Origin: an uncultured Bacteroidia bacterium
GTDB lineage: Bacteria > Bacteroidota > Bacteroidia > Bacteroidales > F082
Assembly (NCBI GenBank): GCA_902799345.1
Contig: CADBZW010000020.1
Coordinates: 50,603-114,602, forward strand
Direction: 5' to 3'
DNA: 64,000 nucleotides
Shown: piece by piece, positions 1-64,000 of the stretch
Layout of the letters: each line of letters begins with the position of its first letter
Position numbering within the stretch: position 1 is the first letter of the stretch
The notes under the pieces: generated by a model
Databases searched by the model: none
What the model was told of the DNA's origin: nothing
Seen by the model: only the letters and a program-made list of their open reading frames with translations
Position numbers and translations under genes: made by a program

Positions 1-2
1 GC

Positions 3-308
3 GTGTGGGCTGGTGCCGATGCCATCGGAATCGGCCTCGTCGACCAACTTGGCGACATGGAAGACGCCATCGCCTATGCAGCCGAAAAAGCCAACCTTGG
101 CAGCGACTTCAAAGTGACCGAATGGCCCAAGCAGAAGGACTTCTTCACCCGCATCATGGAGTCGATGAACGACAACAGCACAGACAAACTCGACGCCGCC
201 ATGAAGCAGAAGCTCGGTGCCTACTACAACTACATCCAAGGCTTAGAGAACCTACAAAAGAACACGGGCATCCAAGCCAGAATGCCTTTTGACATGGTTA
301 TCGAATAA
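3..308 (+). CDS. sppA: Signal peptide peptidase SppA, C-terminal fragment (gene continues upstream of the window)
   Basis: The frame is open from the window edge. The tail ...GADAIGIGLVDQLGDMEDAIAYAAEKANLG...WPKQKDFF... resembles the C-terminal end of Bacteroidales 67K-type SppA. A hairpin terminator follows. Confidence 0.7.
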   Translation: MWAGADAIGIGLVDQLGDMEDAIAYAAEKANLGSDFKVTEWPKQKDFFTRIMESMNDNSTDKLDAAMKQKLGAYYNYIQGLENLQKNTGIQARMPFDMVIE

Positions 309-328
309 TCGTTGTGATTCCGACCAAC

Positions 329-366
329 AAAAATGCGGAGCGGCATCGTGTCGTTCCGCATTTTTA
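329..366. terminator. Bidirectional rho-independent terminator hairpin
   Basis: AAAAATGCGGA (329-339) pairs with TCCGCATTTTT (355-365). The A-run and T-run flank the stem, between convergent sppA and the minus-strand operon. Confidence 0.6.
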
Positions 367-383
367 TTGGTATTTTCGCGGTT

Positions 384-428
384 CACAAGTTTGTGGACCA
401 CAAGATTGTGGACCACAACTTTGTGAAC
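384..428. repeat. Three tandem 15-bp units, each with an internal palindrome CACAA-N2-TTGTG
   Basis: The units are CACAAGTTTGTGGAC / CACAAGATTGTGGAC / CACAACTTTGTGAAC. The whole 381-430 stretch (GGTT...AACC) is also a near-palindrome. Confidence 0.9.
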
Positions 429-438
429 CGATTTTTGG

Positions 439-627
439 CTATTTCACCACCTGCTTCCACCCCACCCAAAAGACGACCCTTTTGCCGCAGCAGGGGCAAC
501 GTTTTACGACAAATAGCCGCGTTTTGGCTGGCGCGGGATCTGTCATCGTGCCCTCTGGCAGGGTGAATAGCTTGATTTCGGTTTGGCAGCGGGGGCAGGT
601 GCGAATAAGTATCGAATTATCATTCAT
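439..627 (-). CDS. Small zinc-ribbon protein (62 aa), possible immunity or partner protein of the upstream nuclease
   Basis: Two Cys knuckles are present (CPRC ... CPCC). Its ATG overlaps the TGA of the LHH nuclease gene (ATGA), indicating translational coupling. Confidence 0.55.
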   Translation of the reverse strand: MNDNSILIRTCPRCQTEIKLFTLPEGTMTDPAPAKTRLFVVKRCPCCGKRVVFWVGWKQVVK

Positions 628-1136
628 TTACCATAGATTTTTCTCAGTTCTGTTGGCGTAAAAGCCTTGAAACGAGCCTTCCAATAGTCTGATTTCTCAC
701 GGTCGAACATTTGACGGTCGATTTCCGACTCTTTTCCGGCCTGATGCAGAATGGTGTTATTGCCGTCACCCATGTGCTCGGCCCAAGTAAGTTCGGCGAA
801 AGGCGAATCTTGATGTTGACCGATATGATGTAGTTCGTATGGATCGCCATTCATATCGCGGGGCGGAAAGCCTTCGCCTATCAAGTCGGCGTTGTTATAG
901 TCCACCCACTTGCTGTAATCGGCCAATTTGTTTTTCAGCCAAGTGTTACGTCGCACGCTGTAATCACTCCAATTAATGTCGGAGCGGATTAACGCCCAAC
1001 GATTGCCGATACGAGCGGCTTTCAGTCCAGCCTTCATGTAAATCTCAGCCTCCTCCATTGATGCGATGGCGTTGATGATTTCGTCGGGCCAGTGGGTAAG
1101 ACGATTGAGTTGTTGTTTTTCTAAGGCGTTCATCAT
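624..1136 (-). CDS. HNH/EndoVII-fold nuclease toxin domain protein, LHH-type (170 aa, stand-alone)
   Basis: The motif ...DMNGDPYELHHIGQHQDSPFAELTWAEHMGDGNNTILHQ... fits the LHH family of polymorphic-toxin nucleases (LHH, acidic residue, downstream His). No N-terminal trafficking domain is present. Confidence 0.7.
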   Translation of the reverse strand: MMNALEKQQLNRLTHWPDEIINAIASMEEAEIYMKAGLKAARIGNRWALIRSDINWSDYSVRRNTWLKNKLADYSKWVDYNNADLIGEGFPPRDMNGDPYELHHIGQHQDSPFAELTWAEHMGDGNNTILHQAGKESEIDRQMFDREKSDYWKARFKAFTPTELRKIYGK

Positions 1137-1331
1137 TGGTTATATACAACTTGCTTGAAGCCCGTCCAAAAGACGACCCTCAATTCGGGCAACGGACAAT
1201 GGCAAACGGCAGTATCTGCGGAAGCGGACATGGGTCGGTGACTTTGTGGTTACAGTGACCACCATTTCTAGCGACAAAGCTAGGCCGTTGATGCGCATCA
1301 GGCGCTTTGGGGTGATACGCAATACTTGCAT
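1133..1331 (-). pseudogene. Decayed, frame-split paralogue of the 439-627 zinc-ribbon gene
   Basis: The 63-aa frame (1140-1331) weakly parallels the N-terminal half of the Zn-ribbon protein but has lost its cysteines. A 32-aa frame (1133-1231) ends CHCPLPELRVVFWTGFKQVVYNQ, compared with CPCCGKRVVFWVGWKQVVK in the intact copy. A 15-nt exact DNA match links 1166-1180 and 466-480. The 32-aa frame stop overlaps the LHH ATG (ATGA). Confidence 0.45.
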
Positions 1332-1333
1332 GA

Positions 1334-2620
1334 TTACTGTTTATTTTCTTCATTTAAACTATTTTCGGATCCCGTACCATTTAACTCATTTTCCACTCTA
1401 GCCTCTTCATTCTTTTCGTGTAACTTTTTTAGAATTTTATCCTTCAAAATCTTCTCTTCTTGTTCTTTTAACCGTTTCATCTCCTCTTTCTTCTTTTCAA
1501 ACGCATCAAACAAATCTTGTGCCTCAAAATAAATAGAATCAGAGGCCAACGAAGCTTTTGACAACAGCATATCCAAAATAGCATTTTTAATTTCTCTTCC
1601 CGAAAAACCTTCAATCATGGCACTTGCATAATCAACGTCTTCGTCTGTAATTTCTTTAGATAAAGGTAATCTTGCAGGAAGCATTTTTCTGATTATTGCA
1701 GCCCGTGCTTCTTTATTTGGTAGTTCAAATCGAATATGTTTCAAAATTCGCGATTCAAAAGCTCTATCGAAATTTGTAACCAAATTAGTAGCAAACAAAA
1801 CCACGCCTGAGTATTGTTCAAGTTGAATAAGCATTTGGCTCCTGAGGGAATTTAATGCCTGCTCGGATCCTTGAGTTACGTTTTGGATACGTTTTCCAAG
1901 AAAAGAATCTGCTTCATCAAAAAACAATACTGAATCTGTTTTCTCTCCAATTTCAAATGCCTTTTGTAAATTTTTCGGGGCTTCACCAACATATTTGGAT
2001 TCTATCTCAGAATAGTTTAACAGCAGTATTTTCTTACCTAAATAATTAGCAACAGCATGTGCACACATCGTTTTTCCTGTTCCTGGCTCTCCATAGAAAT
2101 TCAATATGCTTCTTGGTATTGGGTCTATTTCCCCAAAGCCCCATTTGTTATATACCAGTTCCTTACATTGAATGACTTTCAACGCATTCATCAACTCCTC
2201 CCTTACTAAGTCGGGCAAAATAATCTGATTAAAATTGTACCTTGGATTTATTGGAATGAGATCCAGTACATCTTCTTTCTTTTTCGTTTCCACAACTTCT
2301 TTCTGTTTAAAGTTTAATTTGATAATCAAAGTGTGCTTCTTCAAGCAGAATTCCAATTCTTCTTTTCGTTTCTTAAGATAATCCTGGAATAATGACACAA
2401 AAGGGAAGCTTCCCTCCAAAGAGAAGGAAGCATTGTGTTCCAGTAGAAAACTGTCCTTGTTTTTCTGATGCAATTCAAAAGCACAAGCGACCTTGATAGG
2501 CCATTCTTTTTTTCTTCTCAATGTGTCTGTTACAAAACAGTTTACATCAGTTTCCAATTGATTTACATAGACAATCTCTGTTGGTTCAACAGATGAAGGA
2601 AAGGCAACAATATTAACCAT
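1334..2620 (-). CDS. Classical-clade AAA+ ATPase (428 aa) with a unique N-terminal domain and a K/E-rich coiled C-terminal tail
   Basis: Walker A is GEPGTGKT and Walker B is VLFFDEAD. The SRH-like segment is ATNLVTNFDRAFESRI, followed by the lid region GFSGREIKN. The gene is very AT-rich. Confidence 0.9.
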   Translation of the reverse strand: MVNIVAFPSSVEPTEIVYVNQLETDVNCFVTDTLRRKKEWPIKVACAFELHQKNKDSFLLEHNASFSLEGSFPFVSLFQDYLKKRKEELEFCLKKHTLIIKLNFKQKEVVETKKKEDVLDLIPINPRYNFNQIILPDLVREELMNALKVIQCKELVYNKWGFGEIDPIPRSILNFYGEPGTGKTMCAHAVANYLGKKILLLNYSEIESKYVGEAPKNLQKAFEIGEKTDSVLFFDEADSFLGKRIQNVTQGSEQALNSLRSQMLIQLEQYSGVVLFATNLVTNFDRAFESRILKHIRFELPNKEARAAIIRKMLPARLPLSKEITDEDVDYASAMIEGFSGREIKNAILDMLLSKASLASDSIYFEAQDLFDAFEKKKEEMKRLKEQEEKILKDKILKKLHEKNEEARVENELNGTGSENSLNEENKQ

Positions 2621-2907
2621 TATAAATAAATTACTTGTCCAACATATAGTTCATCTGACACGCCATCGTCTGAAGTTACTTCGAGATCTTTAATTTTATC
2701 ATTCTCTTCGTCAAAAATCCCGACATTCACTTTCTTGGTACTTTTATCGTTAATTATCATTTTAATCGCATTAGCGAACTCTTTCTTTATGGCTTCTTTT
2801 AATCTTCTTTCATTGATTTTCCTATGAATAACCATACCTCCAGCAACAGAAGCTGTTATGACTGCAGCTCCTCCAAAAATGCATAGAATTATTTTCAACC
2901 AATCCAT
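2620..2907 (-). CDS. Small membrane-anchored protein, paralogue 4 of the tandem family
   Basis: The ATG at 2907 gives MDWLKIILCIFGGAAVITASVAGGMVI (TM helix). The tracked ORF extends to a TTG at 2964. The C-terminal NVGIFDEENDK...DELYVGQVIYL resembles the shared module of the three upstream genes. The stop overlaps the AAA+ start (TAATG). Confidence 0.6.
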   Translation of the reverse strand: MDWLKIILCIFGGAAVITASVAGGMVIHRKINERRLKEAIKKEFANAIKMIINDKSTKKVNVGIFDEENDKIKDLEVTSDDGVSDELYVGQVIYL

Positions 2908-2960
2908 AATATAAGCAATAAAAGCAGGGGATACTTCATTGATGCATCCCCTGCCAATTC

Positions 2961-3332
2961 TCAACTTAGAACAACAAGCGTCTCATTCCCAAGCACTTCG
3001 GTGAGTTCTTCATCAAAGCCATCAGCATATACAATCTTCATAGGATTAAGTGAATCTTTATCATTATTGTATACACCAAGAATTAGAACCTTTGACTTGT
3101 TTGATTTAATATTCATAACTTTTAGTTTCTCTTCTCCTGGTAAAGCCAAGAAAGGAATTTGTTTACCTTTAACCATAGAAAGTGTTTTGAAATAGGCAAC
3201 CACGTCTTCTAATTTCAAATCACCTTCAACAGTTTCTTCAAGAAGAGGTTCTTTTCTTTTGCACACTGCGTATACAAAAGCTCCAACTGCAATAATGCCT
3301 AAACCTATTGCGACACCAACTATTGTTTTCAT
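2961..3332 (-). CDS. Small membrane-anchored protein, paralogue 3 (123 aa)
   Basis: The N-terminal TM helix is MKTIVGVAIGLGIIAVGAFVYAV. The segment VVAYFKTLSMVKGKQIPFLA and the C-terminal EELTEVLGNETLVVLS nearly match the 3339-3686 product. Confidence 0.7.
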   Translation of the reverse strand: MKTIVGVAIGLGIIAVGAFVYAVCKRKEPLLEETVEGDLKLEDVVAYFKTLSMVKGKQIPFLALPGEEKLKVMNIKSNKSKVLILGVYNNDKDSLNPMKIVYADGFDEELTEVLGNETLVVLS

Positions 3333-3338
3333 TATTTC

Positions 3339-3686
3339 TTAACTTAAAACCACTAGTTTTTCATTGCCCAAAACCTCTTGGGTCTCTTCATCAATTTCAT
3401 CGGCAGCCAAATAACGTGCATTCTCAATCTCATCGGTTTGCTGATTATAGGTGGCTTCAAAAATACCCACATTTTTCACGGGAGCATTTTTAATCAAATC
3501 CTTCAACTGTTCCGTATTGGCAATAAACGGAATGTCTCGATTACGAACCAGGCTTAGGGTCTTGAAATAATTAACTATTTCCTGAACAAAGCTTATAATT
3601 CCTTGAATTATCTTTTGAACAAATTCTTTTAATGCGATGAAGAAATTCCTCAAAGCATCCATTATGACATTAACAAACTTTCCCAT
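3339..3686 (-). CDS. Small protein with amphipathic or hydrophobic N-terminal helix, paralogue 2 (115 aa)
   Basis: Contains IVNYFKTLSLVRNRDIPFIA and the C-terminal EETQEVLGNEKLVVLS. There is a 7-nt gap to the next gene. Confidence 0.7.
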   Translation of the reverse strand: MGKFVNVIMDALRNFFIALKEFVQKIIQGIISFVQEIVNYFKTLSLVRNRDIPFIANTEQLKDLIKNAPVKNVGIFEATYNQQTDEIENARYLAADEIDEETQEVLGNEKLVVLS

Positions 3687-3693
3687 GTCTTTC

Positions 3694-4125
3694 TCAATTT
3701 AAAATTACTAAATCCAGATCACCAAACAATTCTTTGGTATCATCAGCCAAACTTTTAGCCTCTACAACTACGTAATGATTTGTTTCTTCGGGTAACAAAT
3801 CGCGATCCTTTACATAAGCCAAAAAGACAAATACCGATTCATCTTTGGGTTTTCTTATGGCAACAACACCATCACTACCTGCAACCATATGATTCTTAGA
3901 AAATTCGACAAGGTTACTTACCGATAGAACATCAACCTTTTCAAAAGACACATCCAATCTAGCAACATCGATAAAATCTTGCGCATTATCTTTAATCTGG
4001 CTAATTATGCCCCCATCGTCAAACAGTTTTGTTCTTGCTCTTTCCCATATTTGACGAATTACGGGAAGAGCTTTTTCAACGAACCATTTTTTTAGCTCGT
4101 TCAAATTCAAATCCATCGTGTTCAT
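3694..4125 (-). CDS. Small soluble protein, divergent paralogue 1 (143 aa)
   Basis: The C-terminal ...VFVFLAYVKDRD...HYVVVEAKSLADDTKELFGDLDLVILN follows the same strand-turn-strand-acidic-LG-LV(V/I)L(S/N) pattern as the three downstream genes. Confidence 0.65.
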   Translation of the reverse strand: MNTMDLNLNELKKWFVEKALPVIRQIWERARTKLFDDGGIISQIKDNAQDFIDVARLDVSFEKVDVLSVSNLVEFSKNHMVAGSDGVVAIRKPKDESVFVFLAYVKDRDLLPEETNHYVVVEAKSLADDTKELFGDLDLVILN

Positions 4126-4151
4126 TTTCGATTTTTGAATTAATTAACAGC

Positions 4152-4439
4152 CTACTCTCCAAGTTTTTCGGCATCCCCTATCACTTTTGCAAGCACACAA
4201 AAAGAGCGTAGCCCGACTTTTATATTCCGAAAGAAAGGCTCTGGTAAACCGTATAGAAGAATCATAAAAGCAGTCCACGCCCATATAGGGCGGAACGCCA
4301 GAACGATTGCTCCTCTATTGTTGAAATTTACCAGATTTCTTCTTTTCAGAGCAAAACGTCTTTCAACGTTCTCAATGTCTGTCGCCGTAGCAACGCTGCA
4401 AATATACAATTTTTTCATATACTCGCACAACTCAGACAT
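4152..4439 (-). CDS. Small membrane protein (95 aa)
   Basis: ATG start. The central hydrophobic stretch is GAIVLAFRPIWAWTAFMILLYGL. The gene sits in the operon with gaps of 26-37 nt. Confidence 0.5.
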   Translation of the reverse strand: MSELCEYMKKLYICSVATATDIENVERRFALKRRNLVNFNNRGAIVLAFRPIWAWTAFMILLYGLPEPFFRNIKVGLRSFCVLAKVIGDAEKLGE

Positions 4440-4476
4440 TTTTTCTGCGGACTGCTTTCTCTCGCTTCGTTTTGGC

Positions 4477-4737
4477 TTAGGAGCCTTTCAAGTTCTTGGC
4501 ATAATAATGCTTGAATATCGGCTTGCAAATCTTTTTGTGAACAATCACATAAAGGATTACGCCGACAACGGTGCCGATGATTTTTATGATGATAACGTTA
4601 TCAAAGAATATGAATAAGGGCACCAACACAACCAATGCAGGCAATGCCGCCAAAACCATTGCCACCTTGTCGGCAGAACCTGCCTTGGTCCTCAGGTAAG
4701 CCTTGCGCCGTTGCGCAATTGTATATGCGTTCCCCAT
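4477..4737 (-). CDS. Small two-TM membrane protein (~86 aa)
   Basis: The hydrophobic stretches are VAMVLAALPALVVLVPLFIFF and IIGTVVGVILYVIV. The ATG at 4737 overlaps the TGA of the upstream gene (TGATG). Confidence 0.55.
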   Translation of the reverse strand: MGNAYTIAQRRKAYLRTKAGSADKVAMVLAALPALVVLVPLFIFFDNVIIIKIIGTVVGVILYVIVHKKICKPIFKHYYAKNLKGS

Positions 4738-5270
4738 CACACCATGGCTTTAAACAACGTCTCTAGATTCTCCACCAACTTGTCGTCGAAAGTGATTCCC
4801 CTGCCCAAGACCAACGACCCAACCACATTGCCGTTGAGAGACAAACGATGTCCCAAATAGGTGGTCCCTTCAAATACGATATCGCCTAAGCTGATTTCGT
4901 TGAGGTCGCTCAAAGCCACCTTGCCTCTTTTTTTGCCGGAAGCCAACATGGTGATTCCCCGAAAAAGGAAAGTGATTTTCATGCATTGGTAATACACGTT
5001 GCGGTCGGTCACCAACAAGCCCGTCAGCCTTCCCCATATCGCCACTTTCACGTCTACCATGAACAGGGGCTTCTCGCCGGGTTCTAGGCTCACATACTTC
5101 GCGTGCTGCTGAAGTTTCTCGTTAGTGATTTGGTCAGCCTCCAACAAAAGCGGGCTGATGACCTGGTTGCGACTCATTTTTTCAAATGTCGCTTTGATAA
5201 TTTCCGAATAGTCTTTCATTGTGATATGTTTCTGGTTATCTGATAGTTTTCCTTTTTTCACCAATCCCAC
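4737..5270 (-). CDS. Hypothetical protein with bacterial PH/GRAM-like features (177 aa from GTG 5270; 160 aa from ATG 5219)
   Basis: The pattern ...GLLVTDRNVYYQ...KVALSDLNEISLGD...LSLNGNVVGSL... resembles bacterial PH-like domains. The assignment is by eye only. Confidence 0.5.
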   Translation of the reverse strand: MGLVKKGKLSDNQKHITMKDYSEIIKATFEKMSRNQVISPLLLEADQITNEKLQQHAKYVSLEPGEKPLFMVDVKVAIWGRLTGLLVTDRNVYYQCMKITFLFRGITMLASGKKRGKVALSDLNEISLGDIVFEGTTYLGHRLSLNGNVVGSLVLGRGITFDDKLVENLETLFKAMV

Positions 5271-5671
5271 GAATCAATTTCCTGGCCTATTTCCACCATT
5301 TCCTTTGCCATCGACAGTATGTCGTACTCATCCTCGCCGTAAGCACTCTTGTAGTACTTACGTGCCGCTTGTGGATTTTTCATGGTTTCGTCAAATACCG
5401 CCACGAACTTGTAGCCGATTTCATCATCACCCAACTCGCTATAAACAGCATAATACAACACTGCGAGGTCGCATTTTTGCTCCAAACTCATCTGAGAGAA
5501 ACTGTTGCTCAGCAAATTGTCGCTAATTTTCAATGCCCTTTCATGATTATCATCATAAATACATTCGGCAGCCTCGTGGATTTTCTTGTCGATCGGGTCA
5601 ACTTCGCAGGCACACACGCTGAATAAAAGCGCCATCGCCATCAGGAATTTTGTCAGTTTTTTCATCGTCAT
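5258..5671 (-). CDS. Lipoprotein (start refined to MTMKKLTKFLMAMALLFSVCAC)
   Basis: A signal peptide is followed by a lipobox Cys. It is the first gene after a CAAAagTA (-7 box, minus orientation) at 5697-5704. Confidence 0.65.
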   Translation of the reverse strand: MTMKKLTKFLMAMALLFSVCACEVDPIDKKIHEAAECIYDDNHERALKISDNLLSNSFSQMSLEQKCDLAVLYYAVYSELGDDEIGYKFVAVFDETMKNPQAARKYYKSAYGEDEYDILSMAKEMVEIGQEIDSWDW

Positions 5672-5696
5672 GGATTTTAATTGTGTTTTGTATGCA

Positions 5697-5704
5697 CAAA
5701 AGTA
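5697..5704 (-). promoter_or_regulatory. Bacteroidota -7 promoter box (TAnnTTTG on the minus strand) for the lipoprotein to AAA+ operon
   Basis: The plus strand reads CAAAAGTA, 26 nt upstream of the ATG at 5671. Confidence 0.4.
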
Positions 5705-5799
5705 CGCAAGTTTCAATCCCGACTTTTTTCGGAAGAGAAAAGCCAATTAAAACCTTTGAAAAACAACGTTTTATAATCGTAAGAAATCGTAAAGTGGGC

Positions 5800-7467
5800 T
5801 TACAAGCCAAACAAATCCTTGTAATACCTGACCGCCGCCGAATCGTTTTCGAGGACTTTGGCTATTTTATCCGCATTGGCGTTTTTAGCCATGTTGTCGT
5901 CGGCAAAAAGTCGCTCCAAATCGTTCCAAGAAAGCCCCGAACGATGCAAGCCATAGAAAAGCAACTGGCCGGCCTTGCCCTTGACAGCCTTCAAACGCTT
6001 ACCTTGCCTACAGACAAAATTCCTCGACAACAATCCCTCCAGCAACTGCACCAAATCACGATCACCTTTGGCAGTGGCAATCACACAAGTTGAATCTTTG
6101 AAAACGCTGTAAACCAAGTTATTCAGTTCGGTTTTCGACATCTTTGCCGACAAATAATCAGATGGACGCAGCGACTGCCCTTTCGCGAGATTCTTGTGGC
6201 GTAGATAGGTCTTTTCTTTCCCGTGTTCAAGACTAACCTTTTCGTGGACCACACCATCGAACTGGAGCAACAAAGCCTGCCCTTTTTCCACAATGGAACT
6301 TAAATTCGGGCAGATGATCACTTCCAAAAACATCTTATCGCTGTCTTTCACATCCAGCAACAGCAAAATGCGACATAGTTTATTGTCAGCCAATGCTTTA
6401 AGACACGATTTCAAAGTATCATTGGCATCAGTAAGATAAAGAATGACTACATCCGTGTCCTCAAGAGAACCAACTTTGCCCAAATCGAACCACAACAATT
6501 CAGATAGTTCACCACCCACATCAATGGCTTTTGTATCAGCAATTTCCAGAGGGAACGAAGATGCGCAACGGAAGTCTTTGGTCAGTTCTTTTAGATGGGG
6601 TTCAAAAGCACCTACCAACTTGTCCAATTCATGTTTTGCGGACAGTTTTCCGATAAGGTATGACATTAATTCGTTATCCCAGATGTTGGGTTGGGCAACT
6701 TCCACCATTTCGGATGTCAGTTTCAAGTCTTCGGGCGGAACAAACTGGCGAAATCGCGCCTTCTGCAAGGCATTGAGCATGAGTCGGGCGGCAGTGGCCT
6801 CATCATCAAGGCAAAAAGCCAATTGGAAGTCGGCAAACAATTCCTTCGGTGATTTCTTTGGTTGCACCTTATATAAATAGCGGTTGATGGTCAGTGTTTC
6901 GGAACGGAAATCATCGAAATGGGTCAAACCCATGATTTCGTCCCTGGCAATTTTCTTGTCCAACAACGTTTTCAAGGCTGCGTTCCAAACCAACAGCACT
7001 TCGGGTTGCACGGTTTCCAATAATTCCTGGAAAGCATCCCAATCCTCGTAGCGATAGGCCAATCCTTTCTCCTCGTATTCAGGTACTTGTGGCGACGGAC
7101 AGAAATACTGCAAATAATTGGCGAAAGCCACCTGTTCCCAAAACTCCGTTTTTTTGGCTTCGGTGCAGTCGTCGGTCTTGCCTAACATCAGTTTCGTGAA
7201 ATAGGAATAAGTCGGATAGCGGTCGTATTCCTCCAAAAAAGCGTCGATTTCAATTTGGTTGCTTAGCGAAAGGCACAAGTCGTGGCGGTCGCCGTAGGCA
7301 GGGCAGTTAGCATCATAACTTGCACAATTCCTTTGCATTACACAATCCTCATAAAACGGGCACTGCTTCAGTACGCAATGATGCTTCACGCCCAAGACAA
7401 GGGTTCGGTAGCCCTTGAAGCCCTCTTGATAATGCTGCCCTATGCGCGGTTGGAAGAACATCGGCAC
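5800..7467 (-). CDS. Large hypothetical protein (555 aa) with a Cys-rich N-terminal region
   Basis: Long ORF with normal composition. Six Cys occur within residues 31-65 (HHC..QC..DC..NC..NC..LC). The GTG at 7467 touches, and the ATG at 7461 closely follows, the ABC-F stop codon. Confidence 0.7.
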   Translation of the reverse strand: MPMFFQPRIGQHYQEGFKGYRTLVLGVKHHCVLKQCPFYEDCVMQRNCASYDANCPAYGDRHDLCLSLSNQIEIDAFLEEYDRYPTYSYFTKLMLGKTDDCTEAKKTEFWEQVAFANYLQYFCPSPQVPEYEEKGLAYRYEDWDAFQELLETVQPEVLLVWNAALKTLLDKKIARDEIMGLTHFDDFRSETLTINRYLYKVQPKKSPKELFADFQLAFCLDDEATAARLMLNALQKARFRQFVPPEDLKLTSEMVEVAQPNIWDNELMSYLIGKLSAKHELDKLVGAFEPHLKELTKDFRCASSFPLEIADTKAIDVGGELSELLWFDLGKVGSLEDTDVVILYLTDANDTLKSCLKALADNKLCRILLLLDVKDSDKMFLEVIICPNLSSIVEKGQALLLQFDGVVHEKVSLEHGKEKTYLRHKNLAKGQSLRPSDYLSAKMSKTELNNLVYSVFKDSTCVIATAKGDRDLVQLLEGLLSRNFVCRQGKRLKAVKGKAGQLLFYGLHRSGLSWNDLERLFADDNMAKNANADKIAKVLENDSAAVRYYKDLFGL

Positions 7468-9422
7468 TATTTTTCATACTCCGCCATCACCTCGTCATGT
7501 TCCATCTGCCTCTCTCCCCAGTCATCCATGAGGTGTTGGAGTTGCTCTTTCTTTTGGCCGTAAGCCCAATACCAGTCGTTGTCAATCTTGATGTCGGGAT
7601 GCTCGTCGGGATGGGCCATGATGGCATCTTGCTCGGCTAGTTCGGCTTCCAATTTGCCGATGGCTTCTTCGAGGCGTTGGATTTCCTTGTCGACCTTGCG
7701 GAGCTTGGCGTCAATCTGCTTCTTGCGCTCGTAGTTGATTTTGTTCTGCGAGACAGGTTCAGCGGCGACTTTCTGAGGCTGTTGCTTGGCGGCTATCTCC
7801 AACTCCTTCAAGTGAGTGAGGTTCTTTTGTTCCAAAAAGTCATAAATGTCGCCAACGTACTCCTTGATGTTAGGCTTGCGGAATTCGTAGACTTTGTTGG
7901 TCAGACCTTGCAGGAAGTCGCGGTCGTGGGAGACGATGATTAAGGTGCCGTCATATTGGATTAAGGCGTTTTTCAGGATGTCCTTGGAGAGCATGTCCAA
8001 GTGGTTCGTCGGCTCGTCGAGGACCAACATATTGGTTGGGAAAAGCAGCATCTTGGCCAAGGAAAGACGGGCCTTCTCGCCTCCCGAGAGCACCTTCACC
8101 TTCTTGTCGATGTCGTCGCCACGGAAGAGGAAGGAGCCGAGCAAAGCCTTCACCTTAAGACGCATGTCGCCCACAGCCACATCGTCCAAGGTCTCAAAGA
8201 CGGTCTTGTTCATGTCGAGCATATCCTGCTGGTTCTGGGCGTAATATCCAATTTTAACCTCATGACCCAGCTTTACCTCACCTTCATGGTCGAGCACGCC
8301 GCAAATAATTTTAGACAGCGTGGATTTGCCCTCGCCATTGCGTCCCACAAAGGCAATCTTCTCCCCTCTCGGAATCAACAGGTTGACGTCTTTGAGGATG
8401 ACCTGGTCGCCGTAGGACTTGCTCACATGGTTCAGCTCCAGCGTCACCTTGCCAGAATGAGGCGCAGGCGGAAACTTGAAATGGATGGCTGTGCTGTCGA
8501 TGTCGTCAATGACGATTTCATCCATCTTTTCGAGCAGCTTCACGCGGCTCTGCACCTGTTTGGCTTTGGTCGCCTTGTAGCGGAACCGCTCGATGAACGC
8601 CTCTATATTCTTGATTTCGCGCTGCTGGTTCTCGTAGGCCGAGCGTTGCATGTCGACGCGCTCCTCACGGAGACCGACATACTCGGAATACGGCACCTTG
8701 TAGTCATAGATTTTGCCATTCGAGATTTCCACCGTGCGGATGGTGATGTTGTCGAGGAAAGCGCGGTCGTGGGAGACCATCAGGATGGCACCGTAATAGG
8801 CCTTCAGGAAGCCTTCGAGCCATTGGATGGACTCGATGTCGAGGTGGTTGGTGGGCTCGTCGAGGAGGAGCAGGTTGGGCTTTTTCAACAAGATTTTCGC
8901 CAATTCCACGCGCATTTGCCAGCCGTTGCTGAACTCGCGCATGGGGCGCAGCATGTCCTCATGGCCGAAACCCAATCCGACCAAAATCCGCTCCGCTTCA
9001 CCTTCGATGCTATTGCCACCGAGCAAGGCCAAGCGGTCGTTCAAGTTGTTCAACTTAACTATCAGCTTCTCGTATTGCGGGCTTTCATAGTCTGTGCGCT
9101 CAGCCAATTCCTGTTGCAGACGCTCCGAATCACGTTCCAGTTGATGGTATTCGTCGAAGGCAGAAAGGGCCTCATCCAAAACCGTTTTCGTGCTGTTGAC
9201 GTTCTTCTCCTGAGGCAAATAACCTATGGTAACGCCCTGAGGAATAATCACATCGCCTTTTGAAGGCTGTTCCAACCCACAAATGAGCTTCAGCAACGTA
9301 GTCTTGCCCGCACCATTCTTTCCCACGAGGCCGATACGGTCTTTCTCGCGGATCAAAAAGGAGATGTCGGTGAAGAGGTCTTCACCGGTGAAGTGCATGC
9401 TGAGGTTTTGGATTGAAATCAT
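7467..9422 (-). CDS. ABC-F family ATPase (translation factor or ribosome-associated type, 651 aa)
   Basis: Two nucleotide-binding domains are present (GKNGAGKTT and GRNGEGKST; LSGG signatures). There is an inter-domain linker, no TM segments, and a charged coiled C-terminal extension. Confidence 0.95.
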   Translation of the reverse strand: MISIQNLSMHFTGEDLFTDISFLIREKDRIGLVGKNGAGKTTLLKLICGLEQPSKGDVIIPQGVTIGYLPQEKNVNSTKTVLDEALSAFDEYHQLERDSERLQQELAERTDYESPQYEKLIVKLNNLNDRLALLGGNSIEGEAERILVGLGFGHEDMLRPMREFSNGWQMRVELAKILLKKPNLLLLDEPTNHLDIESIQWLEGFLKAYYGAILMVSHDRAFLDNITIRTVEISNGKIYDYKVPYSEYVGLREERVDMQRSAYENQQREIKNIEAFIERFRYKATKAKQVQSRVKLLEKMDEIVIDDIDSTAIHFKFPPAPHSGKVTLELNHVSKSYGDQVILKDVNLLIPRGEKIAFVGRNGEGKSTLSKIICGVLDHEGEVKLGHEVKIGYYAQNQQDMLDMNKTVFETLDDVAVGDMRLKVKALLGSFLFRGDDIDKKVKVLSGGEKARLSLAKMLLFPTNMLVLDEPTNHLDMLSKDILKNALIQYDGTLIIVSHDRDFLQGLTNKVYEFRKPNIKEYVGDIYDFLEQKNLTHLKELEIAAKQQPQKVAAEPVSQNKINYERKKQIDAKLRKVDKEIQRLEEAIGKLEAELAEQDAIMAHPDEHPDIKIDNDWYWAYGQKKEQLQHLMDDWGERQMEHDEVMAEYEK

Positions 9423-9441
9423 CGTGGGCCGTTTTAGGCCG

Positions 9442-9449
9442 CAAAGGTA
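9442..9449 (-). promoter_or_regulatory. -7 promoter box (CAAAGGTA on the plus strand) for the ABC-F gene
   Basis: TAnnTTTG in minus orientation, 20 nt upstream of the ATG at 9422. Confidence 0.4.
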
Positions 9450-9456
9450 CAGTTTT

Positions 9457-10038
9457 TTATTGGTTTTTAGACTTGTTTTCAGTCAAACACCAATCCTTAA
9501 GACGAGCACATAATAAACAAAAATGATCCAAAGGACTTTCGGGGGCTGGTTCCCAAATTTGCCCACAAGAAATCACCCCATTTTCGTTTATCTCAAATTG
9601 ATACAGATCTCCATCAATAGCGCTCCCGACGGAAACACTATCTATTTTATTATCAATGAATTGTTTGCTTAAATACAACTCTTGTTCCGCAAGCTCCTTT
9701 TCCAACTCAACGAAGCATTCATCTATATTGATGCCCGCAGCGTCTTTTGCATACCATAGGTTTTTGTCAAACGAGATTACCTTTAAAAAATACTGCTCTT
9801 CAACGGATTCTATTTGTAATGCATATTCAGGATCAAATGAGGGCATGGTTGTGAATCGGAAAAGAAAATCGTCTCCTAAACGAGTCTGGAGAATACTATC
9901 CAAGGAATTGTAATAGCTTTTCAATTGCGGAGTCACATCAAACCTGGCACAAAGTGATAGCCTTGATTGAGCAACTGCTTTTCCGTTCAATCCAAGTATT
10001 GATAATAACAATACTATGCCTATAATACCTTTTTTCAT
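9457..10038 (-). CDS. Secreted hypothetical protein (193 aa), AT-rich
   Basis: The signal peptide is MKKGIIGIVLLLSILGLNGKAVAQ. It is the last gene of the ECF-controlled operon and is visibly lower in GC than its neighbours. Confidence 0.6.
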   Translation of the reverse strand: MKKGIIGIVLLLSILGLNGKAVAQSRLSLCARFDVTPQLKSYYNSLDSILQTRLGDDFLFRFTTMPSFDPEYALQIESVEEQYFLKVISFDKNLWYAKDAAGINIDECFVELEKELAEQELYLSKQFIDNKIDSVSVGSAIDGDLYQFEINENGVISCGQIWEPAPESPLDHFCLLCARLKDWCLTENKSKNQ

Positions 10039-10041
10039 GGC

Positions 10042-13000
10042 TTATTTTGAAATGACTAAAGGTTTAACCGCTATTCTGTTTTGAGATATGATTTTCACCC
10101 AGTACAAACCGCCTTCAAAGCCCGACAAATCGAGTTGCACGACATCGCCAGCGATTTCTTTATCGAGTAGCAGTTGTCCCAAAGCATTGTAAACCACCAC
10201 CTTCTGCATCCCTTCCTGCTCAATGGTGATTTGGCCGTTGGAAGGGTTGGGATAGAGCTTCAGCGCAGCCTCTGCCCTGTCCTCCGTCGACCAGTTGTCA
10301 TCGACATACACATACTGCACATCGGGGTCATACAAGGCCGTGGCGAAGTCCGACTCACAGGTCTCGCCATCATCGGAGAGATAAACGGCAGTGAGACGAT
10401 AATAGAACTCGCTGTGTTCTTCATCCATCAGCACATCGCGATATTGGTAGAAGACCTGGCCTTCGACGGCGGGAATGGTCGCCACCTGCTGATACTCCAT
10501 GGGGTTGTACCCACGATAGAGGTTGTATTGCTGCAAGGCATAACCTTCGGCATCCAAGGGACGCATCCTTCCCGAGCGGTTGGAGACGAAGGCACGCAGC
10601 ATCCAGGTGTATTGCATGTTGAAAACGGCCAAGTCGAGCCAATGCTCACCGTCGAGCGAGACCCAACGTCCGTTGGGGTTGCCCTGGTCGGCACAAGCAG
10701 CGGCGGGACGGCTCAGCCCTTGCTGCCCCACGACAATCCACAGCGGCTCGTCCTCTGGGATTTCGACCGCAGAATTGATGGTTTCCTCGTGCCAGTCGTG
10801 GGCGTTGCTCAAGGTCATGTTTTGCGACCACACCAAGGTGCGTGGTGCTGTCTCGCCACCCACATAAATCCACAGCTGATAGGTGCCCGCCCCCACGTCG
10901 AAGAGCGAGATTTTCTTCAATGCAGTGCCGGCATAGTCTTCCAAATCAGCAGCATCGAAGCGGATGCTCCAGAAGATGATCGGCTCGTTGTCACTGCCCA
11001 AAGAACGTTTATAGACGCCATTGTCATAATACAGCCAGCTTTGGACCGGGTCGGGGCGCTCGCCCCACGAAATCAAGGCGCCATAGTCCGTTTCGCTATG
11101 GTAATAGTTCTCACCCTCCAAGTTCACCGGCGGGTCGCAGAACAGCGGGAACGAAGCCACGGCACTTTCCTCGCACGACATGGAGTAATAGTCGCCATCC
11201 ATCGCGCCGTAATACACCAAACGCAGGCAATAGGTAACTTCGCCGTGCATCACCACCGTTTGGTCGAGATAGGTGTTACCTTCCACAAAAGCAAGAAACT
11301 CGCCATCGCGGTACAGACGAGCGCCTAAGATAGAATCGCCCTCGGGCAGCTCCCACGAAAGCAGCACTGCGTCGTTGTTGATTGACCACTGTAAGCCACT
11401 GACGCTTCCCTGATAATCGGAGCAGGGCCGATACACCCACTCCGCCGAGCGCCAGGCACAGGTGTCGGAGAGATAGACGGGACGTACCTCGGCCCAACAG
11501 GTGTCGCCAGGCGTCAATCCGCTGACGTCAAACTGGAACGAAGCCCCCGTTGCGATGCCTGCCGCTTGTCCGTTCAGCCTCAACTCAACATACTGCAAGT
11601 CGCGGTATAAAGTGTCGCTCATCTGCCACATAGCGAAACCCGTTGACGACACATACAAGCTGTCGATACCATAGACGGCTTCCTGAAGCTCAATGTCGAC
11701 TTGCTGTGGCTCTAGAACCGACAGTTCCGAGATATAATCCACATAACCGTCAAGATGCACACGGAGGTCATACTGGTCGCGATACACGTCTGACAATAGC
11801 AGATGTCCGTTGGCATCGGCTGCGGTTTGATAGGTATGACCAGGAGAAGAAAGCGTCACCACGGCACCCGAGGCGGACATCTCCGTATTGGTGGTAATGT
11901 TCGCTTCAAACGTGGTCGTCATGTCCTTGTCGAGCAGCACCGACCAAGTGGTGTCGGAGAAGGGACGGTTGCCCTCGTAATAGCACGTCACGCCCCAGCT
12001 GTATCTTCCCCATGGCAGGCCACTCCACCTCGTATCCATGTAGACCGTATCCGTCAGATGCGAGGCCAACAGCACCGGGGCTTGGTCGGCACGACGGCGG
12101 TACAAGTCATAATAACGTAGCGAGCGTTCGCCCTCGGAGGTCTCTTGGCCAAAATAGATGGCATCCACATAGAAACAGTCGTCGCCGACATCCGTGGAAT
12201 TGTCTTTTTGGTAGGTCCAGCGAAACACATGCTCGCCTTGGGTAACAGCGAAGACGTAATGCGTCCAGTCCGTCTCGCCCGAGACCTCAACTTTCTTCAC
12301 GCCATCCAAATAGAAACCACCTTTATCCCAGTTGTTTTCTGACGAAATCCTGCCATAAAAGCTCATCTCGCCGTTGAAAGGAATGAAAACCGACACTTCG
12401 ATCTGCGAAATACCATTGCTCACCCCTTGGCAGGACGACCGCATACAATAACTGCCTTCACAGGCCCCCTCGTCGCTGATGGTCCAAGGATAGGGTGAAG
12501 CATTGACCCAATTGACTTTGCTGAAATCGCCTGATTCGAAGTCTTCATACAGCACTGGATCGTGCCGCGACCAGCTGACACGCACCATGTCGGCGGAGTA
12601 AAGCCTTGCCGCAACATACTGTACGGGGGCGACAACTTCATGCAAAATCAAATTAATGTTAGGGATCTCCGGATAGGGATAATACAAGGTGTCGTATTGT
12701 CCCGTTGAGGCGTCGTAAACCAGATACAAAGAATCGCAAATGCCCGTCAGCGTATCACACTCCACAACCAACGTATCGTATTCAAAGGGAAGGGAGCTGC
12801 TATCAACCCATAAGGAATCTATCCAAGAGGTCGGTTGATACCCTTGGGCATAAGCCGAGATCCAATACATGCCATCGTTGACGACACGCTCGAAACGTCC
12901 GGACGCATTTGTTTCAGCTTGATAATCAACTATATTACCTTGGACATCCACTCCCGAAAAAAGCACCGAGACACCGGCAATGGGCGTCGCATGGTCTTGC

Positions 13001-13098
13001 TCAAGTATTCTGCCACTGACCACAGCTTGGCCTTGAGCCTGATGAAACGACATCATGGCAAACACCAAAGCGGCAAATATCGTCAGCAACTTATTCAT
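10042..13098 (-). CDS. Large T9SS-sorted secreted or surface protein (1018 aa)
   Basis: A signal peptide is followed by a CarboxypepD_reg-like N-terminus (VSGRILEQDHATPIAGVSVLF). Lectin/MAM-like and Fn3-like segments follow. The C-terminal sorting domain is LKLYPNPSNGQITIE...VVVYNALGQLL...GLYWVKI. Confidence 0.85.
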   Translation of the reverse strand: MNKLLTIFAALVFAMMSFHQAQGQAVVSGRILEQDHATPIAGVSVLFSGVDVQGNIVDYQAETNASGRFERVVNDGMYWISAYAQGYQPTSWIDSLWVDSSSLPFEYDTLVVECDTLTGICDSLYLVYDASTGQYDTLYYPYPEIPNINLILHEVVAPVQYVAARLYSADMVRVSWSRHDPVLYEDFESGDFSKVNWVNASPYPWTISDEGACEGSYCMRSSCQGVSNGISQIEVSVFIPFNGEMSFYGRISSENNWDKGGFYLDGVKKVEVSGETDWTHYVFAVTQGEHVFRWTYQKDNSTDVGDDCFYVDAIYFGQETSEGERSLRYYDLYRRRADQAPVLLASHLTDTVYMDTRWSGLPWGRYSWGVTCYYEGNRPFSDTTWSVLLDKDMTTTFEANITTNTEMSASGAVVTLSSPGHTYQTAADANGHLLLSDVYRDQYDLRVHLDGYVDYISELSVLEPQQVDIELQEAVYGIDSLYVSSTGFAMWQMSDTLYRDLQYVELRLNGQAAGIATGASFQFDVSGLTPGDTCWAEVRPVYLSDTCAWRSAEWVYRPCSDYQGSVSGLQWSINNDAVLLSWELPEGDSILGARLYRDGEFLAFVEGNTYLDQTVVMHGEVTYCLRLVYYGAMDGDYYSMSCEESAVASFPLFCDPPVNLEGENYYHSETDYGALISWGERPDPVQSWLYYDNGVYKRSLGSDNEPIIFWSIRFDAADLEDYAGTALKKISLFDVGAGTYQLWIYVGGETAPRTLVWSQNMTLSNAHDWHEETINSAVEIPEDEPLWIVVGQQGLSRPAAACADQGNPNGRWVSLDGEHWLDLAVFNMQYTWMLRAFVSNRSGRMRPLDAEGYALQQYNLYRGYNPMEYQQVATIPAVEGQVFYQYRDVLMDEEHSEFYYRLTAVYLSDDGETCESDFATALYDPDVQYVYVDDNWSTEDRAEAALKLYPNPSNGQITIEQEGMQKVVVYNALGQLLLDKEIAGDVVQLDLSGFEGGLYWVKIISQNRIAVKPLVISK

Positions 13099-13108
13099 TT
13101 TCTATTAT

Positions 13109-16099
13109 TTATCGTTTAACAAATTTAACCATCAAGGTCTCGGTTGAGTTGGACAGACGAACGAAATAAACGCCCACTGGCAAATCGGCAACTGCAATGA
13201 CACACTCACCCAACAGGTCGGTTTGCATCTTCCGCTCTCTGAGCAAGGTCGCGCCCAGGCTATTCATTACGCTGACCTCGTATTCAGCTTGTTCCTCCAA
13301 GCCGCCAAGAGTGATTTCCTCTTCCGCCGGGTTAGGATAGATGCTGACTTCTCGCGCCACCTCTTGTAAGCTTTGTGGCCTCATCTTCACTTTGCCTTCC
13401 TCCACATAAAGATGGAGATCCAAGGCAGAGGGCTGGTCGGGCGAAAGTGTAATCTCCTCACACATTCCACGACCATAGCGTGGTAAGTCGGCCATCACAT
13501 AATAGGTGCCAAAAGGCAAATTCCTAAAGTTGAACTTGCCCTCGTGGTCGGTCAAGGCAAATCCCAACACCCGCTGCTTGTTGGCGTTGAGCAACAAGAT
13601 GCCCACGTTGGAGAGACCTTCGGTGCAATACGTGTCGGCATCGCCTTCGCGCAGCCACGATTGGCAATAGAAGTCGCGTGGCTTAAAGGATTGGACAGGA
13701 AGCTCAAAGACACCAGCGATGCGGCCTTCACCCAAACTGAATCCCGACTCACGCACCGGCAATTCGATATCCACATCATAAACATCGCCATCCACCTCTA
13801 TCATGTTCGACTCGCCCCATTGCCATTCACCAAGATAATAACATCCCGCAGATTCCACGTCCACCGTGTCGGGGAAGGCATACAGGATATAGGTGTCGGG
13901 CAGCAAAGCCACAAAGCGGAAGGCGCCTTCGACATCGGAGACGGTACGGTAGAACCCTGACATAAACTGGTTCTCGTCGCTCAACGAAGCGGCAATCACC
14001 TGAGCATTAGGAAACTCCGCACCTTTCAGCCAGGTCTTCCCTTCGAGGGCAAAGACCTTGAGCAAGTCGTAATGCACCCTACTGGAGACATGACCGCACG
14101 CCGACCAGGCTTCCAAGACCAAATCCACATAGCCTTGCTCCCGATCTTGTTCACCAAGATAATATAGGGTATGCAGCGTATGGATGTCGCCAAAACGCCC
14201 ATCGCCCAACGAATGCCAACGCAGCGAATCATAGTTGTATGCCTCGGCGCGGTCGAGCAGTATAGGCAAGTCCATGCCGCTATAATAGTCTTCACCGGCA
14301 AACACGCTCAACTCCTTGTGGAGCACCAGCTTCATGGCATCTGTCTTCACCATGCCATTGCTGACGACACGCAACGTCAGCGTCACCTCTCCCGCCTCAT
14401 AGTCGGCCTCAGAAGGACGATAAGAAGGTCGCAGCGACAAAGAGTCAGTGAAATGACCTGTGCCGGAGGTGCGCCACACAAAGCCGCTATAGGTGTAGGG
14501 GATGTTAGCGGAGTCGAGGGTATAGCTCGGCGTAGGAGCGCATAACGAAGCATCGGGACCCGCATAGGGGTAATAAGAAGCAAAGGCGTAGGCACTCTGG
14601 CCCAACGACGCATACACCGAGGGGTCAAAGTCACGGTCGCAAGCCACCACAGCCACATTGTTTCCAGCCTGTTGAGGCGTCAGCGTGCAGGAGTTTGCAT
14701 AGATGGCACCCGTATGGTGGGAGAACTTGTAATAGCTGAAATTGCCGTAAAACAACATATAGTGGTCAATGTCGCTCTCGGGATTCTCTTCCCACGAAAC
14801 GCGCCAGCGGTTGTTCACAAACTGTTTCTTCACCTCAAAGGGAGGCGAAACGGGAGCGGTAGTGTCGCACTCGGTCAAGTAGCCTTCGTAGATGATCTCG
14901 CCCAACGTAGGGGTGTCATGCTTGTCAAGAATCACCGACTCGATTTCTGCCACCGAGTCAACATCCCAATAGTTGCCGCGCATATCAATATCCTCGGCGG
15001 AAAGGTTGGCAAACAAGATGTCGTCCTTTTTAAAATGCAAGATATTATTACCATTCATCCTCGACCGCCCCGAAGGGAAGCTGATGACTTTGTTCTGCGC
15101 CTCGCTGATGGTGTTGCCCTCAAAGACTGCCGTGCCAGAAGGAAGCAGGTTGGAAAGCACCAGGCCGTTGTCGTAGAAGGTGTTATTCTTAAGGAACAGA
15201 CGGCATACGCGCATCATGCGAACTGCTTCGTCGTTGCGCCAAAACACATTATTGCGAATCACCAAGGAGTCCATGGCTGCCTTTATGCCATACGAAGAAT
15301 AGCCGCCACTTCCTGGCACATTGGAGGAGATGAGGTTGTTTTCGATGAAGTTGACAGCCACCTGGTCGGAGATGCCGCCTACCGTCTCAAAACTGATGGC
15401 CGTGGCCGCACCTTCAAAGTAGTTATCCGAGACATGGTTGTTGTTGCATTTGAAGCCATATCCCACATTGGAAATCTCAATATTAATCTGACCTTGGTCG
15501 AAAATATTGTGGGTGATGCGATTGCCCGTGCTATGGGTGGCTCTCGCTTTCAACTCGACCCCCGAGATGCATTGGGAGAAAAAGCAGCTGTCGACGCTGC
15601 AGTCGGTACAATCAATGATTTCGATGCCCTTACCCGCGTAATAGTTCTTAAAAGAGCAATGGCTGACAGAGACTTGCTCGCAGTTTGTTGTCGTAAGGGC
15701 CGTCAGGGCGCCCACAAATTCAACATAATGGAACCGTATCGAGTCCTCCAACGAGACATTTTTCACTTGCACTCCTGCCCAGTCTTGCGAAAACTCATAA
15801 CACATGAGGTAAATGGAGTCCCGCTGCTGTCCGTCAAGAAAAAGACGCCCGCCGTCCACACGCAAGGCGGCGGATTGGGCAAAATACATCTTGGTGCCAG
15901 GGGCTATACGCAGGTCGCCGCCTTCAACCACCGTCAACGACTCATTCACCAGATAAGCCGAATCATCGCCCAACTTGGGCAGCACCAACAGCGTATCCAC
16001 CACCCCTTGGATGGGAACATAATGCTGCGCCATGCCCATCATGCCTTGCGCCAGCAACAGCAGAACAAGAAGACATCTTATGGGTCTAAACACTTTCAT
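13109..16099 (-). CDS. T9SS-sorted right-handed parallel beta-helix repeat protein (996 aa)
   Basis: A signal peptide is followed by repeated N-x-I/V-x-x-N beta-helix-like turns (NRITHNIF, NNHVSDNYF, IENNLIS, IRNNVFW, LKNNTFY). The C-terminal sorting domain is VSIYPNPAEEEITL...VSVMNSLGATL...GVYFVRL. Confidence 0.8.
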   Translation of the reverse strand: MKVFRPIRCLLVLLLLAQGMMGMAQHYVPIQGVVDTLLVLPKLGDDSAYLVNESLTVVEGGDLRIAPGTKMYFAQSAALRVDGGRLFLDGQQRDSIYLMCYEFSQDWAGVQVKNVSLEDSIRFHYVEFVGALTALTTTNCEQVSVSHCSFKNYYAGKGIEIIDCTDCSVDSCFFSQCISGVELKARATHSTGNRITHNIFDQGQINIEISNVGYGFKCNNNHVSDNYFEGAATAISFETVGGISDQVAVNFIENNLISSNVPGSGGYSSYGIKAAMDSLVIRNNVFWRNDEAVRMMRVCRLFLKNNTFYDNGLVLSNLLPSGTAVFEGNTISEAQNKVISFPSGRSRMNGNNILHFKKDDILFANLSAEDIDMRGNYWDVDSVAEIESVILDKHDTPTLGEIIYEGYLTECDTTAPVSPPFEVKKQFVNNRWRVSWEENPESDIDHYMLFYGNFSYYKFSHHTGAIYANSCTLTPQQAGNNVAVVACDRDFDPSVYASLGQSAYAFASYYPYAGPDASLCAPTPSYTLDSANIPYTYSGFVWRTSGTGHFTDSLSLRPSYRPSEADYEAGEVTLTLRVVSNGMVKTDAMKLVLHKELSVFAGEDYYSGMDLPILLDRAEAYNYDSLRWHSLGDGRFGDIHTLHTLYYLGEQDREQGYVDLVLEAWSACGHVSSRVHYDLLKVFALEGKTWLKGAEFPNAQVIAASLSDENQFMSGFYRTVSDVEGAFRFVALLPDTYILYAFPDTVDVESAGCYYLGEWQWGESNMIEVDGDVYDVDIELPVRESGFSLGEGRIAGVFELPVQSFKPRDFYCQSWLREGDADTYCTEGLSNVGILLLNANKQRVLGFALTDHEGKFNFRNLPFGTYYVMADLPRYGRGMCEEITLSPDQPSALDLHLYVEEGKVKMRPQSLQEVAREVSIYPNPAEEEITLGGLEEQAEYEVSVMNSLGATLLRERKMQTDLLGECVIAVADLPVGVYFVRLSNSTETLMVKFVKR

Positions 16100-16102
16100 G
16101 GC

Positions 16103-17428
16103 TTAGAAATAATAAATGAGTCCCAAACGGAAATCAACGGAACGCATCTTTAGGTCAAAAGGATAATCGACACGATAGAGCGAGCCGCAAGTCACGCGGT
16201 AATGCACTTCGGGAACCAACTCAAGGCTATTGGCGACCTTGAAGGCAGCACCCAAGCCACCATAGCAGGAAAAACGGACGGGCTGCACCTGCGACCTTTC
16301 GATGGAGGTGTGATAGGGTGGTTCGTTGGCCATAAATGAGCCCCCTTGACCGACGAGGACATCCAACGAAAGACCTGCCTTGACGAAAGCCCTAAAATGC
16401 TTCATCCTGACAAGATCGAATGAAGCGAACAGGCCGACATTCAAATAGTCGAGACGATTCACATCGCGATAGGCGTAGTTGGTGATGGTCGGAGGAACGT
16501 AGGTAGAATCCAAAACGTATTGGTAGGTCGTGTCGCCAGCGGGATGTACGGTATAATAGGTGTCGAGCGTGTCGCTCACATAATAGTCGCCCGAGTGTTC
16601 CGTCTTTTCAAGCAAGAAACGATAGCGCACCGAACGGTAGGCCAGGCTCGCGCCAACGCTCAATCTGTTAAACTTATAGCCTCCGTCCACGCCGACAGCA
16701 AAGCCTGAACTAGGGAGGATGTCGACCGAGCCGTCTTCGATTTCCGGCACAGCATTGGCATGACGGAAATAAGGGGCAGCCAAGGTCAATGAGGGGCTGA
16801 TGAACCATCCGGTATCCTGGAAATGAGGACGGAAGAACTTCCAACCCTCATATTTCACCTCGTAAACAGTATCCGTAACGACTTCATGCCTCACCACAAC
16901 TGTCGTATCGTGACGCATCGTGGTACGGATAATCTTCACGGTATCAACGATAAAAATCGTGTCCGCAGTCTTACTAGGCACCGCTTCTTGTTGTGGATCA
17001 ATGATGACTATTTGTTGTTCGGCAGGCGGTGTCACCACGGCAACGGGGTCGTTCACCAAGACTTGATTCTTACGGATTACATACTGCTTGCCGATTTTCT
17101 TGAAGCCGTAGTCGGTGCCTTTCAGCAAGTCGGTCAACACCGCTTCTATCGATTTGTAGGAGCAGGAATACTTTTCAATTTTGATTTTGCTCATTTCCGC
17201 CTTGCTGAATGCGACGTTGATTTCGTAATCGGCAAACAGTTTTTCCAGGGCTTTGTCCAAGGTACACGACTCCACCGAAAACGAAATCAAGGGGTCGAAC
17301 GACTGGGAGAAGCCTCTTTGTGGTACGGTAAAGGAAAAAAGGAGCAATAGCAGTAGGGAAAGCATAGATGGTATCAACCGCCGAGCGGAAAGTTTCCCAT
17401 GAGTTATATTCAAGATGTGAAATTTCAT
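16103..17428 (-). CDS. Outer-membrane protein: N-terminal STN (secretin/TonB short N-terminal) domain fused to a small beta-barrel (441 aa)
   Basis: After the signal peptide comes the STN-like segment ISFSVESCTLDKALEKLFADYEINVAFSK...SIEAVLTDLLKGTDYGFKKIGKQYVIRKN. The C-terminal ~230 aa show alternating beta-strand patterns and end in LGLIYYF (terminal Phe). No plug or 22-strand TonB-dependent barrel is present. Confidence 0.65.
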   Translation of the reverse strand: MKFHILNITHGKLSARRLIPSMLSLLLLLLFSFTVPQRGFSQSFDPLISFSVESCTLDKALEKLFADYEINVAFSKAEMSKIKIEKYSCSYKSIEAVLTDLLKGTDYGFKKIGKQYVIRKNQVLVNDPVAVVTPPAEQQIVIIDPQQEAVPSKTADTIFIVDTVKIIRTTMRHDTTVVVRHEVVTDTVYEVKYEGWKFFRPHFQDTGWFISPSLTLAAPYFRHANAVPEIEDGSVDILPSSGFAVGVDGGYKFNRLSVGASLAYRSVRYRFLLEKTEHSGDYYVSDTLDTYYTVHPAGDTTYQYVLDSTYVPPTITNYAYRDVNRLDYLNVGLFASFDLVRMKHFRAFVKAGLSLDVLVGQGGSFMANEPPYHTSIERSQVQPVRFSCYGGLGAAFKVANSLELVPEVHYRVTCGSLYRVDYPFDLKMRSVDFRLGLIYYF

Positions 17429-17522
17429 TCCGATAGCATCTAAACAGGCTGCTAAAGTACAACAAAAAAACGAGAAAACGACTAATTTTCTCCTAAAAGC
17501 TTAGAAAAGGGAATGAAAAGGG

Positions 17523-18542
17523 TTAACGAATCAAGTAAACGCCGTCTTGCTTGGTGAGGGTGAAATCGAACACCGCGGCAATGGTTTCAAGCACCTCGTC
17601 GATGCTTTCTTGGTCGCTGAAACGCGCTGTAAGCTTTTCCGAAGCATACGCCTCATCAAGTTCAATATCAACCTCATAGACATACTCAAGGGCATCTACG
17701 ATGGTGGAAAGTACAACATTGTTGAAGTCGAGCACGCGCTCAGTCTTCAGCTCCTCGGCCTTCACCTCGCCATAGGTCATCGTCTTCAGTTCGCCTTGGG
17801 CGAGGTTCAAGACGCCACGTTCGCCGGGAAGGACTTCCAGCTGTGAGGTTACGTTCCCTTTGCCGTCAAAGGCCGTCATTTTCACCCTGCCCGTATAAAG
17901 GTCGACAAAATACTTGTCGGCAGCGGCGTTGGCGCTCAGCAGGAAAGAGGTGCCCAACACTTCCACGTCCATGCGGTCGCAATGGATGACGAAAGGTTTC
18001 TCTTTGTCGGCGACGACATCAAAGCTGGCCACGCCAGTGAAGTTGACGGAACGTGTTGAATTGACGAATTCCTTAGGATAGCTGATTTCAGCCTCGCCAT
18101 CGAAAGTGACTGAAGTGCCATCGGGCAGCAGCATCGGCGTTTCGATGTTCTGCTCGTTTGATGCCACCGTAACGGTCGAATTTGAAGGTCCGGTAACAAG
18201 AAAGCCTAAGAACAAGGCGACTACGAGAGCGGCAGCGATTCCGGCCACATACTTGTAGTTTCTACGCAGCCAAGGCATTTCGACCGTCCTGGTCTCTTCC
18301 TGTGCATCGATTTTCGCGTTGACCGCATTGAGAGCGGCGTCAATGTTGAGCGCAGCATCGTCGGGCATGGTGAAATCGGTGAGGTGCCAAACCTCATCAG
18401 CCTCCTTTTGCGACTTGAAGTAAACACGGTTTTCTTCCGACTCGGCGACCCACGAAAGCAGTTCGAGAGCTTCCTCGGCTGGGCAATTCCCATCGAGATA
18501 GCTCTTTACCAAAGTTTCATATTTATTGTCAACCAGGTTCAT
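17523..18542 (-). CDS. FecR-family anti-sigma factor (339 aa)
   Basis: The cytoplasmic N-terminus is followed by a single TM (YVAGIAAALVVALFLGFLV). The periplasmic FecR-like region has a C-terminal STN-contacting type domain. The gene is adjacent to an ECF sigma factor. Confidence 0.85.
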   Translation of the reverse strand: MNLVDNKYETLVKSYLDGNCPAEEALELLSWVAESEENRVYFKSQKEADEVWHLTDFTMPDDAALNIDAALNAVNAKIDAQEETRTVEMPWLRRNYKYVAGIAAALVVALFLGFLVTGPSNSTVTVASNEQNIETPMLLPDGTSVTFDGEAEISYPKEFVNSTRSVNFTGVASFDVVADKEKPFVIHCDRMDVEVLGTSFLLSANAAADKYFVDLYTGRVKMTAFDGKGNVTSQLEVLPGERGVLNLAQGELKTMTYGEVKAEELKTERVLDFNNVVLSTIVDALEYVYEVDIELDEAYASEKLTARFSDQESIDEVLETIAAVFDFTLTKQDGVYLIR

Positions 18543-18706
18543 CTAACCGTTACTACTTCAAATTTACACCTATATGACTAATAACTTTGATTTTACCCTT
18601 AGTCAAAAACGAGAAATTTTATACTTTTTTTGAAAAAAAAATTGCGGTCCTTCGACAAATTCAGGAATTGCCATTTTTATCGACCCAAAGGTCGAAAAAA
18701 CAGGGA

Positions 18707-19249
18707 TTAAAGATACGCCTTCAGACCGTCTTTCAGCTGCTTAATGGCGGCACTCATCTGGGCCTCGACGGTCTTTTGTGAGATGCCGAGTTTTTCTGCG
18801 ATTTCGGAATATTTCAACCCATCGTAACGGCTGGCGAGAAACACCTCGCGACGTTTTTCCGGCATGTCTTTCAGGATTTTCCGATACGACTCCTCCAGGT
18901 TGTTGGACTGAAGCGTCTCCGACGGGTCAGTGTTGTCCGACTCTTCGGAAAAGACTCGGAGGTTAGCTTCGGCGTGGGACCGCTCTTTATTAATATAGGT
19001 AAGGGCGGAGTTGCGCACCGAAGTCAGCATATAGGACTCGAAAGAGGTATTGAACGAAATCTTCTCACGATTCGACCATAGTTTAACAAACAGGTCTTGG
19101 ACAATCTCGGAGGCGAGGTCGGAGTCGGCGACATAACGGATGCAAAACCGAACCATTGGGGAATAATAGCGGCGGAAGACCTGGTTGAACGACTCGCGGT
19201 CGCCAGCCTTCATTTTCTCGATTTGGATATTGATTTGATCTTGATCCAT
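18707..19249 (-). CDS. ECF (sigma-70 family) RNA polymerase sigma factor
   Basis: Region 2 is RYYSPMVRFCIRYVADSDLASEIVQDLFVKLW. Region 4 HTH is REVFLASRYDGLKYSEIAEKLGISQKTVEAQM. The start is refined to MDQDQ at 19249. Confidence 0.9.
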   Translation of the reverse strand: MDQDQINIQIEKMKAGDRESFNQVFRRYYSPMVRFCIRYVADSDLASEIVQDLFVKLWSNREKISFNTSFESYMLTSVRNSALTYINKERSHAEANLRVFSEESDNTDPSETLQSNNLEESYRKILKDMPEKRREVFLASRYDGLKYSEIAEKLGISQKTVEAQMSAAIKQLKDGLKAYL

Positions 19250-19274
19250 TAATGCTTGTCGCGAAAAGAGGGTG

Positions 19275-19282
19275 CAAAGATA
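19275..19282 (-). promoter_or_regulatory. -7 promoter box (CAAAGATA on the plus strand) for the sigma factor operon
   Basis: TAnnTTTG in minus orientation, 26 nt upstream of the ATG at 19249. Confidence 0.45.
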
Positions 19283-19525
19283 CGAATTTCTAAAACACAA
19301 ATCGCCAAATAATCCACGAAGCCGCTATTAATACCTTATTAATAACCTATAAACCACAAAAAACGAGTCAACAACCCGCTATAATTAATAAAAAAGTGAA
19401 TTGTCGAGAATTAATGTAAAATTATAGCATATTGTTTTTCAAACAATTACAAAATAAAAGACGACTTTTTTGAGAAAAATATTGAGAAAAAAGAAAAGAA
19501 AGCCTTGACCGATTGAAAAAAGTTG

Positions 19526-19533
19526 TATTTTTG
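19526..19533 (+). promoter_or_regulatory. -7 promoter box TATTTTTG for rplU-rpmA
   Basis: An exact TAnnTTTG followed by CAG, 49 nt upstream of the rplU ATG. Confidence 0.5.
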
Positions 19534-19581
19534 CAGTCCGAAAAAAATGAGAGTCAGTATCTAATTTAAAGATATCTAGAA

Positions 19582-19857
19582 ATGTACGCAATAGTAGAAA
19601 TCGCAGGACAACAGTTCAAAGTTGAGAAGGGTCAGCAAATCTTCGTCAACAGACTGCATGAAGAAGAAGGAAGCAAAGGTTCGACGAAAGTGGGAGCCCC
19701 GACGGTAGCCGGCGCCAATGTCGAAGCCACGGTGCTGCAGCACTGCAAAGGCAACAAGATTATCGTTTTCAAGAAGAAGAGAAGAAAAGGATATCAGACG
19801 TCTAACGGTCACCGTCAGTATCTGAGCAAGATCCAGATTGAAAGCATCACTGAGTAA
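19582..19857 (+). CDS. rplU: 50S ribosomal protein L21 (unusually short, 91 aa)
   Basis: Contains MYAIVEIAGQQFKVEKGQQIFV...VGAPTV...KIIVFKKKRRKGYQTSNGHRQ. rpmA lies directly downstream. Confidence 0.85.
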   Translation: MYAIVEIAGQQFKVEKGQQIFVNRLHEEEGSKGSTKVGAPTVAGANVEATVLQHCKGNKIIVFKKKRRKGYQTSNGHRQYLSKIQIESITE

Positions 19858-19880
19858 AAACCCGAAAAAACTAAAGAGAT

Positions 19881-20153
19881 ATGGCACACAAAAAAGGCGT
19901 TGGTAGTTCTGAGAACGGTCGTGAGTCAGCTAGTAAGCGACTCGGAGTGAAACTTTTCGGTGGACAAGCCGCCATTGCTGGCAACATCATCGTCCGTCAG
20001 CGCGGCACGAAGCACTATCCCGGCAAGAACGTCGGCATGGGCAAAGACCACACTTTATATGCTCTGTGTGACGGCATCGTCGAGTTCAAGAAGAAGAGAG
20101 AAGGCAAGTCCTACGTCTCCATCCTTCCCGTCGAAGCCGAAGTCACCGAATAA
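19881..20153 (+). CDS. rpmA: 50S ribosomal protein L27
   Basis: Contains [44 protein letters not shown]. Confidence 0.95.
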
Positions 20154-20174
20154 GCAATTCGCAACATAAAAACG

Positions 20175-20210
20175 GATCCCGACCATCGTTTGATAGTCGG
20201 GATTTTTGTA
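20175..20210 (+). terminator. Rho-independent terminator after rpmA
   Basis: GATCCCGAC (20175-20183) pairs with GTCGGGAT (20196-20203), followed by TTTTTG. Confidence 0.6.
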
Positions 20211-20241
20211 TTTTTGCACTCCATTCAAATCAAACATCTAC

Positions 20242-20802
20242 ATGAATCTAAGATTAATGACGAAAACAATGCTCGTCAGCGGCCTCGTCGCCTTAGGCGT
20301 GGCATTAATAGGCTGCAACAACACACCTGTAGCCGACACTGACAGCAAACCCGAGACCAGCGTAGACAAGCCCGAGACCAACATAGACAAAATCAAAAGC
20401 TTGCAAAAACAAGTGCGAACCGACTCAAAAACCTTGGACGACATCGAGGCCCATGAGTTTGTGACCCTCCAAAGAGACTTCATGGCCTGCGACTCGATGC
20501 TGCAATACCTGAGCCAAGAGCAGGTGGAGCAGTCATTCGAAAAGTTACAACTGGTGCAAGCCTACATCGAACAATTCAAGTTTGCCAAGCCTTTAATGCA
20601 GGCCGACATGGACACCACCCTGCACCAACTCGACCGCCTCAGGGCCGACGCCGAAAGCCATTACCTCTCCGACTCGTTGGTGACGGTGTATCTCCTTGAA
20701 GAAACCGAATTTGTCAACAAACAGAGCAACCAAGTTCGCTATTTCCAAGACCGCTTCAACAAATGCAAACAGGATTTGGACGAATTGAAAAAAACGAGAT
20801 AA
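20242..20802 (+). CDS. Lipoprotein, hypothetical (start refined to MNLRLMTKTMLVSGLVALGVALIGC)
   Basis: A signal peptide with a lipobox is present. A TATTTTTG box lies at 20209-20216. Confidence 0.6.
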   Translation: MNLRLMTKTMLVSGLVALGVALIGCNNTPVADTDSKPETSVDKPETNIDKIKSLQKQVRTDSKTLDDIEAHEFVTLQRDFMACDSMLQYLSQEQVEQSFEKLQLVQAYIEQFKFAKPLMQADMDTTLHQLDRLRADAESHYLSDSLVTVYLLEETEFVNKQSNQVRYFQDRFNKCKQDLDELKKTR

Positions 20803-20808
20803 TAATCC

Positions 20809-22653
20809 ATGAGACTACGCTGGCTCTTCCTCATCCTCATTAATGCTGCTTTCCTCTTCCAGGTGAGCGGGCAAGCCGTGATAACACCGAAGAAGGAAAA
20901 GGACGCGCGTCAGAAGGAACAATTCCAAATCGACGAGCAGCTGGCCAGCCAATACTATCGCGACCAAGACTACGAAAAAGCCCGCGACATCTACAAGCAA
21001 CTCTTCGAAAAGTCGGGGCAAACAGGCCATTTTCAGATGTATATCGATTGCCTCATCTTCTTGAAAGAGTTTGACAAAGCCGAGAAAGAGTTGAAATCCT
21101 ATGCCAAGAAACACCCCAACTACTACCGTGCCGACACCGACGCCATCTACATCTACACGCTGCAAGGCAAAACCGACAAGGCAAAGAAGAAGTTCAACGA
21201 GGTCTTGAGCAACCTTCCAGAGAACCCCAACACTGTCAGAAGCATCAGCTACGCCTTGCAAGCCCGCAACCTCAACGAGATGGCCCTGGCCGTCCTCGAA
21301 AAAGGCAACGCCATGTTCGATGGCAAGGAGACCTTCTACATGGAGCAGGCCAACCTCAACCTGTCGTCGGCCAACTATCAAGAGGCGTTTCGGCTCTATT
21401 TCAAGGAACTGGAAATCCATCCCGGACAATACGACAACATCCGCAACCGCCTGCAGACCATGCTGTTCTATGACGTCAACCACAGCATCTCTGACGACTT
21501 GCGCATCGCCTTGCTGAAACAGACCCAAGAGAAACCCGACAACCTGGAGTTTGCCCAACTCCTCGTTTGGTTTGCCCTTCAACAGGAAGACTACGACATC
21601 GCCTTGGCCCAATGCCAAAGCATCGACCGCAAGACCCACGACCAAGACGCACAGATCAACAATCTGGCAGGCATCTGCTTGAACAACAAGCAATACGACA
21701 TCGCCAAGGAAGGCTACAACTACATCATCGGCAAGGGCAAGAGCAACCCCTTCTATGGGCAAGCCATTACCGGCGCCATCAAGGCCGACTACCAGAAGCT
21801 GAAAGTCGAGAACCGCAGCGACACGAAGGCCTACGAGCGCCTTTCCAAACGCATCGACGAGGCCTATAGCGACATCAGCACCTACGACTTGGCCAAGCTC
21901 ACACTCATCCAAGCCGACATCATGGCCTATCATCTCGGCCAGACCGACGAGGCCATCGCCTTGCTCACCAACACCATCGCCACCGTGAACAGCAAACAAG
22001 GTCAGGCCGAGCTGAAGCTGGCCCTGGGCGACATCTACCTCCACAAAGACGAGGTCTGGGAAGCCACGCTGCTCTACAGCCAAGTCGACAAGAGCCTGAA
22101 GGAAGAGCCGCTTGGCCACGAAGCCCGATTCAAGAACGCGCAACTGCGTTATTTCATCGGCGAATACGAATGGGCCCAAAGCCAGCTGAAGGTGCTGAAA
22201 GCCGCCACTTCCAAACTCATCGCCAACGATGCCATGACACTCTCACTCGTCATCAAGGACAACCTCGAAGCCGATACCTTGGGCGTGGAACTCAACCGCT
22301 TGGCTCGCGCCGACTACAGAATCTACCAACAACGCGAAGACGAAGCCCTCACCCTGCTCGATGACATCATCGCCACAGGCAACGAAGTCAGCAAGCCTCA
22401 CGCGCTGTTCCGCAAAGGCGAGATTATGGAAAAACGCAAGGCCTTTGCCGACGCCGAGCAACTGTATTTACAGATCGTGGAGCAATACCCCGAGAGTTAC
22501 ATGGCCGACGCCGCCTTGATGCACGCTGCATTAATCGAGCAAAACGAACTGAAAGACAAAGCCTTGGCGGGAGAGCATTACGAGAAGCTGATTGACGAAT
22601 ACCCAACGAGCATTTATACCGCACAAGCAAAGAAAAACTACAGGAAGTTATGA
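20809..22653 (+). CDS. Tetratricopeptide (TPR) repeat protein with signal peptide (614 aa)
   Basis: There is an N-terminal signal. Repeated A/Y/L-rich 34-residue helical-pair patterns are visible (e.g. ASQYYRDQDYEKARDIYKQLF, AQLRYFIGEYEWAQSQL). Confidence 0.8.
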   Translation: MRLRWLFLILINAAFLFQVSGQAVITPKKEKDARQKEQFQIDEQLASQYYRDQDYEKARDIYKQLFEKSGQTGHFQMYIDCLIFLKEFDKAEKELKSYAKKHPNYYRADTDAIYIYTLQGKTDKAKKKFNEVLSNLPENPNTVRSISYALQARNLNEMALAVLEKGNAMFDGKETFYMEQANLNLSSANYQEAFRLYFKELEIHPGQYDNIRNRLQTMLFYDVNHSISDDLRIALLKQTQEKPDNLEFAQLLVWFALQQEDYDIALAQCQSIDRKTHDQDAQINNLAGICLNNKQYDIAKEGYNYIIGKGKSNPFYGQAITGAIKADYQKLKVENRSDTKAYERLSKRIDEAYSDISTYDLAKLTLIQADIMAYHLGQTDEAIALLTNTIATVNSKQGQAELKLALGDIYLHKDEVWEATLLYSQVDKSLKEEPLGHEARFKNAQLRYFIGEYEWAQSQLKVLKAATSKLIANDAMTLSLVIKDNLEADTLGVELNRLARADYRIYQQREDEALTLLDDIIATGNEVSKPHALFRKGEIMEKRKAFADAEQLYLQIVEQYPESYMADAALMHAALIEQNELKDKALAGEHYEKLIDEYPTSIYTAQAKKNYRKL

Positions 22654-22658
22654 TAAAC

Positions 22659-22822
22659 TACAGATTATACAGATGAAACAGATTCCGACAATGAAATTCA
22701 GAGGCACAAGTGCCAATTAGTACAGATTCCTTCCGGTAAACAGAGAAGCCATCTGTAACAATCGGGAGCGTGCGACCTACAATTTTTGGAAAACAAATCG
22801 GTAAAATCTGTCAAATCTGTAG
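22659..22822. repeat. Cluster of seven ACAGAT/ATCTGT words: 3x9-nt tandem, 1 isolated, then 3 inverted copies
   Basis: ACAGAT occurs at 22660, 22669, 22678 and 22732. ATCTGT occurs at 22751, 22806 and 22815. The outer 9-mers CTACAGATT (22658-22666) and AATCTGTAG (22814-22822) are perfect reverse complements. Confidence 0.85.
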
Positions 22823-22838
22823 TTAAAAAGAAAATAAA

Positions 22839-23618
22839 ATGTTTGATGTCAGACCCAAGAAGAGTTTAGGCCAGCATTTCCTGACCGACCAAAACATAGC
22901 GAAGCAAATCGTGGAGCAGCTGTCGCCCGACGTGGAGAGCGTCATCGAAGTGGGTGCCGGCACAGGCGTGTTGACCCAGTATTTGGTGCAAGATGTCCTC
23001 GACAAATTCCATGTCATTGAAATCGACAAGGAGTCTATCGCCTATCTGGAGAAACATTTCCCGATGCTTGGCGAACGGCTCATCGAAGGCGACTTCCTTC
23101 GCGCCGACCTCAGCCAATTTGGCCAGCAAAACATGGCCATCATCGGCAACTTTCCTTATAACATCAGCAGCCAGATTTTCTTCCAAGTGCTGAAATACAA
23201 GGAACAGGTCGTTGAAGTGGTGGGAATGGTGCAGAAAGAAATGGCCGAGCGCATGGCTGCCATGGAAGGCAGTAAGACCTACGGCATTTTGAGCGTATTA
23301 ATGCAGGCTTGGTACGACATCGACTATCTCTTCACGGTACACGAGAACGTCTTCAACCCACCACCGAAGGTGAAATCCGCCGTCATCAAGATGCGGCGCA
23401 ACGCCACGACCGACTTGGGCTGCGACGAAAAGCTGTTTGTAAGCATCGTCAAGCAGGCCTTCAACCAACGCCGCAAGACCATGCGCAACTCGCTGCGCCC
23501 GATGCTCAGCCCCGACATCATCGGAAACGAGGTTTTCGACAAACGGCCTGAGCAACTTTCAGTCCAGGAGTTTATTGATTTGACGAATTTGATTGGGGAA
23601 AATCCCATCCAGCATTAA
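22839..23618 (+). CDS. rsmA: 16S rRNA (adenine1518/1519-N6)-dimethyltransferase
   Basis: Contains PKKSLGQHFLTDQNIAKQIV, the SAM motif VIEVGAGTGVLT, and IIGNFPYNISS. Confidence 0.95.
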   Translation: MFDVRPKKSLGQHFLTDQNIAKQIVEQLSPDVESVIEVGAGTGVLTQYLVQDVLDKFHVIEIDKESIAYLEKHFPMLGERLIEGDFLRADLSQFGQQNMAIIGNFPYNISSQIFFQVLKYKEQVVEVVGMVQKEMAERMAAMEGSKTYGILSVLMQAWYDIDYLFTVHENVFNPPPKVKSAVIKMRRNATTDLGCDEKLFVSIVKQAFNQRRKTMRNSLRPMLSPDIIGNEVFDKRPEQLSVQEFIDLTNLIGENPIQH

Positions 23619-24853
23619 TTGGCTTTCAACGATTCGTTTTCCTTACGCATAGCATGGCGCACGGTGAGGAAAGCCGAAGTGCAACCCACCACCAGAATCG
23701 TGGCGAAAATCAGCAGCACGTCTTTTAATTTCAAAAGCACCGGATAGGCATCCACGACATAGTTGCCGCCCGTACCGAACTTCACGAAACCGAACTGCTG
23801 CTGCAACAGCACCAAAATGATGCCCAACAACAATCCGATGATGCCGCCAGCCACGGAGATCAGCAGGCCTTCATTCATGAAAATCTTCTGTATGAGGCGA
23901 TTGTCGGCACCCATCGACTTCAAGATCTCAGTGTCTTTGCGCTTGTCGATCATCAGCATGGAGAGCGAACCGACCACATTAAAGGTGGCCAAAATGAGAA
24001 TGAAGGTGAGAATGACATAGACCGCCCACTTCTCAGAACGCATGATTCTGTAAAGCGTCTCCTGCTGTTCCTGCTGGTTCTTCACGGTGAAGCCCTCCCC
24101 CATCACAGCCTGCACTGCTTTTTTGATTTTATTGGCATCGGCATTGGGCAAGATGAAAAGCTCCACATTATTCGCTTTATTCTCATATTCAAGCAGTTCA
24201 GAGAGCCACTCGAAAGGCACGAGCACTAATTTCTCGTCTTGTTCCTGCTCAGTAGAGAACACACTGCGCACAGTCAACACATCGGAATTGAAGCTGTTTT
24301 CGAGGCTCATCAGCGAGGCGTTGCCGCGCTTAGGCACATAGACGCGCACCATCGCGTAAGGGTTGTAGGCATTGATGCCGAGATACCATGCCACACCTGC
24401 CCCCGGCACGGCGAAACTATGCTCTTCGTCGTCAGCAAGCTGGAGACCTTCGCTACCGAAAATGATTTCATTAAGGCGATCGATGTTTTGATATTCATGG
24501 CCAACGCCTTTCACCTGACCAATGTGTTGCTTGTCATTGGCACGAAAAAGTGCGTCTTCGGTAATCGTCGGAACCACATATTCAACGCCTTGTATTTCTT
24601 TGAGTTGTCCCAACGGAAAAGCCGTTAAGTCAATGGTTTTGCCTTTGGTCGGGGCGATTTGCAGGTCGGGCGTGAGACGGCTATTCATCGAAGAAATCAC
24701 CTTCTCCAAGCCATTGAAGGCCGAGAGCACCACGATGAGCGCAAACGAGCCGACACTAATACCGAGGATGGAAATCCACGTGATGATATTAATGAGGTTG
24801 TGGCTCTTTTTGGCCAGCAGGTAACGGTTTGCTATGAACAGCGGCAGTCTCAC
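23615..24853 (-). CDS. FtsX-like ABC transporter permease (LolC/E-like lipoprotein-release type)
   Basis: Contains MRLPLFIANRYLLAKKSHNLINIITWISILGISVGSFALIVVLSAFNGLE. A periplasmic domain is followed by three C-terminal TM helices. Confidence 0.85.
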   Translation of the reverse strand: MRLPLFIANRYLLAKKSHNLINIITWISILGISVGSFALIVVLSAFNGLEKVISSMNSRLTPDLQIAPTKGKTIDLTAFPLGQLKEIQGVEYVVPTITEDALFRANDKQHIGQVKGVGHEYQNIDRLNEIIFGSEGLQLADDEEHSFAVPGAGVAWYLGINAYNPYAMVRVYVPKRGNASLMSLENSFNSDVLTVRSVFSTEQEQDEKLVLVPFEWLSELLEYENKANNVELFILPNADANKIKKAVQAVMGEGFTVKNQQEQQETLYRIMRSEKWAVYVILTFILILATFNVVGSLSMLMIDKRKDTEILKSMGADNRLIQKIFMNEGLLISVAGGIIGLLLGIILVLLQQQFGFVKFGTGGNYVVDAYPVLLKLKDVLLIFATILVVGCTSAFLTVRHAMRKENESLKAN

Positions 24854-25194
24854 TTTTCGGGATGCAGCAAGTTATCGATGTTTTCGATATAATCGAGCGA
24901 ATCGTCCTCAAAGAAGCGCAGTTCCGGCACGACGCGCATCTGATGGCGAATGCGGTTGCCCAAAAGTCCACGAATGGCTCTGGCGTTTTGATTCACCTCT
25001 TCGACCACCTTTTTCTTGTCGTCGACGCCAAAGACGCTGAGGTACACGTTGGCATAGCCGAGGTCGGAAGTGACCCTCACATGCGTCACGGTAATCATCA
25101 GCATCGGGACTGCGGGTTTCAATTCTTTCTGAAAAATATCACCTAATTCCTTTTGTATCAGTTTGTTTACTTTTTCTAATCTTTTACCGTCCAT
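24850..25194 (-). CDS. rbfA: Ribosome-binding factor A
   Basis: Contains RLEKVNKLIQKELGDIFQKE...VRVTSDLGYANVYLSVFG. The gene overlaps the permease start by 4 nt. Confidence 0.9.
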   Translation of the reverse strand: MDGKRLEKVNKLIQKELGDIFQKELKPAVPMLMITVTHVRVTSDLGYANVYLSVFGVDDKKKVVEEVNQNARAIRGLLGNRIRHQMRVVPELRFFEDDSLDYIENIDNLLHPEK

Positions 25195-25250
25195 AATTCC
25201 AAATTCAAAGATTCAAAATTTAAAGATTTAAATTCAAAAAATTAATGTGG

Positions 25251-25323
25251 GTGCAAAAATAGGCATTTCTTTTTGAAATTGATTGGGAAAGCAGCAAGTA
25301 AACTGAAAATCGTTATTTTTGCG
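25251..25323 (+). repeat. Copy 1 of a ~72-bp intergenic element (copy 2 at 44197-44267) ending in a TAnnTTTG box
   Basis: The sequence is TGCAAAAATAGGCATTTCTTTTTGAAATTGATTGGGAAAGCAGCAAGTAAACTGAAAATCGTTATTTTTGCG. It is roughly 80-85 percent identical by eye to the second copy. Confidence 0.8.
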
Positions 25324-25614
25324 TGGATTTTGGCGAGATAAACCCATCAAACTGAGCAACCGACATTCAAACGGTACGGGAAATGGCTGTCCGACAAAAC
25401 TGCCTATCGGCTCAAGTTTTGGTTTCAAAATCTGCAAAAACCGTTTCAAAATCTGCAATTTTTGCGAATTTTGCAAAAATCTTCGTGGAATGTGCAAAAC
25501 ATTCAGTACATTTTTTTTGAAGCAAAAAGGATGCGGGGAAATGGTTTAATTTTGCGCAATTGTGCTAAACGCAACATAAGGGAACTTTTGAACAATAATC
25601 AAATACAAAAAGCA

Positions 25615-27198
25615 ATGACACAAGAAAACACGAACAAACAGATTACGGACGGAAATTACGACAAATCGCTGGCTGTCAAGTGCAACAATGGCACCTTCGT
25701 CGGCAAGGAAACAGACGAACTGATTATCTGGAAGGGCATCCCCTACGCAACTCAGCCAGTGGGGAAGCTTCGTTGGAAGAAGGCACTTCCTGCCGCAGAC
25801 GGTAACGGCGTGTATGACGCGACAAAGCCCGGCCCTGTTCCCATTGGGCCAGTGAACGACACGATGGGAACGGCGGAGTTCGGCGAGGAATGCCTTGTGC
25901 TGAACATATATTGCAATACCAGCTGCACTGACAGCAAGAAGCCGGTCATGGTGTGGATTCACGGCGGCGGCTTCTGCGCCGAATCCCAAGCGTCGCCTCT
26001 CTACGACCTTACCAGCATCTCCAAGCAGTGCCCCGACATCATATTCGTATCCATCGACTACAGACTCGGCTTCATGGGATTCATGAACTTCGAGCGGGTT
26101 CCCGGCGGAGAGAACTTCAAGGAGGCAGGCAACCTCGGTCTGCTCGACCAGCTTGAAGCCCTCAGATGGGTACAGAAAAACATCGCCGGATTCGGCGGCA
26201 ATCCCGACAACGTGACCATTTTCGGCGAGTCGGCAGGCTCGGCAAGCGTCACGTTCCTCCCGCTCATCGACGGAAGCGAGGGACTCTTCAAGAGAATCAT
26301 CGCCCAGAGCGCCAACATTGCCTATTGCGACACGATGGAGCACGGCATCCACGTCACGCAGAACTTCCTGTCCGTAACGGGCTGCCAGACCATGGACGAG
26401 CTGATGGAACTCACCACCGAGCAGCTTGTAGACGCCTACCTGAAGGCATACACGATCGACAAGAACTGCCTCCTCGGCGGCGCCAACTTCCCACTCCTCG
26501 ACGGCGTCACGTTGCCCGAGGACCGTGCGGACATGTACAAGATGTGGGGAGACGAGAAGCGGGCCAAAATCGATATGATGATTGGGTCCAACCAGGACGA
26601 AATCAGGTACTTCGTTCCGTTTGAGGGCGGCGAAGAAGGCTTCCTCAACACGCTGAGGTGGATCACCAAGCGGGACCGCGCGCTGCTCAACGAGCAGGAG
26701 AAGGGCATGTACGACGAGTTCATGGCAACACTCGCAAACGAAAGCGAGGGAAGCAGGTTGGAGCAATATTGCAACGACCTCAACTTCCGCGCCGGCAACA
26801 CCAATATGGCCATCAGACACGCTGCCGCCGGTGGCAACACCTACATGTACTTCATCAAGAAGCCGGTGATAACCCCCGAGCTGGGTGCGATACACGCTGT
26901 CGAGATTACCTACCTGTTTGACACTTGCACATTAGACCCGATGGGGAGCGAAAAGATCGTCGGTACCGACGAGTGCGAGTTCCGCCACGTCGCAAAGGAG
27001 ATGTGGGCCAACTTCGCCCGGACGGGCAACCCCTCTACCGACAAATACGAGTGGAAGAAGTTCTCGGGGGACGACCGCCAGACGATGGTCTTTGATGACA
27101 CCATCGGCATGCAGAAGGATATCTTCGGAAGGCGGGAAGACCTGATGATGTCCTGGGCAGAGCGCCTGGGGAACGGGTCGTCCAAGAGGGTCTGCTAA
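25615..27198 (+). CDS. Type-B carboxylesterase/lipase (para-nitrobenzyl-esterase-like), cytoplasmic
   Basis: Contains WKGIPYATQPVGKLRW, the oxyanion region VMVWIHGGGF, and the nucleophile elbow FGESAGSASV. The start is refined to MTQENTNKQ at 25615. Confidence 0.9.
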   Translation: MTQENTNKQITDGNYDKSLAVKCNNGTFVGKETDELIIWKGIPYATQPVGKLRWKKALPAADGNGVYDATKPGPVPIGPVNDTMGTAEFGEECLVLNIYCNTSCTDSKKPVMVWIHGGGFCAESQASPLYDLTSISKQCPDIIFVSIDYRLGFMGFMNFERVPGGENFKEAGNLGLLDQLEALRWVQKNIAGFGGNPDNVTIFGESAGSASVTFLPLIDGSEGLFKRIIAQSANIAYCDTMEHGIHVTQNFLSVTGCQTMDELMELTTEQLVDAYLKAYTIDKNCLLGGANFPLLDGVTLPEDRADMYKMWGDEKRAKIDMMIGSNQDEIRYFVPFEGGEEGFLNTLRWITKRDRALLNEQEKGMYDEFMATLANESEGSRLEQYCNDLNFRAGNTNMAIRHAAAGGNTYMYFIKKPVITPELGAIHAVEITYLFDTCTLDPMGSEKIVGTDECEFRHVAKEMWANFARTGNPSTDKYEWKKFSGDDRQTMVFDDTIGMQKDIFGRREDLMMSWAERLGNGSSKRVC

Positions 27199-27210
27199 TC
27201 AATAATGTTA

Positions 27211-27234
27211 GTAGGTGGGCACATGCCCACCTAC
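27211..27234 (+). terminator. Perfect 10-bp hairpin after the esterase gene (weak U-tract)
   Basis: The sequence is GTAGGTGGGC-acat-GCCCACCTAC. Confidence 0.4.
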
Positions 27235-27252
27235 TTATAAACAATTGTAAAC

Positions 27253-29289
27253 ATGAAAAGATTCTTATTAATCCTCTGCCTCGTCGCTGCCACATTCGGT
27301 AGCTTGATGGCTGGCCCTGTTGACCAACAGAAGGCCGAAAAACTGGGTGCCAAGTTCATGGGCACCACTTCAATCGCACAGAAAAACGCTGACATCCAAC
27401 TGCAATTAGTCAGCACAGCCACCGACCGCGATGCTGTTGACTATTACGTCTTTAACGTCGCTAATGGCGAAGGCTTCGTCGTCGTGGCGGCTGACGACCG
27501 TGTGAAGCCCATCCTTGCGTACTCCACAAGTGGTTATTTCAACCCCAATGATGTGGCTGACGGCTTCGAGTTCACCCTTTCCAGTTTCCAACAGGAAATC
27601 CAATATGTGCGCAACCACAACATAGAAGCCACGCCCGACATCATCGCCGAATGGAAGTCGGTGGGCGAGAGTGGCCAAATCACCCCAGGTCGCAATGCCC
27701 GCGCCGTGACTGAACCTATGTGCAAGACCTTGTGGAACCAAAACTACCCTTGGAACAGCCAATGCCCCGCCGACACCGCTGGCCCTGGGGGTCACGTGTA
27801 TTCGGGCTGCGTCTCCGCTGCCATGGGTCAAATCATGAAGTATTGGGAATGGCCGGCACAAGGCACGGGTTCCCATTCCTATACCCCCGAAGGCTACGAG
27901 GAGCAGACTGCCAACTTTGGCGAAACGGAGTACCACTTCGAGCGTATGCCTCTGACCATCGATTCCACTAGCACCGACGACCAAGTGTTTGATATTGCCC
28001 AACTGCTTCACCATATTGGCGTTGCCGTCGAAATGATCTATAGCGGTAATGGAAGCGCCGCCAACTCTTTCGGCGTTCCTGTTGCTTTTACCGACTATTT
28101 CAGATACAGTTGCGACACACTCATCATCAACCTTTACGGCCTCATCCCTGATATGGGTTACACCAACGAAGAATGGATTCAAATGCTGAAAGACGGTGGC
28201 TTGGACGAAGGCCTCCCGTTGTTCTACACGGGTTCCGATGTCAATGGCGCTGGCGCTCACGCCTTTGTGTGCGATGGCTACGACGAGAATGACTACTTCC
28301 ATTTTAATTGGGGCTGGAGTGGCAAAGACAACGCATGGTGCACTATCGGAGCACTCAATACCACCACATACGCCTTCAACAGGGGAAATGCCTTCGTTGG
28401 GCACATCCGCCCGCAAGAGGAAGCTTTCCTTCGTCCTGAAAAAGTTGCCAACTTCCAAGCCGCAGAAAACAACTCCTTTAACGGTGTCCACCTTACTTGG
28501 AACAACCCCACCACCGACCTCAACGGCAACGCGCTGACAGGGGCCATCACCGTCACCATCATGCGCAACTTCGAGGAAATCGCCGTCCTGACCAATGCGC
28601 AACCCGGTGCCTCTATGGAATACGACGATAACAGTCTCGTCCCTGGCCTCTACGAATACGAAATCTTCGTCAGCAACGAAGCCGGCATCAGCCGCACGAA
28701 ATACGCCTCTTTGCTGGTTGGCGAGAAATGTGACCTCGGCTTCCAACTCCGCGACGCGGGTGGCGACGGATGGAAAGGTGCCTCCATCAGCGTCACCGAC
28801 CAAAACGGGCAACGCATTGCTATCATCACCATGAAAGAAGGCGCTGAACAAACCCTCACCCTCCCGCTGCTGAAAGGCAATCTCAACTTCATTTGGAACT
28901 CTGGCTGGTATCACGACAAAGAGCAATATGACACCGACGGTGAATGTTCCTTCACCATCCTCGACAGCCAAGGTGAGGAACTGTTCAACTCCTCTGTCCT
29001 TTCCCCTGGTATCTTCTTCACTTACCAGAACAATTGCGACTATGCCGTTGAAGAAGACCTTGCCTCGAAACCGCTCGTATATCCCAACCCTACCAATGGT
29101 TTGCTTTATGTTGATGGTGAAGGCACGATGTGCGTCAGCGTCATCAACAGTTTGGGCCAAACTATCATGGAAACCACTGTTGAAGGCAATGCCACCCTCG
29201 ACCTGAACCGCTTCGGTTCGGGCATGTACTTCGTCCGCTTCGAGACCGAAAACGGAGTCACATTACAGAAAATCAATCTGATAAAGTAA
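27253..29289 (+). CDS. C10-family (streptopain-like) cysteine peptidase with T9SS C-terminal sorting domain
   Basis: A signal peptide is followed by a propeptide/inhibitor-like N-terminus. The catalytic Cys context is SGCVSAAMGQIMKYWEWP and the His context is GAHAFVCDGYDENDYFHFNWGWSG. The C-terminal domain is LVYPNPTNGLLYV...VSVINSLGQTI...GMYFVRF. Confidence 0.85.
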   Translation: MKRFLLILCLVAATFGSLMAGPVDQQKAEKLGAKFMGTTSIAQKNADIQLQLVSTATDRDAVDYYVFNVANGEGFVVVAADDRVKPILAYSTSGYFNPNDVADGFEFTLSSFQQEIQYVRNHNIEATPDIIAEWKSVGESGQITPGRNARAVTEPMCKTLWNQNYPWNSQCPADTAGPGGHVYSGCVSAAMGQIMKYWEWPAQGTGSHSYTPEGYEEQTANFGETEYHFERMPLTIDSTSTDDQVFDIAQLLHHIGVAVEMIYSGNGSAANSFGVPVAFTDYFRYSCDTLIINLYGLIPDMGYTNEEWIQMLKDGGLDEGLPLFYTGSDVNGAGAHAFVCDGYDENDYFHFNWGWSGKDNAWCTIGALNTTTYAFNRGNAFVGHIRPQEEAFLRPEKVANFQAAENNSFNGVHLTWNNPTTDLNGNALTGAITVTIMRNFEEIAVLTNAQPGASMEYDDNSLVPGLYEYEIFVSNEAGISRTKYASLLVGEKCDLGFQLRDAGGDGWKGASISVTDQNGQRIAIITMKEGAEQTLTLPLLKGNLNFIWNSGWYHDKEQYDTDGECSFTILDSQGEELFNSSVLSPGIFFTYQNNCDYAVEEDLASKPLVYPNPTNGLLYVDGEGTMCVSVINSLGQTIMETTVEGNATLDLNRFGSGMYFVRFETENGVTLQKINLIK

Positions 29290-29309
29290 ATGTATAAAAA
29301 TACACCATC

Positions 29310-30152
29310 ATGAAAACCCTAATGAAACATAGTCTGCTGGCCCTGTGGCTGAGCCTATTCTGCATGGTGGCATTTGCCTCATGCAAGACAAACAATGCTG
29401 GAGAACAGCCCACCATAGAACGGATTACCGAACGTGGCACGTTGCTGGTGGGAACCACGGGCGACTATCGCCCGCTGTCCTACAAGGAAAGTGACGGCGA
29501 ATACTGGGGCTTCAGCATCGATATGGCCGGAAAGATAGCTGACCAGCTGAATGTGGGCATCGAGTTCGTACAGACCTCGTGGCCCACGTTGTCTGCCGAC
29601 GTGCAAGCCAACCCGCAGACCTTCGACCTCGCCATCGGAGGCATCACCATCACCGAAGCCCGCAAAGAAACCATGCTGATGAGTGACGGCTACTTAGCCA
29701 ACGGCAAGACGATTCTCTGTCGCTCTGCTGATGCCGACACATACCAGTCGCTGGCAGACATCGACAAGCCCGAGGTGCGCGTGATGGTGAACCCTGGCGG
29801 ACTGAACGAGAAGTTTGCCAACGAGAACCTCACCCAGGCCACCATCATCGTGTGGCCGAGGAACGAGGAAATCCCCTCAAAGGTGGCTGAAGGCGATGCC
29901 GACGTGATGATCACTGAAATCACCGAGGCCCCGTGGTACGTGCAGAACGACCCGCGCCTTGCCGCTCCGTTGCTCGCCACGCCCTTCACCCACGGCGAGA
30001 TTGGCGTACTGATGCGCAAGGGGCAGGACGACCTCCTCAACCTCGTCAATGCTCTTATCGCCCAGATGAAGGCCGACGGCACATTACGCGAACTGCATGA
30101 AAGGTACGGGCTGGTGTATGAATATGGGCAAAGGAAAAATAACAAGTATTAA
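29310..30152 (+). CDS. Family-3 solute-binding protein lipoprotein (amino-acid-binding or cyclohexadienyl-dehydratase-like fold)
   Basis: The lipobox is MVAFASC. Also present are LLVGTTGDYRPLSY...FSIDMAGKIADQL...DLAIGGITITEARKE. No cognate permease or ATPase lies nearby. Confidence 0.75.
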   Translation: MKTLMKHSLLALWLSLFCMVAFASCKTNNAGEQPTIERITERGTLLVGTTGDYRPLSYKESDGEYWGFSIDMAGKIADQLNVGIEFVQTSWPTLSADVQANPQTFDLAIGGITITEARKETMLMSDGYLANGKTILCRSADADTYQSLADIDKPEVRVMVNPGGLNEKFANENLTQATIIVWPRNEEIPSKVAEGDADVMITEITEAPWYVQNDPRLAAPLLATPFTHGEIGVLMRKGQDDLLNLVNALIAQMKADGTLRELHERYGLVYEYGQRKNNKY

Positions 30153-30191
30153 CATATTAAAAATAACTAATAATGAAATGAGAACAAAACA

Positions 30192-31841
30192 ATGAGTGAA
30201 AAGAAAAGAGAATTCAAGGATTTGGCCATTTACGATCCGTACGAGTATTTGAACAGCGAAATCACAGGAGACTACGACAAGGCCCATGCCGTGAAATGCG
30301 TGAACGGCACTTTCGTAGGAACCGAGGAGAACGGGGTCGCGTCGTGGCTGGGTATCCCCTACGCGAAGGCGCCCGTGGGCGAGCGCCGCTTCAAGGCGCC
30401 TGAATACGTGGATGCCAGTGATTGTGTTTTCGAGGCCAAGTACTACGGAAAGTGTTCTTTCGGCGCAGCCTACCCGGATTGCATACAAAAGCTGCTCTCC
30501 GAGGACTGCCTCTACCTAAACATCTGGGTCAATGCCGACGACAAGACCGAGAAGAAGCCGGTGATGGTCTGGATCCACGGCGGGGCGTATGTCGCCGGAT
30601 CGGGATCGCAGGCCTCATACAGCGGAGCCAACCTCGTCCAGAAGCAAAGTGACATCATTCTGGTGAACATCAACTACCGCCTGAACATGTACGGCTTCAT
30701 GGACTTCTCGTCGGTGCCCGGCGGCGAAAACTTCAAGACGGCACCCTGCAACGGTCTGCTCGACCAGGCTATGGCACTCAGGTGGGTGCACGAGAACATC
30801 GCCGCTTTTGGCGGCGACCCCGACAACGTGACCATCTTCGGGCAAAGCGCCGGCGGCGGCTCGGTCTCCATTCTGCCAGTCATGAAGGAGGCGAACCAGT
30901 ATTTCCAAAAGGTCATCGCCCAGAGCGGCTCGACCACCTTGGCTTTCCCGGTCGACTGCGAAGCCGCGCAGGGCAAGACCAAGGCGCTGCTCGATTACAC
31001 TGGCTGCAAGACCATGGACGACATCATGGCGCTGACCGAAGAGGAACTTCAGAAGGCGTATGTCGAAGCGGTCGGCAAGTTCACGTCCTGTCCCTACTAC
31101 GGAACAGAGGTGCTTCCCGAGGCGCCCATCGAGCTATACAAGAAGGGCTACGCAAAGCATATATCTATCATGGCAGGTAGCACGGCTGACGAGGCAAGGC
31201 TGTTCATGGGCGAGGGCCCGTGTCTGAACATGGGGGAGCAAAAGTTGTTCGCCCAGCGCGCCGTGGGCGATGCAGCCCATTTTCTAAAGGAAGAGGACAA
31301 GAAGTATTACGAGGAATTCTGGCGGGTCTGCAGGTCACAAGAACCGGGACTTATCGAGACGGAGTTCATCAATGAGCTTATGTTCAGGGTCCCCATGCTC
31401 CAGCAGCTGGACGTGCAGAGTGCGTTCAACAAGACGTTCTGCTACTACTGGTCTTACCCGGGCAGCAACGCGGAGGTAGGTGCAGCACATTCCGTGGAAC
31501 TCATATTCGTGTTCGACATTCGCTGCCTCGGGACGAGCAGCACTTTCAATGGCACGAACATCTCCGAGGAGATCTACGCGGCCGTTCAGCAGATGTGGAC
31601 TAATTTCGCACGCTGTGGCAACCCGTCGACAGAAAAGGTCGAATGGAAGGCATACTCAGCCGATGACCCGAATATCTTGGACATCGCCGGGCCAGGTGAC
31701 ATACGTATCAAGAAGGGCCTTTTGGCTGACCAGTACAAGGCCGTAACCCCCTTGGTTGGCTACTACCAGTTCATGGACAAATTCTTCACACCCGGCTACC
31801 TTTTGGATATCCTCGCCGCACGCAAATCAAAACAACAATAA
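30192..31841 (+). CDS. Type-B carboxylesterase/lipase, second copy
   Basis: Contains WLGIPYAKAPVGERRF, VMVWIHGGAY, and the nucleophile elbow FGQSAGGGSV. Confidence 0.9.
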   Translation: MSEKKREFKDLAIYDPYEYLNSEITGDYDKAHAVKCVNGTFVGTEENGVASWLGIPYAKAPVGERRFKAPEYVDASDCVFEAKYYGKCSFGAAYPDCIQKLLSEDCLYLNIWVNADDKTEKKPVMVWIHGGAYVAGSGSQASYSGANLVQKQSDIILVNINYRLNMYGFMDFSSVPGGENFKTAPCNGLLDQAMALRWVHENIAAFGGDPDNVTIFGQSAGGGSVSILPVMKEANQYFQKVIAQSGSTTLAFPVDCEAAQGKTKALLDYTGCKTMDDIMALTEEELQKAYVEAVGKFTSCPYYGTEVLPEAPIELYKKGYAKHISIMAGSTADEARLFMGEGPCLNMGEQKLFAQRAVGDAAHFLKEEDKKYYEEFWRVCRSQEPGLIETEFINELMFRVPMLQQLDVQSAFNKTFCYYWSYPGSNAEVGAAHSVELIFVFDIRCLGTSSTFNGTNISEEIYAAVQQMWTNFARCGNPSTEKVEWKAYSADDPNILDIAGPGDIRIKKGLLADQYKAVTPLVGYYQFMDKFFTPGYLLDILAARKSKQQ

Positions 31842-31872
31842 AATCGAACAATAACAATAAAATCGAACAATC

Positions 31873-33525
31873 ATGAAAGCAGATAAAATCATCAAAAACG
31901 CAAAAATCTTCACTTCAGACTTGAACAATCCACAGGCGACAGCCTTAGTGGTCAAAGACGGAAAATTTGTCTATGTGGGCGACGAGGCTGGCCTCGCAGC
32001 TTATGAGGGCGAAGTCACCGACATGGGCGGGAAGTTCATCATGCCTGGCATCTTTGACAGCCACGTGCACGTAACGCTGCCTGTAGGCTTCGCTTATGCC
32101 CCGGAGAGCGAACGCTTTGCCTGCAACGGCAAGCAGGAAGCCCTAGACTATATGGCCGACTATATTGGCAAGCATCCCGGCCAACAGTGCTATCGCTTCA
32201 TCCTGGAGAAAAAGTTCTTGAATGGCGAGAACCTCACCAAAGAAGATTTGGACGCCATCTGCCCTGACGCGGAGCTACAGATCCAGGAAGGGGAGTTCCA
32301 CAGCGTTTGGGTGAACTCCCGGGTACTGGAACGCCATGGCATTACCGACGAAACGCCGGATCCCGTTCCGGGGCTGAGCGTGTATGAGCGCAAGAACGGG
32401 AAGCTGACCGGCTACATCATTGAAGGCTCTGCGGAGGTGCGCATCGTCCTGGACGGTTCCATGGACCTCAGCGACGAGCAGATTGACGCCGCGCTCCAGT
32501 CCTGGATTGACTTCTCTGTCCGCAACGGCGTGTCGGCGGTGTTCGATGCCGGCATTCCCGGCTTCCCGGAGTTCCACGAAAAGGTGTACCAACGCCTGAA
32601 AGAGATGGACAAGCAGGGCAAACTGCCGGTCTATATTGACGGCTGCTATGTGATTGCCGCCAACTGGCAGGCGGAGGAAGGCCTCAGGGAACTCAAGCGT
32701 TTACGGCAGGAATTTGATACGGAGCACCTCAAGGTCCATACGATGAAGATTTTCATGGACGGCACCCAGAAGATTCACACCGCCGCCATGGTGACGCCAT
32801 ACGTGGATGTCGATGAGATGGGAGCCACCGCCTTCAACAAGGAGGACCTCGCCACCCTGATGGTCAAACTCAACGAGGAAGGTTTGGACCTTCACATGCA
32901 CACCGTAGGCTCCGCAGCCTCCCGCGTGGCGCTTGACGCCGTGGAGCTGGCCCGGAAGGAAGTGGGCGACAAGTTCCGCATGCGGGTCACCTGCGCCCAC
33001 TTGGAAGTGCAGGACGACGCGGATTTGGACCGCTTTGCCAAACTGGGCGTGATCGCGAACTTTACGCCCTGGTGGCATTCTGGTGACTACAGGCTATGGG
33101 CTTCCTGGCTGGGTGAGCCGCGGGCCCGCAAGCTGTTCCGCTGCAAGACGCTTTGGGACAGCGGCGCCCTGGTGACCTGGTCCTGCGACAACGTGGTCTT
33201 TGCTTTTGATCTCTGGAATCCCTATCTGGGTATGGAAGTGGGCATGACCCGCCATATCACGGAAAAGACCAATGCTCCTGATTTCACCAGAAGTGCCGAG
33301 GTACTTCCGCCCGAGGACGAGAGAATGAGCATTGAACAGATGCTCTTGGGCTACACCATCAACGGTGCCAAACAGCTGGGCATTGAGGCCACCAAAGGCT
33401 CCATCACGGCTGGAAAGGACGCAGATTTCTTGGTGTTCGACAACGACCTCCTCACGGCAGAACACGAGGGCTTCAGCCGTAACATGCCGAAGGAAGTGTA
33501 TTTCAGTGGAAAGAAAATGAAATGA
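31873..33525 (+). CDS. Amidohydrolase-family metallohydrolase (Amidohydro_3 / YtcJ-like), copy 1
   Basis: Contains MPGIFDSHVHV (HxH metal site) and a TIM-barrel-length body. The C-terminal GKDADFLVFDNDLL is typical of this family. Confidence 0.85.
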   Translation: MKADKIIKNAKIFTSDLNNPQATALVVKDGKFVYVGDEAGLAAYEGEVTDMGGKFIMPGIFDSHVHVTLPVGFAYAPESERFACNGKQEALDYMADYIGKHPGQQCYRFILEKKFLNGENLTKEDLDAICPDAELQIQEGEFHSVWVNSRVLERHGITDETPDPVPGLSVYERKNGKLTGYIIEGSAEVRIVLDGSMDLSDEQIDAALQSWIDFSVRNGVSAVFDAGIPGFPEFHEKVYQRLKEMDKQGKLPVYIDGCYVIAANWQAEEGLRELKRLRQEFDTEHLKVHTMKIFMDGTQKIHTAAMVTPYVDVDEMGATAFNKEDLATLMVKLNEEGLDLHMHTVGSAASRVALDAVELARKEVGDKFRMRVTCAHLEVQDDADLDRFAKLGVIANFTPWWHSGDYRLWASWLGEPRARKLFRCKTLWDSGALVTWSCDNVVFAFDLWNPYLGMEVGMTRHITEKTNAPDFTRSAEVLPPEDERMSIEQMLLGYTINGAKQLGIEATKGSITAGKDADFLVFDNDLLTAEHEGFSRNMPKEVYFSGKKMK

Positions 33526-33557
33526 ACAAATAAGCCTAATTAAAAGACTATCAAACA

Positions 33558-34517
33558 ATGAACAAAAATAATCCCATCGACTATTCCCAAAAAGCCAACT
33601 GGTACCAGATTCCAGAAATCACCAAGGAATTCGACACATTCTACGTTTATGCAACCGAGTACATCATGGGCAGCATGGAAGAAGGCGCTCCCGATTACGC
33701 GGACTTGGACAACGCCGAAATGTTGGAGGGAGCTGCGGGCGAATACTTGCTGCACGCAACCGCTTACGCGGACTCAACTAACGTGTTCATGCCGTACTAC
33801 CGCCAAGTGGGCTTGCGGTATGCAGGAGTGGTTTGGAAGAGAGACGGAATCTTTGACGCAGCCATTGCAGATATGCCGTATGGCGACATCGTAGCCGCGC
33901 TGGACTACTACTTCGAACATTACAACAACGGCCGCCCATTCATCATTGCCGGCCACAGCCAAGGCTCAGCCATTGTCAAAATGGTGCTCAAACACTACTT
34001 CGCGGAGCATCCCGATTACTACAAGCGCATGATCGCCGCCTACCCTATTGGGTACGCTTTCACCAAGGACGAGTTCAAGGCCTACCCGCACATGAAGTTT
34101 GCGACAGGCGAGTGTGACACGGGCGTCATCATCACCTGGAACACCGAAGGTCCCAAGAACAGGGAGGTGAATGCCAATACCTGCGTGTTGCAACCGGGTT
34201 CCATGAGCATCAACCCGCTCAACTGGAAACTAGACGACACTTACGCTCCAGCCAGCATGAACCTGGGTTCGCTCTTCCTGAACGAGAAAACCGGCGAGGT
34301 GGAGATGGGGGACATTGGCGCTGACGCGCAGGTATTCCCCGACCGAGGCGTGGTGGTGACGCATGCCAAGGGAGAGAAAATGACGGAAGAGAAGGCTGCG
34401 GTAGCCACGGCATTCTTTGGCCCTGACGGCCGCCATGGCGAGGATTACGCGCTCTTCTACAACAACATCAAAGACAACGTAGCAAAGCGCATTGCAGCCT
34501 ATAAGGCGAGCCGGTAG
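33558..34517 (+). CDS. Alpha/beta hydrolase, DUF3089-like (lipase-like)
   Basis: Contains FDTFYVYATEYI, VFMPYYRQVGL, and the nucleophile elbow IIAGHSQGSAIV. Confidence 0.7.
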   Translation: MNKNNPIDYSQKANWYQIPEITKEFDTFYVYATEYIMGSMEEGAPDYADLDNAEMLEGAAGEYLLHATAYADSTNVFMPYYRQVGLRYAGVVWKRDGIFDAAIADMPYGDIVAALDYYFEHYNNGRPFIIAGHSQGSAIVKMVLKHYFAEHPDYYKRMIAAYPIGYAFTKDEFKAYPHMKFATGECDTGVIITWNTEGPKNREVNANTCVLQPGSMSINPLNWKLDDTYAPASMNLGSLFLNEKTGEVEMGDIGADAQVFPDRGVVVTHAKGEKMTEEKAAVATAFFGPDGRHGEDYALFYNNIKDNVAKRIAAYKASR

Positions 34518-34544
34518 AAACAGGTTTAACAAAGGATAACAAAC

Positions 34545-36218
34545 ATGAAGGCAGATCATATCATAAAAAACGCAAAAATCTTCACGGCGGACAAAGACAA
34601 TCCGCAAGCGACTGCCATTGTCGTGAAGGATGGCAAATTCGTCTACGTGGGCGACGAGGCTGGCCTTTCAGCGTATGAGGGCGAAGTCACCGACCTCGGC
34701 GGGAAATTCATCATGCCGGGCATCATCGACACCCATGTGCATATCACGACAGGCACCGCATTCGAGTATGCTGATTTGGGCGTGTACGTCCCATGCAACA
34801 GCAAAAAGGAAGCCTTGGCTTTTATGTCGGAACATATCGCCAAAAACCCCGGACTGGAGCCTTACAGATTCATGTTGGAGCGAGCAGCCCTGAATGGAGA
34901 AGAACTCTTGAAAGAGGACCTCGACACCATCTGCCCCGACAACGGACTCGTAATCCTGGAAGGCGAAGCGCATAGCGTTTGGGTGAACTCCAAGATGCTC
35001 GCGCAACACGGCATCAACGACAACACGCCCGACCCCGTGCCCGGGCTTGCCTATTACGTGCGCAAGGACGGCCACGTGACCGGAAACGCCTTTGAATCGG
35101 CAAGCTGGCCCTTCCTCTTCGACCAATTGAGAAAGAGCCTGACCAATGAACAGATAGGGACAGCGGTCTCGCGTTGGATCGATTTCTCCAAGGAATACGG
35201 CATAAGCGCTGTTTTTGATGCCGGATTCCCTGAGCACAACGACATCCACGAGCGGATCTACGCCTATATGCGCGATTTGGACAGACAAGGCAAATTGCCG
35301 GTTTACGTTGACGGATGCTATATCCTCACGAATCCGAAAAAGGTGAAGGAAGCCCTGGAAGAAACGAAGCGTTTCAACCGCGAGTTTACCACCGAGCACC
35401 TGAAAGTGCATACATTGAAGATTATGATGGATGGCACCCTGAAGATTGAGACTGCGGCAATGGTGACGCCATACGAAGACACCGGAGCGGTTGGAGCCAC
35501 AACCTTCACTGCCGAGGAAATCGCGGAAATCCTCAAGGAACTCAACAAGGCCGGACTTGACCTTCACGTGCATTGTGTCGGCGAACGCTCGTCGCGCGTG
35601 GTCCTTGACGGCGTTGAATTAGCCAAGAAGGAACTGGGCGACGACTTCCGTGTGAAGGTCACCTGCTGCCATCTTTGGGTTCAGGACGATGCCGACCTCT
35701 CACGTTTCGCGGAACTTGGCGTGATTGCCAACTACACGCCCGCATGGCACAACGGAAACATGGGCTTGGGCTGCGAACCTTCAGAATTCTGGCCCAACCT
35801 GATTGGCGAGAACCGCGCCAAGAAAATGTTCCGCAGCAAGACCGTCTGGGACAGTGGCGCACTGGTGACCTGGTCAAGCGACGACGTCGACTTCGGCGAG
35901 TTCCTGACCTGGAACCCGTATTATGGCATGGAAATCGGCATGACTCGCTGGATCAACGAGAAGACAAAGATCATGGAAAGCCAAAGGACGCTTAAACCGC
36001 TTGAACCCGCCAATGAGAGAATGAGCATTGAGGAAATGATCCTTGGCTACACCATCAACGGCGCCAAGCAGTTAGGCATCGAAGCCAACAAAGGCTCCAT
36101 CGCCGTCGGCAAGGACGCGGACTTCTTGGTGTTCGACAACGACCTGCTCACGGCGGAGCATGAGGGCTTCAGCCACAACATGCCGAAGGAAGTGTATTTC
36201 GGCGGAAAGAAGATGTAA
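34545..36218 (+). CDS. Amidohydrolase-family metallohydrolase, copy 2 (close paralogue of 31873-33525)
   Basis: The N-terminal ~65 aa and C-terminal ~70 aa are nearly identical to copy 1. The HxH site is IIDTHVHI. Confidence 0.85.
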   Translation: MKADHIIKNAKIFTADKDNPQATAIVVKDGKFVYVGDEAGLSAYEGEVTDLGGKFIMPGIIDTHVHITTGTAFEYADLGVYVPCNSKKEALAFMSEHIAKNPGLEPYRFMLERAALNGEELLKEDLDTICPDNGLVILEGEAHSVWVNSKMLAQHGINDNTPDPVPGLAYYVRKDGHVTGNAFESASWPFLFDQLRKSLTNEQIGTAVSRWIDFSKEYGISAVFDAGFPEHNDIHERIYAYMRDLDRQGKLPVYVDGCYILTNPKKVKEALEETKRFNREFTTEHLKVHTLKIMMDGTLKIETAAMVTPYEDTGAVGATTFTAEEIAEILKELNKAGLDLHVHCVGERSSRVVLDGVELAKKELGDDFRVKVTCCHLWVQDDADLSRFAELGVIANYTPAWHNGNMGLGCEPSEFWPNLIGENRAKKMFRSKTVWDSGALVTWSSDDVDFGEFLTWNPYYGMEIGMTRWINEKTKIMESQRTLKPLEPANERMSIEEMILGYTINGAKQLGIEANKGSIAVGKDADFLVFDNDLLTAEHEGFSHNMPKEVYFGGKKM

Positions 36219-37588
36219 TGTCAGCAAAGGATTCGACATATCAGCTTCCGCAACGTTATTCCTTCAAATCCATCTGGAAGACTACATTCCCCATCCTTGT
36301 AGCCTTAGTGATGGAGGAGTTGCTGGGCATGACCGACACGGCCTTTCTTGGCCGTGTCGGTGAGGTTGAATTGGGCGCCTCGGCCATTGCGGGTGTGTAT
36401 TTCAGCATTCTGTACATGCTCGGCTTTGGCTTCTCCATTGGTGTCCAAATCATCATCGGTTGGCGCAACGGAGAGGCTAATGAGAACGGGAAAGGCTTTG
36501 ATTCCATCGGGCGTGTTTTCTGGCAGGGCATCTGGTTCCTGGCAGCCTTGGCGCTCGTGACCATCGTCCTGTCGCACTTCCTGTCGCCGCCGCTTCTTCG
36601 GTCGCTCCTGAAATCGGATAACATTTTTGAAGCCGCCAAAATCTATGTTGATTGGCGACTTCCCGGATTGCTCTTTGCCTTTATGACAGCGCTGTTCCGT
36701 GCTTTCTATGTTGGGACGCGGAAAACAGCCTGCCTCACATGGAATTCCATTGTATTGGTAAGCTGCAACGTCCTGTTGGACTGGTTGCTCATCTTCGGCC
36801 ACTGGGGGCTGCCCGCCATGGGCATCAAGGGAGCCGCGTTGGCATCGACCATTTCGGAAGGCATTTCGTTGCTTTTCTTTGTGATATGGGCTGGCTTTAC
36901 GGCCGATAAGAAATATGGTCTTCAGAAGCCCGTCAAACCCGTGTGGAAGGAACTCAGGCGCATGCTCTCCACCGCCTCTTGGGTGATGGTGGAGTATGTG
37001 CTGAACATCTCGGTGTGGCTGTTTTTCTTCCTCTTCATCGAGCATTTGGGCGAGGAGCAGTTGGCTATTGCCAATATCGTCCGAAGCATTTCCGAGGTGC
37101 CGTTTGTATTTTCGGCGGCCTTTGCCTCTACTGCGGCAACGTTGGTGAGCAACATCATCGGCGAGGGTCATCCCGAAGGCGTGATTCCCATTATCCGGCG
37201 GGTAGTCATACTCTGTGCTCTGACCATGCTGCCGCTGCTGGCCGTCTTCGCCATTTTCCCGCATTGGATTATCAGCCTCTTCACCGACATCCCCTCATTG
37301 GTCGAAGGGTCCGTTGCCACGCTTTGGGTGATGTGCGCCGCCACCCTCGTCACGCTGCCATGGAATGTGTATCTGCAATCGGTGGCCGGAACCGGAGACA
37401 CACGGATATGCCTCCGTTTTGATGTGGTGGCTTTGTGCATCTACGCCGTGTACTGCACCATCATCATCGGCATCCTCAAATCCAGTATAGCGTTGTGCTG
37501 GACCGCAGATGGCATCTATTCGCTTTGCATCTGGATCCAGTGTATCGTGTACATCCACGGGAAAAAATGGCACAAAAAGACAATATAA
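36218..37588 (+). CDS. MATE-family efflux transporter
   Basis: About 12 hydrophobic helices are present. The N-terminal ...PILVALVMEELLGMTDTAFLGRVGEVELGASAIAG... is typical of MATE. The start overlaps the upstream stop (TAATG). Confidence 0.85.
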   Translation: MSAKDSTYQLPQRYSFKSIWKTTFPILVALVMEELLGMTDTAFLGRVGEVELGASAIAGVYFSILYMLGFGFSIGVQIIIGWRNGEANENGKGFDSIGRVFWQGIWFLAALALVTIVLSHFLSPPLLRSLLKSDNIFEAAKIYVDWRLPGLLFAFMTALFRAFYVGTRKTACLTWNSIVLVSCNVLLDWLLIFGHWGLPAMGIKGAALASTISEGISLLFFVIWAGFTADKKYGLQKPVKPVWKELRRMLSTASWVMVEYVLNISVWLFFFLFIEHLGEEQLAIANIVRSISEVPFVFSAAFASTAATLVSNIIGEGHPEGVIPIIRRVVILCALTMLPLLAVFAIFPHWIISLFTDIPSLVEGSVATLWVMCAATLVTLPWNVYLQSVAGTGDTRICLRFDVVALCIYAVYCTIIIGILKSSIALCWTADGIYSLCIWIQCIVYIHGKKWHKKTI

Positions 37589-37627
37589 TTTGATTTTGAG
37601 CAGTTACTAAACAAAGAACCTAACAAT

Positions 37628-38275
37628 ATGCGTAAACATAGAATCGTCAAATTATTTGAGTCAAGGAAAGGTCATCTTGATTCACGAGTGATGCAGGATT
37701 ATATCAGTAATGGAATCGCCACCATTCCCTGCCGCGTTTCCGACTACTACGATATCATCAGCACCTATAGCATCAAGAATTTTGAGACACTGGATACGGG
37801 CTTCGTGGAGTATCTTAAAATATCCGCCGAGGTGATACCGTCCGAATACCCCCTTGTCTTGGAATTCGTTGAAGACACCCTGTCGCAGGAAGAAAAGAAG
37901 ACCATCACAGAAACCATCCGCGAGTATTTCGCCTATAATCTCGGCATGGTGGAAAAGGACTTGAAGCGACATACGAAAAGGTTCATCCTTATGTGTTTCG
38001 GCATGATTCTGTCTGGTGTGTTGCTGTGGCTTTCGCAAGAAATGGCAGAGGTGCCGCGCGAAATGTTCTATGTCCTGTTCTGGTTTTTGGGCGACACCTT
38101 GTGCGACTATATCTTCCTGACAGGGTACGATCTCCGCAAGGACAAGCGGACGGCCGGACGGCTTGCGAGTGTCAAAGTGAAGTTCTCCAAACACTTCGAC
38201 GAGTCCGACTACACGGAAAAAGAAGTGGACAAATTGTATTCCGAAGTTGAAAAAGACGTAAAAGAAACACTATAA
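37628..38275 (+). CDS. Hypothetical membrane protein (215 aa, two central TM helices)
   Basis: The hydrophobic stretches are FILMCFGMILSGVLLWL and FYVLFWFLGDTLCDYIFL. The gene lies inside the hydrolase operon. Confidence 0.55.
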   Translation: MRKHRIVKLFESRKGHLDSRVMQDYISNGIATIPCRVSDYYDIISTYSIKNFETLDTGFVEYLKISAEVIPSEYPLVLEFVEDTLSQEEKKTITETIREYFAYNLGMVEKDLKRHTKRFILMCFGMILSGVLLWLSQEMAEVPREMFYVLFWFLGDTLCDYIFLTGYDLRKDKRTAGRLASVKVKFSKHFDESDYTEKEVDKLYSEVEKDVKETL

Positions 38276-38302
38276 AATACACAAAGCATAAAAATTGAAA
38301 TT

Positions 38303-39928
38303 ATGAAAGCAGAGAAAATTATTCTTGGGAATGTCATCACAATGGATGCGTTCAAACCCTATGCTGAAGCTATAGCGGTGGCCGATGGAAAAATCATCTA
38401 TGTCGGAAGCAAGGATGCTGCCATGAAACTTCAGGGGGACAAGACCATGGTTTTGGATTATGGGAGCAATACCATTTATCCGGGTTTCCTTGAGGCACAT
38501 TGCCATCCCGGATTTGCAGGTAATATCATGTTCGGCAGGGCCAACCTGGCAGAAGGAAACACGCCAGAGGACTACCTGGCCATTCTGAAAAAGTATGTGG
38601 AAGAAAATCAGGATAAACCACACATTGTGGGTTCGGGCTGGGCAGACGATCTGCTGTATCAGCTCAATGCCAAGCAATTGGACCAGATATGTCCGGACAA
38701 GCCCATGATCAATCAAAGCAGCAGCGGCCACATGATGTGGGTCAACACCAAGGCTATGGAGGCCTTCGACATCAATGAAGAAGCCGTGAAACAGTGGGGG
38801 ACAGAATGTATCCATGTAGATGAGAATGGCAAGCCGAATGGCCTGCTTGCCGAAAAGCCCGCCATCGATCTGGTCAAGAGGGTCCAGCCGGATCTTGCGC
38901 AGGCGAAGAAGGAGCTGCTGGGCTTCCAGCAATACGCTTTTTCAAACGGGTATACGGGTGTATACGACGCCGGTTACCAGCTTCTGACCAAGCATGACCC
39001 CCGTGCCTACAAGGAGCTTGACGATGAAGGCAAGCTGAAGATGTATTCCTTCTGTGGCAGTTTCGTCAACGACAACACAGATACCCCTGAAGAGGACATG
39101 GATAGGATTGCTCAGGAGGCAAAGGAATATAACGGCAAGCATGTGAAGGTAATCGGCGCCAAGGTCTTTGCCGATGGCGTTGTGGAAGGACATACCGCAT
39201 GGATGCTGGACGACTATGTGGATAAACCGGGGTACAAAGGCGTAAGAAGATTCGATGACCATGACAAGATGGTAAGACTCGTCAAGGCGGCAGCGACGCA
39301 CCAGTTGAACGTTCACATCCATTCCATCGGCGACGGCGCCACCCGGGCATGGATCGACGCTATTGCCGAGGCGCAGACCGAAGTGGGCAATTTCGACATG
39401 AGAAATGCCCTCGCACATCTGCAAGAAGTGACTCCAGAAGATGTGAAGAGAATCGGTGAATATAACATTATGGCCGTATGCGGTATCATGTGGGCCATCA
39501 AGCATCCTGCCGGCTTTCCGCAGGAGGTTGCCTATGTGGGCGAAGAGAAGTCCAACAATGCCTATCCGGTCAAATCCATCATGGACGGAGGCGGCGTGGT
39601 TGCCAACCATTCAGACTACCCTGTATCCCCCCTGTTCAGTGCCGTCCAGGCATTCTGCATGGGAGTATTGAAGAAGCTGCCGTCATATCCTGACGAATAT
39701 ATCAGAAATATTGACCAGGCTGTCAGCCGGTATGAAGCACTGCAAACCCTGACAAGCAATGTGGCCTACATGTGGCATGAAGAGAACAGGATGGGGTCCA
39801 TCAGCATAGGCAAGCTCGCCAACTTCGCTGTCTTGGACCGTGACTTCATGCACGACGATTTTGCAGAGATTGAGAAGGCCAACATCATCGCCACCATCGT
39901 GGACGGCGAGGAAGTCTATTCACGTTAA
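38303..39928 (+). CDS. Amidohydrolase-family metallohydrolase, copy 3 (divergent)
   Basis: Contains YPGFLEAHCHPG (HxH), HIHSIGDGA, and the C-terminal GKLANFAVLDRDF. Confidence 0.85.
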   Translation: MKAEKIILGNVITMDAFKPYAEAIAVADGKIIYVGSKDAAMKLQGDKTMVLDYGSNTIYPGFLEAHCHPGFAGNIMFGRANLAEGNTPEDYLAILKKYVEENQDKPHIVGSGWADDLLYQLNAKQLDQICPDKPMINQSSSGHMMWVNTKAMEAFDINEEAVKQWGTECIHVDENGKPNGLLAEKPAIDLVKRVQPDLAQAKKELLGFQQYAFSNGYTGVYDAGYQLLTKHDPRAYKELDDEGKLKMYSFCGSFVNDNTDTPEEDMDRIAQEAKEYNGKHVKVIGAKVFADGVVEGHTAWMLDDYVDKPGYKGVRRFDDHDKMVRLVKAAATHQLNVHIHSIGDGATRAWIDAIAEAQTEVGNFDMRNALAHLQEVTPEDVKRIGEYNIMAVCGIMWAIKHPAGFPQEVAYVGEEKSNNAYPVKSIMDGGGVVANHSDYPVSPLFSAVQAFCMGVLKKLPSYPDEYIRNIDQAVSRYEALQTLTSNVAYMWHEENRMGSISIGKLANFAVLDRDFMHDDFAEIEKANIIATIVDGEEVYSR

Positions 39929-39970
39929 TTACATAACAACTAACAAGTTTATCTATACAAGAAGAACTTT

Positions 39971-40522
39971 ATGATTTTTAAAGAACTCACACCTAATCAC
40001 CCCGACATTCCTGCGGTCAAAAAACTATTCGAGGAGTCATTCCCTGAGAATGAGCGCACCATGAGCATGGACGTCATCCTCGCAAACCTAAAGCTGATGC
40101 CCATCAAGCTACTTGGCATCTATCCCGAAGAAACCCCCGACACCTTTGCCGGATTTTTCCTAACGGCTGAGGGCGAAACAAGCGTTTATCTGACTTATCT
40201 CGCCATCTGTCCCGAACAGCGTTCGAGCGGCATAGGCGGCAAGGCCATGAGCGCCATCAGGGAATACTATAAAGGCAAAACGCTCCTGTTTTCATACGAA
40301 AGCCCCTTTGAAGAAAGCGACAACGCCGAGCAGCGCGAAAGAAGACGCAAATTCCATCTGAGGAATGGCTTTTATGAGACCGGCTGGTTCGCAAAGCTGA
40401 ATGGCACCGAGTTTATCATTGCCTGCTCCAAAGAAGACTTCGACAAAGACGAGTTCTTGTCGTTCATGGCAGGCATGATGCCCGCAGGAGCCCCTATTCC
40501 GGAATTGTACAGACGCGGCTGA
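39971..40522 (+). CDS. GNAT-family N-acetyltransferase
   Basis: The acetyl-CoA motif is LAICPEQRSSGIGGKAMSAI. The size is 183 aa. Confidence 0.75.
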   Translation: MIFKELTPNHPDIPAVKKLFEESFPENERTMSMDVILANLKLMPIKLLGIYPEETPDTFAGFFLTAEGETSVYLTYLAICPEQRSSGIGGKAMSAIREYYKGKTLLFSYESPFEESDNAEQRERRRKFHLRNGFYETGWFAKLNGTEFIIACSKEDFDKDEFLSFMAGMMPAGAPIPELYRRG

Positions 40523-40549
40523 CAAACCAACCTGTTCGTAAACGAAAGA

Positions 40550-40579
40550 AGCTACGGGACAATCCAATGTCCCGTAGCT
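40550..40579 (+). terminator. 12-bp perfect hairpin closing the hydrolase operon
   Basis: The sequence is AGCTACGGGACA-atccaa-TGTCCCGTAGCT. The downstream U-tract is weak. Confidence 0.5.
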
Positions 40580-40605
40580 ATTCCATCTAACTAATAACAA
40601 CAATC

Positions 40606-41169
40606 ATGCAAACAAGATTCAAAGAGAGAGGCAAAGTCATAGACATCGTGATTACCGCCTTGGCCGTCATGCTTTCGGTGGGCACGATGCTTTACGGCAT
40701 CTTTCATTACGGCCTCAAGGACACCTGGCCCGAACTGGTGCTCAACATCTTCTACATCGCCTGTGTGGTGATGATTTGGATGTATTTCTTCAACCGTCTC
40801 CAAGCAAAGCAGTTCAACTATTGGTGCACCATATCCGTCGGCATCACGGTGATGTTGCGCGATATTCTTTTCCCGCCACAGCTGGCTTACCACCCCATCA
40901 GCTTAGCATGTTTAACACTGTCGGTGGCATTAATCATCCTACTGACCTACTTTTATGCCCGCAAAGACTGGAAGAGCTACACCAAGCGGAACCTTTGGCT
41001 GATTTGCATCATCGACATGCTCATCGCCTTACTTTATAACATCGACATCCTTCTTGAGCCTACCGATGAATTCACCGCGTATTTGCTCACCGAAATCTGG
41101 ATACGCCCGACCATCACCTACGGGCTTGTAGCCTGTTTCGTGGCGGAGACCAAAAAAAGCAACAAATAA
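40606..41169 (+). CDS. Hypothetical polytopic membrane protein (187 aa)
   Basis: Five or six hydrophobic helices are present. No recognisable motif was seen. Confidence 0.6.
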   Translation: MQTRFKERGKVIDIVITALAVMLSVGTMLYGIFHYGLKDTWPELVLNIFYIACVVMIWMYFFNRLQAKQFNYWCTISVGITVMLRDILFPPQLAYHPISLACLTLSVALIILLTYFYARKDWKSYTKRNLWLICIIDMLIALLYNIDILLEPTDEFTAYLLTEIWIRPTITYGLVACFVAETKKSNK

Positions 41170-41198
41170 GTATATGAGCAGGTTTAGTTTACATAAAA

Positions 41199-41278
41199 GA
41201 CGCGAGACCCGAGACTGCGAGACGCGAGTCTTTGGACTTGTCCCGTGTCCCGAAGTCCCGCGTCCCGTGTCCCGTGTC
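41199..41278. repeat. 7-8 nt periodic GC-rich word repeat (GAGAC- then GTCCCG-type)
   Basis: The run is gacgcGAGACccGAGACtgcGAGACgcGAGTCtttGGACTtGTCCCGtGTCCCGaaGTCCCGcGTCCCGtGTCCCGtgtc, directly upstream of the MscS-family gene. Confidence 0.85.
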
Positions 41279-41315
41279 AAAAGAATATACAGTTTAATTT
41301 GAATAGTTACTTATC

Positions 41316-44138
41316 ATGAAAAAGTGCAAAGTTGTATACATTCTTGCGGCATTGTTAGCCATTGCCGTGCCGGCCTTGGCCGTTTTCACCGGGATGGATT
41401 TGGACGCCACCTTGGCCAACCTGCGGCGCGAACTGTTCCAAGACTACCAGCAAATCTCACAAACGCAAGACGAGTTGAAGAACCATTACGAAGGGCAGCA
41501 CCAGAAGATGGTGGAGATTGCGAAGAAATGCAACGACCTGCCACTGATGCTGTATTCCCAAAAGCAGGACTACACCTTCGACATCAGCTATGCGTTGGAG
41601 AAAGTGACCCAGGAATACGAGGACTTCAACAAGAACCGCACGCCCTACGACCGCGCCGTGACGAAGCTGAACATCGAAATCGACCGCTATGCGCGACTTA
41701 TTGAAGCACTGCGCCGCCTTCCTCCCGAGTTGAAGGAAGTGGAACTGGTGCCCGACAGCCTCGCCTATCATAACGACACACTGGACGCCCACTTGCAACA
41801 CAACGAAAGCCTCTTGGAGCAAAAACTGTATGAGCAGGTGAACCTCGTCATGGCCTTCATTGCATCACAAGACACATTGGCCAGCGACTCGTTGGCCATC
41901 GGCGACAGCCTTGCCTATTTCGACGACACAATTGATGCCCTGCTGGCTCACAACGAAACCCTCATGCAAGAGGAGCAGCCTGAGCAGGAGGACACCCTTG
42001 TTGCCCCGATGGCGGTGCAGGACACAGTTGCCAAAGAGGGAAGCACTTCGCCGTTCATCCTGAGCGAAATGGGGCAGATGGAACGCGACTCGTGCATTTT
42101 CTACGCTTCGCAACTGCTGCGAATCTATGCCCAGACGCGCGAAGTGGTCATGGCCGACAGCACCTACTACATCGAAGCCTGGCTGCGCATGAAAGAATCC
42201 TACGACTACGCTCAGGATTACTACAAGATCCTTCAGAAAAACGTGTTCGTGGACGGCCAAACTCCTTGGGGAACAATCCTGATGAACCCAGGTACCTATT
42301 GGCGACAGGCCAAAAACGCCATGGCCGAGAAATTCTCCTCGAATTTCTTCCAAAAATGGTCAAACGACGGCGAATCAGGCGAAAACACCAAGGACAGTCG
42401 TTTCAACAACTCGACCACACTGTTTTGGCTGGTGGTTTATATTTTATCCTTCTTCGTCATTTGGGGCATTGCCGCCTTGCTGATGCGGCTTGTCTACCGT
42501 TTCGTGAAACCATTAAATCGGGCAGTGGCCAAAGAACAAAAGCGTTATATCGCCCTTTTGCTGGCCTGCGTCCTGTTTATCGTCCTCAGTTACGAATCCA
42601 CGTCGGACGACAGGACGGCCAAGGCCCTCAGCTTGGCGCACACCTTCATCTGCCTGCTGATGTCCATTACGACGGCGCAGCTCATCCGTTTGGAACCCCA
42701 AAACCTCAAACACGGCATTCGAAGCTACCTGTCCACTATTTTCACGGCACTCTTCGTCATCAGCTGTCGGGCGCTTTTCCTGCCCAACGCCTTCCTGAAT
42801 TTCATCTTCCCTCCCCTTCTGCTGATTATGACCGTGTGGCAGTTGATCTCCAATCTGCGACGGAGCAGGCTTTCGGAGAGGACCGATGCCATCATTGGCT
42901 GGTTCTCCTTTGGCATTACCGCCATTGCCATGCTCATCAGTTGGGCCGGCTACATTTTCATGGCACTCATCATCTTGGTTTGGTGGTTCTTCCTGCTGAC
43001 TGCCATCCTTGCCATTGCCACCATTTGGCACCTGCTACTATGGTACAAAGAGCATCGCCTCGACAAGCGAGTGGAAGACTACAAGGCCAAAATCACCTAT
43101 CTGTCAGGCGCAGCCAAGGAAAAGCTGTTGTTCTCAGCCACATGGTTCTACGACCTGATTCACGATGTAATTGTCCCGCTATTAGTGTTGATATTGTTCC
43201 CGTTGTGCATCCGATGGGCACTTAACATCTTTGAATTCAACGACTTGTATCGCCAAATTTTCATAGAGCCTTTCATCCAACACGATGGAGCCGACGGGTT
43301 TAGGGTGTCGTTGTATAACCTTCTGTTCCTTGCAGGGCTATTCTATGTGTTCCGCTACCTGAGCAAGGCCATCCGCACCATCTGGCAGCAGACCCAATAC
43401 AATCGCTTCCTCCGCAAGTACAACCGAAAAGCCATCCGCAACAACGAAATCAACCTCTCGTTGGGCAACAGCCTCATCAGCGTATCCGTTTGGTTTGTTT
43501 ATGTTTACATCTTCATCGTTACCCTTCAAATCCCCACCAGCTCTTTGGGGCTTATCGCAGGCGGTTTGTCAGCCGGTATCGGTATCGCGCTGAAGGACAT
43601 CATCAACAACTTCGTTTACGGCATCCAGCTCATGGGCGGACGTTTGCGGGTTGGCGACTGGATTGTGTGCGACGGCGTGCGTGGTGCGGTCACCGACATC
43701 AATTACCAAACCACCCAAGTGGAGACCATCGACGGCACCACCGTCTCTTTCCTCAATGCGGAGTTGTTTGCCAAGAGCTTCACCAACCTCACCAAGAGCG
43801 ACTCCTACGAGTTCCTCAGGGTGACTGTGAGCGTGGCTTACGGCACCGACATGCAACGCGTGCGCGACATCATTGTAGACGCCATGCAGGTGATGCGTAC
43901 CAAAGACGCCTACGGACGTGAAATCGTGGAGCCGAAGAAAGGCATCTATGTGGTACTCGGAGGGTTTGGCGACAGTGGTGTTGAAGTCTACGTAAAGCAA
44001 TATGTCTTGGCCGCCGAGCACATCGGTTACGCCGACCGTGCCAAGGAGGTCATCTACAACGCCCTGAACGCCAACGGCATCACCATTCCGTTCCCGCAGC
44101 GCGACTTGCATATTATTGCCGACAACAACGAGGAGTGA
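41316..44138 (+). CDS. MscS-family mechanosensitive channel, MscK-like large form (940 aa)
   Basis: A signal peptide and long periplasmic coiled-coil region are followed by ~10 TM helices. The MscS core is GLSAGIGIALKDIINNFVYGIQLMGGRLRVGDWI...GAVTDINYQTTQVETIDGTTVSF. Confidence 0.85.
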   Translation: MKKCKVVYILAALLAIAVPALAVFTGMDLDATLANLRRELFQDYQQISQTQDELKNHYEGQHQKMVEIAKKCNDLPLMLYSQKQDYTFDISYALEKVTQEYEDFNKNRTPYDRAVTKLNIEIDRYARLIEALRRLPPELKEVELVPDSLAYHNDTLDAHLQHNESLLEQKLYEQVNLVMAFIASQDTLASDSLAIGDSLAYFDDTIDALLAHNETLMQEEQPEQEDTLVAPMAVQDTVAKEGSTSPFILSEMGQMERDSCIFYASQLLRIYAQTREVVMADSTYYIEAWLRMKESYDYAQDYYKILQKNVFVDGQTPWGTILMNPGTYWRQAKNAMAEKFSSNFFQKWSNDGESGENTKDSRFNNSTTLFWLVVYILSFFVIWGIAALLMRLVYRFVKPLNRAVAKEQKRYIALLLACVLFIVLSYESTSDDRTAKALSLAHTFICLLMSITTAQLIRLEPQNLKHGIRSYLSTIFTALFVISCRALFLPNAFLNFIFPPLLLIMTVWQLISNLRRSRLSERTDAIIGWFSFGITAIAMLISWAGYIFMALIILVWWFFLLTAILAIATIWHLLLWYKEHRLDKRVEDYKAKITYLSGAAKEKLLFSATWFYDLIHDVIVPLLVLILFPLCIRWALNIFEFNDLYRQIFIEPFIQHDGADGFRVSLYNLLFLAGLFYVFRYLSKAIRTIWQQTQYNRFLRKYNRKAIRNNEINLSLGNSLISVSVWFVYVYIFIVTLQIPTSSLGLIAGGLSAGIGIALKDIINNFVYGIQLMGGRLRVGDWIVCDGVRGAVTDINYQTTQVETIDGTTVSFLNAELFAKSFTNLTKSDSYEFLRVTVSVAYGTDMQRVRDIIVDAMQVMRTKDAYGREIVEPKKGIYVVLGGFGDSGVEVYVKQYVLAAEHIGYADRAKEVIYNALNANGITIPFPQRDLHIIADNNEE

Positions 44139-44148
44139 TTCTACATGG

Positions 44149-44183
44149 TTAGAAGTTAGAAGTTTGCAGTTGTCAGTTGCTGG
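44149..44183. repeat. Five 7-nt units of GTTnnnn (AGTT-type periodic repeat)
   Basis: The units are GTTAGAA GTTAGAA GTTTGCA GTTGTCA GTTGCTG. Confidence 0.85.
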
Positions 44184-44196
44184 GCTTTATTATGGA

Positions 44197-44267
44197 TACA
44201 AAGAAGGCATTTCTTTTGAAATTGATTGGAAAAGCGGCGAGTAATCTGAAAATGATTATTTTCGCAG
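44197..44267 (+). repeat. Copy 2 of the ~72-bp intergenic element (copy 1 at 25251-25323)
   Basis: The sequence is TACAAAGAAGGCATTTCTTTTGAAATTGATTGGAAAAGCGGCGAGTAATCTGAAAATGATTATTTTCGCAG. It ends in TATTTTCG (an imperfect -7 box), 34 nt before the S8 peptidase ATG. Confidence 0.8.
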
Positions 44268-44297
44268 ATTGAAAGTTTGATTAAAAATTGTAATATT

Positions 44298-46397
44298 ATG
44301 AAAACCATACTCAAATCCGCTGCCATTATAGGCGTAATGCTTCTGTCCGTGTTTTCCCATGCACAGCAAGCGCCATCAAATGCCAAAAGCGAAGAAACAG
44401 CCTCCTACGTCGATAACGAACTCATCATCTGGTTGGAGCAAGGTGTGGAGGCCTCGACCTTTGCCGCAAAGTGCGATGCCGCAATCATGCCGAAAAGGCT
44501 TTTATCCAAAAGACTGAATATCTGGCTTTTCGAAATCATCGACAATAAAGAGCCAAGAGAAGAAAAAATGCTCCGCCTATCGAAAAACGCCGATGTTCGG
44601 GTCATACAAAACAACCACACCAACATCAAACTGCGCGAAGCGGTTCCTGACGACTCGTATTATAACATGCAATGGGCACCAGCCATCATGAACCTTCCGC
44701 AAGCCTGGGAAGAATTCACCACTGGCGGTGTCACGGCGACGGGCGACACCATCGTTGTGGCCGTCATCGACGGTGGCGCGGATTGGACCCACGAAGACCT
44801 CAATTGTTGGAGAAACATCCATGAAATTCCCTATAATGGCATCGACGACGACAACAATGGCTATGTTGACGACTATCGTGGATGGAATGCCTACAACCAC
44901 AATGGAACTGTAGGTGCCAACCGCCACGGCACCCATGTCTCGGGCATCATCGGAGCCGTCGGAAACAACGGAAAAGGTGTTTGCGGCGTGAACTGGAACG
45001 TGAAAGTCATGTCCATTTGTGGGAGTTCGAGCAATGAGTCCATTGTTGTGGAGGCCTACTCGTATGCTTTGGAAATGCGGGCGCGATACAACGAAACCAA
45101 CGGCGAGGAAGGTGCTTTCATCGTGGCCACCAATTCCTCTTTCGGTGTCGATTATGGGAATCCTGACGACTATCCCATTTGGTGCTCGATGTACGACGAA
45201 ATGGGCAACGTGGGCATATTGAGCTGCGGCGCCGGACCCAACATGAACGTAAACGTTGATGTGGTCGGCGATGTCCCTTCAGCCTGCCCGGGCAACTACC
45301 TGATTGGCATTACCAATACCACTTCTGCCGATGAGAAGTACGGAGGCGCCGGTTATGGCATCAACAATATCGACCTTGGCGCACCTGGAACGAGCATCTA
45401 TTCCACGACACCCAACAACGACTACGGCAACTCAACCGGGACCTCTATGGCCACCCCACAAGTTTCGGGAACCATTGCACTGATGTATGCGGCCTTGCCT
45501 TACGAAAAAATGGTAGCCTGCAAAAGCGACCCGGCCAGTTTCTGCCTTTCGGTAAAACAGTCGCTTTTCGACGGTGCCGACCATTTGCCTTCCCTCGACG
45601 GACTTGTCGCCGAAAGCAGAAGGCTCAATGCTTACAGTGCCATCGACAAGTTATTGAGCGACAGCATCATACCTTCATTGATCGGCGAAGTCAAGATTGT
45701 CGGCGATCCAGTTTTCGGGCAAACGTTGACCGCCGAGGCCGATTTGAGTTCCATGCCACCCATTCCCGACTTTGGCGCGTTGACTTACCAATGGCGAAGA
45801 GACACAACATACATTGAAAACGCTGTATTCCAGACTTATACATTAACAGAGGACGACATAGACGAGATTATCCGTGTACAAGTGACAGCCGAAAACTGCA
45901 TCGGAAATGTGGTTTCGCCTCTTGTCGGCCCAGTGAGAAAAGCCGAGCAAACCATGCCTGAGGCTCCCCAATTGGAAAGCAACACCGAAACAAGCATCAC
46001 CCTTGTCGCCATAGAGGATGGCGAGTATAACATCAATGGGGGCGCATGGCAAAGTTCTCCTTTGTTTGAAGGGCTTACGCCAGGCACGTCCTATCTTTTC
46101 ACACAACGCAAAATGGAAACGCGCTCACATTATGCCTCACCCATAAGCCCCGAGGCTGAGTTTTGCACCACACTGTATGATGCTGTTTGCGAGAACCATA
46201 GAAGCACTTTCAAACTCTATCCCAACCCAAGCAACGGATATGTGACGATTGAAGGCTTTGGCACTTTGACCGTCGTAAACGCCATCGGTCAAACCATTCT
46301 GACAAAGGAAATCAATGGCAAAGAAAAACTGGAATTGCCCCAAGGAATCTATTTCATAAAAATGAATGGTGAGACGCGGAAAATCGTGGTGGAATGA
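44298..46397 (+). CDS. S8-family subtilisin-like serine peptidase with T9SS C-terminal sorting domain
   Basis: A signal peptide begins at MKTILKSAAIIGVMLLSVFSHAQQ. The catalytic contexts are Asp VAVIDGGADW, His HGTHVSGIIGA and Ser GTSMATPQVSG. The C-terminal domain is FKLYPNPSNGYVTIE...VVNAIGQTIL...GIYFIKM. Confidence 0.9.
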   Translation: MKTILKSAAIIGVMLLSVFSHAQQAPSNAKSEETASYVDNELIIWLEQGVEASTFAAKCDAAIMPKRLLSKRLNIWLFEIIDNKEPREEKMLRLSKNADVRVIQNNHTNIKLREAVPDDSYYNMQWAPAIMNLPQAWEEFTTGGVTATGDTIVVAVIDGGADWTHEDLNCWRNIHEIPYNGIDDDNNGYVDDYRGWNAYNHNGTVGANRHGTHVSGIIGAVGNNGKGVCGVNWNVKVMSICGSSSNESIVVEAYSYALEMRARYNETNGEEGAFIVATNSSFGVDYGNPDDYPIWCSMYDEMGNVGILSCGAGPNMNVNVDVVGDVPSACPGNYLIGITNTTSADEKYGGAGYGINNIDLGAPGTSIYSTTPNNDYGNSTGTSMATPQVSGTIALMYAALPYEKMVACKSDPASFCLSVKQSLFDGADHLPSLDGLVAESRRLNAYSAIDKLLSDSIIPSLIGEVKIVGDPVFGQTLTAEADLSSMPPIPDFGALTYQWRRDTTYIENAVFQTYTLTEDDIDEIIRVQVTAENCIGNVVSPLVGPVRKAEQTMPEAPQLESNTETSITLVAIEDGEYNINGGAWQSSPLFEGLTPGTSYLFTQRKMETRSHYASPISPEAEFCTTLYDAVCENHRSTFKLYPNPSNGYVTIEGFGTLTVVNAIGQTILTKEINGKEKLELPQGIYFIKMNGETRKIVVE

Positions 46398-46401
46398 TTT
46401 T

Positions 46402-46854
46402 TCACTCCCGCCTTTTCGAGTCCATCAAAATCGTTACTGGACCATCGTTGAGCAGCTCCACGGCCATCATCGCGCCGAACTCGCCGCTTTGCACTTCGCG
46501 GCCTGAGATTTCGGCCAAGCGTTTCAAGAACAATTCATAAAGCGGAATGGCCTGCTCGGGACGGGCGGCACGGATGAAACTGGGGCGGTTGCCTTTCTTG
46601 GTCAAGGCATGGAGCGTGAATTGGCTCACGACGAGGAAAGAACCGCCGACTTGGTTGATGTCCAAATTCATAGAGTCGTTGCCGTCGTCGAAGATACGGA
46701 GTTTGCTGAGCTTGGTGCAAAGCCAGTCCACGTCCTCGGCAGTGTCGGCCTCCTCTATGCCGAGAAGGATCAACATTCCGAGGCCGATTTCAGATTTCAC
46801 CTTCCCGCCAATCGTGACGGAAGCGTGGGTTACTCTTTGTGCTACAATTCTCAT
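46402..46854 (-). CDS. dtd: D-aminoacyl-tRNA deacylase
   Basis: Contains MRIVAQRVTHASVTIGGKVKSEIGLGMLILLGI...LVVSQFTL...NRPSF. Confidence 0.95.
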   Translation of the reverse strand: MRIVAQRVTHASVTIGGKVKSEIGLGMLILLGIEEADTAEDVDWLCTKLSKLRIFDDGNDSMNLDINQVGGSFLVVSQFTLHALTKKGNRPSFIRAARPEQAIPLYELFLKRLAEISGREVQSGEFGAMMAVELLNDGPVTILMDSKRRE

Positions 46855-46864
46855 TTTCTTTTGA

Positions 46865-46944
46865 CTTCGGGACTACGGGACTTCGAGACTAAGGGGCTTC
46901 AAAACCTGATTTGTCTCGCAGTCCCGCAGTCTCGCGTCTCGTAG
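46865..46944. repeat. Periodic GC-rich word repeat forming an imperfect long hairpin (CGGGAC/CGAGAC arm versus GTCTCG/GTCCCG arm)
   Basis: The sequence is cttCGGGACtaCGGGACttCGAGACtaagggg...ttGTCTCGcaGTCCCGcaGTCTCGcGTCTCGtagtc. It lies between holA and dtd on the same strand. Confidence 0.85.
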
Positions 46945-47964
46945 TCAATGCATTAATTTGAAAATCATCTCTCTATACAAATCCTTCTCGCTCGTGTCGC
47001 CGCTGTCGTAGCCTTTCGACTTCATGTCGAACTCACGAAGGATGGAGATGTTGCGGATGCACATCTGTGGAGGGATGTTGCGGGCAGCAGCCAGATAGTC
47101 TTTCACGAAAAACGGACTAACACCCAGAACGCTCGCCAGGTTGCCCTGCGACTTGTCCTGCGTGCAGTGCAGCTTCATGATTTTGGTGTAATAACTATAA
47201 AGGTTGATTGCCGTCACCAAAAGCGGATTTTCCTTGGTGTTGTCGCCGAAATAGTTCACGATGCGGTTGGCTTTCAGCACGTCGCGGCTACCGATGGCAT
47301 TCTGAAGCTCGAACACGTTGAAGTCCTTTGAGATACCGATGTTGCGTTCCACGTCGGCATCGTCGATGCTCTTGTTTTTGGGCAGGGAAATGATGAGTTT
47401 CTGAAGCTCGTTGGCGATTTTGTTGAGGTCGGTGCCAAGGTAGTCGGCCAACATCTGTGTGGCTTTCGGCTGAATGGAATAGCCTTTGTCTTTGAGATAG
47501 CCCTGAATCCAACCAGGTATATTGTTGTCATACAGCTTCTTCGACTCAAAGTAAACGCCTTTCTTGTCAAGTTTCTTGGCGAAAGTCTTGCGTTTGTCTA
47601 ACTTCTTGTATTTGTAGACAAAAACGAGCAAAGTCGTTTCGGGCAGCGTATCCAAGTAAGGCTCAAAATTCTCCAAGTTTTTCACATCCTGCGCCTCCTT
47701 GACGATGACCACCATGCGCTCGCCCATCATTGGGAACGAGCGGGCATGGTTGGCGATGGTCTCCACATCCACGTCGCGGCCGTAGACCACAATCTGATTG
47801 AAGGCACGGTCGGCCTCATCCAAGGCCTCGTTCTCGATGGTGTCGGCAATCATGTCGATGAAATACGGCTCGTCGCCCGTCAGGAAATAGACTGGCGCGA
47901 ATTGTTTCTTGTGGATCTCGGAGAGAATCTGTTCGTAGGTTTTCATGTCTGTTGTTTTTGACAC
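46945..47964 (-). CDS. holA: DNA polymerase III delta subunit
   Basis: The protein is 339 aa. It contains FAPVYFLTGDEPYFID...IVVYG...MVVIVKEAQ and has a typical HolA length and layout. Confidence 0.8.
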   Translation of the reverse strand: MSKTTDMKTYEQILSEIHKKQFAPVYFLTGDEPYFIDMIADTIENEALDEADRAFNQIVVYGRDVDVETIANHARSFPMMGERMVVIVKEAQDVKNLENFEPYLDTLPETTLLVFVYKYKKLDKRKTFAKKLDKKGVYFESKKLYDNNIPGWIQGYLKDKGYSIQPKATQMLADYLGTDLNKIANELQKLIISLPKNKSIDDADVERNIGISKDFNVFELQNAIGSRDVLKANRIVNYFGDNTKENPLLVTAINLYSYYTKIMKLHCTQDKSQGNLASVLGVSPFFVKDYLAAARNIPPQMCIRNISILREFDMKSKGYDSGDTSEKDLYREMIFKLMH

Positions 47965-48032
47965 GAAACACAGGACTGCGGGACACGAGGCGAGACCAAT
48001 AACTCGCGTCTCGTGTCTTGAAGTCTCGTGTC
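47965..48032. repeat. Periodic GC-rich word repeat with hairpin potential (GACACGAG ... CTCGTGTC; GAGAC ... GTCTC)
   Basis: The sequence is gacacgaaacacaGGACTgCGGGACaCGAGgCGAGACcaataactcgcGTCTCGtGTCTTgaaGTCTCGtgtc. Confidence 0.8.
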
Positions 48033-48801
48033 AGAATTTCAAGTGCTTGACGGTGATACCATTATTAATCAATTGTCGCAGCGAGTCGATGCCGATGCGG
48101 AGGTGTTCACCAACGTAGTTCTTGCTGACGATCTTGTCGCTTTCCTCTGTCTTCACGCCTTCGGGCACCATGGGGTTGTCTGACACCAACAGCAAGGCTC
48201 CAGTCGGGATTTCGTTGTGGAACCCGACTGTGAAAATGGTTGCCGTTTCCATATCGACGGCCATGCAGCGAATCTTGCGGAGATAGTCTTTGAATTCGTC
48301 GTCGTGTTCCCAAACGCGGCGGTTGGTGGTGTAGACCGTGCCGGTCCAATAGTCACGACCATAGTCACGAATGGTTGTGGAGATGGCCTTTTCAAGGCTG
48401 AATGCTGGCAATGCAGGCACCTCAGGCGGGAAATAGTCGTTCGAGGTACCTTCGCCACGAATGGCAGCAATAGGAAGGATCAAGTCGCCGACCTTGTTGA
48501 TTTTCTTGATGCCACCGCATTTGCCGAGAAACAACACCGCCTTGGGTTGAATGGCACTCAGCAGGTCCATGATGGTAGCGGCATTGGCGCTGCCCATGCT
48601 GAAGTTGATGATGGTGATTTCTCCATCAGTGGCGCAAGGCATGGAGCGGTCACGGCCGACGACTTCCACGCCCTGCCATTCGGCAAAGCGATCCACATAG
48701 TTTTGGAAGTTGGTCAGCAGAATGTATTTCCCGAACTTCTCCAAAGGCAGACCCGTATAACGCGGCAGCCAATTTTCCACTATTTCTTTTTTGGTCTTCA
48801 T
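48031..48801 (-). CDS. Nucleoside phosphorylase-fold protein, short AMP nucleosidase-like
   Basis: Contains MKTKKEIVENWLPRYTG...ITIINFSMGSANAATIMDLL...VLFLGKCGG...MAVDMETATIF (PNP/UDP-1 family pattern). Confidence 0.6.
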   Translation of the reverse strand: MKTKKEIVENWLPRYTGLPLEKFGKYILLTNFQNYVDRFAEWQGVEVVGRDRSMPCATDGEITIINFSMGSANAATIMDLLSAIQPKAVLFLGKCGGIKKINKVGDLILPIAAIRGEGTSNDYFPPEVPALPAFSLEKAISTTIRDYGRDYWTGTVYTTNRRVWEHDDEFKDYLRKIRCMAVDMETATIFTVGFHNEIPTGALLLVSDNPMVPEGVKTEESDKIVSKNYVGEHLRIGIDSLRQLINNGITVKHLKF

Positions 48802-48838
48802 TTGCTTTCAATTATTTGTGCAAAAATAAGAAAAAAAA

Positions 48839-49594
48839 CTATAACAACCCATAATTAATAGCAAACGACAATGCTTCAGTAATATTCTCAACCTCCAATT
48901 TCTCAAACACTTGCTTGCGATAAAACTTTACCGTGTCGATGGATTTGCATACCTTTTCGGCGATTTCCTTCATCGTATAACCTTGAGCCGAAAGCACCAA
49001 AACTTCCTTCTCTTCGGGCTTCAACTTGATTTCGTCTTGATCTATCCATTGGTGCTCGGTCAAAGTATACACGCTGTATTGGCTGGTTCCCCAATGACGA
49101 AATTCAATGTGTCCAGCCTCCTTACGTGAGGAAAGTGACACCGTGCAAAGTGCCAGCCAAACTTGTCCCAAATCATTCAACACAAGTGGCGTGATTTTAT
49201 GATTGATAAGCAATTTCTTCCCACCTGAAAGGATATGGAAATCATACGACATCAAGCAATGTTTTTTTTCTTCGCGTGGCGTGGCATTGAAGGCCGAAAA
49301 TCCTGCCTGATTAAGCTCTGTCAACATCGGAAGTTCGGCCTCAGGCACGTGGTTCAGATAAAAACCATAGCCCATCTCCATCACCTCTTTGGCAGAATGC
49401 CCGCAAAGAAATATCGGATTGTCAGATACATACAGAAATCTTTTCTTGAAGTAATCGATGATGTATATAGACTGGTAAGTCGTTTGCGCAAAGGCTTTAG
49501 CTGTTTCGATATATGGCTTGATTCGCAGGTAATCCGCCTCCGTGATGCTTTCCACGCGGTTTTTCTCGTTGAAAAAGTCTTCAATTTGGGTCAT
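48839..49594 (-). CDS. LuxR-family transcriptional regulator with N-terminal sensor (PAS-like) domain
   Basis: The C-terminal HTH is EKEVLVLSAQGYTMKEIAEKVCKSIDTVKFYRKQVFEKLEVENITEAL. Confidence 0.75.
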   Translation of the reverse strand: MTQIEDFFNEKNRVESITEADYLRIKPYIETAKAFAQTTYQSIYIIDYFKKRFLYVSDNPIFLCGHSAKEVMEMGYGFYLNHVPEAELPMLTELNQAGFSAFNATPREEKKHCLMSYDFHILSGGKKLLINHKITPLVLNDLGQVWLALCTVSLSSRKEAGHIEFRHWGTSQYSVYTLTEHQWIDQDEIKLKPEEKEVLVLSAQGYTMKEIAEKVCKSIDTVKFYRKQVFEKLEVENITEALSFAINYGLL

Positions 49595-49638
49595 AATTGT
49601 AGCTTTCGTTTCGCAAAATTACAAAAAATGGCCATTCC

Positions 49639-49692
49639 TTACCCAAAAGGGTAATTCTTCGCTCTTCAAACCATTATTACCCGTTTGGGTAA
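49639..49692. promoter_or_regulatory. Two perfect palindromes TTACCC-N4-GGGTAA, 38 bp centre-to-centre (candidate operator pair)
   Basis: Site 1 is 49639-49654 (TTACCCAAAAGGGTAA). Site 2 is 49677-49692 (TTACCCGTTTGGGTAA). An extra half-site TTACCC lies at 49712-49717. The sites sit in the divergent LuxR / outer-membrane-receptor intergenic region. Confidence 0.55.
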
Positions 49693-49743
49693 CAATGCGG
49701 TCTGGTCCATATTACCCGTGTTCAACATCAAATTTCAGCCGTA

Positions 49744-52056
49744 ATGAAAAGACTGCTTTTTATCCCCGTGCTCTGCTTGATGGCGATAGTCGCCCAAGCG
49801 CAAAACATCAATGGAAGAATCATCGACGAAAACGACTATCCCTTGCCTTTCGCCAATGTGGTTTTATTGTCGTTGCCCGACTCAACATTTGTGCAAGGTG
49901 CTGTTTCGGATATCAACGGACAGTTTTGCATCGAGGCAAAGCAGGCCCAAGGATTGCTGAAAGTTTCAAGCATCGGCTATGTTTCGCAATTCATTAAATG
50001 CCTTGGCGGAAATGTGGGCGACATCAAAATGATGCCCGACCAACATCTTTTGAATGAAGTGGAAGTGACGGCTTCGCGACCAACTTACAAAATGACCTCT
50101 GAAGGCATTGCCACGCAAGTGGAAAACTCGGTGCTGAGCAAGGCGGGAACGGCAGAAGATGTGCTGGCCAAAATCCCTGGCTTGACCAAAAAAGGCGAAG
50201 GTTTTGAAGTGTTCGGCAAAGGTGCTCCGCTTATCTATATCAATGGGCGCGAGATACGCGATGTGTCTGAACTCGACCAACTGAAATCAGAAGACATTAA
50301 AAACGTGGAGGTTATCACCAATCCGGGAGCGAGTTATGATGCCTCGGTGAAATGTGTTGTCAAGATACGCACCAAGCTCGTGCAAGGCGAAGGCTTCGGT
50401 TTTGATATGCGTTCCTCTTACTATCAATCGGAAAACACCGACCTCGTAGAACAACTCAACTGGAATTATCGCCACAACAAATTAGATGTGTTCGGCACAC
50501 TACATTATTCCTTGACCAACATTCGCTGGCAAAGCATCACCACCACGATTGTACCCTCCGACACCTTATGGGAGCAACTGTTTATCCAAGACAATCGCAT
50601 CAAAAGCCAAACCTCGCGCAATGTGATTGGTGCCAATTACGCTTTCGATGAGAATAATTCCATCGGTTTCCGCTATAACTTCACGCTTCGACCTGACAGA
50701 ATACAAACACCTTGGTCGTCAAGTGACATTACCGCCAATGGTCAGTATTTTGACCACATGGAAAACACGGTCGTTGGCAGAACGACTTATCAGCAACCTG
50801 CACATACGATAAATGCTTATTACAGAGGCAAAATCGGTGAAGCTGAAATCAATTTCAACACGGACTTTTTGAGCAACGACAGCCACGAATACGCCCTTTT
50901 CAACGAACAAAGCGACAGTCAGGAAAGCCGCATCTTTACCTCGGAAAACATCGTAAAGAATCAGCTTTTCGCCTCAAAACTCACGGTTGATTATCCGCTT
51001 TTTGGCGGTAATCTGACGGCTGGTGCAGAGTACACCAACACCCACCGCAACGACGACTACATCCAGCCCGAAAACTATGTGCCGACTTCCTTCGCCAAGT
51101 TAGAAGAGTCGAACATAGCACCTTTTGTGGAATACAGCCGCGAAACACCTATCGGGCAACTTTCAGCAGGCCTACGCTACGAATGGGTGAAGTTCGACTA
51201 TTTTGAAAACGGTCTCCACATCGATGAGCAAAGTCGCAATTTCGGCAACTTTTTCCCCAGTCTCTCTTTCGCCACACAAATCGATCAAGTGCAACTGCAA
51301 TTGAGTTATGCCGCCAAGACTCGCCGCCCTACTTATAATCAATTGAGTAACAATATGAGTTATGGCAACCGCTTCTTGATGCAGACAGGTAATCCCTCTT
51401 TGAAACACGAATATGTACACGACCTCACTTTGATGGGACTTTGGAAGTTTCTGCAATGCTCGGTGAATTACAGCGACCGCAAAGATGCTATCATTATGTG
51501 GTCCAAGCCTTTGGAGGGGCATAGTAGCGTCACGGTCATCACGCAAACGAACATCCCATCTCTGAAAAGCGTTTCGGCAATGGTGGCTGTGGCTCCGAAA
51601 TTCGAAATTTGGTCGCCTCAACTTACTGTCGCAATGGAAAAGCAATGGTTCACACTGCATACTTCCACTGGCGATTACGTATTGAACCGACCTGTATTTC
51701 AATTTGGTATGGATAACAGTTTTGAATTCGGTCACGGCTGGGTGGCTTCCATCGATGGTTGGTTAACCACCATCGGCGACCAAGAAAACGGTTCGTTCAT
51801 TGGAAATACTGGGTCGCTGAACATTAGCCTTACCAAAACCTTCTTTGACGACCGACTTTCCATCCGCTTGCAAGGCTACGACTTGCTTGGAACCGAAAAG
51901 AACAAAATGCTCTCATACTTTGACGGCATCCAAACCAAGCAAATCGGCTGGAGCGACAGCCGCGAGTTTGGTCTCACCATACGCTACAAGTTCAACACCG
52001 CGCGCAGCAAGTACAAAGGCACTGGGGCGGGAAATGAAGAGAAGAATAGACTGTAA
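49744..52056 (+). CDS. Outer-membrane beta-barrel receptor (TonB-dependent-receptor-like) with CarboxypepD_reg N-terminal domain
   Basis: The signal peptide is followed by NINGRIIDENDYPLPFANVVLL. A plug-like segment (KIPGLTKKGEGFEVFGKGAPLIYINGREI) precedes a long beta-strand-rich C-terminus. Confidence 0.8.
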   Translation: MKRLLFIPVLCLMAIVAQAQNINGRIIDENDYPLPFANVVLLSLPDSTFVQGAVSDINGQFCIEAKQAQGLLKVSSIGYVSQFIKCLGGNVGDIKMMPDQHLLNEVEVTASRPTYKMTSEGIATQVENSVLSKAGTAEDVLAKIPGLTKKGEGFEVFGKGAPLIYINGREIRDVSELDQLKSEDIKNVEVITNPGASYDASVKCVVKIRTKLVQGEGFGFDMRSSYYQSENTDLVEQLNWNYRHNKLDVFGTLHYSLTNIRWQSITTTIVPSDTLWEQLFIQDNRIKSQTSRNVIGANYAFDENNSIGFRYNFTLRPDRIQTPWSSSDITANGQYFDHMENTVVGRTTYQQPAHTINAYYRGKIGEAEINFNTDFLSNDSHEYALFNEQSDSQESRIFTSENIVKNQLFASKLTVDYPLFGGNLTAGAEYTNTHRNDDYIQPENYVPTSFAKLEESNIAPFVEYSRETPIGQLSAGLRYEWVKFDYFENGLHIDEQSRNFGNFFPSLSFATQIDQVQLQLSYAAKTRRPTYNQLSNNMSYGNRFLMQTGNPSLKHEYVHDLTLMGLWKFLQCSVNYSDRKDAIIMWSKPLEGHSSVTVITQTNIPSLKSVSAMVAVAPKFEIWSPQLTVAMEKQWFTLHTSTGDYVLNRPVFQFGMDNSFEFGHGWVASIDGWLTTIGDQENGSFIGNTGSLNISLTKTFFDDRLSIRLQGYDLLGTEKNKMLSYFDGIQTKQIGWSDSREFGLTIRYKFNTARSKYKGTGAGNEEKNRL

Positions 52057-52090
52057 ATGAAAAATTCTTGCGACCAATAACAAAAATATC

Positions 52091-52098
52091 TATTTTTG
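52091..52098 (+). promoter_or_regulatory. -7 promoter box TATTTTTG for the toxin-antitoxin module
   Basis: An exact TAnnTTTG followed by CAG, 23 nt upstream of the ATG at 52121. Confidence 0.45.
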
Positions 52099-52120
52099 CA
52101 GAGTTAAATGCCTCCATCGT

Positions 52121-52279
52121 ATGCAAACTACAACGACAACTATAAAGCACACTAATAAAGGTACCTCATATCGCCTAAAGGAAAAGGTTTATCCTAAAAC
52201 CTTGAAAGGCTGTTTCTCTTTCGAAGAGTTTCAAGACCTGTTGAACGAGAAAATCAGAAAGCATTATGAAGAGGTATGA
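52121..52279 (+). CDS. Candidate antitoxin (52 aa, below the ORF-track cutoff)
   Basis: Hand-translated as MQTTTTTIKHTNKGTSYRLKEKVYPKTLKGCFSFEEFQDLLNEKIRKHYEEV. It overlaps the ParE-like gene start by 14 nt. Confidence 0.4.
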   Translation: MQTTTTTIKHTNKGTSYRLKEKVYPKTLKGCFSFEEFQDLLNEKIRKHYEEV

Positions 52280-52580
52280 AATCCAGATTCGTAATGTAGT
52301 AAAGAAAGACATTGAGCAAATCAAGGATTTCATTGTCGAAAAAAACAGCCGCGAACACGCTGAGCGTTACGCGGCTGAACTTTATGCGGAGATGCTCTCT
52401 TTGACTTTTCTTGCGGATAGCATAAAGGTTACCGAGTGGAAAATCGCCAAGAAATACAGCAAAAGCAAAAGAGAAAAAGTGCTTGTAACCCACAACAAAA
52501 AGTGGAGCATCTTTTTTCATACTTATAGAGATAAAGTCATCATTGACAAGATTTTGGCTTCAAAATTAGTGAAAGAATAA
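52266..52580 (+). CDS. ParE/RelE-superfamily toxin-like protein (104 aa)
   Basis: The size, the N-terminal Y-I-I...A..DI..I..FI pattern, and the C-terminal WSIFFHTYRDKVIIDKIL resemble ParE-type toxins. The gene is AT-rich. Confidence 0.5.
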   Translation: MKRYEIQIRNVVKKDIEQIKDFIVEKNSREHAERYAAELYAEMLSLTFLADSIKVTEWKIAKKYSKSKREKVLVTHNKKWSIFFHTYRDKVIIDKILASKLVKE

Positions 52581-52582
52581 AA

Positions 52583-52984
52583 ATGACCCACTACCCCGTA
52601 AAAATACTAATGGCTTTCGGCTGCACCTTTGAGCCTGGAAGCGACGAAATCTTCGAGTGGCTCATGAAGAACGGATATCCCGAGCTCGGAGCCTTCAGCC
52701 GTGCCATACAAGGCGAAGCCAAAGCCAAGGAATGGCTTTTGAAGAACGGTTTTCTCCAACTGGTGGCCATCGACAGCGTCATCGACAAAGACGAGAACGC
52801 CGAAGCATGGCTTGCCAAAAACCATTTTGAAGTCGACTTAGCCTTTGCAAGAGCCATCAATTGCGACGACGACGCCACGGAATGGCTAGAGAAAAGGGAT
52901 TTGCAGGTTTTTGTCATTATCGCAAAAAAGATTCGCAAATATCTGGACGACAAATACTTAGACTATCATAAAATCCATTTTTAA
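52583..52984 (+). CDS. Hypothetical repeat protein (133 aa) with four ~24-aa EWL-x-KNG-type repeats
   Basis: The repeats are EIFEWLMKNGYPELGAFSRAIQGE / AKEWLLKNGFLQLVAIDSVIDKDE / AEAWLAKNHFEVDLAFARAINCDD / ATEWLEKRDLQVFVIIAKKIRKY. The gene starts 2 nt after the toxin stop. Confidence 0.6.
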   Translation: MTHYPVKILMAFGCTFEPGSDEIFEWLMKNGYPELGAFSRAIQGEAKAKEWLLKNGFLQLVAIDSVIDKDENAEAWLAKNHFEVDLAFARAINCDDDATEWLEKRDLQVFVIIAKKIRKYLDDKYLDYHKIHF

Positions 52985-53074
52985 TTTCAAGCGCATTTTT
53001 TTGAGCCACATTAAGAAAAAAATCCTACCTTTGCAGCCAATCAAAAAGAGTAAGAATTAGAAAATCATACTACA

Positions 53075-53716
53075 ATGAAAAAAGGATTATCCATCGTCAT
53101 CAACATCGTCCTGTTTGCCATCATCGTCCTGTTAGCATGGCAAGTCGTCAAGAGCATCCAGGCTCCCATTAAGTTCAACAACGAGCAGAAAGCCCGTGAG
53201 GCCAAAGTCGTTGAACGCCTCATCGACATCCGCAATGCCGAGGTGCTTTACAAAAACGCCACCAACAAGTACACGAACAGCTTCGACACTTTGATTAAGT
53301 TCTGCCAGACGGCCGAAATCCCGATCGTGAAAATCGTTCCCGACCCGACCGACACCACCTTCACCCGTACCATCAACGACACCATCGGTTTCATCATGGT
53401 GATGGACTCGCTCAAGGCTGGCCGCGATAATTTCAACATCAACGAGATGAAGATCGTGCCTTTTGGAGCCAACAACGAGCAATTTGAACTTGAAGCTGGT
53501 AACATCAGCCGCAACGGCATTGAGATCCCTGTCTTCGAAGCCCGCACGCCTTACGAGGTCTACCTGGCCACTCCGGGTGCCGCCTTCAACGAGAAGGAAT
53601 GGAAGCAGCGCGTCGACAACGCCAAGGCTGAGAAAGAAAGCATCAATCGTTACGCCGGTCTGAAAGTCGGCTCGATGGAAGAAGCCTCTACTGACGGTAA
53701 CTGGGAGAAACTCTAA
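53075..53716 (+). CDS. Hypothetical membrane-anchored protein (213 aa)
   Basis: The N-terminal TM is LSIVINIVLFAIIVLLAW. A TACCTTTG box lies at 53026-53033. Confidence 0.6.
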   Translation: MKKGLSIVINIVLFAIIVLLAWQVVKSIQAPIKFNNEQKAREAKVVERLIDIRNAEVLYKNATNKYTNSFDTLIKFCQTAEIPIVKIVPDPTDTTFTRTINDTIGFIMVMDSLKAGRDNFNINEMKIVPFGANNEQFELEAGNISRNGIEIPVFEARTPYEVYLATPGAAFNEKEWKQRVDNAKAEKESINRYAGLKVGSMEEASTDGNWEKL

Positions 53717-53729
53717 ACCGTTAGGATGA

Positions 53730-54581
53730 ATGACGGCATCCCTGAATCCTTATATCTCACAGTTCGGTGAGGAGTTTGATGCCGAGAAGTCATCGCAGTA
53801 CAGAATGGCCATCCAATGCGCATTGGGTGGTCTTTCTTTTGCCCTTCTCGACACCACGACCCGTACCCTCGTCGGCGTGGAGTTTTACCAGTCGGATCTG
53901 CTCACCGACAGCGACGACCTCTTCCGCACCTTGGAACGTGCCTCGGAGTCCAAAGGATTGAACAACAGCAGCTTCCATTCAGTATCCTTCCTCGTCGACA
54001 ACCGCTATTGCACCCTCGTCCCCGAGCCGTTGTTCAACGAAGCCGACCAAACCAAATACCTCGACTTCGGCTTCCAGATCCCTGAAGGCTATGCCGTCGT
54101 CTCGGAGCCTATACAGTCGGTGCCCTGCCACCATGTCTTTGCCCTTCCGAAAGCACTTCAGGACAAGATACAAGCCAGATGGAAAGAAGCCGTCATCACT
54201 CATTCAAGCAGCGTCTTTATCGACAGCATATTGAAAAGTGACACAAACCACGGTGTTTTCGTCCAAGTCCGCAACCGCGACTTCGACATGCTCGTCAAAA
54301 AAGAAGGCAAGTTGGTCTTTTTCAACAACTTTAAGTTCAACACCAAAGAAGACTTCGCCTATTTCCTGCTGTTCGCCATGGAACAAAACGGCTGCTCGGG
54401 ACAAGACACACCCGTTTGTTTCTCGGGCCTCATCCGTCCCGCCTCCGACATCATTGACCTCTGCGGACGCTATGTGAAAGACATCCATTTTGTGGACGAC
54501 CCGCATCGGCTCACGGTCAGCAAAGCCTTGAACGAAGTACCGTACCAGTATTATTACACCCTTTACCAAGCACTGCAATGA
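53730..54581 (+). CDS. Conserved hypothetical protein (possibly DUF3822-like), upstream partner of rsmD
   Basis: The ORF is 283 aa with normal composition and overlaps rsmD by 4 nt. The family assignment is from memory of Bacteroidales synteny only. Confidence 0.5.
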   Translation: MTASLNPYISQFGEEFDAEKSSQYRMAIQCALGGLSFALLDTTTRTLVGVEFYQSDLLTDSDDLFRTLERASESKGLNNSSFHSVSFLVDNRYCTLVPEPLFNEADQTKYLDFGFQIPEGYAVVSEPIQSVPCHHVFALPKALQDKIQARWKEAVITHSSSVFIDSILKSDTNHGVFVQVRNRDFDMLVKKEGKLVFFNNFKFNTKEDFAYFLLFAMEQNGCSGQDTPVCFSGLIRPASDIIDLCGRYVKDIHFVDDPHRLTVSKALNEVPYQYYYTLYQALQ

Positions 54582-55135
54582 GAATCATAAGAGGACGATA
54601 CCAACGTAGACAGATCACGGCACCCAACAACCTGCCTGTGCGCCCCACCACCGACATGGCCAAGGAAAGCCTGTTCAACATCATCGAGAACCACTTCGAC
54701 TTCGAAGAAACCGAGGCTTTGGACCTGTTTGCCGGCACGGGCAACATCTCCTACGAACTCGTCTCGAGAGGCTGCCCCAAGGTCGTGTCCGTCGACCAAG
54801 ACTTCGGCTGCGTGAAGTTCATCCGTGAGACCGCCAACAAGCTCAACATGAAGGAGTTGCTTGTGGTCCGATCCGATGTGTTCCGCTTCCTCGACAAACA
54901 CCAGATGCAATACGACCTCATCTTTGCCGACCCGCCTTACGACTGCGAGCATTACAACGAATTGGTCAACCTCGTCTTCGACCGCAACCTATTACGCGAA
55001 GGCGGCATGTTCGTCTTGGAGCACGACAAATACCAAAACTTTGAAGAGCACCCGCACTTCATGGAGCAAAGGCATTACGGGAAGGTAAACTTCACCTTCT
55101 TTGCGCAGACCATCGAAGAAGAAACTGAGGATTAA
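54578..55135 (+). CDS. rsmD: 16S rRNA (guanine966-N2)-methyltransferase
   Basis: Contains MRIIRGRYQRRQI...RPTTDMAKESLFNII, the SAM motif DLFAGTGNISYE, and the catalytic FADPPY. Confidence 0.9.
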   Translation: MRIIRGRYQRRQITAPNNLPVRPTTDMAKESLFNIIENHFDFEETEALDLFAGTGNISYELVSRGCPKVVSVDQDFGCVKFIRETANKLNMKELLVVRSDVFRFLDKHQMQYDLIFADPPYDCEHYNELVNLVFDRNLLREGGMFVLEHDKYQNFEEHPHFMEQRHYGKVNFTFFAQTIEEETED

Positions 55136-56940
55136 ATATACCCGAAACGTTTTCTGACCATCTCCTTCTCTTCGTCGCTGCTATCGCGGAAGAGCGGCAT
55201 CACCTCGTCCTCGGGGAAATCAGTGAAAGTGAGGAACAAGAGGCTGTCGAGCGTGTCGTTGAAGTCGGGGTCTACATTGAAACATAAGAACTTGGCGTTC
55301 AGTTTCAGGTATTTCTTGAACAAGGTAGGCAGACGGTATTGGCCGTTGCTCAGGCGGAACATGAACTTGTCGAACTTGTCGATGCTGTCCATGTTGTTTT
55401 TCATCAGCACGTCTGCATCCACCTTGAGGAAGTCTTCATGGAACGGCGTCATCGGCGTGGCCATATGGGCAAGCTCTTCGCTCACGGGATGCTTCTCCGT
55501 GACGTATTTCACAATCATACTCATGTAGAACTTGGGATACCACGAGCTGATGCTCACAGGGCCGATGAAATGGTTGATTTCGGGATAGCGTACCACCACA
55601 TCCGACAAGCCTCTCAGCAGCAACACTAAAGGCAGCACCTCTTTCTGATAGTCGAGGGAGACAAATGATCGTCCCAACTCGATGGTGTGACTCAGCCTTT
55701 CGGAGAATGCCTCGTTGATGTTCACCAAAGAGCTGACATAGAAGCCTTTGATGCCAAACTTGGGAATGATTTCGCTGCCAATGCCCAGTCGATAACAGCC
55801 CGCAATCTTCTGCTTCACGTTGTCCCAAAGGATGAGGTGCTTGAAATGCGAGTCGTACTCATCCTGGTCGAGACGCTTGCCCGTGCCTTCGCCGATGGCA
55901 CGGAAAGTTTCTTCACGCAGACGGGCGATCTCGTGCATCAAATTCGGGATATCCTCATAGTCTGCCAGATAGCAATCGTAATCGGAGGCGGAATACAGGA
56001 ACGACTTCTCGCGGATAGCCTCCAACTCTTTGAGCATCAGCGACAAATCTGACGGAGCATCAATCTCCTCCATCTTCAGTTCTTTCTTTTCCTCAACGGC
56101 TGAGGTAGGAATGTTGGCCTCAAGGGCATAGGATCGGCTACGCAAATAGGCCGCCAAGTCTTTAGGATTCTCGTATGCCTGGATTTCCGCAGACAGAATG
56201 GGCTTGCCAATTTGTAGCTTGAAGCATTGGCCCTGCTTGTTGATCAATTCCTTGGTCAGACGCGCTGTTCCCAGCATGGGATGAATCTTATCTATGGCAT
56301 AGAACCACCTCGAATTGCGACCTTGCCAAAAGACAGGGATGACAGGCACGCCGGCGTTCTTGATGATGCGTGCGATGGAAGTGCTCCATGGCAGGTCCTC
56401 GGGGTAGTCATGTCCATGATAACGCGACACCTCGCCAGCAGGGAAGACACCCAAGCCATTGCCACCTGCGACATGTTGGATGGAGCCCTTGATGCCGCCC
56501 ACACTGCTCTTCCACTCGGGGTTTTTCTCGAACGGGTTGACAGCGAAGAAGCACTCCTTGAGATTGGGAATATGCGACAGGATGAAGTTAGCCATGACCT
56601 TGAAGTCAGGACGCACCTTGGCGATAGCACTCAACAGCATCACGCCCTCGATGGCACCAAAGGGATGGTTGCTGACCACAATGAAACCACCCTCTTTAGG
56701 AATATTCTCCAACTGCTCGGGAGCCACATCAATGCTGATGTTCATGTTCTCCAGCAGGTGGTCGGCGAACTCACGGCCTTGATAATCAGCGGCTCCGTCG
56801 AAGAGACGGTTAATCTTGCCGAGACGAAGGTATCCATAAGCCAGCCCTGCGACGCAGGTGCCGAAAAAGCCTTTCAAACCCAAGGCCTTTTTGAGATCCG
56901 ATGTGGTGACTACTTTTCGCATGATTATGGATGGTCGCAC
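55132..56940 (-). CDS. Bifunctional acyltransferase, OlsF-like (N-terminal lysophospholipid/PlsC-type acyltransferase + C-terminal OlsB-like GNAT N-acyltransferase)
   Basis: The N-terminal half has VVSNHPFGAIEG (HX4-acidic motif) and FPAGEVS. The C-terminal half has REETFRAIGEGTGKRLDQDEYDSHFKHLILWD...CYRLG...ELGRSFV, typical of aminoacyl-lipid N-acyltransferases. Confidence 0.7.
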   Translation of the reverse strand: MRPSIIMRKVVTTSDLKKALGLKGFFGTCVAGLAYGYLRLGKINRLFDGAADYQGREFADHLLENMNISIDVAPEQLENIPKEGGFIVVSNHPFGAIEGVMLLSAIAKVRPDFKVMANFILSHIPNLKECFFAVNPFEKNPEWKSSVGGIKGSIQHVAGGNGLGVFPAGEVSRYHGHDYPEDLPWSTSIARIIKNAGVPVIPVFWQGRNSRWFYAIDKIHPMLGTARLTKELINKQGQCFKLQIGKPILSAEIQAYENPKDLAAYLRSRSYALEANIPTSAVEEKKELKMEEIDAPSDLSLMLKELEAIREKSFLYSASDYDCYLADYEDIPNLMHEIARLREETFRAIGEGTGKRLDQDEYDSHFKHLILWDNVKQKIAGCYRLGIGSEIIPKFGIKGFYVSSLVNINEAFSERLSHTIELGRSFVSLDYQKEVLPLVLLLRGLSDVVVRYPEINHFIGPVSISSWYPKFYMSMIVKYVTEKHPVSEELAHMATPMTPFHEDFLKVDADVLMKNNMDSIDKFDKFMFRLSNGQYRLPTLFKKYLKLNAKFLCFNVDPDFNDTLDSLLFLTFTDFPEDEVMPLFRDSSDEEKEMVRKRFGYI

Positions 56941-57051
56941 TATTTGATTTTAATTGGCAAAAATAATGTTTTTCTCAATTGCAATGCTATTTTTCATAGA
57001 AAATCCATCTCTCAGCCTCCCACTCTTGGAAGAAATGCGTATTTTTGCGCT

Positions 57052-57597
57052 ATGGTGATCATATTCAACAAGCCCTTCGGCGTCCTCAGCCAGTTCACTC
57101 CCGAAGCCGGACACCGTGCCCTCGATGAATTCGGTTTCCCTCCAAATGTGTACGCCGCCGGTCGCCTCGACCATGACAGCGAGGGTGCCTTACTCCTCAC
57201 CGACAACGGACCGCTCATCAAGAAACTACTGGACCCAAAATTTGAGCATCCGCGCACCTATCTCGCGCAGGTAGACGGGCAAATCACGCAAGAGGCTGTC
57301 AACCAGTTGAAAAGAGGTGTGACCATCAAAGGCTACCGCACCAAACCTTGCCAAGCAGAAATCGTCGATGCACCCGAAAACCTATGGGAAAGGGTGCCTC
57401 CCATCCGCTACCGCGCCAACATCCCGACCAGTTGGGTGCGTCTCACTCTCATCGAAGGCAAGAACCGCCAAGTGCGTCACATGACCGCCGCTGTAGGATT
57501 TCCTACGCTGCGGCTCATCCGCATCCAAATTGGCAACATCCCATTGGGTGACTTGCAGCCCGGCGAATGGAAGATGGTCAACGAACGGGTAATTTAA
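57052..57597 (+). CDS. rluE: 23S rRNA pseudouridine synthase, RluE-like (RsuA family)
   Basis: Contains MVIIFNKPFGVLSQF...AAGRLDHDSEGALLLTDNG...GKNRQVRHMTAAVG. The longer tracked ORF (56227-) is antisense to the acyltransferase and is rejected. Confidence 0.85.
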   Translation: MVIIFNKPFGVLSQFTPEAGHRALDEFGFPPNVYAAGRLDHDSEGALLLTDNGPLIKKLLDPKFEHPRTYLAQVDGQITQEAVNQLKRGVTIKGYRTKPCQAEIVDAPENLWERVPPIRYRANIPTSWVRLTLIEGKNRQVRHMTAAVGFPTLRLIRIQIGNIPLGDLQPGEWKMVNERVI

Positions 57598-57601
57598 GAA
57601 C

Positions 57602-57634
57602 AAAAAAAGTCCGCAGACATCTGCGGACTTTTTT
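57602..57634. terminator. Bidirectional rho-independent terminator
   Basis: The sequence is AAAAAAA-GTCCGCAG-acat-CTGCGGAC-TTTTTT, between convergent rluE and the 57655-58689 gene. Confidence 0.75.
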
Positions 57635-57654
57635 GCTTGAATAGGGTTGCAACA

Positions 57655-58689
57655 TCAAGCGACGTCGGCACGAGCCATGGCGTCTTTGTAGTACTTCTGG
57701 TTGACGAAGACGTCTTCCTTGTACGGGTTGATGTGACGTTTCTTGGAAACCGCGATGATGTAGCCAAGAGCGACGATGTTCACTATCAGAGCGAGTGCGC
57801 TGATCACCATCATCATGGTAGGATTGGCCGCCACGACGGAAGGATCTACTGTAGTGCCCACAACGCCATCAACGGCAGCCTGTCCGCCCGCAGCGTACAG
57901 TTTCTCAATGGTAGTGACACCTTCGGGATAGAGAACGGGAAGCGTAGCCCAGCTGAACCATTGACGACCGTCTTTGAAGGTCTCCTGGAAGAGCGGGAAC
58001 ACCTGTGCGAACACAGTCGGGGCAAGAAGCAGGGCGATACCGCAGTACCAGCTGTGCGTCGGCAGGCAGTTGTAGGTGTAGGCGAAGTTCCAGATGTCGT
58101 AGATGACGATGTAGACCCAGGTCATGTCGGCCCAGATCATGTCTTTCTTGTCCTTGGAACCATACACATTCCACCAGGCAGTCATACAGAAGATGTTGAA
58201 CAAACCAGCGACACCATTAAAGACATTGTGCCAGCCACCATATTGCCAAACGCCCTCGGAGGTGAGCCACCATTTGTTCCATCCCATCACGGCGCTCTCA
58301 AAGTCGGAAACGCATGCAATCAAGATGTTGATGGCCACGATGATGAACGGGAAAGGCTTGAACCAGTGCTTGGCACCGATGCCCCATTTGTACTTGATCA
58401 TCATAAAGCCGATACATCCGGCTGTGGCTGCATAAAGCTTGGCATAATGGAACCAGCCTTGCATATAGACATGGGTCTGGTTTTCCAACGCCCACTGTGC
58501 TCCACTGCGGACTCCAAGCCAGATGGCGAGGAAGTAGGCCGTCAAAGCAACGGGAACGACCAAGAAAGTAAAGATACCGCCGAACTTGGTGCGACGGGCA
58601 AACTCGTTCAGTAAGATAAGACCAGCGAGGACAACGAGCATCATTCCCCACTGAGAAAGCGCATTAGCGCCATACACTTGGAAAAACAT
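57655..58689 (-). CDS. Hypothetical polytopic membrane protein (344 aa, Trp-rich)
   Basis: About 9-10 hydrophobic helices are present. It is the last gene of the hypB to hypA strand block. Confidence 0.7.
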   Translation of the reverse strand: MFFQVYGANALSQWGMMLVVLAGLILLNEFARRTKFGGIFTFLVVPVALTAYFLAIWLGVRSGAQWALENQTHVYMQGWFHYAKLYAATAGCIGFMMIKYKWGIGAKHWFKPFPFIIVAINILIACVSDFESAVMGWNKWWLTSEGVWQYGGWHNVFNGVAGLFNIFCMTAWWNVYGSKDKKDMIWADMTWVYIVIYDIWNFAYTYNCLPTHSWYCGIALLLAPTVFAQVFPLFQETFKDGRQWFSWATLPVLYPEGVTTIEKLYAAGGQAAVDGVVGTTVDPSVVAANPTMMMVISALALIVNIVALGYIIAVSKKRHINPYKEDVFVNQKYYKDAMARADVA

Positions 58690-58696
58690 AATTATT

Positions 58697-58735
58697 AGTT
58701 TTAAGTTGTTTAGTTATTCAGTTGTTCAGTTAACG
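58697..58735. repeat. AGTT-type periodic repeat (five AGTT at spacing 7,8,8,8)
   Basis: The units are AGTTTTA AGTTGTTT AGTTATTC AGTTGTTC AGTTAACG. It contains the 20-mer AGTTATTCAGTTGTTCAGTT, identical to 59529-59548. Confidence 0.9.
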
Positions 58736-58780
58736 CTTCGCGTCATTATTAAAAGGGACGGCGAAGCAATCCATAATACA

Positions 58781-59125
58781 TTAAGTCAGTTGGACTTTCT
58801 TTTTGCGCTCTTTCGCCAAAGCATATACCGCCCACACCGCTGTGATTACTAACGACATGGGAACGCCTACGGTGAGCATTTCGCGGAGCATGACGGCACC
58901 GCCTCCCGCATTCTCAAGGGCGGTAAAGAACGGGAAACGCCAAGTGAGTTCGCCGTTGATGACATGATCCACGACCAACATCACCGAACCGCCCCAAAGC
59001 ATCTTCTCCAAAGCCGGCAGATGACGCGCAAAGGCAGAATGATCGCTTCGGTTGTTTTTTTCATTGGATTTGCGAATGGCACTCGTGACCACCGCTTGTG
59101 CTAAAGGTACTACAAAACAAGACAT
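58781..59125 (-). CDS. Small membrane protein (114 aa)
   Basis: The hydrophobic segments are MLWGGSVMLVVDHVI and VGVPMSLVITAVWAVYAL. The start is an ATG. Confidence 0.55.
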   Translation of the reverse strand: MSCFVVPLAQAVVTSAIRKSNEKNNRSDHSAFARHLPALEKMLWGGSVMLVVDHVINGELTWRFPFFTALENAGGGAVMLREMLTVGVPMSLVITAVWAVYALAKERKKKVQLT

Positions 59126-59163
59126 ATACTTGATTATTTGAATTTTAAATTTTGAATTTTGAA

Positions 59164-59505
59164 TTACACAATAATACTATTGATTTCCACTTCGTTACCT
59201 CGCAAAAGCCAGGTGTTTTTGCTGTTACAATAGGGACACGTCTTGCCGAACTTGACCGTTTCGTATTCCTTGTTACAGTCGCCGCAAAGGGTAACCGCAG
59301 GGATGGTGTTAACTTTCATCTCACAGCCCCGAAGGAGGTCTTCCTTGTCGGCAGCCCAACGCCAGCAGTCAGTGAGCAGATGCGGCACCACGGTTGATAC
59401 CTCACCGATGTCCATCACCACGCTGGAGACATGCTCCACATGGTTTTCTTCGGCCACCTGCTTGACGTCCTTGACGATATAGAATACGATTCCTAGTTCG
59501 TGCAC
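59164..59505 (-). CDS. hypA: Hydrogenase/Ni-enzyme maturation nickel metallochaperone HypA
   Basis: The N-terminal Ni site is MHELGI. The Zn site is two CxxC pairs (CGDC ... CPYC). The size is 113 aa. Confidence 0.9.
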   Translation of the reverse strand: MHELGIVFYIVKDVKQVAEENHVEHVSSVVMDIGEVSTVVPHLLTDCWRWAADKEDLLRGCEMKVNTIPAVTLCGDCNKEYETVKFGKTCPYCNSKNTWLLRGNEVEINSIIV

Positions 59506-59513
59506 TGTTATTC

Positions 59514-59548
59514 AGTTATCAGTTGTTCAGTTATTCAGTTGTTCAGTT
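59514..59548. repeat. AGTT-type periodic repeat (five AGTT at spacing 7,8,8,8)
   Basis: The units are AGTTATC AGTTGTTC AGTTATTC AGTTGTTC AGTTTTT. It shares the 20-mer with 58712-58731. Confidence 0.9.
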
Positions 59549-62352
59549 TTTCTTGCCGAAGATGATTTTTCCGGTGCGTTTGAGCATGTAGGGTAGGATG
59601 CCACCGAACTTGTCCTCTGAGGTGCGCATGATGCTGGCATCGGGATTGTCGCGGAAGAGGTGGATGGCATCGAAGCCGCACTTGGTGGTACAGATGCCAC
59701 AGCCGATGCAGCGGTTCTCATCGACCACCGATGCGCCGCACGAGAGGCAGCGGGCTGTCTCTTTTCGCACCTGCTCCTCGGTGAGGGTGACCATATATTC
59801 GCTGAAAGGATTCTCGTTGGCTTTATGGCCTTCCACTTGACGCGAACTGTTGTCGTATGATTCCACGACTCAATGAAGTCGCGGCGGTTGCGCCCGATAG
59901 TCATGTGGCCATGCTGCACATAGCGGTGCAGACTCTCAGCAGCCTCCTTACCAGCGGCAATGGCATCGATGGCGAACTTGGGACCCGTGAAGACGTCGCC
60001 GCCTACGAAGATGTCTTCTTCAGCTGTTTGATACGTCAGTTTGTCGGCAACGGGATACACGCCTCTGAAGAACTCTACCTTGGTGTCCTTGAGCAGATCT
60101 TTCAGAATGACGGTCTGTCCAATGGCGAAGATAACCATGTCGGCATCCAACGTAATCAGTTCATTTTCGTCATATTGTGGGTTGAAACGATGTTCGGCAT
60201 CATAGACCGAGGTGCATTTCTTGAAGACAATGCCGCTGACTTTGCCATCTCCAAGCACTTCCTTCGGTCCCCAACCTGGGTTGATGACCACGCCGTCTTC
60301 GCGAGCCTCTTTGCGCTCTTCAAGCGATGCCGGCATGATGTCTTCTGTCTCCAACGACAGCATTGTCACCGATGTTGCGCCACTGCGTTTGGCCACACGG
60401 GCAGCATCGATGGCCACGTTGCCGCCGCCAACGACTACTACATTGCCCGAAACCTTCGTCTTGCCGCAGTTGGCGTCGTGCAGGAAGTCGATGGCGGTGA
60501 TGGTACCGGGAAGTGTTTCACCCGAAATGCCGGGCAGTTTGCCTCCCTGGCAGCCGATGGCCACATAGAAACCCTTGTAGCCTTGTTCACGGAGTTGTTC
60601 TATGGTGATGTCCTTGCCGACCTCCACGCCCGTGCGAATCTCCACACCGATCTCGCGCATGATGTCGATTTCGGCCTTGATGACGTCCTTATCCAGTTTG
60701 TAGGAAGGAATACCGTAGCGTAACATGCCGCCAGGCTCCTCGCTCTTCTCGAACACAGTGGGCTTGTAGCCCATAGTGGCAAGATAATAGGCGCAGCTCA
60801 ATCCTGCGGGACCGCCGCCGATGATGGCTATCTTTTCCTCCCATTGTTCCTGCACATTCGAGCAGATATTCACCTCTGGCACAAAGCGCGTCTCAGCGTT
60901 GAGGTCTTGCTCGGCAATGAACTTCTTCACCGCGTCGATGGCGATGGGCTGGTCGATGGTGCCACGGGTACAGGCATCCTCGCAGCGACGGTTACACACA
61001 CGACCGCAGACTGCCGGGAAGGGGTTCTCGCGCTTGATAAGCTCCAAGGCTTCGGTATATTTGCCCTCAGCGGCTTTCTTCAGGTAGCCTTGTACGGCGA
61101 TATGGGCAGGACAAGCCGTCTTACAGGGTGCGGTACCCGTAGGATAGCAGTTGATGCGGTTCTTGTCGCGGTAGTCTTCCGTCCACTTATGCGGACCCCA
61201 TTTCTTGGCATCGGGGAGTTCCTGTTTGGGATAGGTCTGCTCGCCATGTTTGGTGCAGAGTTTCTGTCCCAAACGCACAGCACCTGCAGGGCAGTATTCC
61301 ACGCAGCGACCACAAGCCACACAATTCTTCGGGTCTACATGAGCCACATAGGCACTACGCGACATATTCGGGGTGTTGAAAAGCTGTGATGTACGCAAAG
61401 CATTGCATATCTTTACATTACAATTACAGATGGCGAAAATCTTTCCTTCACCGTCAATGTTAGTGACTTGATGCACGAAGCCGTGGTCTTCGGCCTTTTT
61501 CAGGATGGCAATCGCCTCGTCGTAGGTGATGAAGTGTCCACGGCCCGTCTCGGCAAGGTATTCGGCCATGTCACCTACGCCGATACACCAATCGCGGTAG
61601 TCGTCGGCACAGCCTTCGTCCAGTTTTTTGCGTCCGTAGCGGCAGCTGCAGATGCCCACTGCCAGGTGGCCTTCATAGCGCTTGAGCCAATAGGAGATAT
61701 GCTCGATGTCGGCTGTCTCGTTCTCCATCGAGATGGCTTTTTCGACGGGAATCACGTGCATTCCGATACCGCTACCGCCCATGGGCACCATTGGCGTGAC
61801 CTTTTCCAATGGCAGGAAGGTCATGCGCTCGAAAAACATGGCCAGCTCGGGGTGTTTGTCCATCAGCTCCACGTTCATGTTTGTATATTCTGCTGAACCT
61901 GGGACAAACATCGGCACCCAGTAGATGCGGGCGTCACGTTCAAACGAAGTGCCGGCCACAGGTCCTTCCTTGGTGTATTTGTCGCCGTAGTCGTACTCCA
62001 ACATGCCGAAATAGGCCAGCTTGTCCAGAAGTTCATCAAAGGACTTGTCGTCGGGGGTATAGTGCTTCTTGGCGTTCAACTCATGCAATTCGGCATAGCT
62101 GTGATGCTCTCTCACTTTGAAGAAGTTGCCGGGAAGCATATCCAAGAGCAAATCCAACGAGGCCTCGCGGGTAGTGGCATCCATCTCGTCCTCGAAGATG
62201 CAGGCAAGGCCCCAATACTCTGGGGCATCGGTGTCCATCTTGATTTTTCCAGGGATACGATCCGTGACATGACGGACGAATTTCAACAGTTTCGGGTTCG
62301 GGTTTTTGTCGCCTTTGTGCTTAGGGACAAACTTGGTTGACATTTCGGGCAT
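59543..62352 (-). pseudogene. Multidomain Fe-S / FAD oxidoreductase (GltD-like pyridine-nucleotide oxidoreductase core) with a frameshift near 59840-59869
   Basis: The main frame (62352 down to ~59870) carries CVACGRCVEYCP, the GltD-type Fe-S N-domain (CKTACPAHI...CGRVCNRRCEDAC) and the FAD site IAIIGGGPAGLSCAYYL. Its last ~110 codons are S/A/P/R-rich nonsense. The adjacent frame (59543-59866) encodes a clean ferredoxin motif, CLSCGASVVDENRCIGCGICTTKCGFDAI. Confidence 0.7.
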
Positions 62353-62358
62353 AATAAT

Positions 62359-62400
62359 AGTTTGGAGTTTACAGTTGTCAGTTTGCAGTTAATAGTTAAG
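62359..62400. repeat. Six 7-nt units of AGTTnnn
   Basis: The units are AGTTTGG AGTTTAC AGTTGTC AGTTTGC AGTTAAT AGTTAAG, immediately upstream of the oxidoreductase start. Confidence 0.9.
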
Positions 62401-62430
62401 TAATCGTTCAAATAAAGTACAGTATTCTTG

Positions 62431-62505
62431 GCTGTAAGCTATCAGCCGTCAGCTTTCAGCTTGGTAGCATCGTGGCTGACTGCTGATGGCTGACTGCTGA
62501 CGGCC
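62431..62505. repeat. Periodic GCTnnnn run followed by its approximate complement (GGCTGACTGCTGA x2), with hairpin potential
   Basis: The run is GCTGTAA GCTATCA GCCGTCA GCTTTCA GCTTGGT ... GGCTGACTGCTGAT GGCTGACTGCTGAC GGCC. GCCGTCAGC (62445-62453) is complementary to GCTGACGGC (62495-62503). Confidence 0.85.
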
Positions 62506-62549
62506 AAATTTTCTTGCTTTTTATGTAAGCTATTTTGCTCATCTACCTA

Positions 62550-63224
62550 TCAGTCGTTTTTCCAGGCGTTGACTTCGGTGAGGAGCCATTGGACGAAGGC
62601 ATCCACGCCCTCCCCTGTCTTGGCGCAGATGGGGATGACTTGTGCTTTGGGATTACGCTGGTGGATGTAGGATTTACAGCGTTCGAGGTCGAAGTCGAAA
62701 TACGGCATAACGTCCGTCTTATTAATCAAGACAAGGTCGCACACCGTGAACATCAAAGGATATTTCAGCGGTTTGTCGTCGCCTTCCGGCACGGAGAGAA
62801 TCATCGCGTTGCGGACGGCACCCGTGTCGAACTCAGCGGGGCATACAAGATTCCCAACGTTTTCTAGGACGACCAAATCCACCTCTTTCAAGGCCACGTT
62901 GTCGAGCCCTTGACGTGTCATCTTCGCATCGAGGTGGCACATGCCTCCTGTATGAAGTTGGATGGACGGGACGCCTGTGGCCTCCACAATCTTGACGGCA
63001 TCCACATCGCTGTCGATATCGGCCTCCATCACTGCCACACGCACCATGTCCTTGATGCGATTGAGGGTTTGGATAAGGGTTGTCGTCTTGCCGCTTCCAG
63101 GGGCTGACATCAAGTTAAGAAGGAATACACCTTTCGTTTTCAGTTCCTTACGTAAAGCATTGGCATCTTTGTCGTTATCTTCGAAAACACTTTTCTTGAT
63201 CTCGATAACTCTAACTTCGTCCAT
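62550..63224 (-). CDS. hypB: Ni-enzyme maturation GTPase HypB
   Basis: The P-loop is LNLMSAPGSGKTTTL. Also present are the CH motif context HTGGMCHLDA and NVGNLVCPAEFD, INKTD. The start is refined to MDEVRV at 63224. A CAAAGATA box lies at 63243-63250. Confidence 0.9.
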   Translation of the reverse strand: MDEVRVIEIKKSVFEDNDKDANALRKELKTKGVFLLNLMSAPGSGKTTTLIQTLNRIKDMVRVAVMEADIDSDVDAVKIVEATGVPSIQLHTGGMCHLDAKMTRQGLDNVALKEVDLVVLENVGNLVCPAEFDTGAVRNAMILSVPEGDDKPLKYPLMFTVCDLVLINKTDVMPYFDFDLERCKSYIHQRNPKAQVIPICAKTGEGVDAFVQWLLTEVNAWKND

Positions 63225-63322
63225 AAATTTTGGTATTTGCGGCAAAGATAAGGGAAAAACGCATTCAAACCCCAATCTTTACTGAAAATAGCAAAGAAAA
63301 GCGGGTTATGACGAAAGAAACC

Positions 63323-63880
63323 TTAGGCGAGAGTTGTTTGGGTAGGGTATCCTGTCTCATTCCAGGCTACACTATAATACTTGGAGAAATAACGTCTGGC
63401 GTGACGGTTGGCGCGGATCTCGGTCCAAAACACATTATGATTGCCCTTGCCCGTAGCGCTCAGAAGGCTGGACAAACCGATAACAGGCAGATAAAACCAG
63501 CCGAAAAGCCGGCTATCGGCTGTATGGCCAAACTCGTGCATACAGATTGGGTTGCCAAGGATATAAGCCTCACCTTCTCCAAGCATCCAAGGGCCGGCCC
63601 AAAGGTCGACGAAAGTACCCAACGACACACCCATACTATAGCCACATCCCAATTTCGTCGCGAAGGTGATGCCGCCCAAGGTATCGACGCGGTCGACCTG
63701 ACCAGCCAAAGCCCTTCCTACAGAATAGAGCCATCCCACAAGGGTCTGCGGCAATTCCCAAGTGTATCTTGAAAAGAGTTGCCATACGCGGCCCCATGGC
63801 GAACGGTTATTGTCGGTCAGAAAGAGGCCTTGGGTGAGTTGGGCAACGAAACTAAATCTATTTGAAAAGGTTACTTGCAT
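63323..63880 (-). CDS. Hypothetical protein with HExxH zinc-metallopeptidase-like motif
   Basis: Contains CMHEFGHTADS. The start is refined to MQVTFSN at 63880. A CAAAGATA box lies at 63896-63903. Confidence 0.5.
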   Translation of the reverse strand: MQVTFSNRFSFVAQLTQGLFLTDNNRSPWGRVWQLFSRYTWELPQTLVGWLYSVGRALAGQVDRVDTLGGITFATKLGCGYSMGVSLGTFVDLWAGPWMLGEGEAYILGNPICMHEFGHTADSRLFGWFYLPVIGLSSLLSATGKGNHNVFWTEIRANRHARRYFSKYYSVAWNETGYPTQTTLA

Positions 63881-64000
63881 AACAAGAAAGTTGCGCAAAG
63901 ATACGCAACTTTCCAACATTAAACATAAAGCATGTTCTATTGAACCTTATAGCCTCATAAAAACAAAGAAACTACTATTTCAAATAAGTTACCTTATCGC

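Follow-up and report, generated by a model that had tools for sequence, protein, structure and literature searches.

The LHH family of nucleases was defined in polymorphic toxins that are secreted and have immunity proteins of the SUKH type (PMC3113570, PMC3482391), where it corresponds to Tox-LHH of Zhang, Iyer, and Aravind (2011/2012). A polymorphic toxin system has its toxin at the C terminus of a long protein and a SUKH-type immunity gene directly downstream. Here we analyze an LHH gene in a 64,000-nucleotide (nt) stretch of DNA, the whole of which is called the window below, from an uncultured Bacteroidia bacterium. Its product of 170 amino acids (aa) has the LHH dyad of Tox-LHH, together with the histidines that follow it, and corresponds over its whole length to the C-terminal toxin module of longer relatives. 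Unlike the polymorphic toxins, it consists of that module by itself: it lacks a trafficking or repeat domain at the N terminus and the context of a secretion system, and its gene has no immunity gene of the SUKH type beside it, the downstream neighbor being a gene for a generic zinc ribbon (ZnR). LHH is a stand-alone gene in defense islands.

Type II toxin-antitoxin systems comprise two small, co-transcribed, and usually overlapping genes with a constant antitoxin, and the antitoxin may be a zinc-ribbon protein, MqsR/MqsA being an example. LHH and ZnR resemble such a pair in that both genes are small and overlap, in that they encode a potential toxin and a zinc-binding mini-protein, and in that gene order varies between lineages; they differ in that a partner of the ZnR type is missing at most LHH loci, occurs also without LHH, and has no MqsA match. 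Orphan toxin/immunity arrays of CDI/Rhs loci and the acquired interbacterial defense clusters of Bacteroidales contain tandem cassettes and gene fragments at their junctions, with exchange via shared homology. All of these traits recur at the LHH locus, where, unlike in those arrays and clusters, the repeat is a small ribbon gene rather than a conserved toxin part, LHH is full length, and no recombinase is linked. The hotspots of defense islands (Eleos, AbiE, and AAA+) are comparable in having variable same-strand cassettes within conserved flanks, and bona fide Eleos and AbiE genes adjoin LHH or ZnR; by contrast, LHH, ZnR, and the nearby gene DUF6140 have no model or match in PADLOC or PHROGs, and their role in defense is putative. 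Integrons possess a linked site-specific recombinase and a single precise junction site, and the ribbon cassettes were found to have neither.

From the comparisons below, we consider it probable that the locus is an eroded DUF6140-ZnR'-LHH-ZnR block with recombining ribbon repeats in a defense island, in which LHH would be a latent cytoplasmic DNase and ZnR an accessory protein; ZnR' denotes a second ribbon gene, a paralogue of ZnR.

Organization of the LHH locus

Sequence comparison places the locus at the right-hand end, now eroded, of a mosaic defense-type island located between sppA and an ABC-F gene. Its features are listed in Table 1.

Table 1. Features of the LHH locus and its borders (window coordinates)
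Feature	Coordinates	Strand	Basis
Hairpin, 17 pairs, with A and T runs each side	329-365	plus	terminator scan
Triple 15-bp palindromic repeat accompanying ZnR	381-430	.	comparison with relatives
ZnR, intact 62-aa basic zinc-ribbon gene (CPRC...CPCC)	439-627	minus	ORF and 48 homologue clusters
LHH nuclease gene, intact, 170 aa	624-1136	minus	ORF list and Pfam PF14411
LHH 5' end, allele type unlike the remainder of the gene	1097-1136	minus	homology breakpoint
ZnR' pseudogene fragment, approximately codons 30-63	1133-1236	minus	blastn, 1236-1146 versus L018 6922-7019
Predicted composite pseudogene, DUF6140 5' end plus ZnR' 3' end	1137-1333	minus	blastn/tblastn, alignment
DUF6140 5' fragment, approximately 30 codons (first 89 nt)	1243-1331	minus	blastn, 1347-1243 versus L018 6604-6708
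AAA+ ATPase, final gene of the AT-rich module	1334-2620	minus	PF00004, E=1e-26; IetA-like, E=6e-30

Both of the ATGA overlaps reported in a preliminary description of this DNA are present, one joining the LHH stop codon to the ZnR start codon (624-627) and the other joining the stop codon of a 32-aa frame to the LHH start codon (1133-1136). The GC content, given there as about 55% for one hand-counted line of the cassette, is 49.9% when computed for 439-1333, against a window mean of 49.8% and 35% in the adjacent AT-rich module. A scan of the locus found no sigma-70-type promoter, and the one Bacteroidetes -7 motif (TAnnTTTG) upstream of LHH, at 1275-1282, corresponds to chance frequency. The hairpin beyond the palindromic repeat is likely a shared terminator of the convergent sppA and ZnR transcripts.

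LHH, a free-standing nuclease gene of defense islands

The LHH domain ascribed to the 170-aa open reading frame was recovered with PF14411 at residues 81 to 157 (69.1 bits versus a curated cutoff of 23.3; E=3.7e-19), and LHH is a clear member of that domain family. L102, H103, H104, H121, and H131 are invariant across 21 LHH sequences, i.e., the LHH triad and the downstream metal-binding histidines are conserved, and approximately 45% of the alignment columns, including those of the catalytic residues, are invariant. The homologues form more than 560 clusters, nearly all of 156 to 175 aa, from rumen and gut Bacteroidales. Because residues 5 to 157 align to the C termini of proteins of 200 to 930 aa, two of which have VWA domains, the window protein represents the bare toxin module. 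Its AlphaFold2 (AF2) model has a pLDDT of 84; a Foldseek search of the PDB with that model returned nothing better than E=3.6, and a PDB sequence search with the LHH profile returned nothing at E≤1. Distribution within the order is sparse, with LHH carried by 3 of 301 genomes and by neither of two sampled genomes of the same genus, and a search of IMG/VR viral contigs yielded no LHH. Two allele types are distinguished by the N-terminal residues of LHH, and the homology of the window gene to the genes of loci L118, L023, L120, L004, and L103 begins only at 1097. A solo, intact, non-specific DNase is expected to be lethal, which speaks against an active LHH DNase at loci where it has no partner.

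LHH closes same-strand arrays with Eleos dynamin-like pairs, AAA+/IetA-like ATPases, GTPases, and WYL regulators; at L077, for instance, it is adjoined upstream by Eleos LeoBC (E=1e-106) and LeoA (E=9e-149). A clade thought to be restricted to secreted polymorphic toxins is also a conserved free-standing gene in Bacteroidales defense islands. From the conserved active site and this gene context, we infer that LHH, instead of being secreted as a polymorphic toxin, is an active cytoplasmic DNase serving as a latent effector of defense islands.

ZnR is a frequent neighbor of LHH

ZnR is strongly basic (pI 9.7; charge, +6.5), and its AF2 model (pLDDT, 78) is a four-strand zinc ribbon. When this model was compared with the PDB by Foldseek, only generic zinc ribbons were retrieved, the top match being ZitP at E=0.36; likewise, NCBIfam gave only sub-threshold matches to generic ribbons, and neither Pfam nor NCBIfam revealed a SUKH, MqsA, or other antitoxin match in ZnR. 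Among orthologues, dN/dS is 0.07 to 0.30 for ZnR and 0.14 to 0.19 for ZnR', each below 1, while the two differ from one another by a dN of 0.31 and a dS of approximately 2.3; by these rates ZnR and ZnR' are old paralogues, each evidently under purifying selection. The third small gene of the block, DUF6140, is likewise enriched near LHH: it lies within 5 kb in 18 loci yet is carried by only 9 of the 301 genomes of the order, and a literature search for it found no paper.

LHH and ZnR had been taken for a toxin and its dedicated immunity gene. Under such a reading, LHH and ZnR would be a true toxin-antitoxin or toxin-immunity pair, in which ZnR binds and neutralizes the DNase and the module stabilizes the island or aborts infection. 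We regard this as possible though doubtful, and give it the most weight among the alternatives. In its favor, polymorphic toxins are where the LHH family was defined (PMC3113570, PMC3482391), LHH and ZnR show translational coupling, and 26 of 84 non-redundant loci have a CxxC...CxxC mini-ORF on the same strand no more than 150 nt from LHH, compared with a background of approximately 0.007 per comparable stretch. Among these mini-ORFs there are at least three sequence types that are unrelated to one another, upstream of LHH in some lineages and downstream in others, which is compatible with pairing since unrelated immunity families can be used by one nuclease family (bioRxiv 10.64898/2026.09.22.753552). 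Within the clade of at least 86% identity, moreover, most arrangements retain at least one intact ribbon. A set of small ORFs that had clustered with LHH as supposed LHH fragments turned out to be unrelated zinc-ribbon mini-genes.

Against an obligate pair, the remaining 58 of the 84 loci lack a ribbon in this 150-nt range, and no partner is constant over the 84 loci. At L040, L038, L046, L036, and L045, an intact LHH is on its own, with genes of the opposite strand on either side and no credible small ORF close by. At L103, LHH is intact while the adjacent ZnR carries a frameshift and ZnR' is absent; a single frameshift of this kind could be an assembly error. The proposition that every LHH of the close clade keeps an intact ribbon was ruled out by this locus. 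ZnR, for its part, occurs without LHH: a search with the ribbon profile gave 38 metagenome loci, in 14 of which LHH is missing from the surrounding 3 kb, and in LHH-less loci it comes last, often overlapping, after such unrelated cassettes as VWA plus WHH-like, Schlafen/AlbA_2, MORN plus OmpA, and AbiE. Finally, characterized DNase immunity proteins occlude the active site with acidic/electrostatic DNA-like surfaces (PMC13392607; bioRxiv 10.64898/2026.09.22.753552), whereas ZnR is basic. Given the loci with ribbon-less or solo LHH, the position of ZnR after unrelated cassettes, and its charge, we conclude that ZnR is a frequent LHH neighbor and a possible modulator rather than an obligate immunity protein. 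It is presumably a small basic nucleic-acid-binding or regulatory mini-protein that may modulate LHH.

Cassette turnover at the ribbon genes

The relatives of the locus are mostly metagenome assemblies, in which single frameshifts (L103, L101, and L136) could represent assembly errors. Two of them whose LHH is 93 to 95% identical to that of the window (L014 and L021) have a complete 63-aa ZnR' upstream of LHH, joined to it by an ATGA overlap, in addition to the downstream ZnR. In L018 and L024, DUF6140 and then an intact ZnR' precede LHH, and L024 and L149 represent a compact state with the order c11 (a 555-aa family)-DUF6140-ZnR'-LHH. L018 corresponds to L024 with two additions, a 4.3-kb AT-rich AAA+ module between c11 and DUF6140 and an 820-nt insertion comprising a 52-aa gene and a GNAT gene. 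This gene pair has a full ZnR' on one side and a duplicated ZnR' 3' end on the other, so that it lies between 47-nt direct repeats of the ZnR' 3' end, which have diverged (85%), and L024 shows the corresponding empty state.

A second cassette, AbiEi/AbiEii, lies between two copies of the LHH 3' end plus ZnR in L136 and L125. The left ribbon copy is cut directly after the motif VVFW.G, and the right copy has the native end followed by the palindromic repeat. L104 and L101 have the same AbiE junctions and no LHH, of which the last approximately 50 nt remain. The cassette displacement suggested in the preliminary description is borne out in these four loci, where AbiEi/AbiEii replaces LHH between ribbon genes, while the variant also suggested there, homing of LHH into a ribbon gene, is not, as discussed below. 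LHH is lost or broken in six loci (L099, L098, L101, L104, L124, and L128); conversely, L007 contains the LHH and ZnR unit (window 1121-441) with sharply bounded homology in a new context.

Three ribbons are chimeric when identity is followed segment by segment. The middle ribbon of L128, located between two LHH copies, is 90 to 100% ZnR-like at its 5' end and 90 to 97% ZnR'-like at its 3' end, and the same ZnR-to-ZnR' switch occurs in the first ribbon of L136, a locus with the array ZnR-LHH-ZnR-AbiE-ZnR. The ribbon that follows DUF6140 in L104 has the opposite composition, with a ZnR'-like 5' end and a middle that is 90 to 96% ZnR-like, and ends at the AbiE junction. The palindromic repeat follows ZnR in L004, L014, L104, L136, L125, and L153, and in L004 and L021 two copies of this 48-bp palindromic block flank an inserted ATPase_2 gene.

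These arrangements support well, at the level of sequence, an evolutionary account in which a four-gene block with recombining ribbon paralogues has decayed in a defense hotspot. The ancestral block would have been DUF6140-ZnR'-LHH-ZnR, on one strand and joined through overlapping stops and starts, and its ribbon paralogues act as direct repeats for both homologous and illegitimate recombination. Unequal exchange between the ribbons would duplicate LHH in tandem and create a ZnR/ZnR' chimera or, reciprocally, remove LHH and leave a ZnR'/ZnR chimera; the observed chimeras match these expected products of duplication and deletion, which argues for unequal exchange. The AbiEi/AbiEii and 52-aa/GNAT cassettes appear to have entered with duplicated ribbon pieces on both sides, and the junction patterns are as expected if a circle that bore a ribbon piece had integrated by a single crossover. 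Other routes of entry are possible for the cassettes, the direct repeats being diverged as in L018. In this account, the natural intermediates at the locus (empty, filled, duplicated, replaced, and decayed) would illustrate how a short repeated gene drives cassette turnover without a dedicated recombinase.

In a more far-reaching proposal, the small ribbon genes, and with them the palindromic repeat behind the last of these, would be portable homology handles, by which defense cassettes (LHH, AbiE, GNAT pairs, and others) loop out as circles and enter other genomes by host homologous recombination; at their sppA hotspot, rumen and gut Bacteroidales would then harbor an integrase-free analogue of an integron, in which LHH might supply the starting double-strand breaks. 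We consider this general form unlikely.

A dedicated, integron-like site-specific cassette system bounded by the ribbon genes and the palindromic repeat is very unlikely, though it might be suspected from arrays such as that of L136 and from the doubling of the 48-bp palindromic block around the inserted ATPase gene. The contig of the window has no tyrosine recombinase, all eight PF00589 matches in the genome being on other contigs, and the junction points within ZnR vary by event: the left AbiE junction follows VVFW.G, the right GNAT junction lies approximately 47 nt before the stop codon, and others are near codon 8. The lack of a tyrosine recombinase on the contig and the variable junctions favor host recombination over a dedicated site-specific system, and the chimeras, too, resemble products of ordinary homologous exchange.

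Nor is it at all probable that LHH, as a free-standing endonuclease of the homing type, inserted in a zinc-ribbon gene and spreads itself and its flanks by cutting empty alleles. Homing would account for the repeats of one gene on both sides of the nuclease, for the sharply bounded LHH and ZnR unit of L007, and for the mosaic content upstream. Yet the flanking ribbons of L014 and L021 are two complete genes rather than halves of one, and the paralogues are old, as their dS indicates. In addition, no homing enzymes are known from the LHH clade in the literature consulted on the family (PMC3113570, PMC3482391), the viral contigs searched contained no LHH, and the gene is readily lost or broken, as in the six loci named above.

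A composite pseudogene upstream of LHH

The recombining block is represented in the window by LHH, ZnR, and the remnant upstream of LHH. From the AAA+ stop (1334) to the nuclease start (1136) there is a gap of 197 nt, previously put at about 200 nt, which had been described as containing a broken copy of ZnR. The similarity itself is genuine: the 15-nt exact match between the gap and ZnR (466-480) is present, the tail of the 32-aa frame reads RVVFWTGFKQVVYNQ compared with RVVFWVGWKQVVK in intact ZnR, and the best local alignment of the gap with the ribbon gene (35 nt, 28 identical; score, 35) outscored all of 1,000 shuffles (maximum, 30) and 2,000 other window segments (maximum, 27). The source of the remnant, however, is not the downstream ZnR but its paralogue ZnR', which is intact in L014, L021, L018, and L024; tblastn of the remnant to ZnR' gave E=1e-5.

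The other portion of the remnant has a different origin. Positions 1347-1243 of the window aligned by blastn to the start of DUF6140, at 77% in L018 and at 83% in L104, and by tblastn the fragment 1243-1331 matches DUF6140 residues 1 to 30 with 67% identity (E=4e-8). The DUF6140 identity of this fragment is based on these matches to intact DUF6140 genes and not on Pfam, which gave no match to the 63-aa ORF when searched with models including DUF6140 (PF19637), a result that fits a fragment of 30 codons. What had been described as the N-terminal half of the ribbon homology, lying in another frame, is thus mostly the DUF6140 5' end (1243-1331) read out of frame, with only approximately 20 residues derived from ZnR'. 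About 213 nt that lie between the DUF6140 and ZnR' segments in L018 are missing in the window, and a multiple alignment revealed a 7-nt deletion between 1180 and 1181 that takes part of the second CxxC knuckle of ZnR', resulting in a frameshift and a TGA at 1180-1182. Altogether, the DUF6140 match, the ZnR' match, the missing segment of approximately 213 nt, and the 7-nt loss indicate that 1137-1333 is a composite pseudogene, in which, on this sequence evidence, the 5' end of DUF6140 is fused to the last third of ZnR'. The larger deletion would have fused the two genes and the smaller one would have further damaged ZnR', while LHH and ZnR remained intact and, by their substitution patterns, under purifying selection.

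The four synonymous differences in the tail had been read as a sign of past or present selection on the 32-aa frame. Because each paralogue is under purifying selection, they attest to past constraint on both genes; on present selection on the 32-aa frame they are silent. That the upstream frames (32 aa, 1133-1231; 63 aa, 1140-1331) are still functional small genes is barely credible, for although both are open and the shorter retains its ATGA overlap with LHH, both cysteine knuckles are gone, the 63-aa frame passes from DUF6140 into out-of-frame ZnR', Pfam finds no match, and the segment is wholly absent from the closest relatives.

Those nearest relatives are L118, whose flanks are 97% and 93% identical to the window, L023, and L120. 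Compared with all three, the window has a single block of difference that takes in the AT-rich module and the remnant and extends approximately 40 nt into LHH, where its right edge at 1097 is a recombination breakpoint; this argues that the remnant came or stayed with the AAA+ module and not with LHH-ZnR; the proposal that the remnant and the AT-rich operon were acquired separately does not fit this pattern. Decay of the upstream repeat may also have removed the homology that loop-out of LHH would need here. Taken alone, the remnant in the window is an ordinary pseudogene.

Junctions and insertions around the nuclease and zinc-ribbon genes

Features located in the window and in compared loci are collected in the table below. 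At L122, one of the compared loci, a VWA protein gene is followed by that of a 402-aa protein and then by the zinc-ribbon gene, ZnR; the 402-aa protein is a second putative nuclease type occupying the slot before ZnR. In both L124 and L128 a copy of the Tox-LHH nuclease gene, LHH, breaks off at residue 118 and continues into the same foreign sequence, and this common joint looks like another recurrent junction.

Downstream of ZnR, two loci carry paired copies of the palindromic block flanking an inserted 1.2-kb ATPase_2 gene (L004, at 5709-5753 and 6971-7015, and likewise L021), an arrangement that resembles a duplicated insertion site. The block (GTTCACAAnnTTGTGGTCCACAAnnTTGTGGTCCACAAnnTTGTGAAC) was also found together with ZnR in other contexts. 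Between LHH and the paralogous ribbon gene ZnR', L018 carries a 52-aa/GNAT gene pair that looks like a toxin-antitoxin pair of the TacA/TacT type; an NCBIfam search with the pair gave no match.

Features and their coordinates
Feature	Location	Remark
Triple 15-bp palindromic block	window 381-430	GTTCACAAnnTTGTGGTCCACAAnnTTGTGGTCCACAAnnTTGTGAAC
c11 family, 555-aa cysteine-rich orphan protein	window 5800-7467	
402-aa lipoprotein-like protein	L122 864-2072	weak C-terminal WHH (HNH/EndoVII) match
LHH copy ending at residue 118	L124 924-1277	metagenome contig
LHH copy ending at residue 118	L128 1295-1648	metagenome contig
Eleos LeoBC/LeoA dynamin-like defence pair	L077 847-4810	directly upstream of LHH
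52-aa gene and 176-aa GNAT acetyltransferase gene	L018 7127-7829	inserted between ZnR' and LHH
Second DUF6140 gene, intact	G000 contig C47 8179-8379 (= L107 1486-1734)	same genome as window, other contig

Recurrent neighbors of LHH

The c11 protein, which had no match in Pfam, PADLOC or PHROG searches, is encoded near LHH in 12 loci of distant lineages (including L024, L149, L030, L033, L080, L075 and L083), mainly upstream and, in two loci, immediately downstream. This recurrence may reflect a functional link or a common island frame.

Bona fide Eleos pairs directly precede LHH in several unrelated Bacteroidales lineages; further loci with an Eleos dynamin-like pair and then LHH are L025, L026, L063, L069 and L082.

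In the vicinity of the second DUF6140 gene, neither a ribbon gene nor LHH was found; one of its neighbors encodes a helical protein of 118 aa, and another is a radical-SAM gene.

Follow-up and report, generated by a model that had tools for sequence, protein, structure and literature searches.

In the ESCRT-III/Vps4 system, the MIT domain of Vps4 binds the MIM motifs of ESCRT-III proteins. IetAS, which acts against plasmids and phages, combines an AAA+ ATPase (IetA, or IteA) with the protease IetS, while unfoldases of the Cdc48/p97/VAT and Afg2 types have a D1-D2 tandem. In TRIP13-HORMA systems (type III CBASS), the gene of an AAA+ remodeller accompanies those of small adaptors, which are engaged by a C-terminal element of their own. 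The locus analysed here lies in a window of 64,000 nt (the whole stretch of DNA under study) from an uncultured Bacteroidales bacterium. A sequence-only reading had described ten minus-strand open reading frames, from a lipoprotein to an AAA+ ATPase, as one operon and one system. All ten exist where it placed them; the real unit consists of five, in the order A-B-C-D-AAA (1334-4125 of the window, minus strand). This stretch is best explained as a self-contained, horizontally mobile, AT-rich cassette. As the earlier reading had it, no named defence, secretion or toxin system was matched (Pfam, NCBIfam, PADLOC, PHROGs), and the role put forward below for this module, which matches no described system, is proposed from sequence only.

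Extent and genomic context of the module

The module and its surroundings comprise the following features.

1334..2620, minus strand: AAA+ ATPase, 428 aa (PF00004, E 1e-26)
2620..2907, minus strand: gene D, 95 aa, transmembrane helix at the N-terminus, then a shorter form of the shared domain
2961..3332, minus strand: gene C, 123 aa, transmembrane helix at the N-terminus, then the shared domain
3339..3686, minus strand: gene B, 115 aa, long N-terminal helix, then the shared C-terminal domain
3694..4125, minus strand: gene A, 143 aa, its orthologue the first module gene in 38 of 39 Bacteroidales loci
4126..4476, minus strand: 352-nt gap 5' of gene A, with a TAnnTTTG box (4399-4406) and a doubtful 95-aa ORF (4152-4439)
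1140..1331, minus strand: DUF6140-like 63-aa ORF, starting 3 nt past the AAA stop
309..7467: variable island, flanked by the genes for the S49 peptidase and the ABC-F ATPase
3-308 and beyond: S49 peptidase gene, sppA-like, island flank
439-627: 62-aa zinc-ribbon protein, island cargo
624-1136, minus strand: LHH nuclease (PF14411, E 4e-19), island cargo
4477-4740, minus strand: 87-aa transmembrane protein, island cargo
4737-5270, minus strand: 160/177-aa ("PH-like") protein, island cargo
5258-5665, minus strand: lipoprotein, island cargo
5800-7467: w555, island cargo
7467-9422: ABC-F ATPase gene, island flank

Of 39 informative Bacteroidales loci, 38 keep the order A-B-C-D-AAA, with the genes a median 8-13 nt apart, and a separate series of orthologues exists for every small protein; what had been called an expanded family is not a diversifying one but a set of four fixed orthologous lineages in constant order. 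The close packing reported earlier is real: the gaps between genes A and B (3686/3694) and between genes B and C (3332/3339) measure 6-7 nt, and the D stop codon and AAA start codon share one nucleotide at 2620. The D reading frame reaches back to a TTG at 2964; the ATG at 2907 is the most likely start, and D is called as 95 aa on identical public contigs.

Co-occurrence of the small paralogues and the ATPase outside the source genome, named beforehand as the test that could refute the sequence-only reading, was found far beyond it, with 355 matches among 185,579 species, each represented by a single genome; the matches are distributed over Bacteroidota, Spirochaetota and Cyanobacteriota. Treponema, Brachyspira, Flavobacteriia and cyanobacteria have rearranged versions, and one copy resides on plasmid p1 of Planktothrix agardhii, flanked by Hsp70-TPR and HerA-like ATPases. 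Flanking genes differ at each module locus and the chromosomal contexts are unrelated; these variable flanks, the patchy occurrence and the plasmid copy support mobility. Of 2.9 million viral contigs, a single one carried a close relative, a scarcity taken to exclude a phage origin but uninformative about function. Neighbours include integrases, reverse transcriptases, PD-(D/E)XK proteins, and Abi_2, HipA, WYL and Schlafen-like genes, and by a crude count about 5 of 144 same-strand neighbours matched defence models. Tandem dynamin-like (LeoA/LeoBC-like) GTPases follow the AAA gene on the same strand in five loci, in one of them (L057) after a gap of 2 nt. Many module flanks are housekeeping genes.

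In the window, the module is one cargo item of the island 309..7467. Its placement in a variable island agrees with a locus (L095) that shares these flanks (ABC-F ... S49 peptidase, HPPK, dNK) and contains an orthologue of w555 (68% identity), with other cargo and no module. The nuclease noted downstream was confirmed as an LHH nuclease, but its cassette is strain-specific and bounded by its own 35-nt direct repeat. The 63-aa ORF next to the AAA gene has a GC content of 0.51, unlike the core genes. It matches DUF6140-type ORFs of two other loci (L020/L028; E 1e-6) and a broadened DUF6140 profile (E 5e-20, aligned over about the first 30 residues only), and is not matched by Pfam's own DUF6140 model. 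Because its N-terminal half is DUF6140-related and its C-terminal half unrelated, it probably represents a chimeric or degenerate remnant. In about 30 other loci the module is bordered by intact DUF6140 genes, and DUF6140 occupies the position of the 4126-4476 gap elsewhere.

That all ten reading frames form one system transcribed from the box at 5697-5704 is highly improbable, although they lie on one strand, are mostly tightly spaced and are separated by no terminator-like hairpin, the 4126-4476 gap included. The lipoprotein, PH-like and 87-aa genes recur together in related islands without the module (L093/L094, 58-80% identity) and occur in none of the other module loci (about 80). Composition divides the ten genes into two blocks. 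At 0.35, 1334-4125 has the lowest GC content of any equally long stretch in the window (mean 0.50, sd 0.04), with GC3 of 0.23-0.36 in A-D and AAA; the four genes upstream have a GC of 0.44-0.47 and GC3 of 0.55-0.63. The drop thus coincides exactly with the five genes, and the discontinuity in GC and GC3 is sharp at the gap, which has an intermediate GC of 0.41. The low GC reported earlier for 1334-4125 is confirmed. The box described as single is accompanied on the minus strand by others at 4399-4406, 3458-3465 and 1275-1282, and the motif is no commoner than chance (29 observed in the window vs 30.7 expected); the box at 4399-4406, within the gap, is a candidate promoter for the five-gene unit. 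Two further elements of the ten-gene description did not hold: the 95-aa ORF at 4152-4439 is uncalled as a gene on identical public contigs and has only a weak relative elsewhere (E 4e-5), and the PH/GRAM-like label found no support in Pfam, NCBIfam or PHROGs. The ten genes as a functional unit are contradicted; co-transcription by read-through is possible. Horizontal acquisition had been deduced from composition, but low GC is no simple sign of recent transfer, because the core remains at about 0.35 in most loci whatever the host GC, although the proteins have diverged to about 40-55% identity.

Small proteins A-D

A-D have in common a C-terminal domain of about 80 aa that is absent from all libraries searched and, as far as these sequence comparisons reach, is previously unrecognised. 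The four are paralogues, as the sequence-only reading had it, and are anciently diverged. B and C are clearly related (E 9e-18); pairwise matches of A and D are weak (E 0.02-0.03), but their membership is confirmed by family profiles and conserved synteny. The family comprises only 389 clusters among 1.84 billion representative proteins. The shared domain is always terminal, and the protein stops one residue past a near-invariant ...V-L strand (LVVLS / DMIVLK). Gene A ends in FGDLDLVILN (last 10 codons at 3697-3726), gene B in LGNEKLVVLS (3342-3371) and gene C in LGNETLVVLS (2964-2993), while gene D ends in VGQVIYL and has a distinct C-terminal motif, G-Q/E-x-I-Y-x.

The N-terminal parts differ. 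In A the N-terminal half is helical; this protein is soluble, no transmembrane segment was found in it, and searches of Pfam, NCBIfam, PADLOC and PHROGs gave no match. B begins with an amphipathic helix; its AF2 model (pLDDT 69) has a helix at residues 2-43 followed by a small alpha/beta domain, the monomer model being weak in the shared domain (pLDDT 52-77). The PDB, searched by sequence and by fold, contained no match to B, and its 56 word-indexed homologues are all hypothetical. A hydrophobic 19-mer is present in 91% of C orthologues, with a K/R count of 4.2 after the helix vs 0.7 before, and the C domain is placed in the cytoplasm because this excess follows the transmembrane helix. D orthologues, which directly precede the AAA gene in nearly all loci, carry a transmembrane helix in 96% of cases, again with K/R after it. 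The two membrane anchors recognised earlier are thus those of C and D, through which the shared domain is tethered, facing the cytoplasm. Three of the four small proteins are predicted to be membrane-tethered (C, D) or membrane-binding (B, by its amphipathic helix). In relatives, the shared domain is fused to LRAT (PF04970, E 4e-24; L079 and L077) or DUF1232 (L079), and free LRAT genes adjoin the module in two further loci (L075 and L022).

AAA+ ATPase

The module always encodes an ATPase with a private N-domain. The motifs and the K/E-rich tail listed in the sequence-only reading are all present: Walker A GEPGTGKT (residues 177-184, positions 2069-2092), Walker B FFDEAD (233-238, 1907-1924), the second region of homology with the arginine fingers, FDRAFESRI (284-292, 1745-1771), and the helical tail (about 1337-1507). 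Pore loop 1 is KYVGE (209-213, 1982-1996). Walker, pore-loop and arginine-finger residues are invariant or nearly so in 24 homologues. It is a single-domain classical AAA+ with catalytic and substrate-threading residues intact, and is predicted to unfold proteins. Its nearest solved relatives are VAT/p97-D2/Cdc48/Afg2, followed by CdvC/Vps4, and it has no transmembrane segment. The N-domain (residues 1 to about 108, positions 2297-2620) was modelled by AF2 with a pLDDT of 85 and pTM of 0.74, in the order alpha-beta-beta-alpha-alpha-beta, and had no fold match in the PDB or BFVD (best E 0.45).

Putative function and alternative explanations

We tentatively favour, as quite possible, a mobile and probably conflict-related module in which the AAA+ would engage a membrane-bound A-D assembly. 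A-D would form a hetero-oligomer at the inner face of the cytoplasmic membrane and serve as the dedicated client of the hexameric ATPase, whose N-domain or pore would grip the free C-terminal strand; ATP-driven unfolding would then assemble, activate or dismantle the complex. The always C-terminal domain, the intact pore and catalytic residues and the position of the domain on the ATPase's cytoplasmic side support A-D as clients. The N-terminal parts would provide a membrane-acting output, here transmembrane and amphipathic helices and in relatives the lipid-acting LRAT enzyme or DUF1232 membrane domains, and these fusions and the free LRAT neighbours support an effector role. The most likely context would be biological conflict, such as an abortive, membrane-perturbing defence against phages or mobile elements. 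This role is favoured because of the island location and the neighbours: the sppA/ABC-F hotspot carries other cargo in the module-free locus, and an LHH toxin and mobile or defence-type genes adjoin. No homology to validated defence proteins was found, PADLOC matching the generic AAA domain only, and four fixed paralogues in constant order resemble the subunits of a structural machine more than they do diversifying effectors.

The main rival is a non-homologous analogue of ESCRT-III/Vps4 or archaeal CdvABC, which we regard as unlikely though deserving weight. A-D would form polymers on the cytoplasmic side of the membrane and so remodel or repair it, and the AAA+ would recycle subunits via the C-terminal motif, in stress or membrane maintenance and not in immunity. 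Several small paralogues, each with a motif at its extreme C-terminus, beside one single-domain classical AAA+ with an N-terminal recognition domain would fit, as would the amphipathic-type helix of B, the anchors of C and D, and the fixed four-paralogue set, which suggests a structural assembly. CdvC/Vps4 is among the best full-length ATPase matches (NCBIfam CdvC E 1e-22, PDB 4lcb), and dynamin-like membrane-remodelling GTPases recur just downstream. However, A-D have no Snf7/PspA/Vipp1 match in Pfam or the PDB and are predicted to be alpha/beta and not helical hairpins, the ATPase N-domain differs from the MIT three-helix bundle, a rare, patchy, AT-rich, island-borne distribution is unusual for maintenance, and the LRAT fusions resemble effectors.

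Such fusions also fit delivery of a cargo or effector better than tethering, which weighs on a less probable explanation in which A-D would be membrane adaptors with clients elsewhere. They would hold the soluble AAA+ hexamer at the membrane, where it would extract or unfold misfolded or foreign membrane proteins or invader proteins, comparably to Msp1 or FtsH without the protease. An ATPase lacking a transmembrane segment beside C and D that have one, a conserved stoichiometric gene order, a canonical threading pore and a helical tail that could contact partners are consistent with this, but four different tethers exceed what anchoring needs and the strictly terminal, near-invariant strand resembles a recognition or engagement element more than a passive anchor. 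A selfish, toxin-antitoxin-like addiction cassette, in which the AAA+ would continuously neutralise toxic, membrane-inserting small proteins and so stabilise the island or plasmid, is very doubtful. The module is mobile, AT-rich and found on islands and a plasmid, small membrane proteins are frequent toxins, and D is tightly coupled to the AAA gene by the 1-nt overlap; yet known addiction modules are far simpler than this five-gene arrangement, which is conserved across phyla, and a labile-antitoxin logic is not evident.

Comparison with known systems

Bacterial dynamin-like systems (Eleos LeoA/LeoBC, DynA) are found neither in the window nor in most module loci, so that these GTPases are occasional neighbours and not components, although their presence downstream in five loci suggests a shared membrane theme. 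TRIP13-HORMA resembles the module in pairing an AAA+ with small proteins and, as proposed for the module, in engaging a C-terminal element, but PADLOC TRIP13 matches are weak (E 1e-13) and the module has no HORMA domain, cyclase or CBASS-type effector. IetA gave the best PADLOC and NCBIfam matches to the ATPase (E 6e-30 and 6e-26), and both systems are accessory, island-borne and AAA+-centred; the match is, however, confined to the ATPase region and far under the equivalog cutoff (91 vs 510 bits for the NCBIfam IteA model), and the partners are four small proteins instead of an IetS-like subtilase. Cdc48/p97/VAT and Afg2-type unfoldases are the closest solved sequences to the ATPase domain (E 1e-41 to 1e-38) and share its pore-loop, Walker and arginine-finger residues, whereas the module ATPase has a single AAA domain, an N-domain without a double-psi-barrel or other known fold match, and dedicated operon partners. 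With ESCRT-III/Vps4 and CdvABC, the module has in common one single-domain classical-clade AAA+ with small paralogous membrane-binding proteins and a conserved C-terminal motif, but its small proteins are unrelated to Snf7/PspA, its N-domain is alpha/beta in place of MIT, and it is bacterial, rare and island-borne.

Gene content and composition of the locus

All ten minus-strand ORFs that the sequence-only reading had joined into one operon (1334–5704) are present in the window, as is the nuclease toxin gene that it had placed downstream. The genes discussed here are:

5800–7467, w555, encoding a 555-aa protein
5258–5665 (−), lipoprotein
4737–5270 (−), 177-aa protein
4477–4740 (−), 87-aa protein
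4152–4439 (−), 95-aa ORF
3694–4125 (−), small protein A
3339–3686 (−), small protein B
2961–3332 (−), small protein C
2620–2907 (−), small protein D
1334–2620 (−), AAA, encoding the 428-aa ATPase
1140–1331, 63-aa ORF
624–1136, LHH nuclease

The 428-aa protein matched PF00004 (E 1e-26, 94 bits against a cutoff of 21 bits) and carries the motifs named for it as a classical AAA+ ATPase, and the toxin is a 170-aa LHH nuclease (PF14411, E 3.7e-19, 69 bits against a cutoff of 23 bits). The eight other proteins had no match in Pfam, NCBIfam, PADLOC or PHROGs; because the 177-aa protein is one of these, its earlier label "PH/GRAM-like" is unsupported. Searches of the window with Rfam and for tRNA genes returned no matches.

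Base composition divides the ten genes into two blocks, and in a scan of the whole window the lowest-GC stretch of module length starts at about position 1400.

Base composition of the locus (region; GC; GC3)
A, B, C, D and ATPase; 0.33–0.36; 0.23–0.36
87-aa and 177-aa proteins, lipoprotein and upstream 555-aa protein; 0.44–0.47; 0.55–0.63
LHH cassette; 0.48–0.53; 0.54–0.65
Remaining window; 0.51

The compositional break proposed from hand counts is thus real for the five core genes A–D and AAA only, and it is poor evidence for a recent transfer, because the core stays near 0.35 in most loci whatever the host GC and despite protein identities of 40–55%. Core GC is 0.33–0.39 in most loci, next to host flanks of 0.41–0.60, and reaches 0.51–0.53 in a few (L013, L021, L049, L051). 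It seems, therefore, that the AT-rich composition is maintained in the module and is not left over from a recent transfer.

The TAnnTTTG box at 5697–5704 exists, but it does not stand alone: a second box (4399–4406) lies in the sole large gap, the 352 nt that precede gene A. With 29 occurrences in the window against an expectation of 30.7, the motif carries no weight on its own, and the single-promoter argument was dropped. The 95-aa ORF in the same gap is uncalled on identical public contigs and has a 39%-identical relative, a called 82-aa gene, in L095, a related island lacking the module (E 4e-5). If it is a gene, it belongs to the island and not to the module.

A conserved, mobile module of five genes

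We scanned one genome per species, which gave 355 matching stretches, and retrieved 80 loci. Using per-protein profiles, the order A-B-C-D-AAA was found in 38 of the 39 Bacteroidales-type loci whose upstream DNA was long enough, which bears out the expectation that ATPase and small paralogues occur together across genomes. Carriers in this order include Prevotella, Muribaculaceae, Paludibacteraceae and Onthomorpha, and intergenic gaps within the module have medians of 8–13 nt. Three unrelated contigs carried one-to-one orthologues of A, B, C and D upstream of the ATPase in unchanged order, with a 72-aa DUF6140 protein before A and entirely different flanking genes. In Treponema, Brachyspira, Tenacibaculum, Capnocytophaga, Trichormus and Snowella the gene order is rearranged to D-AAA-A-B-C or A-x-B-AAA. 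A plasmid version is present on p1 of the cultured Planktothrix agardhii NIVA-CYA126/8 (L097, record 88464–99186), in the order Hsp70-TPR protein, five small transmembrane proteins carrying the domain shared by A–D, AAA+ and HerA-like DUF87 ATPase; a zinc-metallopeptidase-like protein is encoded nearby. The module is thus conserved and mobile, and comprises five genes, not ten: the lipoprotein, 177-aa and 87-aa proteins accompany it in no other locus. An origin from phages was considered and rejected, as only one close relative was found among 2.9 million IMG/VR contigs; PHROGs gave no meaningful match for the module proteins. Plasmid AAA+ matches in Synechococcus, Moraxella and Lactobacillus were also set aside, being more distant ATPases in other contexts and not the module.

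The island and hotspot around the module

The lipoprotein, 177-aa and 87-aa proteins recur together behind a w555 orthologue in the islands L093 and L094 (58–80% identity), where the module is absent. L095 shares the window's chromosomal flanks (ABC-F ... S49 peptidase, HPPK, dNK), and its w555 is 68% identical, but its cargo is quite different and unannotated. Based on this comparison, we regard positions 309–7467, from the sppA-like S49 peptidase to ABC-F, as a variable hotspot in which the AT-rich five-gene module is one cargo item. The hotspot always opens with a gene of the w555 family (555 aa, no known domain), and radical-SAM/SPASM and Schlafen-like genes are among the cargo of L093.

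About eight distinct loci encode, upstream of the module, homologues of w555's Cys-rich N-terminal domain (~200 aa), which has no Pfam or PDB match. They are proteins of 200–350 aa, often in two copies (L019, L022/23, L029, L033, L036, L053, L060), and in L022/23 a free LRAT gene lies between the two copies.

The LHH gene lies outside the module and was found at the module locus of the window strain only; its region looks like a cassette inserted by recombination. A 35-nt direct repeat (446–480 and 1146–1180, 80% identity, 700 nt apart) brackets the LHH gene and a 62-aa zinc-ribbon gene, its copies forming the 3' ends of the 62-aa gene and of the DUF6140-like 63-aa ORF. L095 contains the 62-aa gene (89% identity) and lacks LHH. 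Two adjacent perfect-type hairpins (323–371 and 379–430; arms of 23–25 nt, 87–88% complementary) sit between the convergent 62-aa and S49 peptidase genes; a T-run after the first makes a role as bidirectional terminators probable.

The ATPase

We assigned the ATPase to the classical AAA+ clade by its Walker A (GxxGxGKT), Walker B (hhhhDE), aromatic-hydrophobic-Gly pore loop 1, sensor-1 Asn and SRH with Arg fingers. The motifs GEPGTGKT, KYVGE (pore loop), FFDEAD and FDRAFESRI, and with them G177–T184, K209–E213, D235/E236, N279 and R291, are invariant or nearly so across 24 homologues. Among solved structures, VAT, p97-D2, Cdc48 and Afg2 are nearest, with CdvC/Vps4 next; matches to the IetA/IteA, CdvC, PAN and TRIP13 models cover the ATPase region only and score far under the curated cutoffs. 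Relatives number in the thousands. The best 120 are 52–100% identical (mostly 52–68%, with the N-domain covered), and all those named among them are Bacteroidales assemblies.

The N-domain has a good AF2 model (pLDDT 85) with the order alpha-beta-beta-alpha-alpha-beta and carries a conserved HNASFS motif. Fold searches of this model against PDB and BFVD returned nothing better than E 0.45. A likeness to RNase-PH/Lon/BrxL-C type alpha/beta domains was not significant (TM ~0.33), and homology to the small domain of A–D, by the logic of effector-associated domains, was rejected (hhalign probability 0.3%). The protein is a single-domain AAA+ that has a pore loop and a private N-domain and, judging by its conserved residues, is catalytically competent.

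The small proteins A–D

Of the four-way paralogy claimed earlier, pairwise comparison recovers the pair B (115 aa) and C (123 aa) clearly (E 9e-18), while matches of A and D are weak. All four share a C-terminal domain of ~80 aa. A profile search of 1.84 billion representative proteins returned only 389 clusters of this family; the 150 best-scoring clusters listed are 52–254 aa long with the domain at the extreme C-terminus. In Bacteroidales, A ends in F-x-E-S-D/E-L-I/V-I-L-K/N and B and C in L-G-N-E-x-L-V-V-L-S/N/T, and in spirochaetes, flavobacteria and cyanobacteria the ending is F-G-D/N-K-D-M-I/L-V/I-L-K/T/Q. In almost all cases a single residue follows the V-L pair before the protein ends. 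D has a distinct ending, V-G-Q/E-x-I-Y-x; its ...IYL terminus was considered as an HbYX motif and rejected, as many orthologues have extra residues after it.

C and D are anchored N-terminally by a transmembrane helix in 91–96% of orthologues, and the enrichment of K/R after this helix places their shared domain in the cytoplasm by prediction. For B, the AF2 model, which is of only moderate confidence over the shared domain, shows a helix at residues 2–43. A lacks any hydrophobic segment. Neither Foldseek with the B model nor a sequence search with the B profile gave a match in the PDB. In Treponema, the shared domain is fused to an LRAT/NlpC-P60 enzyme (L079, L077) and the D-type domain to DUF1232; in L075 and L022, LRAT occurs as free genes alongside the module. 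A–D are thus four fixed paralogues of a new C-terminal domain, cytoplasm-facing and mostly membrane-tethered.

Accessory genes and neighbours

In about 30 loci a DUF6140 gene adjoins the module on either its upstream or its downstream side. In the window, tblastn found no intact copy, only a truncated relative: the 63-aa ORF directly after the ATPase matches the N-terminal half of the family (broadened profile E 5e-20, only about the first 30 residues aligned, for a family of ~70 aa; the Pfam model PF19637 is silent). DUF6140 had no match in a PDB sequence search, and its size and strand/helix pattern hint at a possible beta-grasp (ubiquitin-like) protein beside a Cdc48-like ATPase. The protein (72–73 aa; L004 8149–8367, L006 8130–8348, L037 9123–9344 and ~30 others) is much better conserved than A–D, usually ends in ...[RK]-I-G, and has a host-like GC (0.43–0.53) beside the 0.35-GC core. 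Upstream of it, three loci have a gene-free stretch of 650–1185 nt (L004 7225–8148, L006 6946–8129, L007 7529–8176).

Two further proteins, one of 116–135 aa and one of ~133 aa, are encoded after the ATPase, each in about ten distinct loci. In five Bacteroidales loci the ATPase gene is followed on its own strand by two to three tandem genes for dynamin-like GTPases (PADLOC LeoA/LeoBC-like), in L057 after only 2 nt:

L057, 1023–4939, dynamin-like GTPases
L034, 7479–13111, dynamin-like GTPases
L022, 10074–16419, dynamin-like GTPases
L038, 12405–15701, dynamin-like GTPases
L013, 8579–9432, dynamin-like GTPases

Other neighbours are integrases, reverse transcriptases, PD-(D/E)XK, Abi_2, HipA, WYL, RhuM and Schlafen-like genes, mixed with housekeeping genes. 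In the lineage of L004 only, a 421-aa protein without a Pfam match (12957–14222, ~1.6 kb downstream of AAA) starts with MTALVGILNKRAAVMAADSAVT, reminiscent of an N-terminal-Thr (proteasome/HslV-like) hydrolase.

Putative function of the module

Judging by their terminal strand, their operon coupling to the ATPase and the compartment they share with it, A–D may form a membrane-bound hetero-oligomer that serves as its dedicated client. Their N-terminal parts would be a membrane-acting output, as suggested by their helices, transmembrane or amphipathic, and by the fusions to LRAT and DUF1232. The location in a hotspot, the patchy distribution over several phyla and a plasmid, the toxin and mobile-element neighbours, and Hsp70 and HerA in Planktothrix point to a possible role in conflict or defence. 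We hold these three steps together as a tentative reading, somewhat short of an even chance. Its main rival, a convergent ESCRT-III/Vps4-like machine for membrane remodelling or repair, is favoured by the fixed set of four paralogues and the dynamin neighbours, and we consider it rather unlikely. That A–D are adaptors only is less probable again, and an addiction cassette is improbable.

In its boldest form, which we regard as doubtful, the module would be a new membrane machine: four paralogues of a new fold form a hetero-oligomer that the AAA+ builds or dismantles via the free C-terminal strand, a convergent, non-homologous counterpart of ESCRT-III/Vps4. LRAT-armed and sometimes alongside dynamin-like GTPases, it would serve Bacteroidota, Spirochaetota and Cyanobacteriota as an island- or plasmid-borne immune or membrane-repair device. 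The few systems that pair a classical AAA+ unfoldase with dedicated co-encoded clients include Vps4/ESCRT-III, ClpV/sheath, TRIP13/HORMA and IetAS; if the proposal is true, it would add to them a multi-phylum member prevalent in gut microbiomes. The analysis defines two protein families missing from current libraries, the C-terminal small domain and the ATPase N-domain, and the strictly terminal strand motif offers a recognition hypothesis that can be tested directly. The site of action suggested by the LRAT, DUF1232 and dynamin associations is the cytoplasmic membrane. If defensive, the module would bring a new type of system to the Bacteroidales, in which little of the immune repertoire has been charted; a remodelling machine would be a case of convergent evolution with ESCRT.

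Comparison with known systems

The module is undescribed in Pfam, NCBIfam, PADLOC and PHROGs and in the literature as far as this was covered; full-text searches, and term searches within two papers, on PSP/ESCRT partners and on NTP-dependent conflict systems, returned no description of it. PADLOC-DB 2.0 recognized a generic AAA domain and none of the nine other proteins.

The module fails to show the defining features of IetAS, Vps4/ESCRT-III, Cdc48 and TRIP13-HORMA. The ATPase misses the equivalog level of IetAS/IteA (NF042959, 91.4 bits against a 510-bit cutoff), the adjacent subtilisin-like protease IetS is absent, and no peptidase domain occurs in the module genes or recurs among neighbours. 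Unlike Vps4/CdvC, it lacks the MIT three-helix bundle, its alpha-beta-beta-alpha-alpha-beta N-domain having no Pfam or fold match to MIT, and it scores 80 bits against a 650-bit cutoff with the CdvC model. In sequence-level searches of Pfam, NCBIfam and PDB, A–D had no match to Snf7/PspA/Vipp1 of the ESCRT-III type, and B is predicted by AF2 as a helix plus a small alpha/beta domain. The D1-D2 tandem of Cdc48/p97/VAT is absent, with one AAA domain in 428 aa (TIGR01243, 77 bits against an 803-bit cutoff), and the fold search of the N-domain did not find a double-psi barrel. Neither the HORMA partner nor the CD-NTase of TRIP13-HORMA systems (CBASS type III) is present in the module or among recurrent neighbours. 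In its overall organization, we rate the module as resembling an AAA+ unfoldase with co-encoded dedicated partners.

Follow-up and report, generated by a model that had tools for sequence, protein, structure and literature searches.

A five-gene cassette of four related small proteins and a protein-unfolding AAA+ ATPase in Bacteroidales matches no described system

Introduction

AAA+ ATPases act on protein partners in several well-described systems. IetAS (also written IteAS) consists of the AAA+ ATPase IetA and the subtilisin-like protease IetS, a plasmid-stabilising toxin-antitoxin pair in which the ATPase acts as the neutralising partner; it is reportedly also a Gao-2020 anti-phage system. 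In type III CBASS, the TRIP13/Pch2-HORMA arrangement contains one to three paralogous alpha/beta switch proteins, whose terminal strand matters. The paralogous ESCRT-III subunits of the Vps4/CdvC systems are recognised through C-terminal motifs and are active at membranes, CbbX pulls the C-terminal tail of RbcL, and Msp1/ATAD1 extracts tail-anchored proteins. Polymorphic-toxin immunity arrays, for their part, vary in content and copy number. Catalogues of defence systems have been built mostly on Proteobacteria and Firmicutes, and the Bacteroidales of gut and rumen are poorly covered by them.

Here we describe a cassette in a 64,000-nucleotide stretch of DNA from an uncultured Bacteroidia bacterium (hereafter the window), in which four related small proteins, A, B, C and D, are encoded together with a protein-unfolding AAA+ ATPase, and which matches no described system. 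As in IetAS, a single-module AAA+ protein of the same broad group lies beside its protein partner or partners, and both systems lie on accessory DNA; however, the partners are here small alpha/beta proteins, four paralogues of which two are membrane-anchored, the ATPase has a different N-domain, and none of the window genes between 439 and 7467 showed a peptidase domain that could represent IetS. The IetA models are the best PADLOC match of the ATPase (6.3e-30) and IteA is its best NCBIfam match (6.2e-26), although the 91.4 bits obtained with the IteA model NF042959, against a cut-off of 510, place the protein outside that equivalog. The TRIP13-HORMA systems likewise combine an AAA+ remodeller with paralogous small alpha/beta proteins (PADLOC TRIP13 models match the ATPase weakly, 1.1e-13), but the module of the cassette proteins comprises only ~70-90 residues and is partly membrane-anchored. 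No HORMA fold occurred among the Foldseek PDB matches of the A and B models, and neither Pfam nor PADLOC matched a CD-NTase or effector gene in the window cassette. With Vps4/CdvC the cassette shares a classical-clade AAA+ protein accompanied by a set of paralogous small subunits (CdvC model, 1.2e-22); the partners are, however, alpha/beta proteins and not helical hairpins, Pfam detected no MIT or Snf7 domain in the cassette, and the distribution is accessory and sporadic. CbbX and Msp1/ATAD1 offer a mechanistic analogy only, in that the cassette ATPase has an intact pore loop and its partners have either a free C-terminus that is strictly conserved or one membrane helix; with the CbbX model the ATPase reaches E 0.001 and 18 bits against a 459-bit cut-off, which gives no membership by sequence.

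Results and discussion

The cassette is a compact, sharply bounded candidate system that comprises a leader, four paralogues and an AAA+ ATPase (Table 1). A, B, C and D are four consecutive minus-strand ORFs, positioned as in an earlier note on this DNA. The A-B and B-C intergenic gaps measure 6-7 nt, the stop codon of D and the start of the ATPase gene share one base, and the G+C content is 35%, compared with ~50% in the flanks. The start of D is most likely ATG 2907 and not TTG 2964 (114 aa), because its orthologues measure 88-101 aa, apart from longer ones with extra membrane helices (L014, L015, L021), and because the TTG frame crosses a strong hairpin.

Table 1. Positions of the cassette features within the window
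Feature	Position	Strand	Description
AAA+ ATPase	1334..2620	-	428 aa, classical clade
D	2620..2907	-	95 aa from ATG, membrane-anchored degenerate paralogue, ends VGQVIYL
Stem-loop then UUUUAUU	2912..2963	-	C-D spacer; RNA fold
C	2961..3332	-	123 aa, N-terminal membrane helix + KRKE, ends LVVLS
B	3339..3686	-	115 aa, amphipathic N-terminal helix, ends LVVLS
A	3694..4125	-	143 aa, first cassette position, ends LVILN
Conserved non-coding leader element	4181..4424	-	cassette head; blastn and nhmmer matches

The ATPase consists of its own ~110-aa N-domain, a single AAA module and a charged tail. Pfam PF00004 matches it at 1e-26 with 94.2 bits against a cut-off of 21.2, which makes it a classical AAA+ protein; its best PDB relatives are Cdc48/p97/VAT (3e-35), and it matches phrog_3757 at 1.8e-50. 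Walker A (GEPGTGKT, 177-184), Walker B (231-236; FFDEAD, 233-238), the sensor (ATN, 277-279), FESR (288-291) and the pore loop (KYVG, 209-212) are kept in 10 orthologues, the last as K-[YW]-V-G with tryptophan in a single orthologue, so that the aromatic-hydrophobic-Gly pattern is preserved. The protein has a single-arginine x-S-R motif, as in the CbbX/SpoVK/EccA group. For the N-domain, profile searches found no relatives in the PDB or among A-D, and a word-based search returned close relatives only; the idea that it might be a fifth copy of the module was rejected at E 0.3-0.5.

Modelled with AlphaFold2, B (pLDDT 84.8, pTM 0.81) and the C-terminal domain of A (pLDDT ~80-87) show the same order of elements, strand-helix-strand(s)-strand-helix-terminal strand. 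The N-termini differ much as the earlier note had described, and the differences are kept across orthologues. A has a long N-terminal helix and a low-confidence linker before its module and no hydrophobic segment. The amphipathic helix of B packs against the module in the model and therefore may not be a membrane anchor. C and D have membrane helices, followed by K/R in the C orthologues and in most D orthologues; the KRKE of C predicts a cytoplasmic module. The B/C module ends almost always in h-V-V-L-x-COOH. Among 150 diverse B/C-type representatives, 148 end with the terminal strand plus one residue, 135 fit h-h-h-h-x-COOH and 71 have an N-terminal membrane segment, and the A and B models predict a sheet strand, not a loose tail, for the terminal motif. 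As invariant polar residues are few, the module looks structural rather than enzymatic.

The HMM search suggested in the earlier note retrieved only uncharacterised small proteins; the B/C module family, with 377 representative clusters, is without annotation, and within it the B modules form a single well-supported clade. Scans of A-D with Pfam, PADLOC, NCBIfam and PHROG gave nothing meaningful, and no PADLOC-DB 2.0 family was matched at E up to 1. When all 33 B/C members were scanned, the outcome was only recurrent sub-threshold matches to phiKZ_IP and IFS (best E 0.002-0.006), which were treated as noise from helical regions. PDB profile searches with the A and B/C alignments returned nothing below E 0.01, Foldseek matches of the A and B models to the PDB reached at best E 0.03-0.2 with TM below 0.4, and the B model had no match among the viral folds of BFVD.

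We propose that the cassette is a fixed, horizontally mobile five-gene unit in which one small alpha/beta module is present in four copies, A, B, C and D, that diverged long ago. These would form a hetero-complex associated with the membrane, which a pore-loop AAA+ unfoldase would remodel, and the unit would probably be a defence or toxin-antitoxin-like module; taken as a whole, we give this reading an even chance of being right. The A-D modules would assemble into a hetero-complex at the cytoplasmic face of the inner membrane, where C and D would tether it through their N-terminal helices with the modules in the cytoplasm, A and B being the soluble members. The hexameric ATPase, with its intact aromatic pore loop, would engage this complex; the free C-terminus, which is strictly conserved, is a plausible point for it to pull on, and it would in this way drive the ATP-dependent assembly, disassembly or extraction of the complex. 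The cassette would be an accessory conflict module, serving either anti-phage abortive infection or toxin-antitoxin-like stabilisation, in which the membrane-anchored paralogues would do the harm or act as effectors under the control of the ATPase. The homology of the four proteins, their conserved membrane anchors with the K/R pattern that underlies the predicted topology, the gene order, the intact ATPase, the sporadic distribution and the defence-type neighbours are observations, whereas the physical complex, the C-terminal engagement by the ATPase and the defence or toxic activity are steps that we infer. A more specific scheme, that of an undescribed kind of immune or addiction module in which the ATPase controls the tethered four-paralogue complex through its C-termini, the complex damages the membrane when infection or loss of the ATPase releases it, and the whole is wired to the leader and DUF6140, is possible, but we hold it tentatively and think it somewhat unlikely. 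If true, an unfoldase that rules a membrane hetero-complex via C-termini would be unusual among accessory modules.

Across about 55 loci from diverse Bacteroidales the genes always follow the order A-B-C-D-AAA+, wherever the locus extends far enough for it to be seen: ABCD-AAA+ occurs in 30 loci, 9 more have an extra copy of B, C or D, and members are missing only where a contig end cuts the locus. The loci come from genomes of Lepagella, Limimorpha, Bacteroidaceae and Paludibacteraceae as well as from metagenome contigs; as many of them are near-identical, they do not count as independent cases. Together with the overlap of the D stop and the ATPase start, this order bears out the link between the four proteins and the neighbouring AAA+ protein that the earlier note had suggested. 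The same note had spoken of local gene-family expansion, a view that we do not share, since each position is orthologous across distant Bacteroidales, which indicates that the duplications are old and the set fixed.

Recombination between anchors and modules within loci is recurrent, in agreement with the shuffling that the earlier note had suspected. In L004, positions 6001-6444 encode a protein that joins the C anchor of that locus to a second, near-identical version of the B module found there, and the C-position proteins of L033, L037 and L054 bear B-type modules. A 254-aa protein (P0066) carries a C-like and a B-like module fused in one polypeptide, which points to joint action of the modules.

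In a sample of 400 further genomes of the order the cassette occurs in 2, and it is absent from 3 genomes of the genus; it is sporadic among gut and rumen Bacteroidales, and its insertion sites vary. Queried with B by tblastn, INPHARED and PLSDB gave no match that would indicate a phage or plasmid origin, and IMG/VR, with the patterns used, gave no relative. The cassette often stands beside Abi and candidate defence genes, and its surroundings appear rich in defence functions: the 106 dereplicated neighbours include AbiEii/AbiEi, AbiD and WYL proteins and the PADLOC candidates PDC-S01, S05, S27, S30 and M04. Many other neighbours are housekeeping genes. This distribution bears on whether the cassette could instead be a membrane-protein handling machine, in which the ATPase extracts, inserts or assembles the anchored paralogues in the manner of Msp1 or Bcs1, or uses them as adaptors, and which would serve envelope maintenance in some strains. 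The classical-clade ATPase with its intact pore loop, the two partners with a single N-terminal membrane helix and K/R after it in most orthologues, and the lack of a recognisable effector enzyme in the conserved core in Pfam and NCBIfam scans would all suit such a machine. A housekeeping role would, however, predict vertical, lineage-wide inheritance, so that the sporadic occurrence counts against it, as do the low G+C content, the variable insertion sites and the defence-type neighbours, and we consider this explanation unlikely.

With regard to the relatedness of the four proteins, B and C are clear paralogues by alignment: they are 44% identical over 85 residues (BLASTP, E 9e-18), their family profiles match at E 3.9e-28 and 2e-31 (hhalign), and the YFKTLS...IPF(I/L)A block that the earlier note had seen in both is real. 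It might be argued that these two are the only true paralogues, A and D being unrelated operon proteins with a convergent or compositional resemblance (a short hydrophobic strand, an acidic stretch). Pairwise comparisons with B/C yield just E 0.02-0.03 for A and D (0.028 for A), and hhalign probabilities for their relations are 34-59%; the direct A-D profile comparison is non-significant, its real score being equalled by 3/60 and 11/40 shuffles, the terminal motif is missing in D, and Foldseek gives no family to anchor the A or B model. On the other hand, profiles built from 13-34 orthologues align A with B/C over up to 84-89 columns with scores of 28-35 (E 3e-5 to 4e-4), whereas column-shuffled controls have a mean of ~12, an sd of ~2 and a maximum of 21 and reached the real score in 0 of 40-60 trials. 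For D, with larger families, the scores are 27-32 (E 8e-5 to 5e-4) and were matched by 0/40 shuffles; over the A-B, A-C, B-D and C-D comparisons, control maxima of 17-21 stand against real scores of 27-35. The AAA+ N-domain, compared with A-D as a negative control, stayed at noise level (E 0.3-0.5). When the genome to which the window belongs, with 21,029 ORFs, was searched with a B+C HMM, B and C were followed immediately by the A members (E 0.0016-0.0028) and D (0.067), and unrelated ORFs all ranked lower. The regions that align are colinear and lie in the C-terminal parts of the proteins, and the A and B models share their element order. A restriction of the paralogy to B and C is thus decidedly unlikely, and the four tandem paralogues with a common C-terminal module, as first described, stand up to formal alignment. 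A and D are related to B/C at the profile level only, and a relation between A and D themselves is undetectable; the place of D in the family is based on ~30 aligned columns, as its alignment is confined to the retained helix, VNVGIF strand and turn (K-x-V-N-V-G-I-F) and its terminal motif differs.

An LHH (HNH/EndoVII) nuclease gene (PF14411, 3.7e-19) lies 197 nt downstream of the ATPase gene on the same strand. Of the two alternatives offered in the earlier note, partnership with the AAA+ protein is upheld and diversified immunity proteins are not: although the proximity of the nuclease and weak, sub-threshold matches of 7 of 33 B/C members to Pfam IFS ('immunity factor for SPN', best E 0.006) could favour an immunity or adaptor array against such toxins, the order and number of A-D are fixed in all loci, unlike in polymorphic-toxin arrays, the ATPase is always present, no Imm or SUKH-type family was matched, and the LHH toxin occurs in the window only, which makes this explanation most improbable. 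Homologues of the nuclease and of its zinc-ribbon partner are absent from the other ~55 loci, and both proteins were for that reason ruled out as cassette members.

The cassette is a definable candidate system. For annotation, four orthologous groups can be named, the start of D is corrected and a probably spurious ORF is removed. That ORF (4152-4439, 95 aa) overlaps the leader and is probably not a gene. Four genes upstream of A (95, 87, 177 and 162 aa) were considered as members and dropped, as they have no homologues in 17 loci and the leader marks the head of the cassette at ~4424.

The leader begins just after a Bacteroides-type -7 box, TATATTTG (4406-4399), and is 75% identical over 223 nt (blastn) to L010 4448-4668, which sits upstream of DUF6140-A-B-C-D-AAA+. 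In nhmmer searches, matches lie upstream of DUF6140 or A in L010, L031, L055, L058, L057, L062 and L063, and further matches precede DUF6140 on contig C47 of this genome and in G140. Its invariant blocks include 9-nt complementary arms, for which RNAalifold returned an invariant 9-bp helix only, with zero covariation. A DUF6140 gene accompanies the cassette in 24/41 loci, and we found no description in the literature on DUF6140 and on Bacteroidales AAA+ defence cassettes. As several otherwise unrelated, defence-like cassettes bear the same leader and DUF6140 head, the present one could help to explain that unit. A second RNA element, the C-D stem-loop, has a folding energy of -24 kcal/mol (z -3.95; 0/200 shuffles as stable). 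Many other cassettes have strong hairpins of unrelated sequence at the same spot and others have gaps of 2-15 nt, and the stem-loop may serve either for attenuation within the operon or to stabilise the mRNA.

A C-terminal module common to four proteins

The four small proteins A, B, C and D, whose genes lie upstream of an AAA+ ATPase gene, had no meaningful match in Pfam, PADLOC, NCBIfam or PHROGs. On their sequences, B and C are certainly related, with 44% identity over 85 residues (BLASTP, E 9e-18) and a common block (YFKTLS...IPF(I/L)A) and end (LGNE-x-LVVLS). The pairwise comparisons of A and of D with B and C were borderline (E 0.02-0.03), as would be expected if A or D were unrelated to B and C, but family profiles built from the orthologues of each position (13-15 loci, later about 55) argue against this alternative. 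These profiles linked B with C (E 3.9e-28 and 2e-31), A with B (4e-4), A with C (3.5e-5 to 9e-5, up to 84-89 colinear columns), B with D (8e-5 to 1.2e-4) and C with D (5e-4 to 3e-3); comparison of the A and D profiles gave no significant relation. When the alignment columns were permuted, scores fell to about 12 ± 2 (maximum 17-21) versus 27-35 for the real alignments, which, A-D excepted, were reached by none of 40-60 shuffles, and the N-domain of the ATPase, a negative control, scored no better than noise against any of the four families. Among the 21,029 ORFs of the genome, a B+C HMM ranked the A members and D directly below B and C. AlphaFold2 modelled B with confidence (pLDDT 84.8, pTM 0.81) and the C-terminal domain of A fairly well (pLDDT about 80-87), with the same order of elements: strand, helix, two or three strands, helix, terminal strand. 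Because profiles, shuffles, decoy search and models agree, A-D are best regarded as one family linked through B and C, and the claim of the earlier note that the four proteins share a C-terminal module is upheld. D is the most degenerate member, keeping the helix, the K-x-V-N-V-G-I-F strand and the turn, with a different end.

No known relative of the module turned up in searches by sequence or by fold. In 1.84 billion representatives, a full HMMER scan detected 377 clusters at E ≤ 0.001; among the best 150 of these, the same terminal strand followed by exactly one residue ends 148, h-h-h-h-x-COOH fits 135 and an N-terminal membrane segment is present in 71.

A conserved cassette with exchanged N-terminal regions

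The four genes had been taken for a local gene-family expansion; they belong instead to a conserved cassette, in which the order A-B-C-D-AAA+ is found wherever the length of a locus allows it to be judged. Exactly this set occurs in 30 loci and a second D gene in six, with single loci carrying two C, two C and two D, or two B, counts that are not independent because many loci are near-identical; the remaining patterns are all cut by contig ends. The loci come from Lepagella, Limimorpha, Bacteroidaceae, Paludibacteraceae and other Bacteroidales genomes and from metagenome contigs, including human gut. Because the B modules group in a single well-supported clade, the duplications are older than the spread of the cassette.

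Shuffling of the N-terminal regions, also proposed from the sequence, is borne out by anchors exchanged among modules. Locus L004 has an extra fifth small gene, a chimera joining the anchor and linker of its C (with a 7-residue duplication) to a module nearly identical to that of its B. In L033, L037 and L054, the C-position proteins nest in the B clade, beside their own B; here a B-type module was swapped in and the membrane anchor retained. One of the 377 clusters, represented by P0066 (254 aa), is a fusion of a C-like protein (membrane helix and module) with a second B/C-type module.

The four N-termini do differ, and each type is conserved among orthologues, but not all are anchors. A orthologues have no hydrophobic segment. 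The N-terminus of B is amphipathic, also in orthologues, and may not be an anchor, since its helix packs onto the module in the model. In C and D the N-terminal segment is a membrane helix, as the earlier note supposed; K/R residues come after it in orthologues of C and in most of those of D, and the positive-inside rule then places the modules in the cytoplasm, alongside the ATPase; some D orthologues (L014, L015, L021) have several additional membrane helices.

Features of the window and of compared loci
Feature	Sequence	Positions	Strand	Remarks
A	window	3694-4125	minus	143 aa
B	window	3339-3686	minus	115 aa
C	window	2961-3332	minus	123 aa
D	window	2620-2964 as listed	minus	TTG start
AAA+ ATPase	window	1334-2620	minus	428 aa
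C-D spacer hairpin	window	2912-2963	minus	-24 kcal/mol, z -3.95, then UUUUAUU
LHH nuclease, stand-alone	window	624-1136	minus	
Zinc-ribbon gene	window	439-627	minus	62 aa, CPxC...CPCC; 4-nt overlap with LHH nuclease
Conserved non-coding leader	window	4181-4424	minus	invariant blocks TCTGGTAAA ... GGxGTGGA ... TTTACCAGAGCC
Bacteroides-type -7 box	window	4406-4399		TATATTTG, at leader start
95-aa ORF	window	4152-4439	minus	
Sub-threshold DUF805b RNA match (Rfam RF02914)	window	4149-4181	minus	between leader and A start
Extra fifth small gene	L004	6001-6444		
DUF6140 gene	contig C47 (L067)	8164-8412		only one in the genome
DUF6140-headed cassette	contig C47 (L067)	4052-8412	minus	118-aa protein, 468-aa radical-SAM, 215-aa P-loop NTPase, 163-aa membrane protein, 259-aa protein
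ATPase relative	L025, Moraxella phage Mcat5	47045-47875		unannotated genes alongside
ATPase relative	L026, faecal phage scaffold MT835507			unannotated genes alongside

Layout and head of the cassette

The five genes are tightly packed, with gaps of 6-7 nt between A, B and C and a one-base overlap between the D stop and the ATPase start, and their G+C is 35% compared with about 45-55% elsewhere in the window. D most likely starts at ATG 2907, because its orthologues are 88-101 aa long and a hairpin occupies the C-D spacer. Strong hairpins of unrelated sequence stand at the equivalent position in many cassettes (L004, L005, L008-L012, L017, L028, L029, L032, L033, L035, L037, L061), others having gaps of 2-15 nt. 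Acting as an internal attenuator or as a stabiliser, the hairpin may raise the output of A, B and C over that of D and the ATPase, which would suit a system whose structural subunits are abundant and whose controller is scarcer.

The leader directly precedes A in the window; elsewhere its copies lie upstream of A or of a DUF6140 gene, the latter also on C47, a contig of the window's own genome. RNAalifold detected no covariation in it. The 95-aa ORF, which overlies the leader for almost its whole length and lacks protein homologues in related loci, is unlikely to be a gene, and the position of the leader indicates that the cassette probably starts at about 4424. Further upstream, genes for proteins of 87, 177 and 162 aa had no homologues among 17 loci, and a proposed ten-gene operon is unsupported for genes upstream of that point. 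The RF02914 match reached 25 bits (E 5.6e-5), short of the gathering score of 35.6.

A 72-aa DUF6140 gene is immediately upstream of A in 24 of 41 loci and absent there from the window. DUF6140 is rare (3 of 150 other sampled genomes of the order); the cassette that it heads on C47 differs from the A-D-AAA+ cassette, and it also heads a dynamin-like gene (L005-L007, L013) and a 344-aa protein (L068). In a literature search with partial journal coverage, no account of either the cassette or DUF6140 was found.

The ATPase, its neighbours and a possible role

The ATPase belongs to the classical clade, with Cdc48/p97/VAT as its best solved relatives (3e-35). IetA/IteA, CdvC and PAN score best among named families, all far under the cut-offs, and the top profile match is the uncharacterised phrog_3757. 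Conservation of Walker A, Walker B, the K-[YW]-V-G pore loop, the sensor and one arginine (FESR) makes it look like a working, substrate-threading unfoldase. The N-domain (roughly 110 residues) has no PDB relatives and was rejected as a copy of the A-D module. The closest phage-borne relatives (L025, L026) are about 43% identical over the AAA module; since B had no match in phages by tblastn, the ATPase subfamily extends beyond the cassette.

The cassette is rare, occurring in 2 of 400 other sampled genomes of the order and none of three of the genus, and its chromosomal sites differ; no copies were found in phage, viral-contig or plasmid records. Among 106 dereplicated neighbour proteins are AbiEii/AbiEi, AbiD, WYL and the PADLOC candidates PDC-S01, S05, S27, S30 and M04, together with DUF3800, RhuM and dynamin-like genes and intermixed housekeeping genes.

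A four-member paralogue family with conserved, differing N-termini is thus obligatorily linked to a functional-looking unfoldase, in a cassette that behaves as accessory and horizontally moving and frequently has defence-type neighbours, among housekeeping genes too. We propose that the A-D modules would form a hetero-complex at the cytoplasmic face of the membrane, which the ATPase would remodel, perhaps via the conserved free C-terminus. Such a unit could act in conflict, either through abortive infection or by stabilisation of a toxin-antitoxin-like kind, in which the ATPase would be the controller by analogy with IetAS. A membrane-protein handling machine could likewise combine membrane helices with an unfoldase; the frequent defence-type neighbours fit a conflict unit better. 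An immunity array finds little footing, as the LHH nuclease of the window has no homologue in other loci. Nor has its zinc-ribbon partner, a decayed copy of whose C-terminus lies in the 197-nt ATPase-nuclease spacer, and the pair is a local addition. After the ATPase, 13 of 35 loci (listed for this observation: L005-L010, L012, L013, L017, L028, L032, L035, L037, L041) have an uncharacterised gene, about 126-132 aa long with the start M-x-T-T-T-L, that is absent from the window. In L004-L007, L012, L013, L017 and L028, a gene near the cassette but on the other strand encodes a 460-530-aa protein without a Pfam match.
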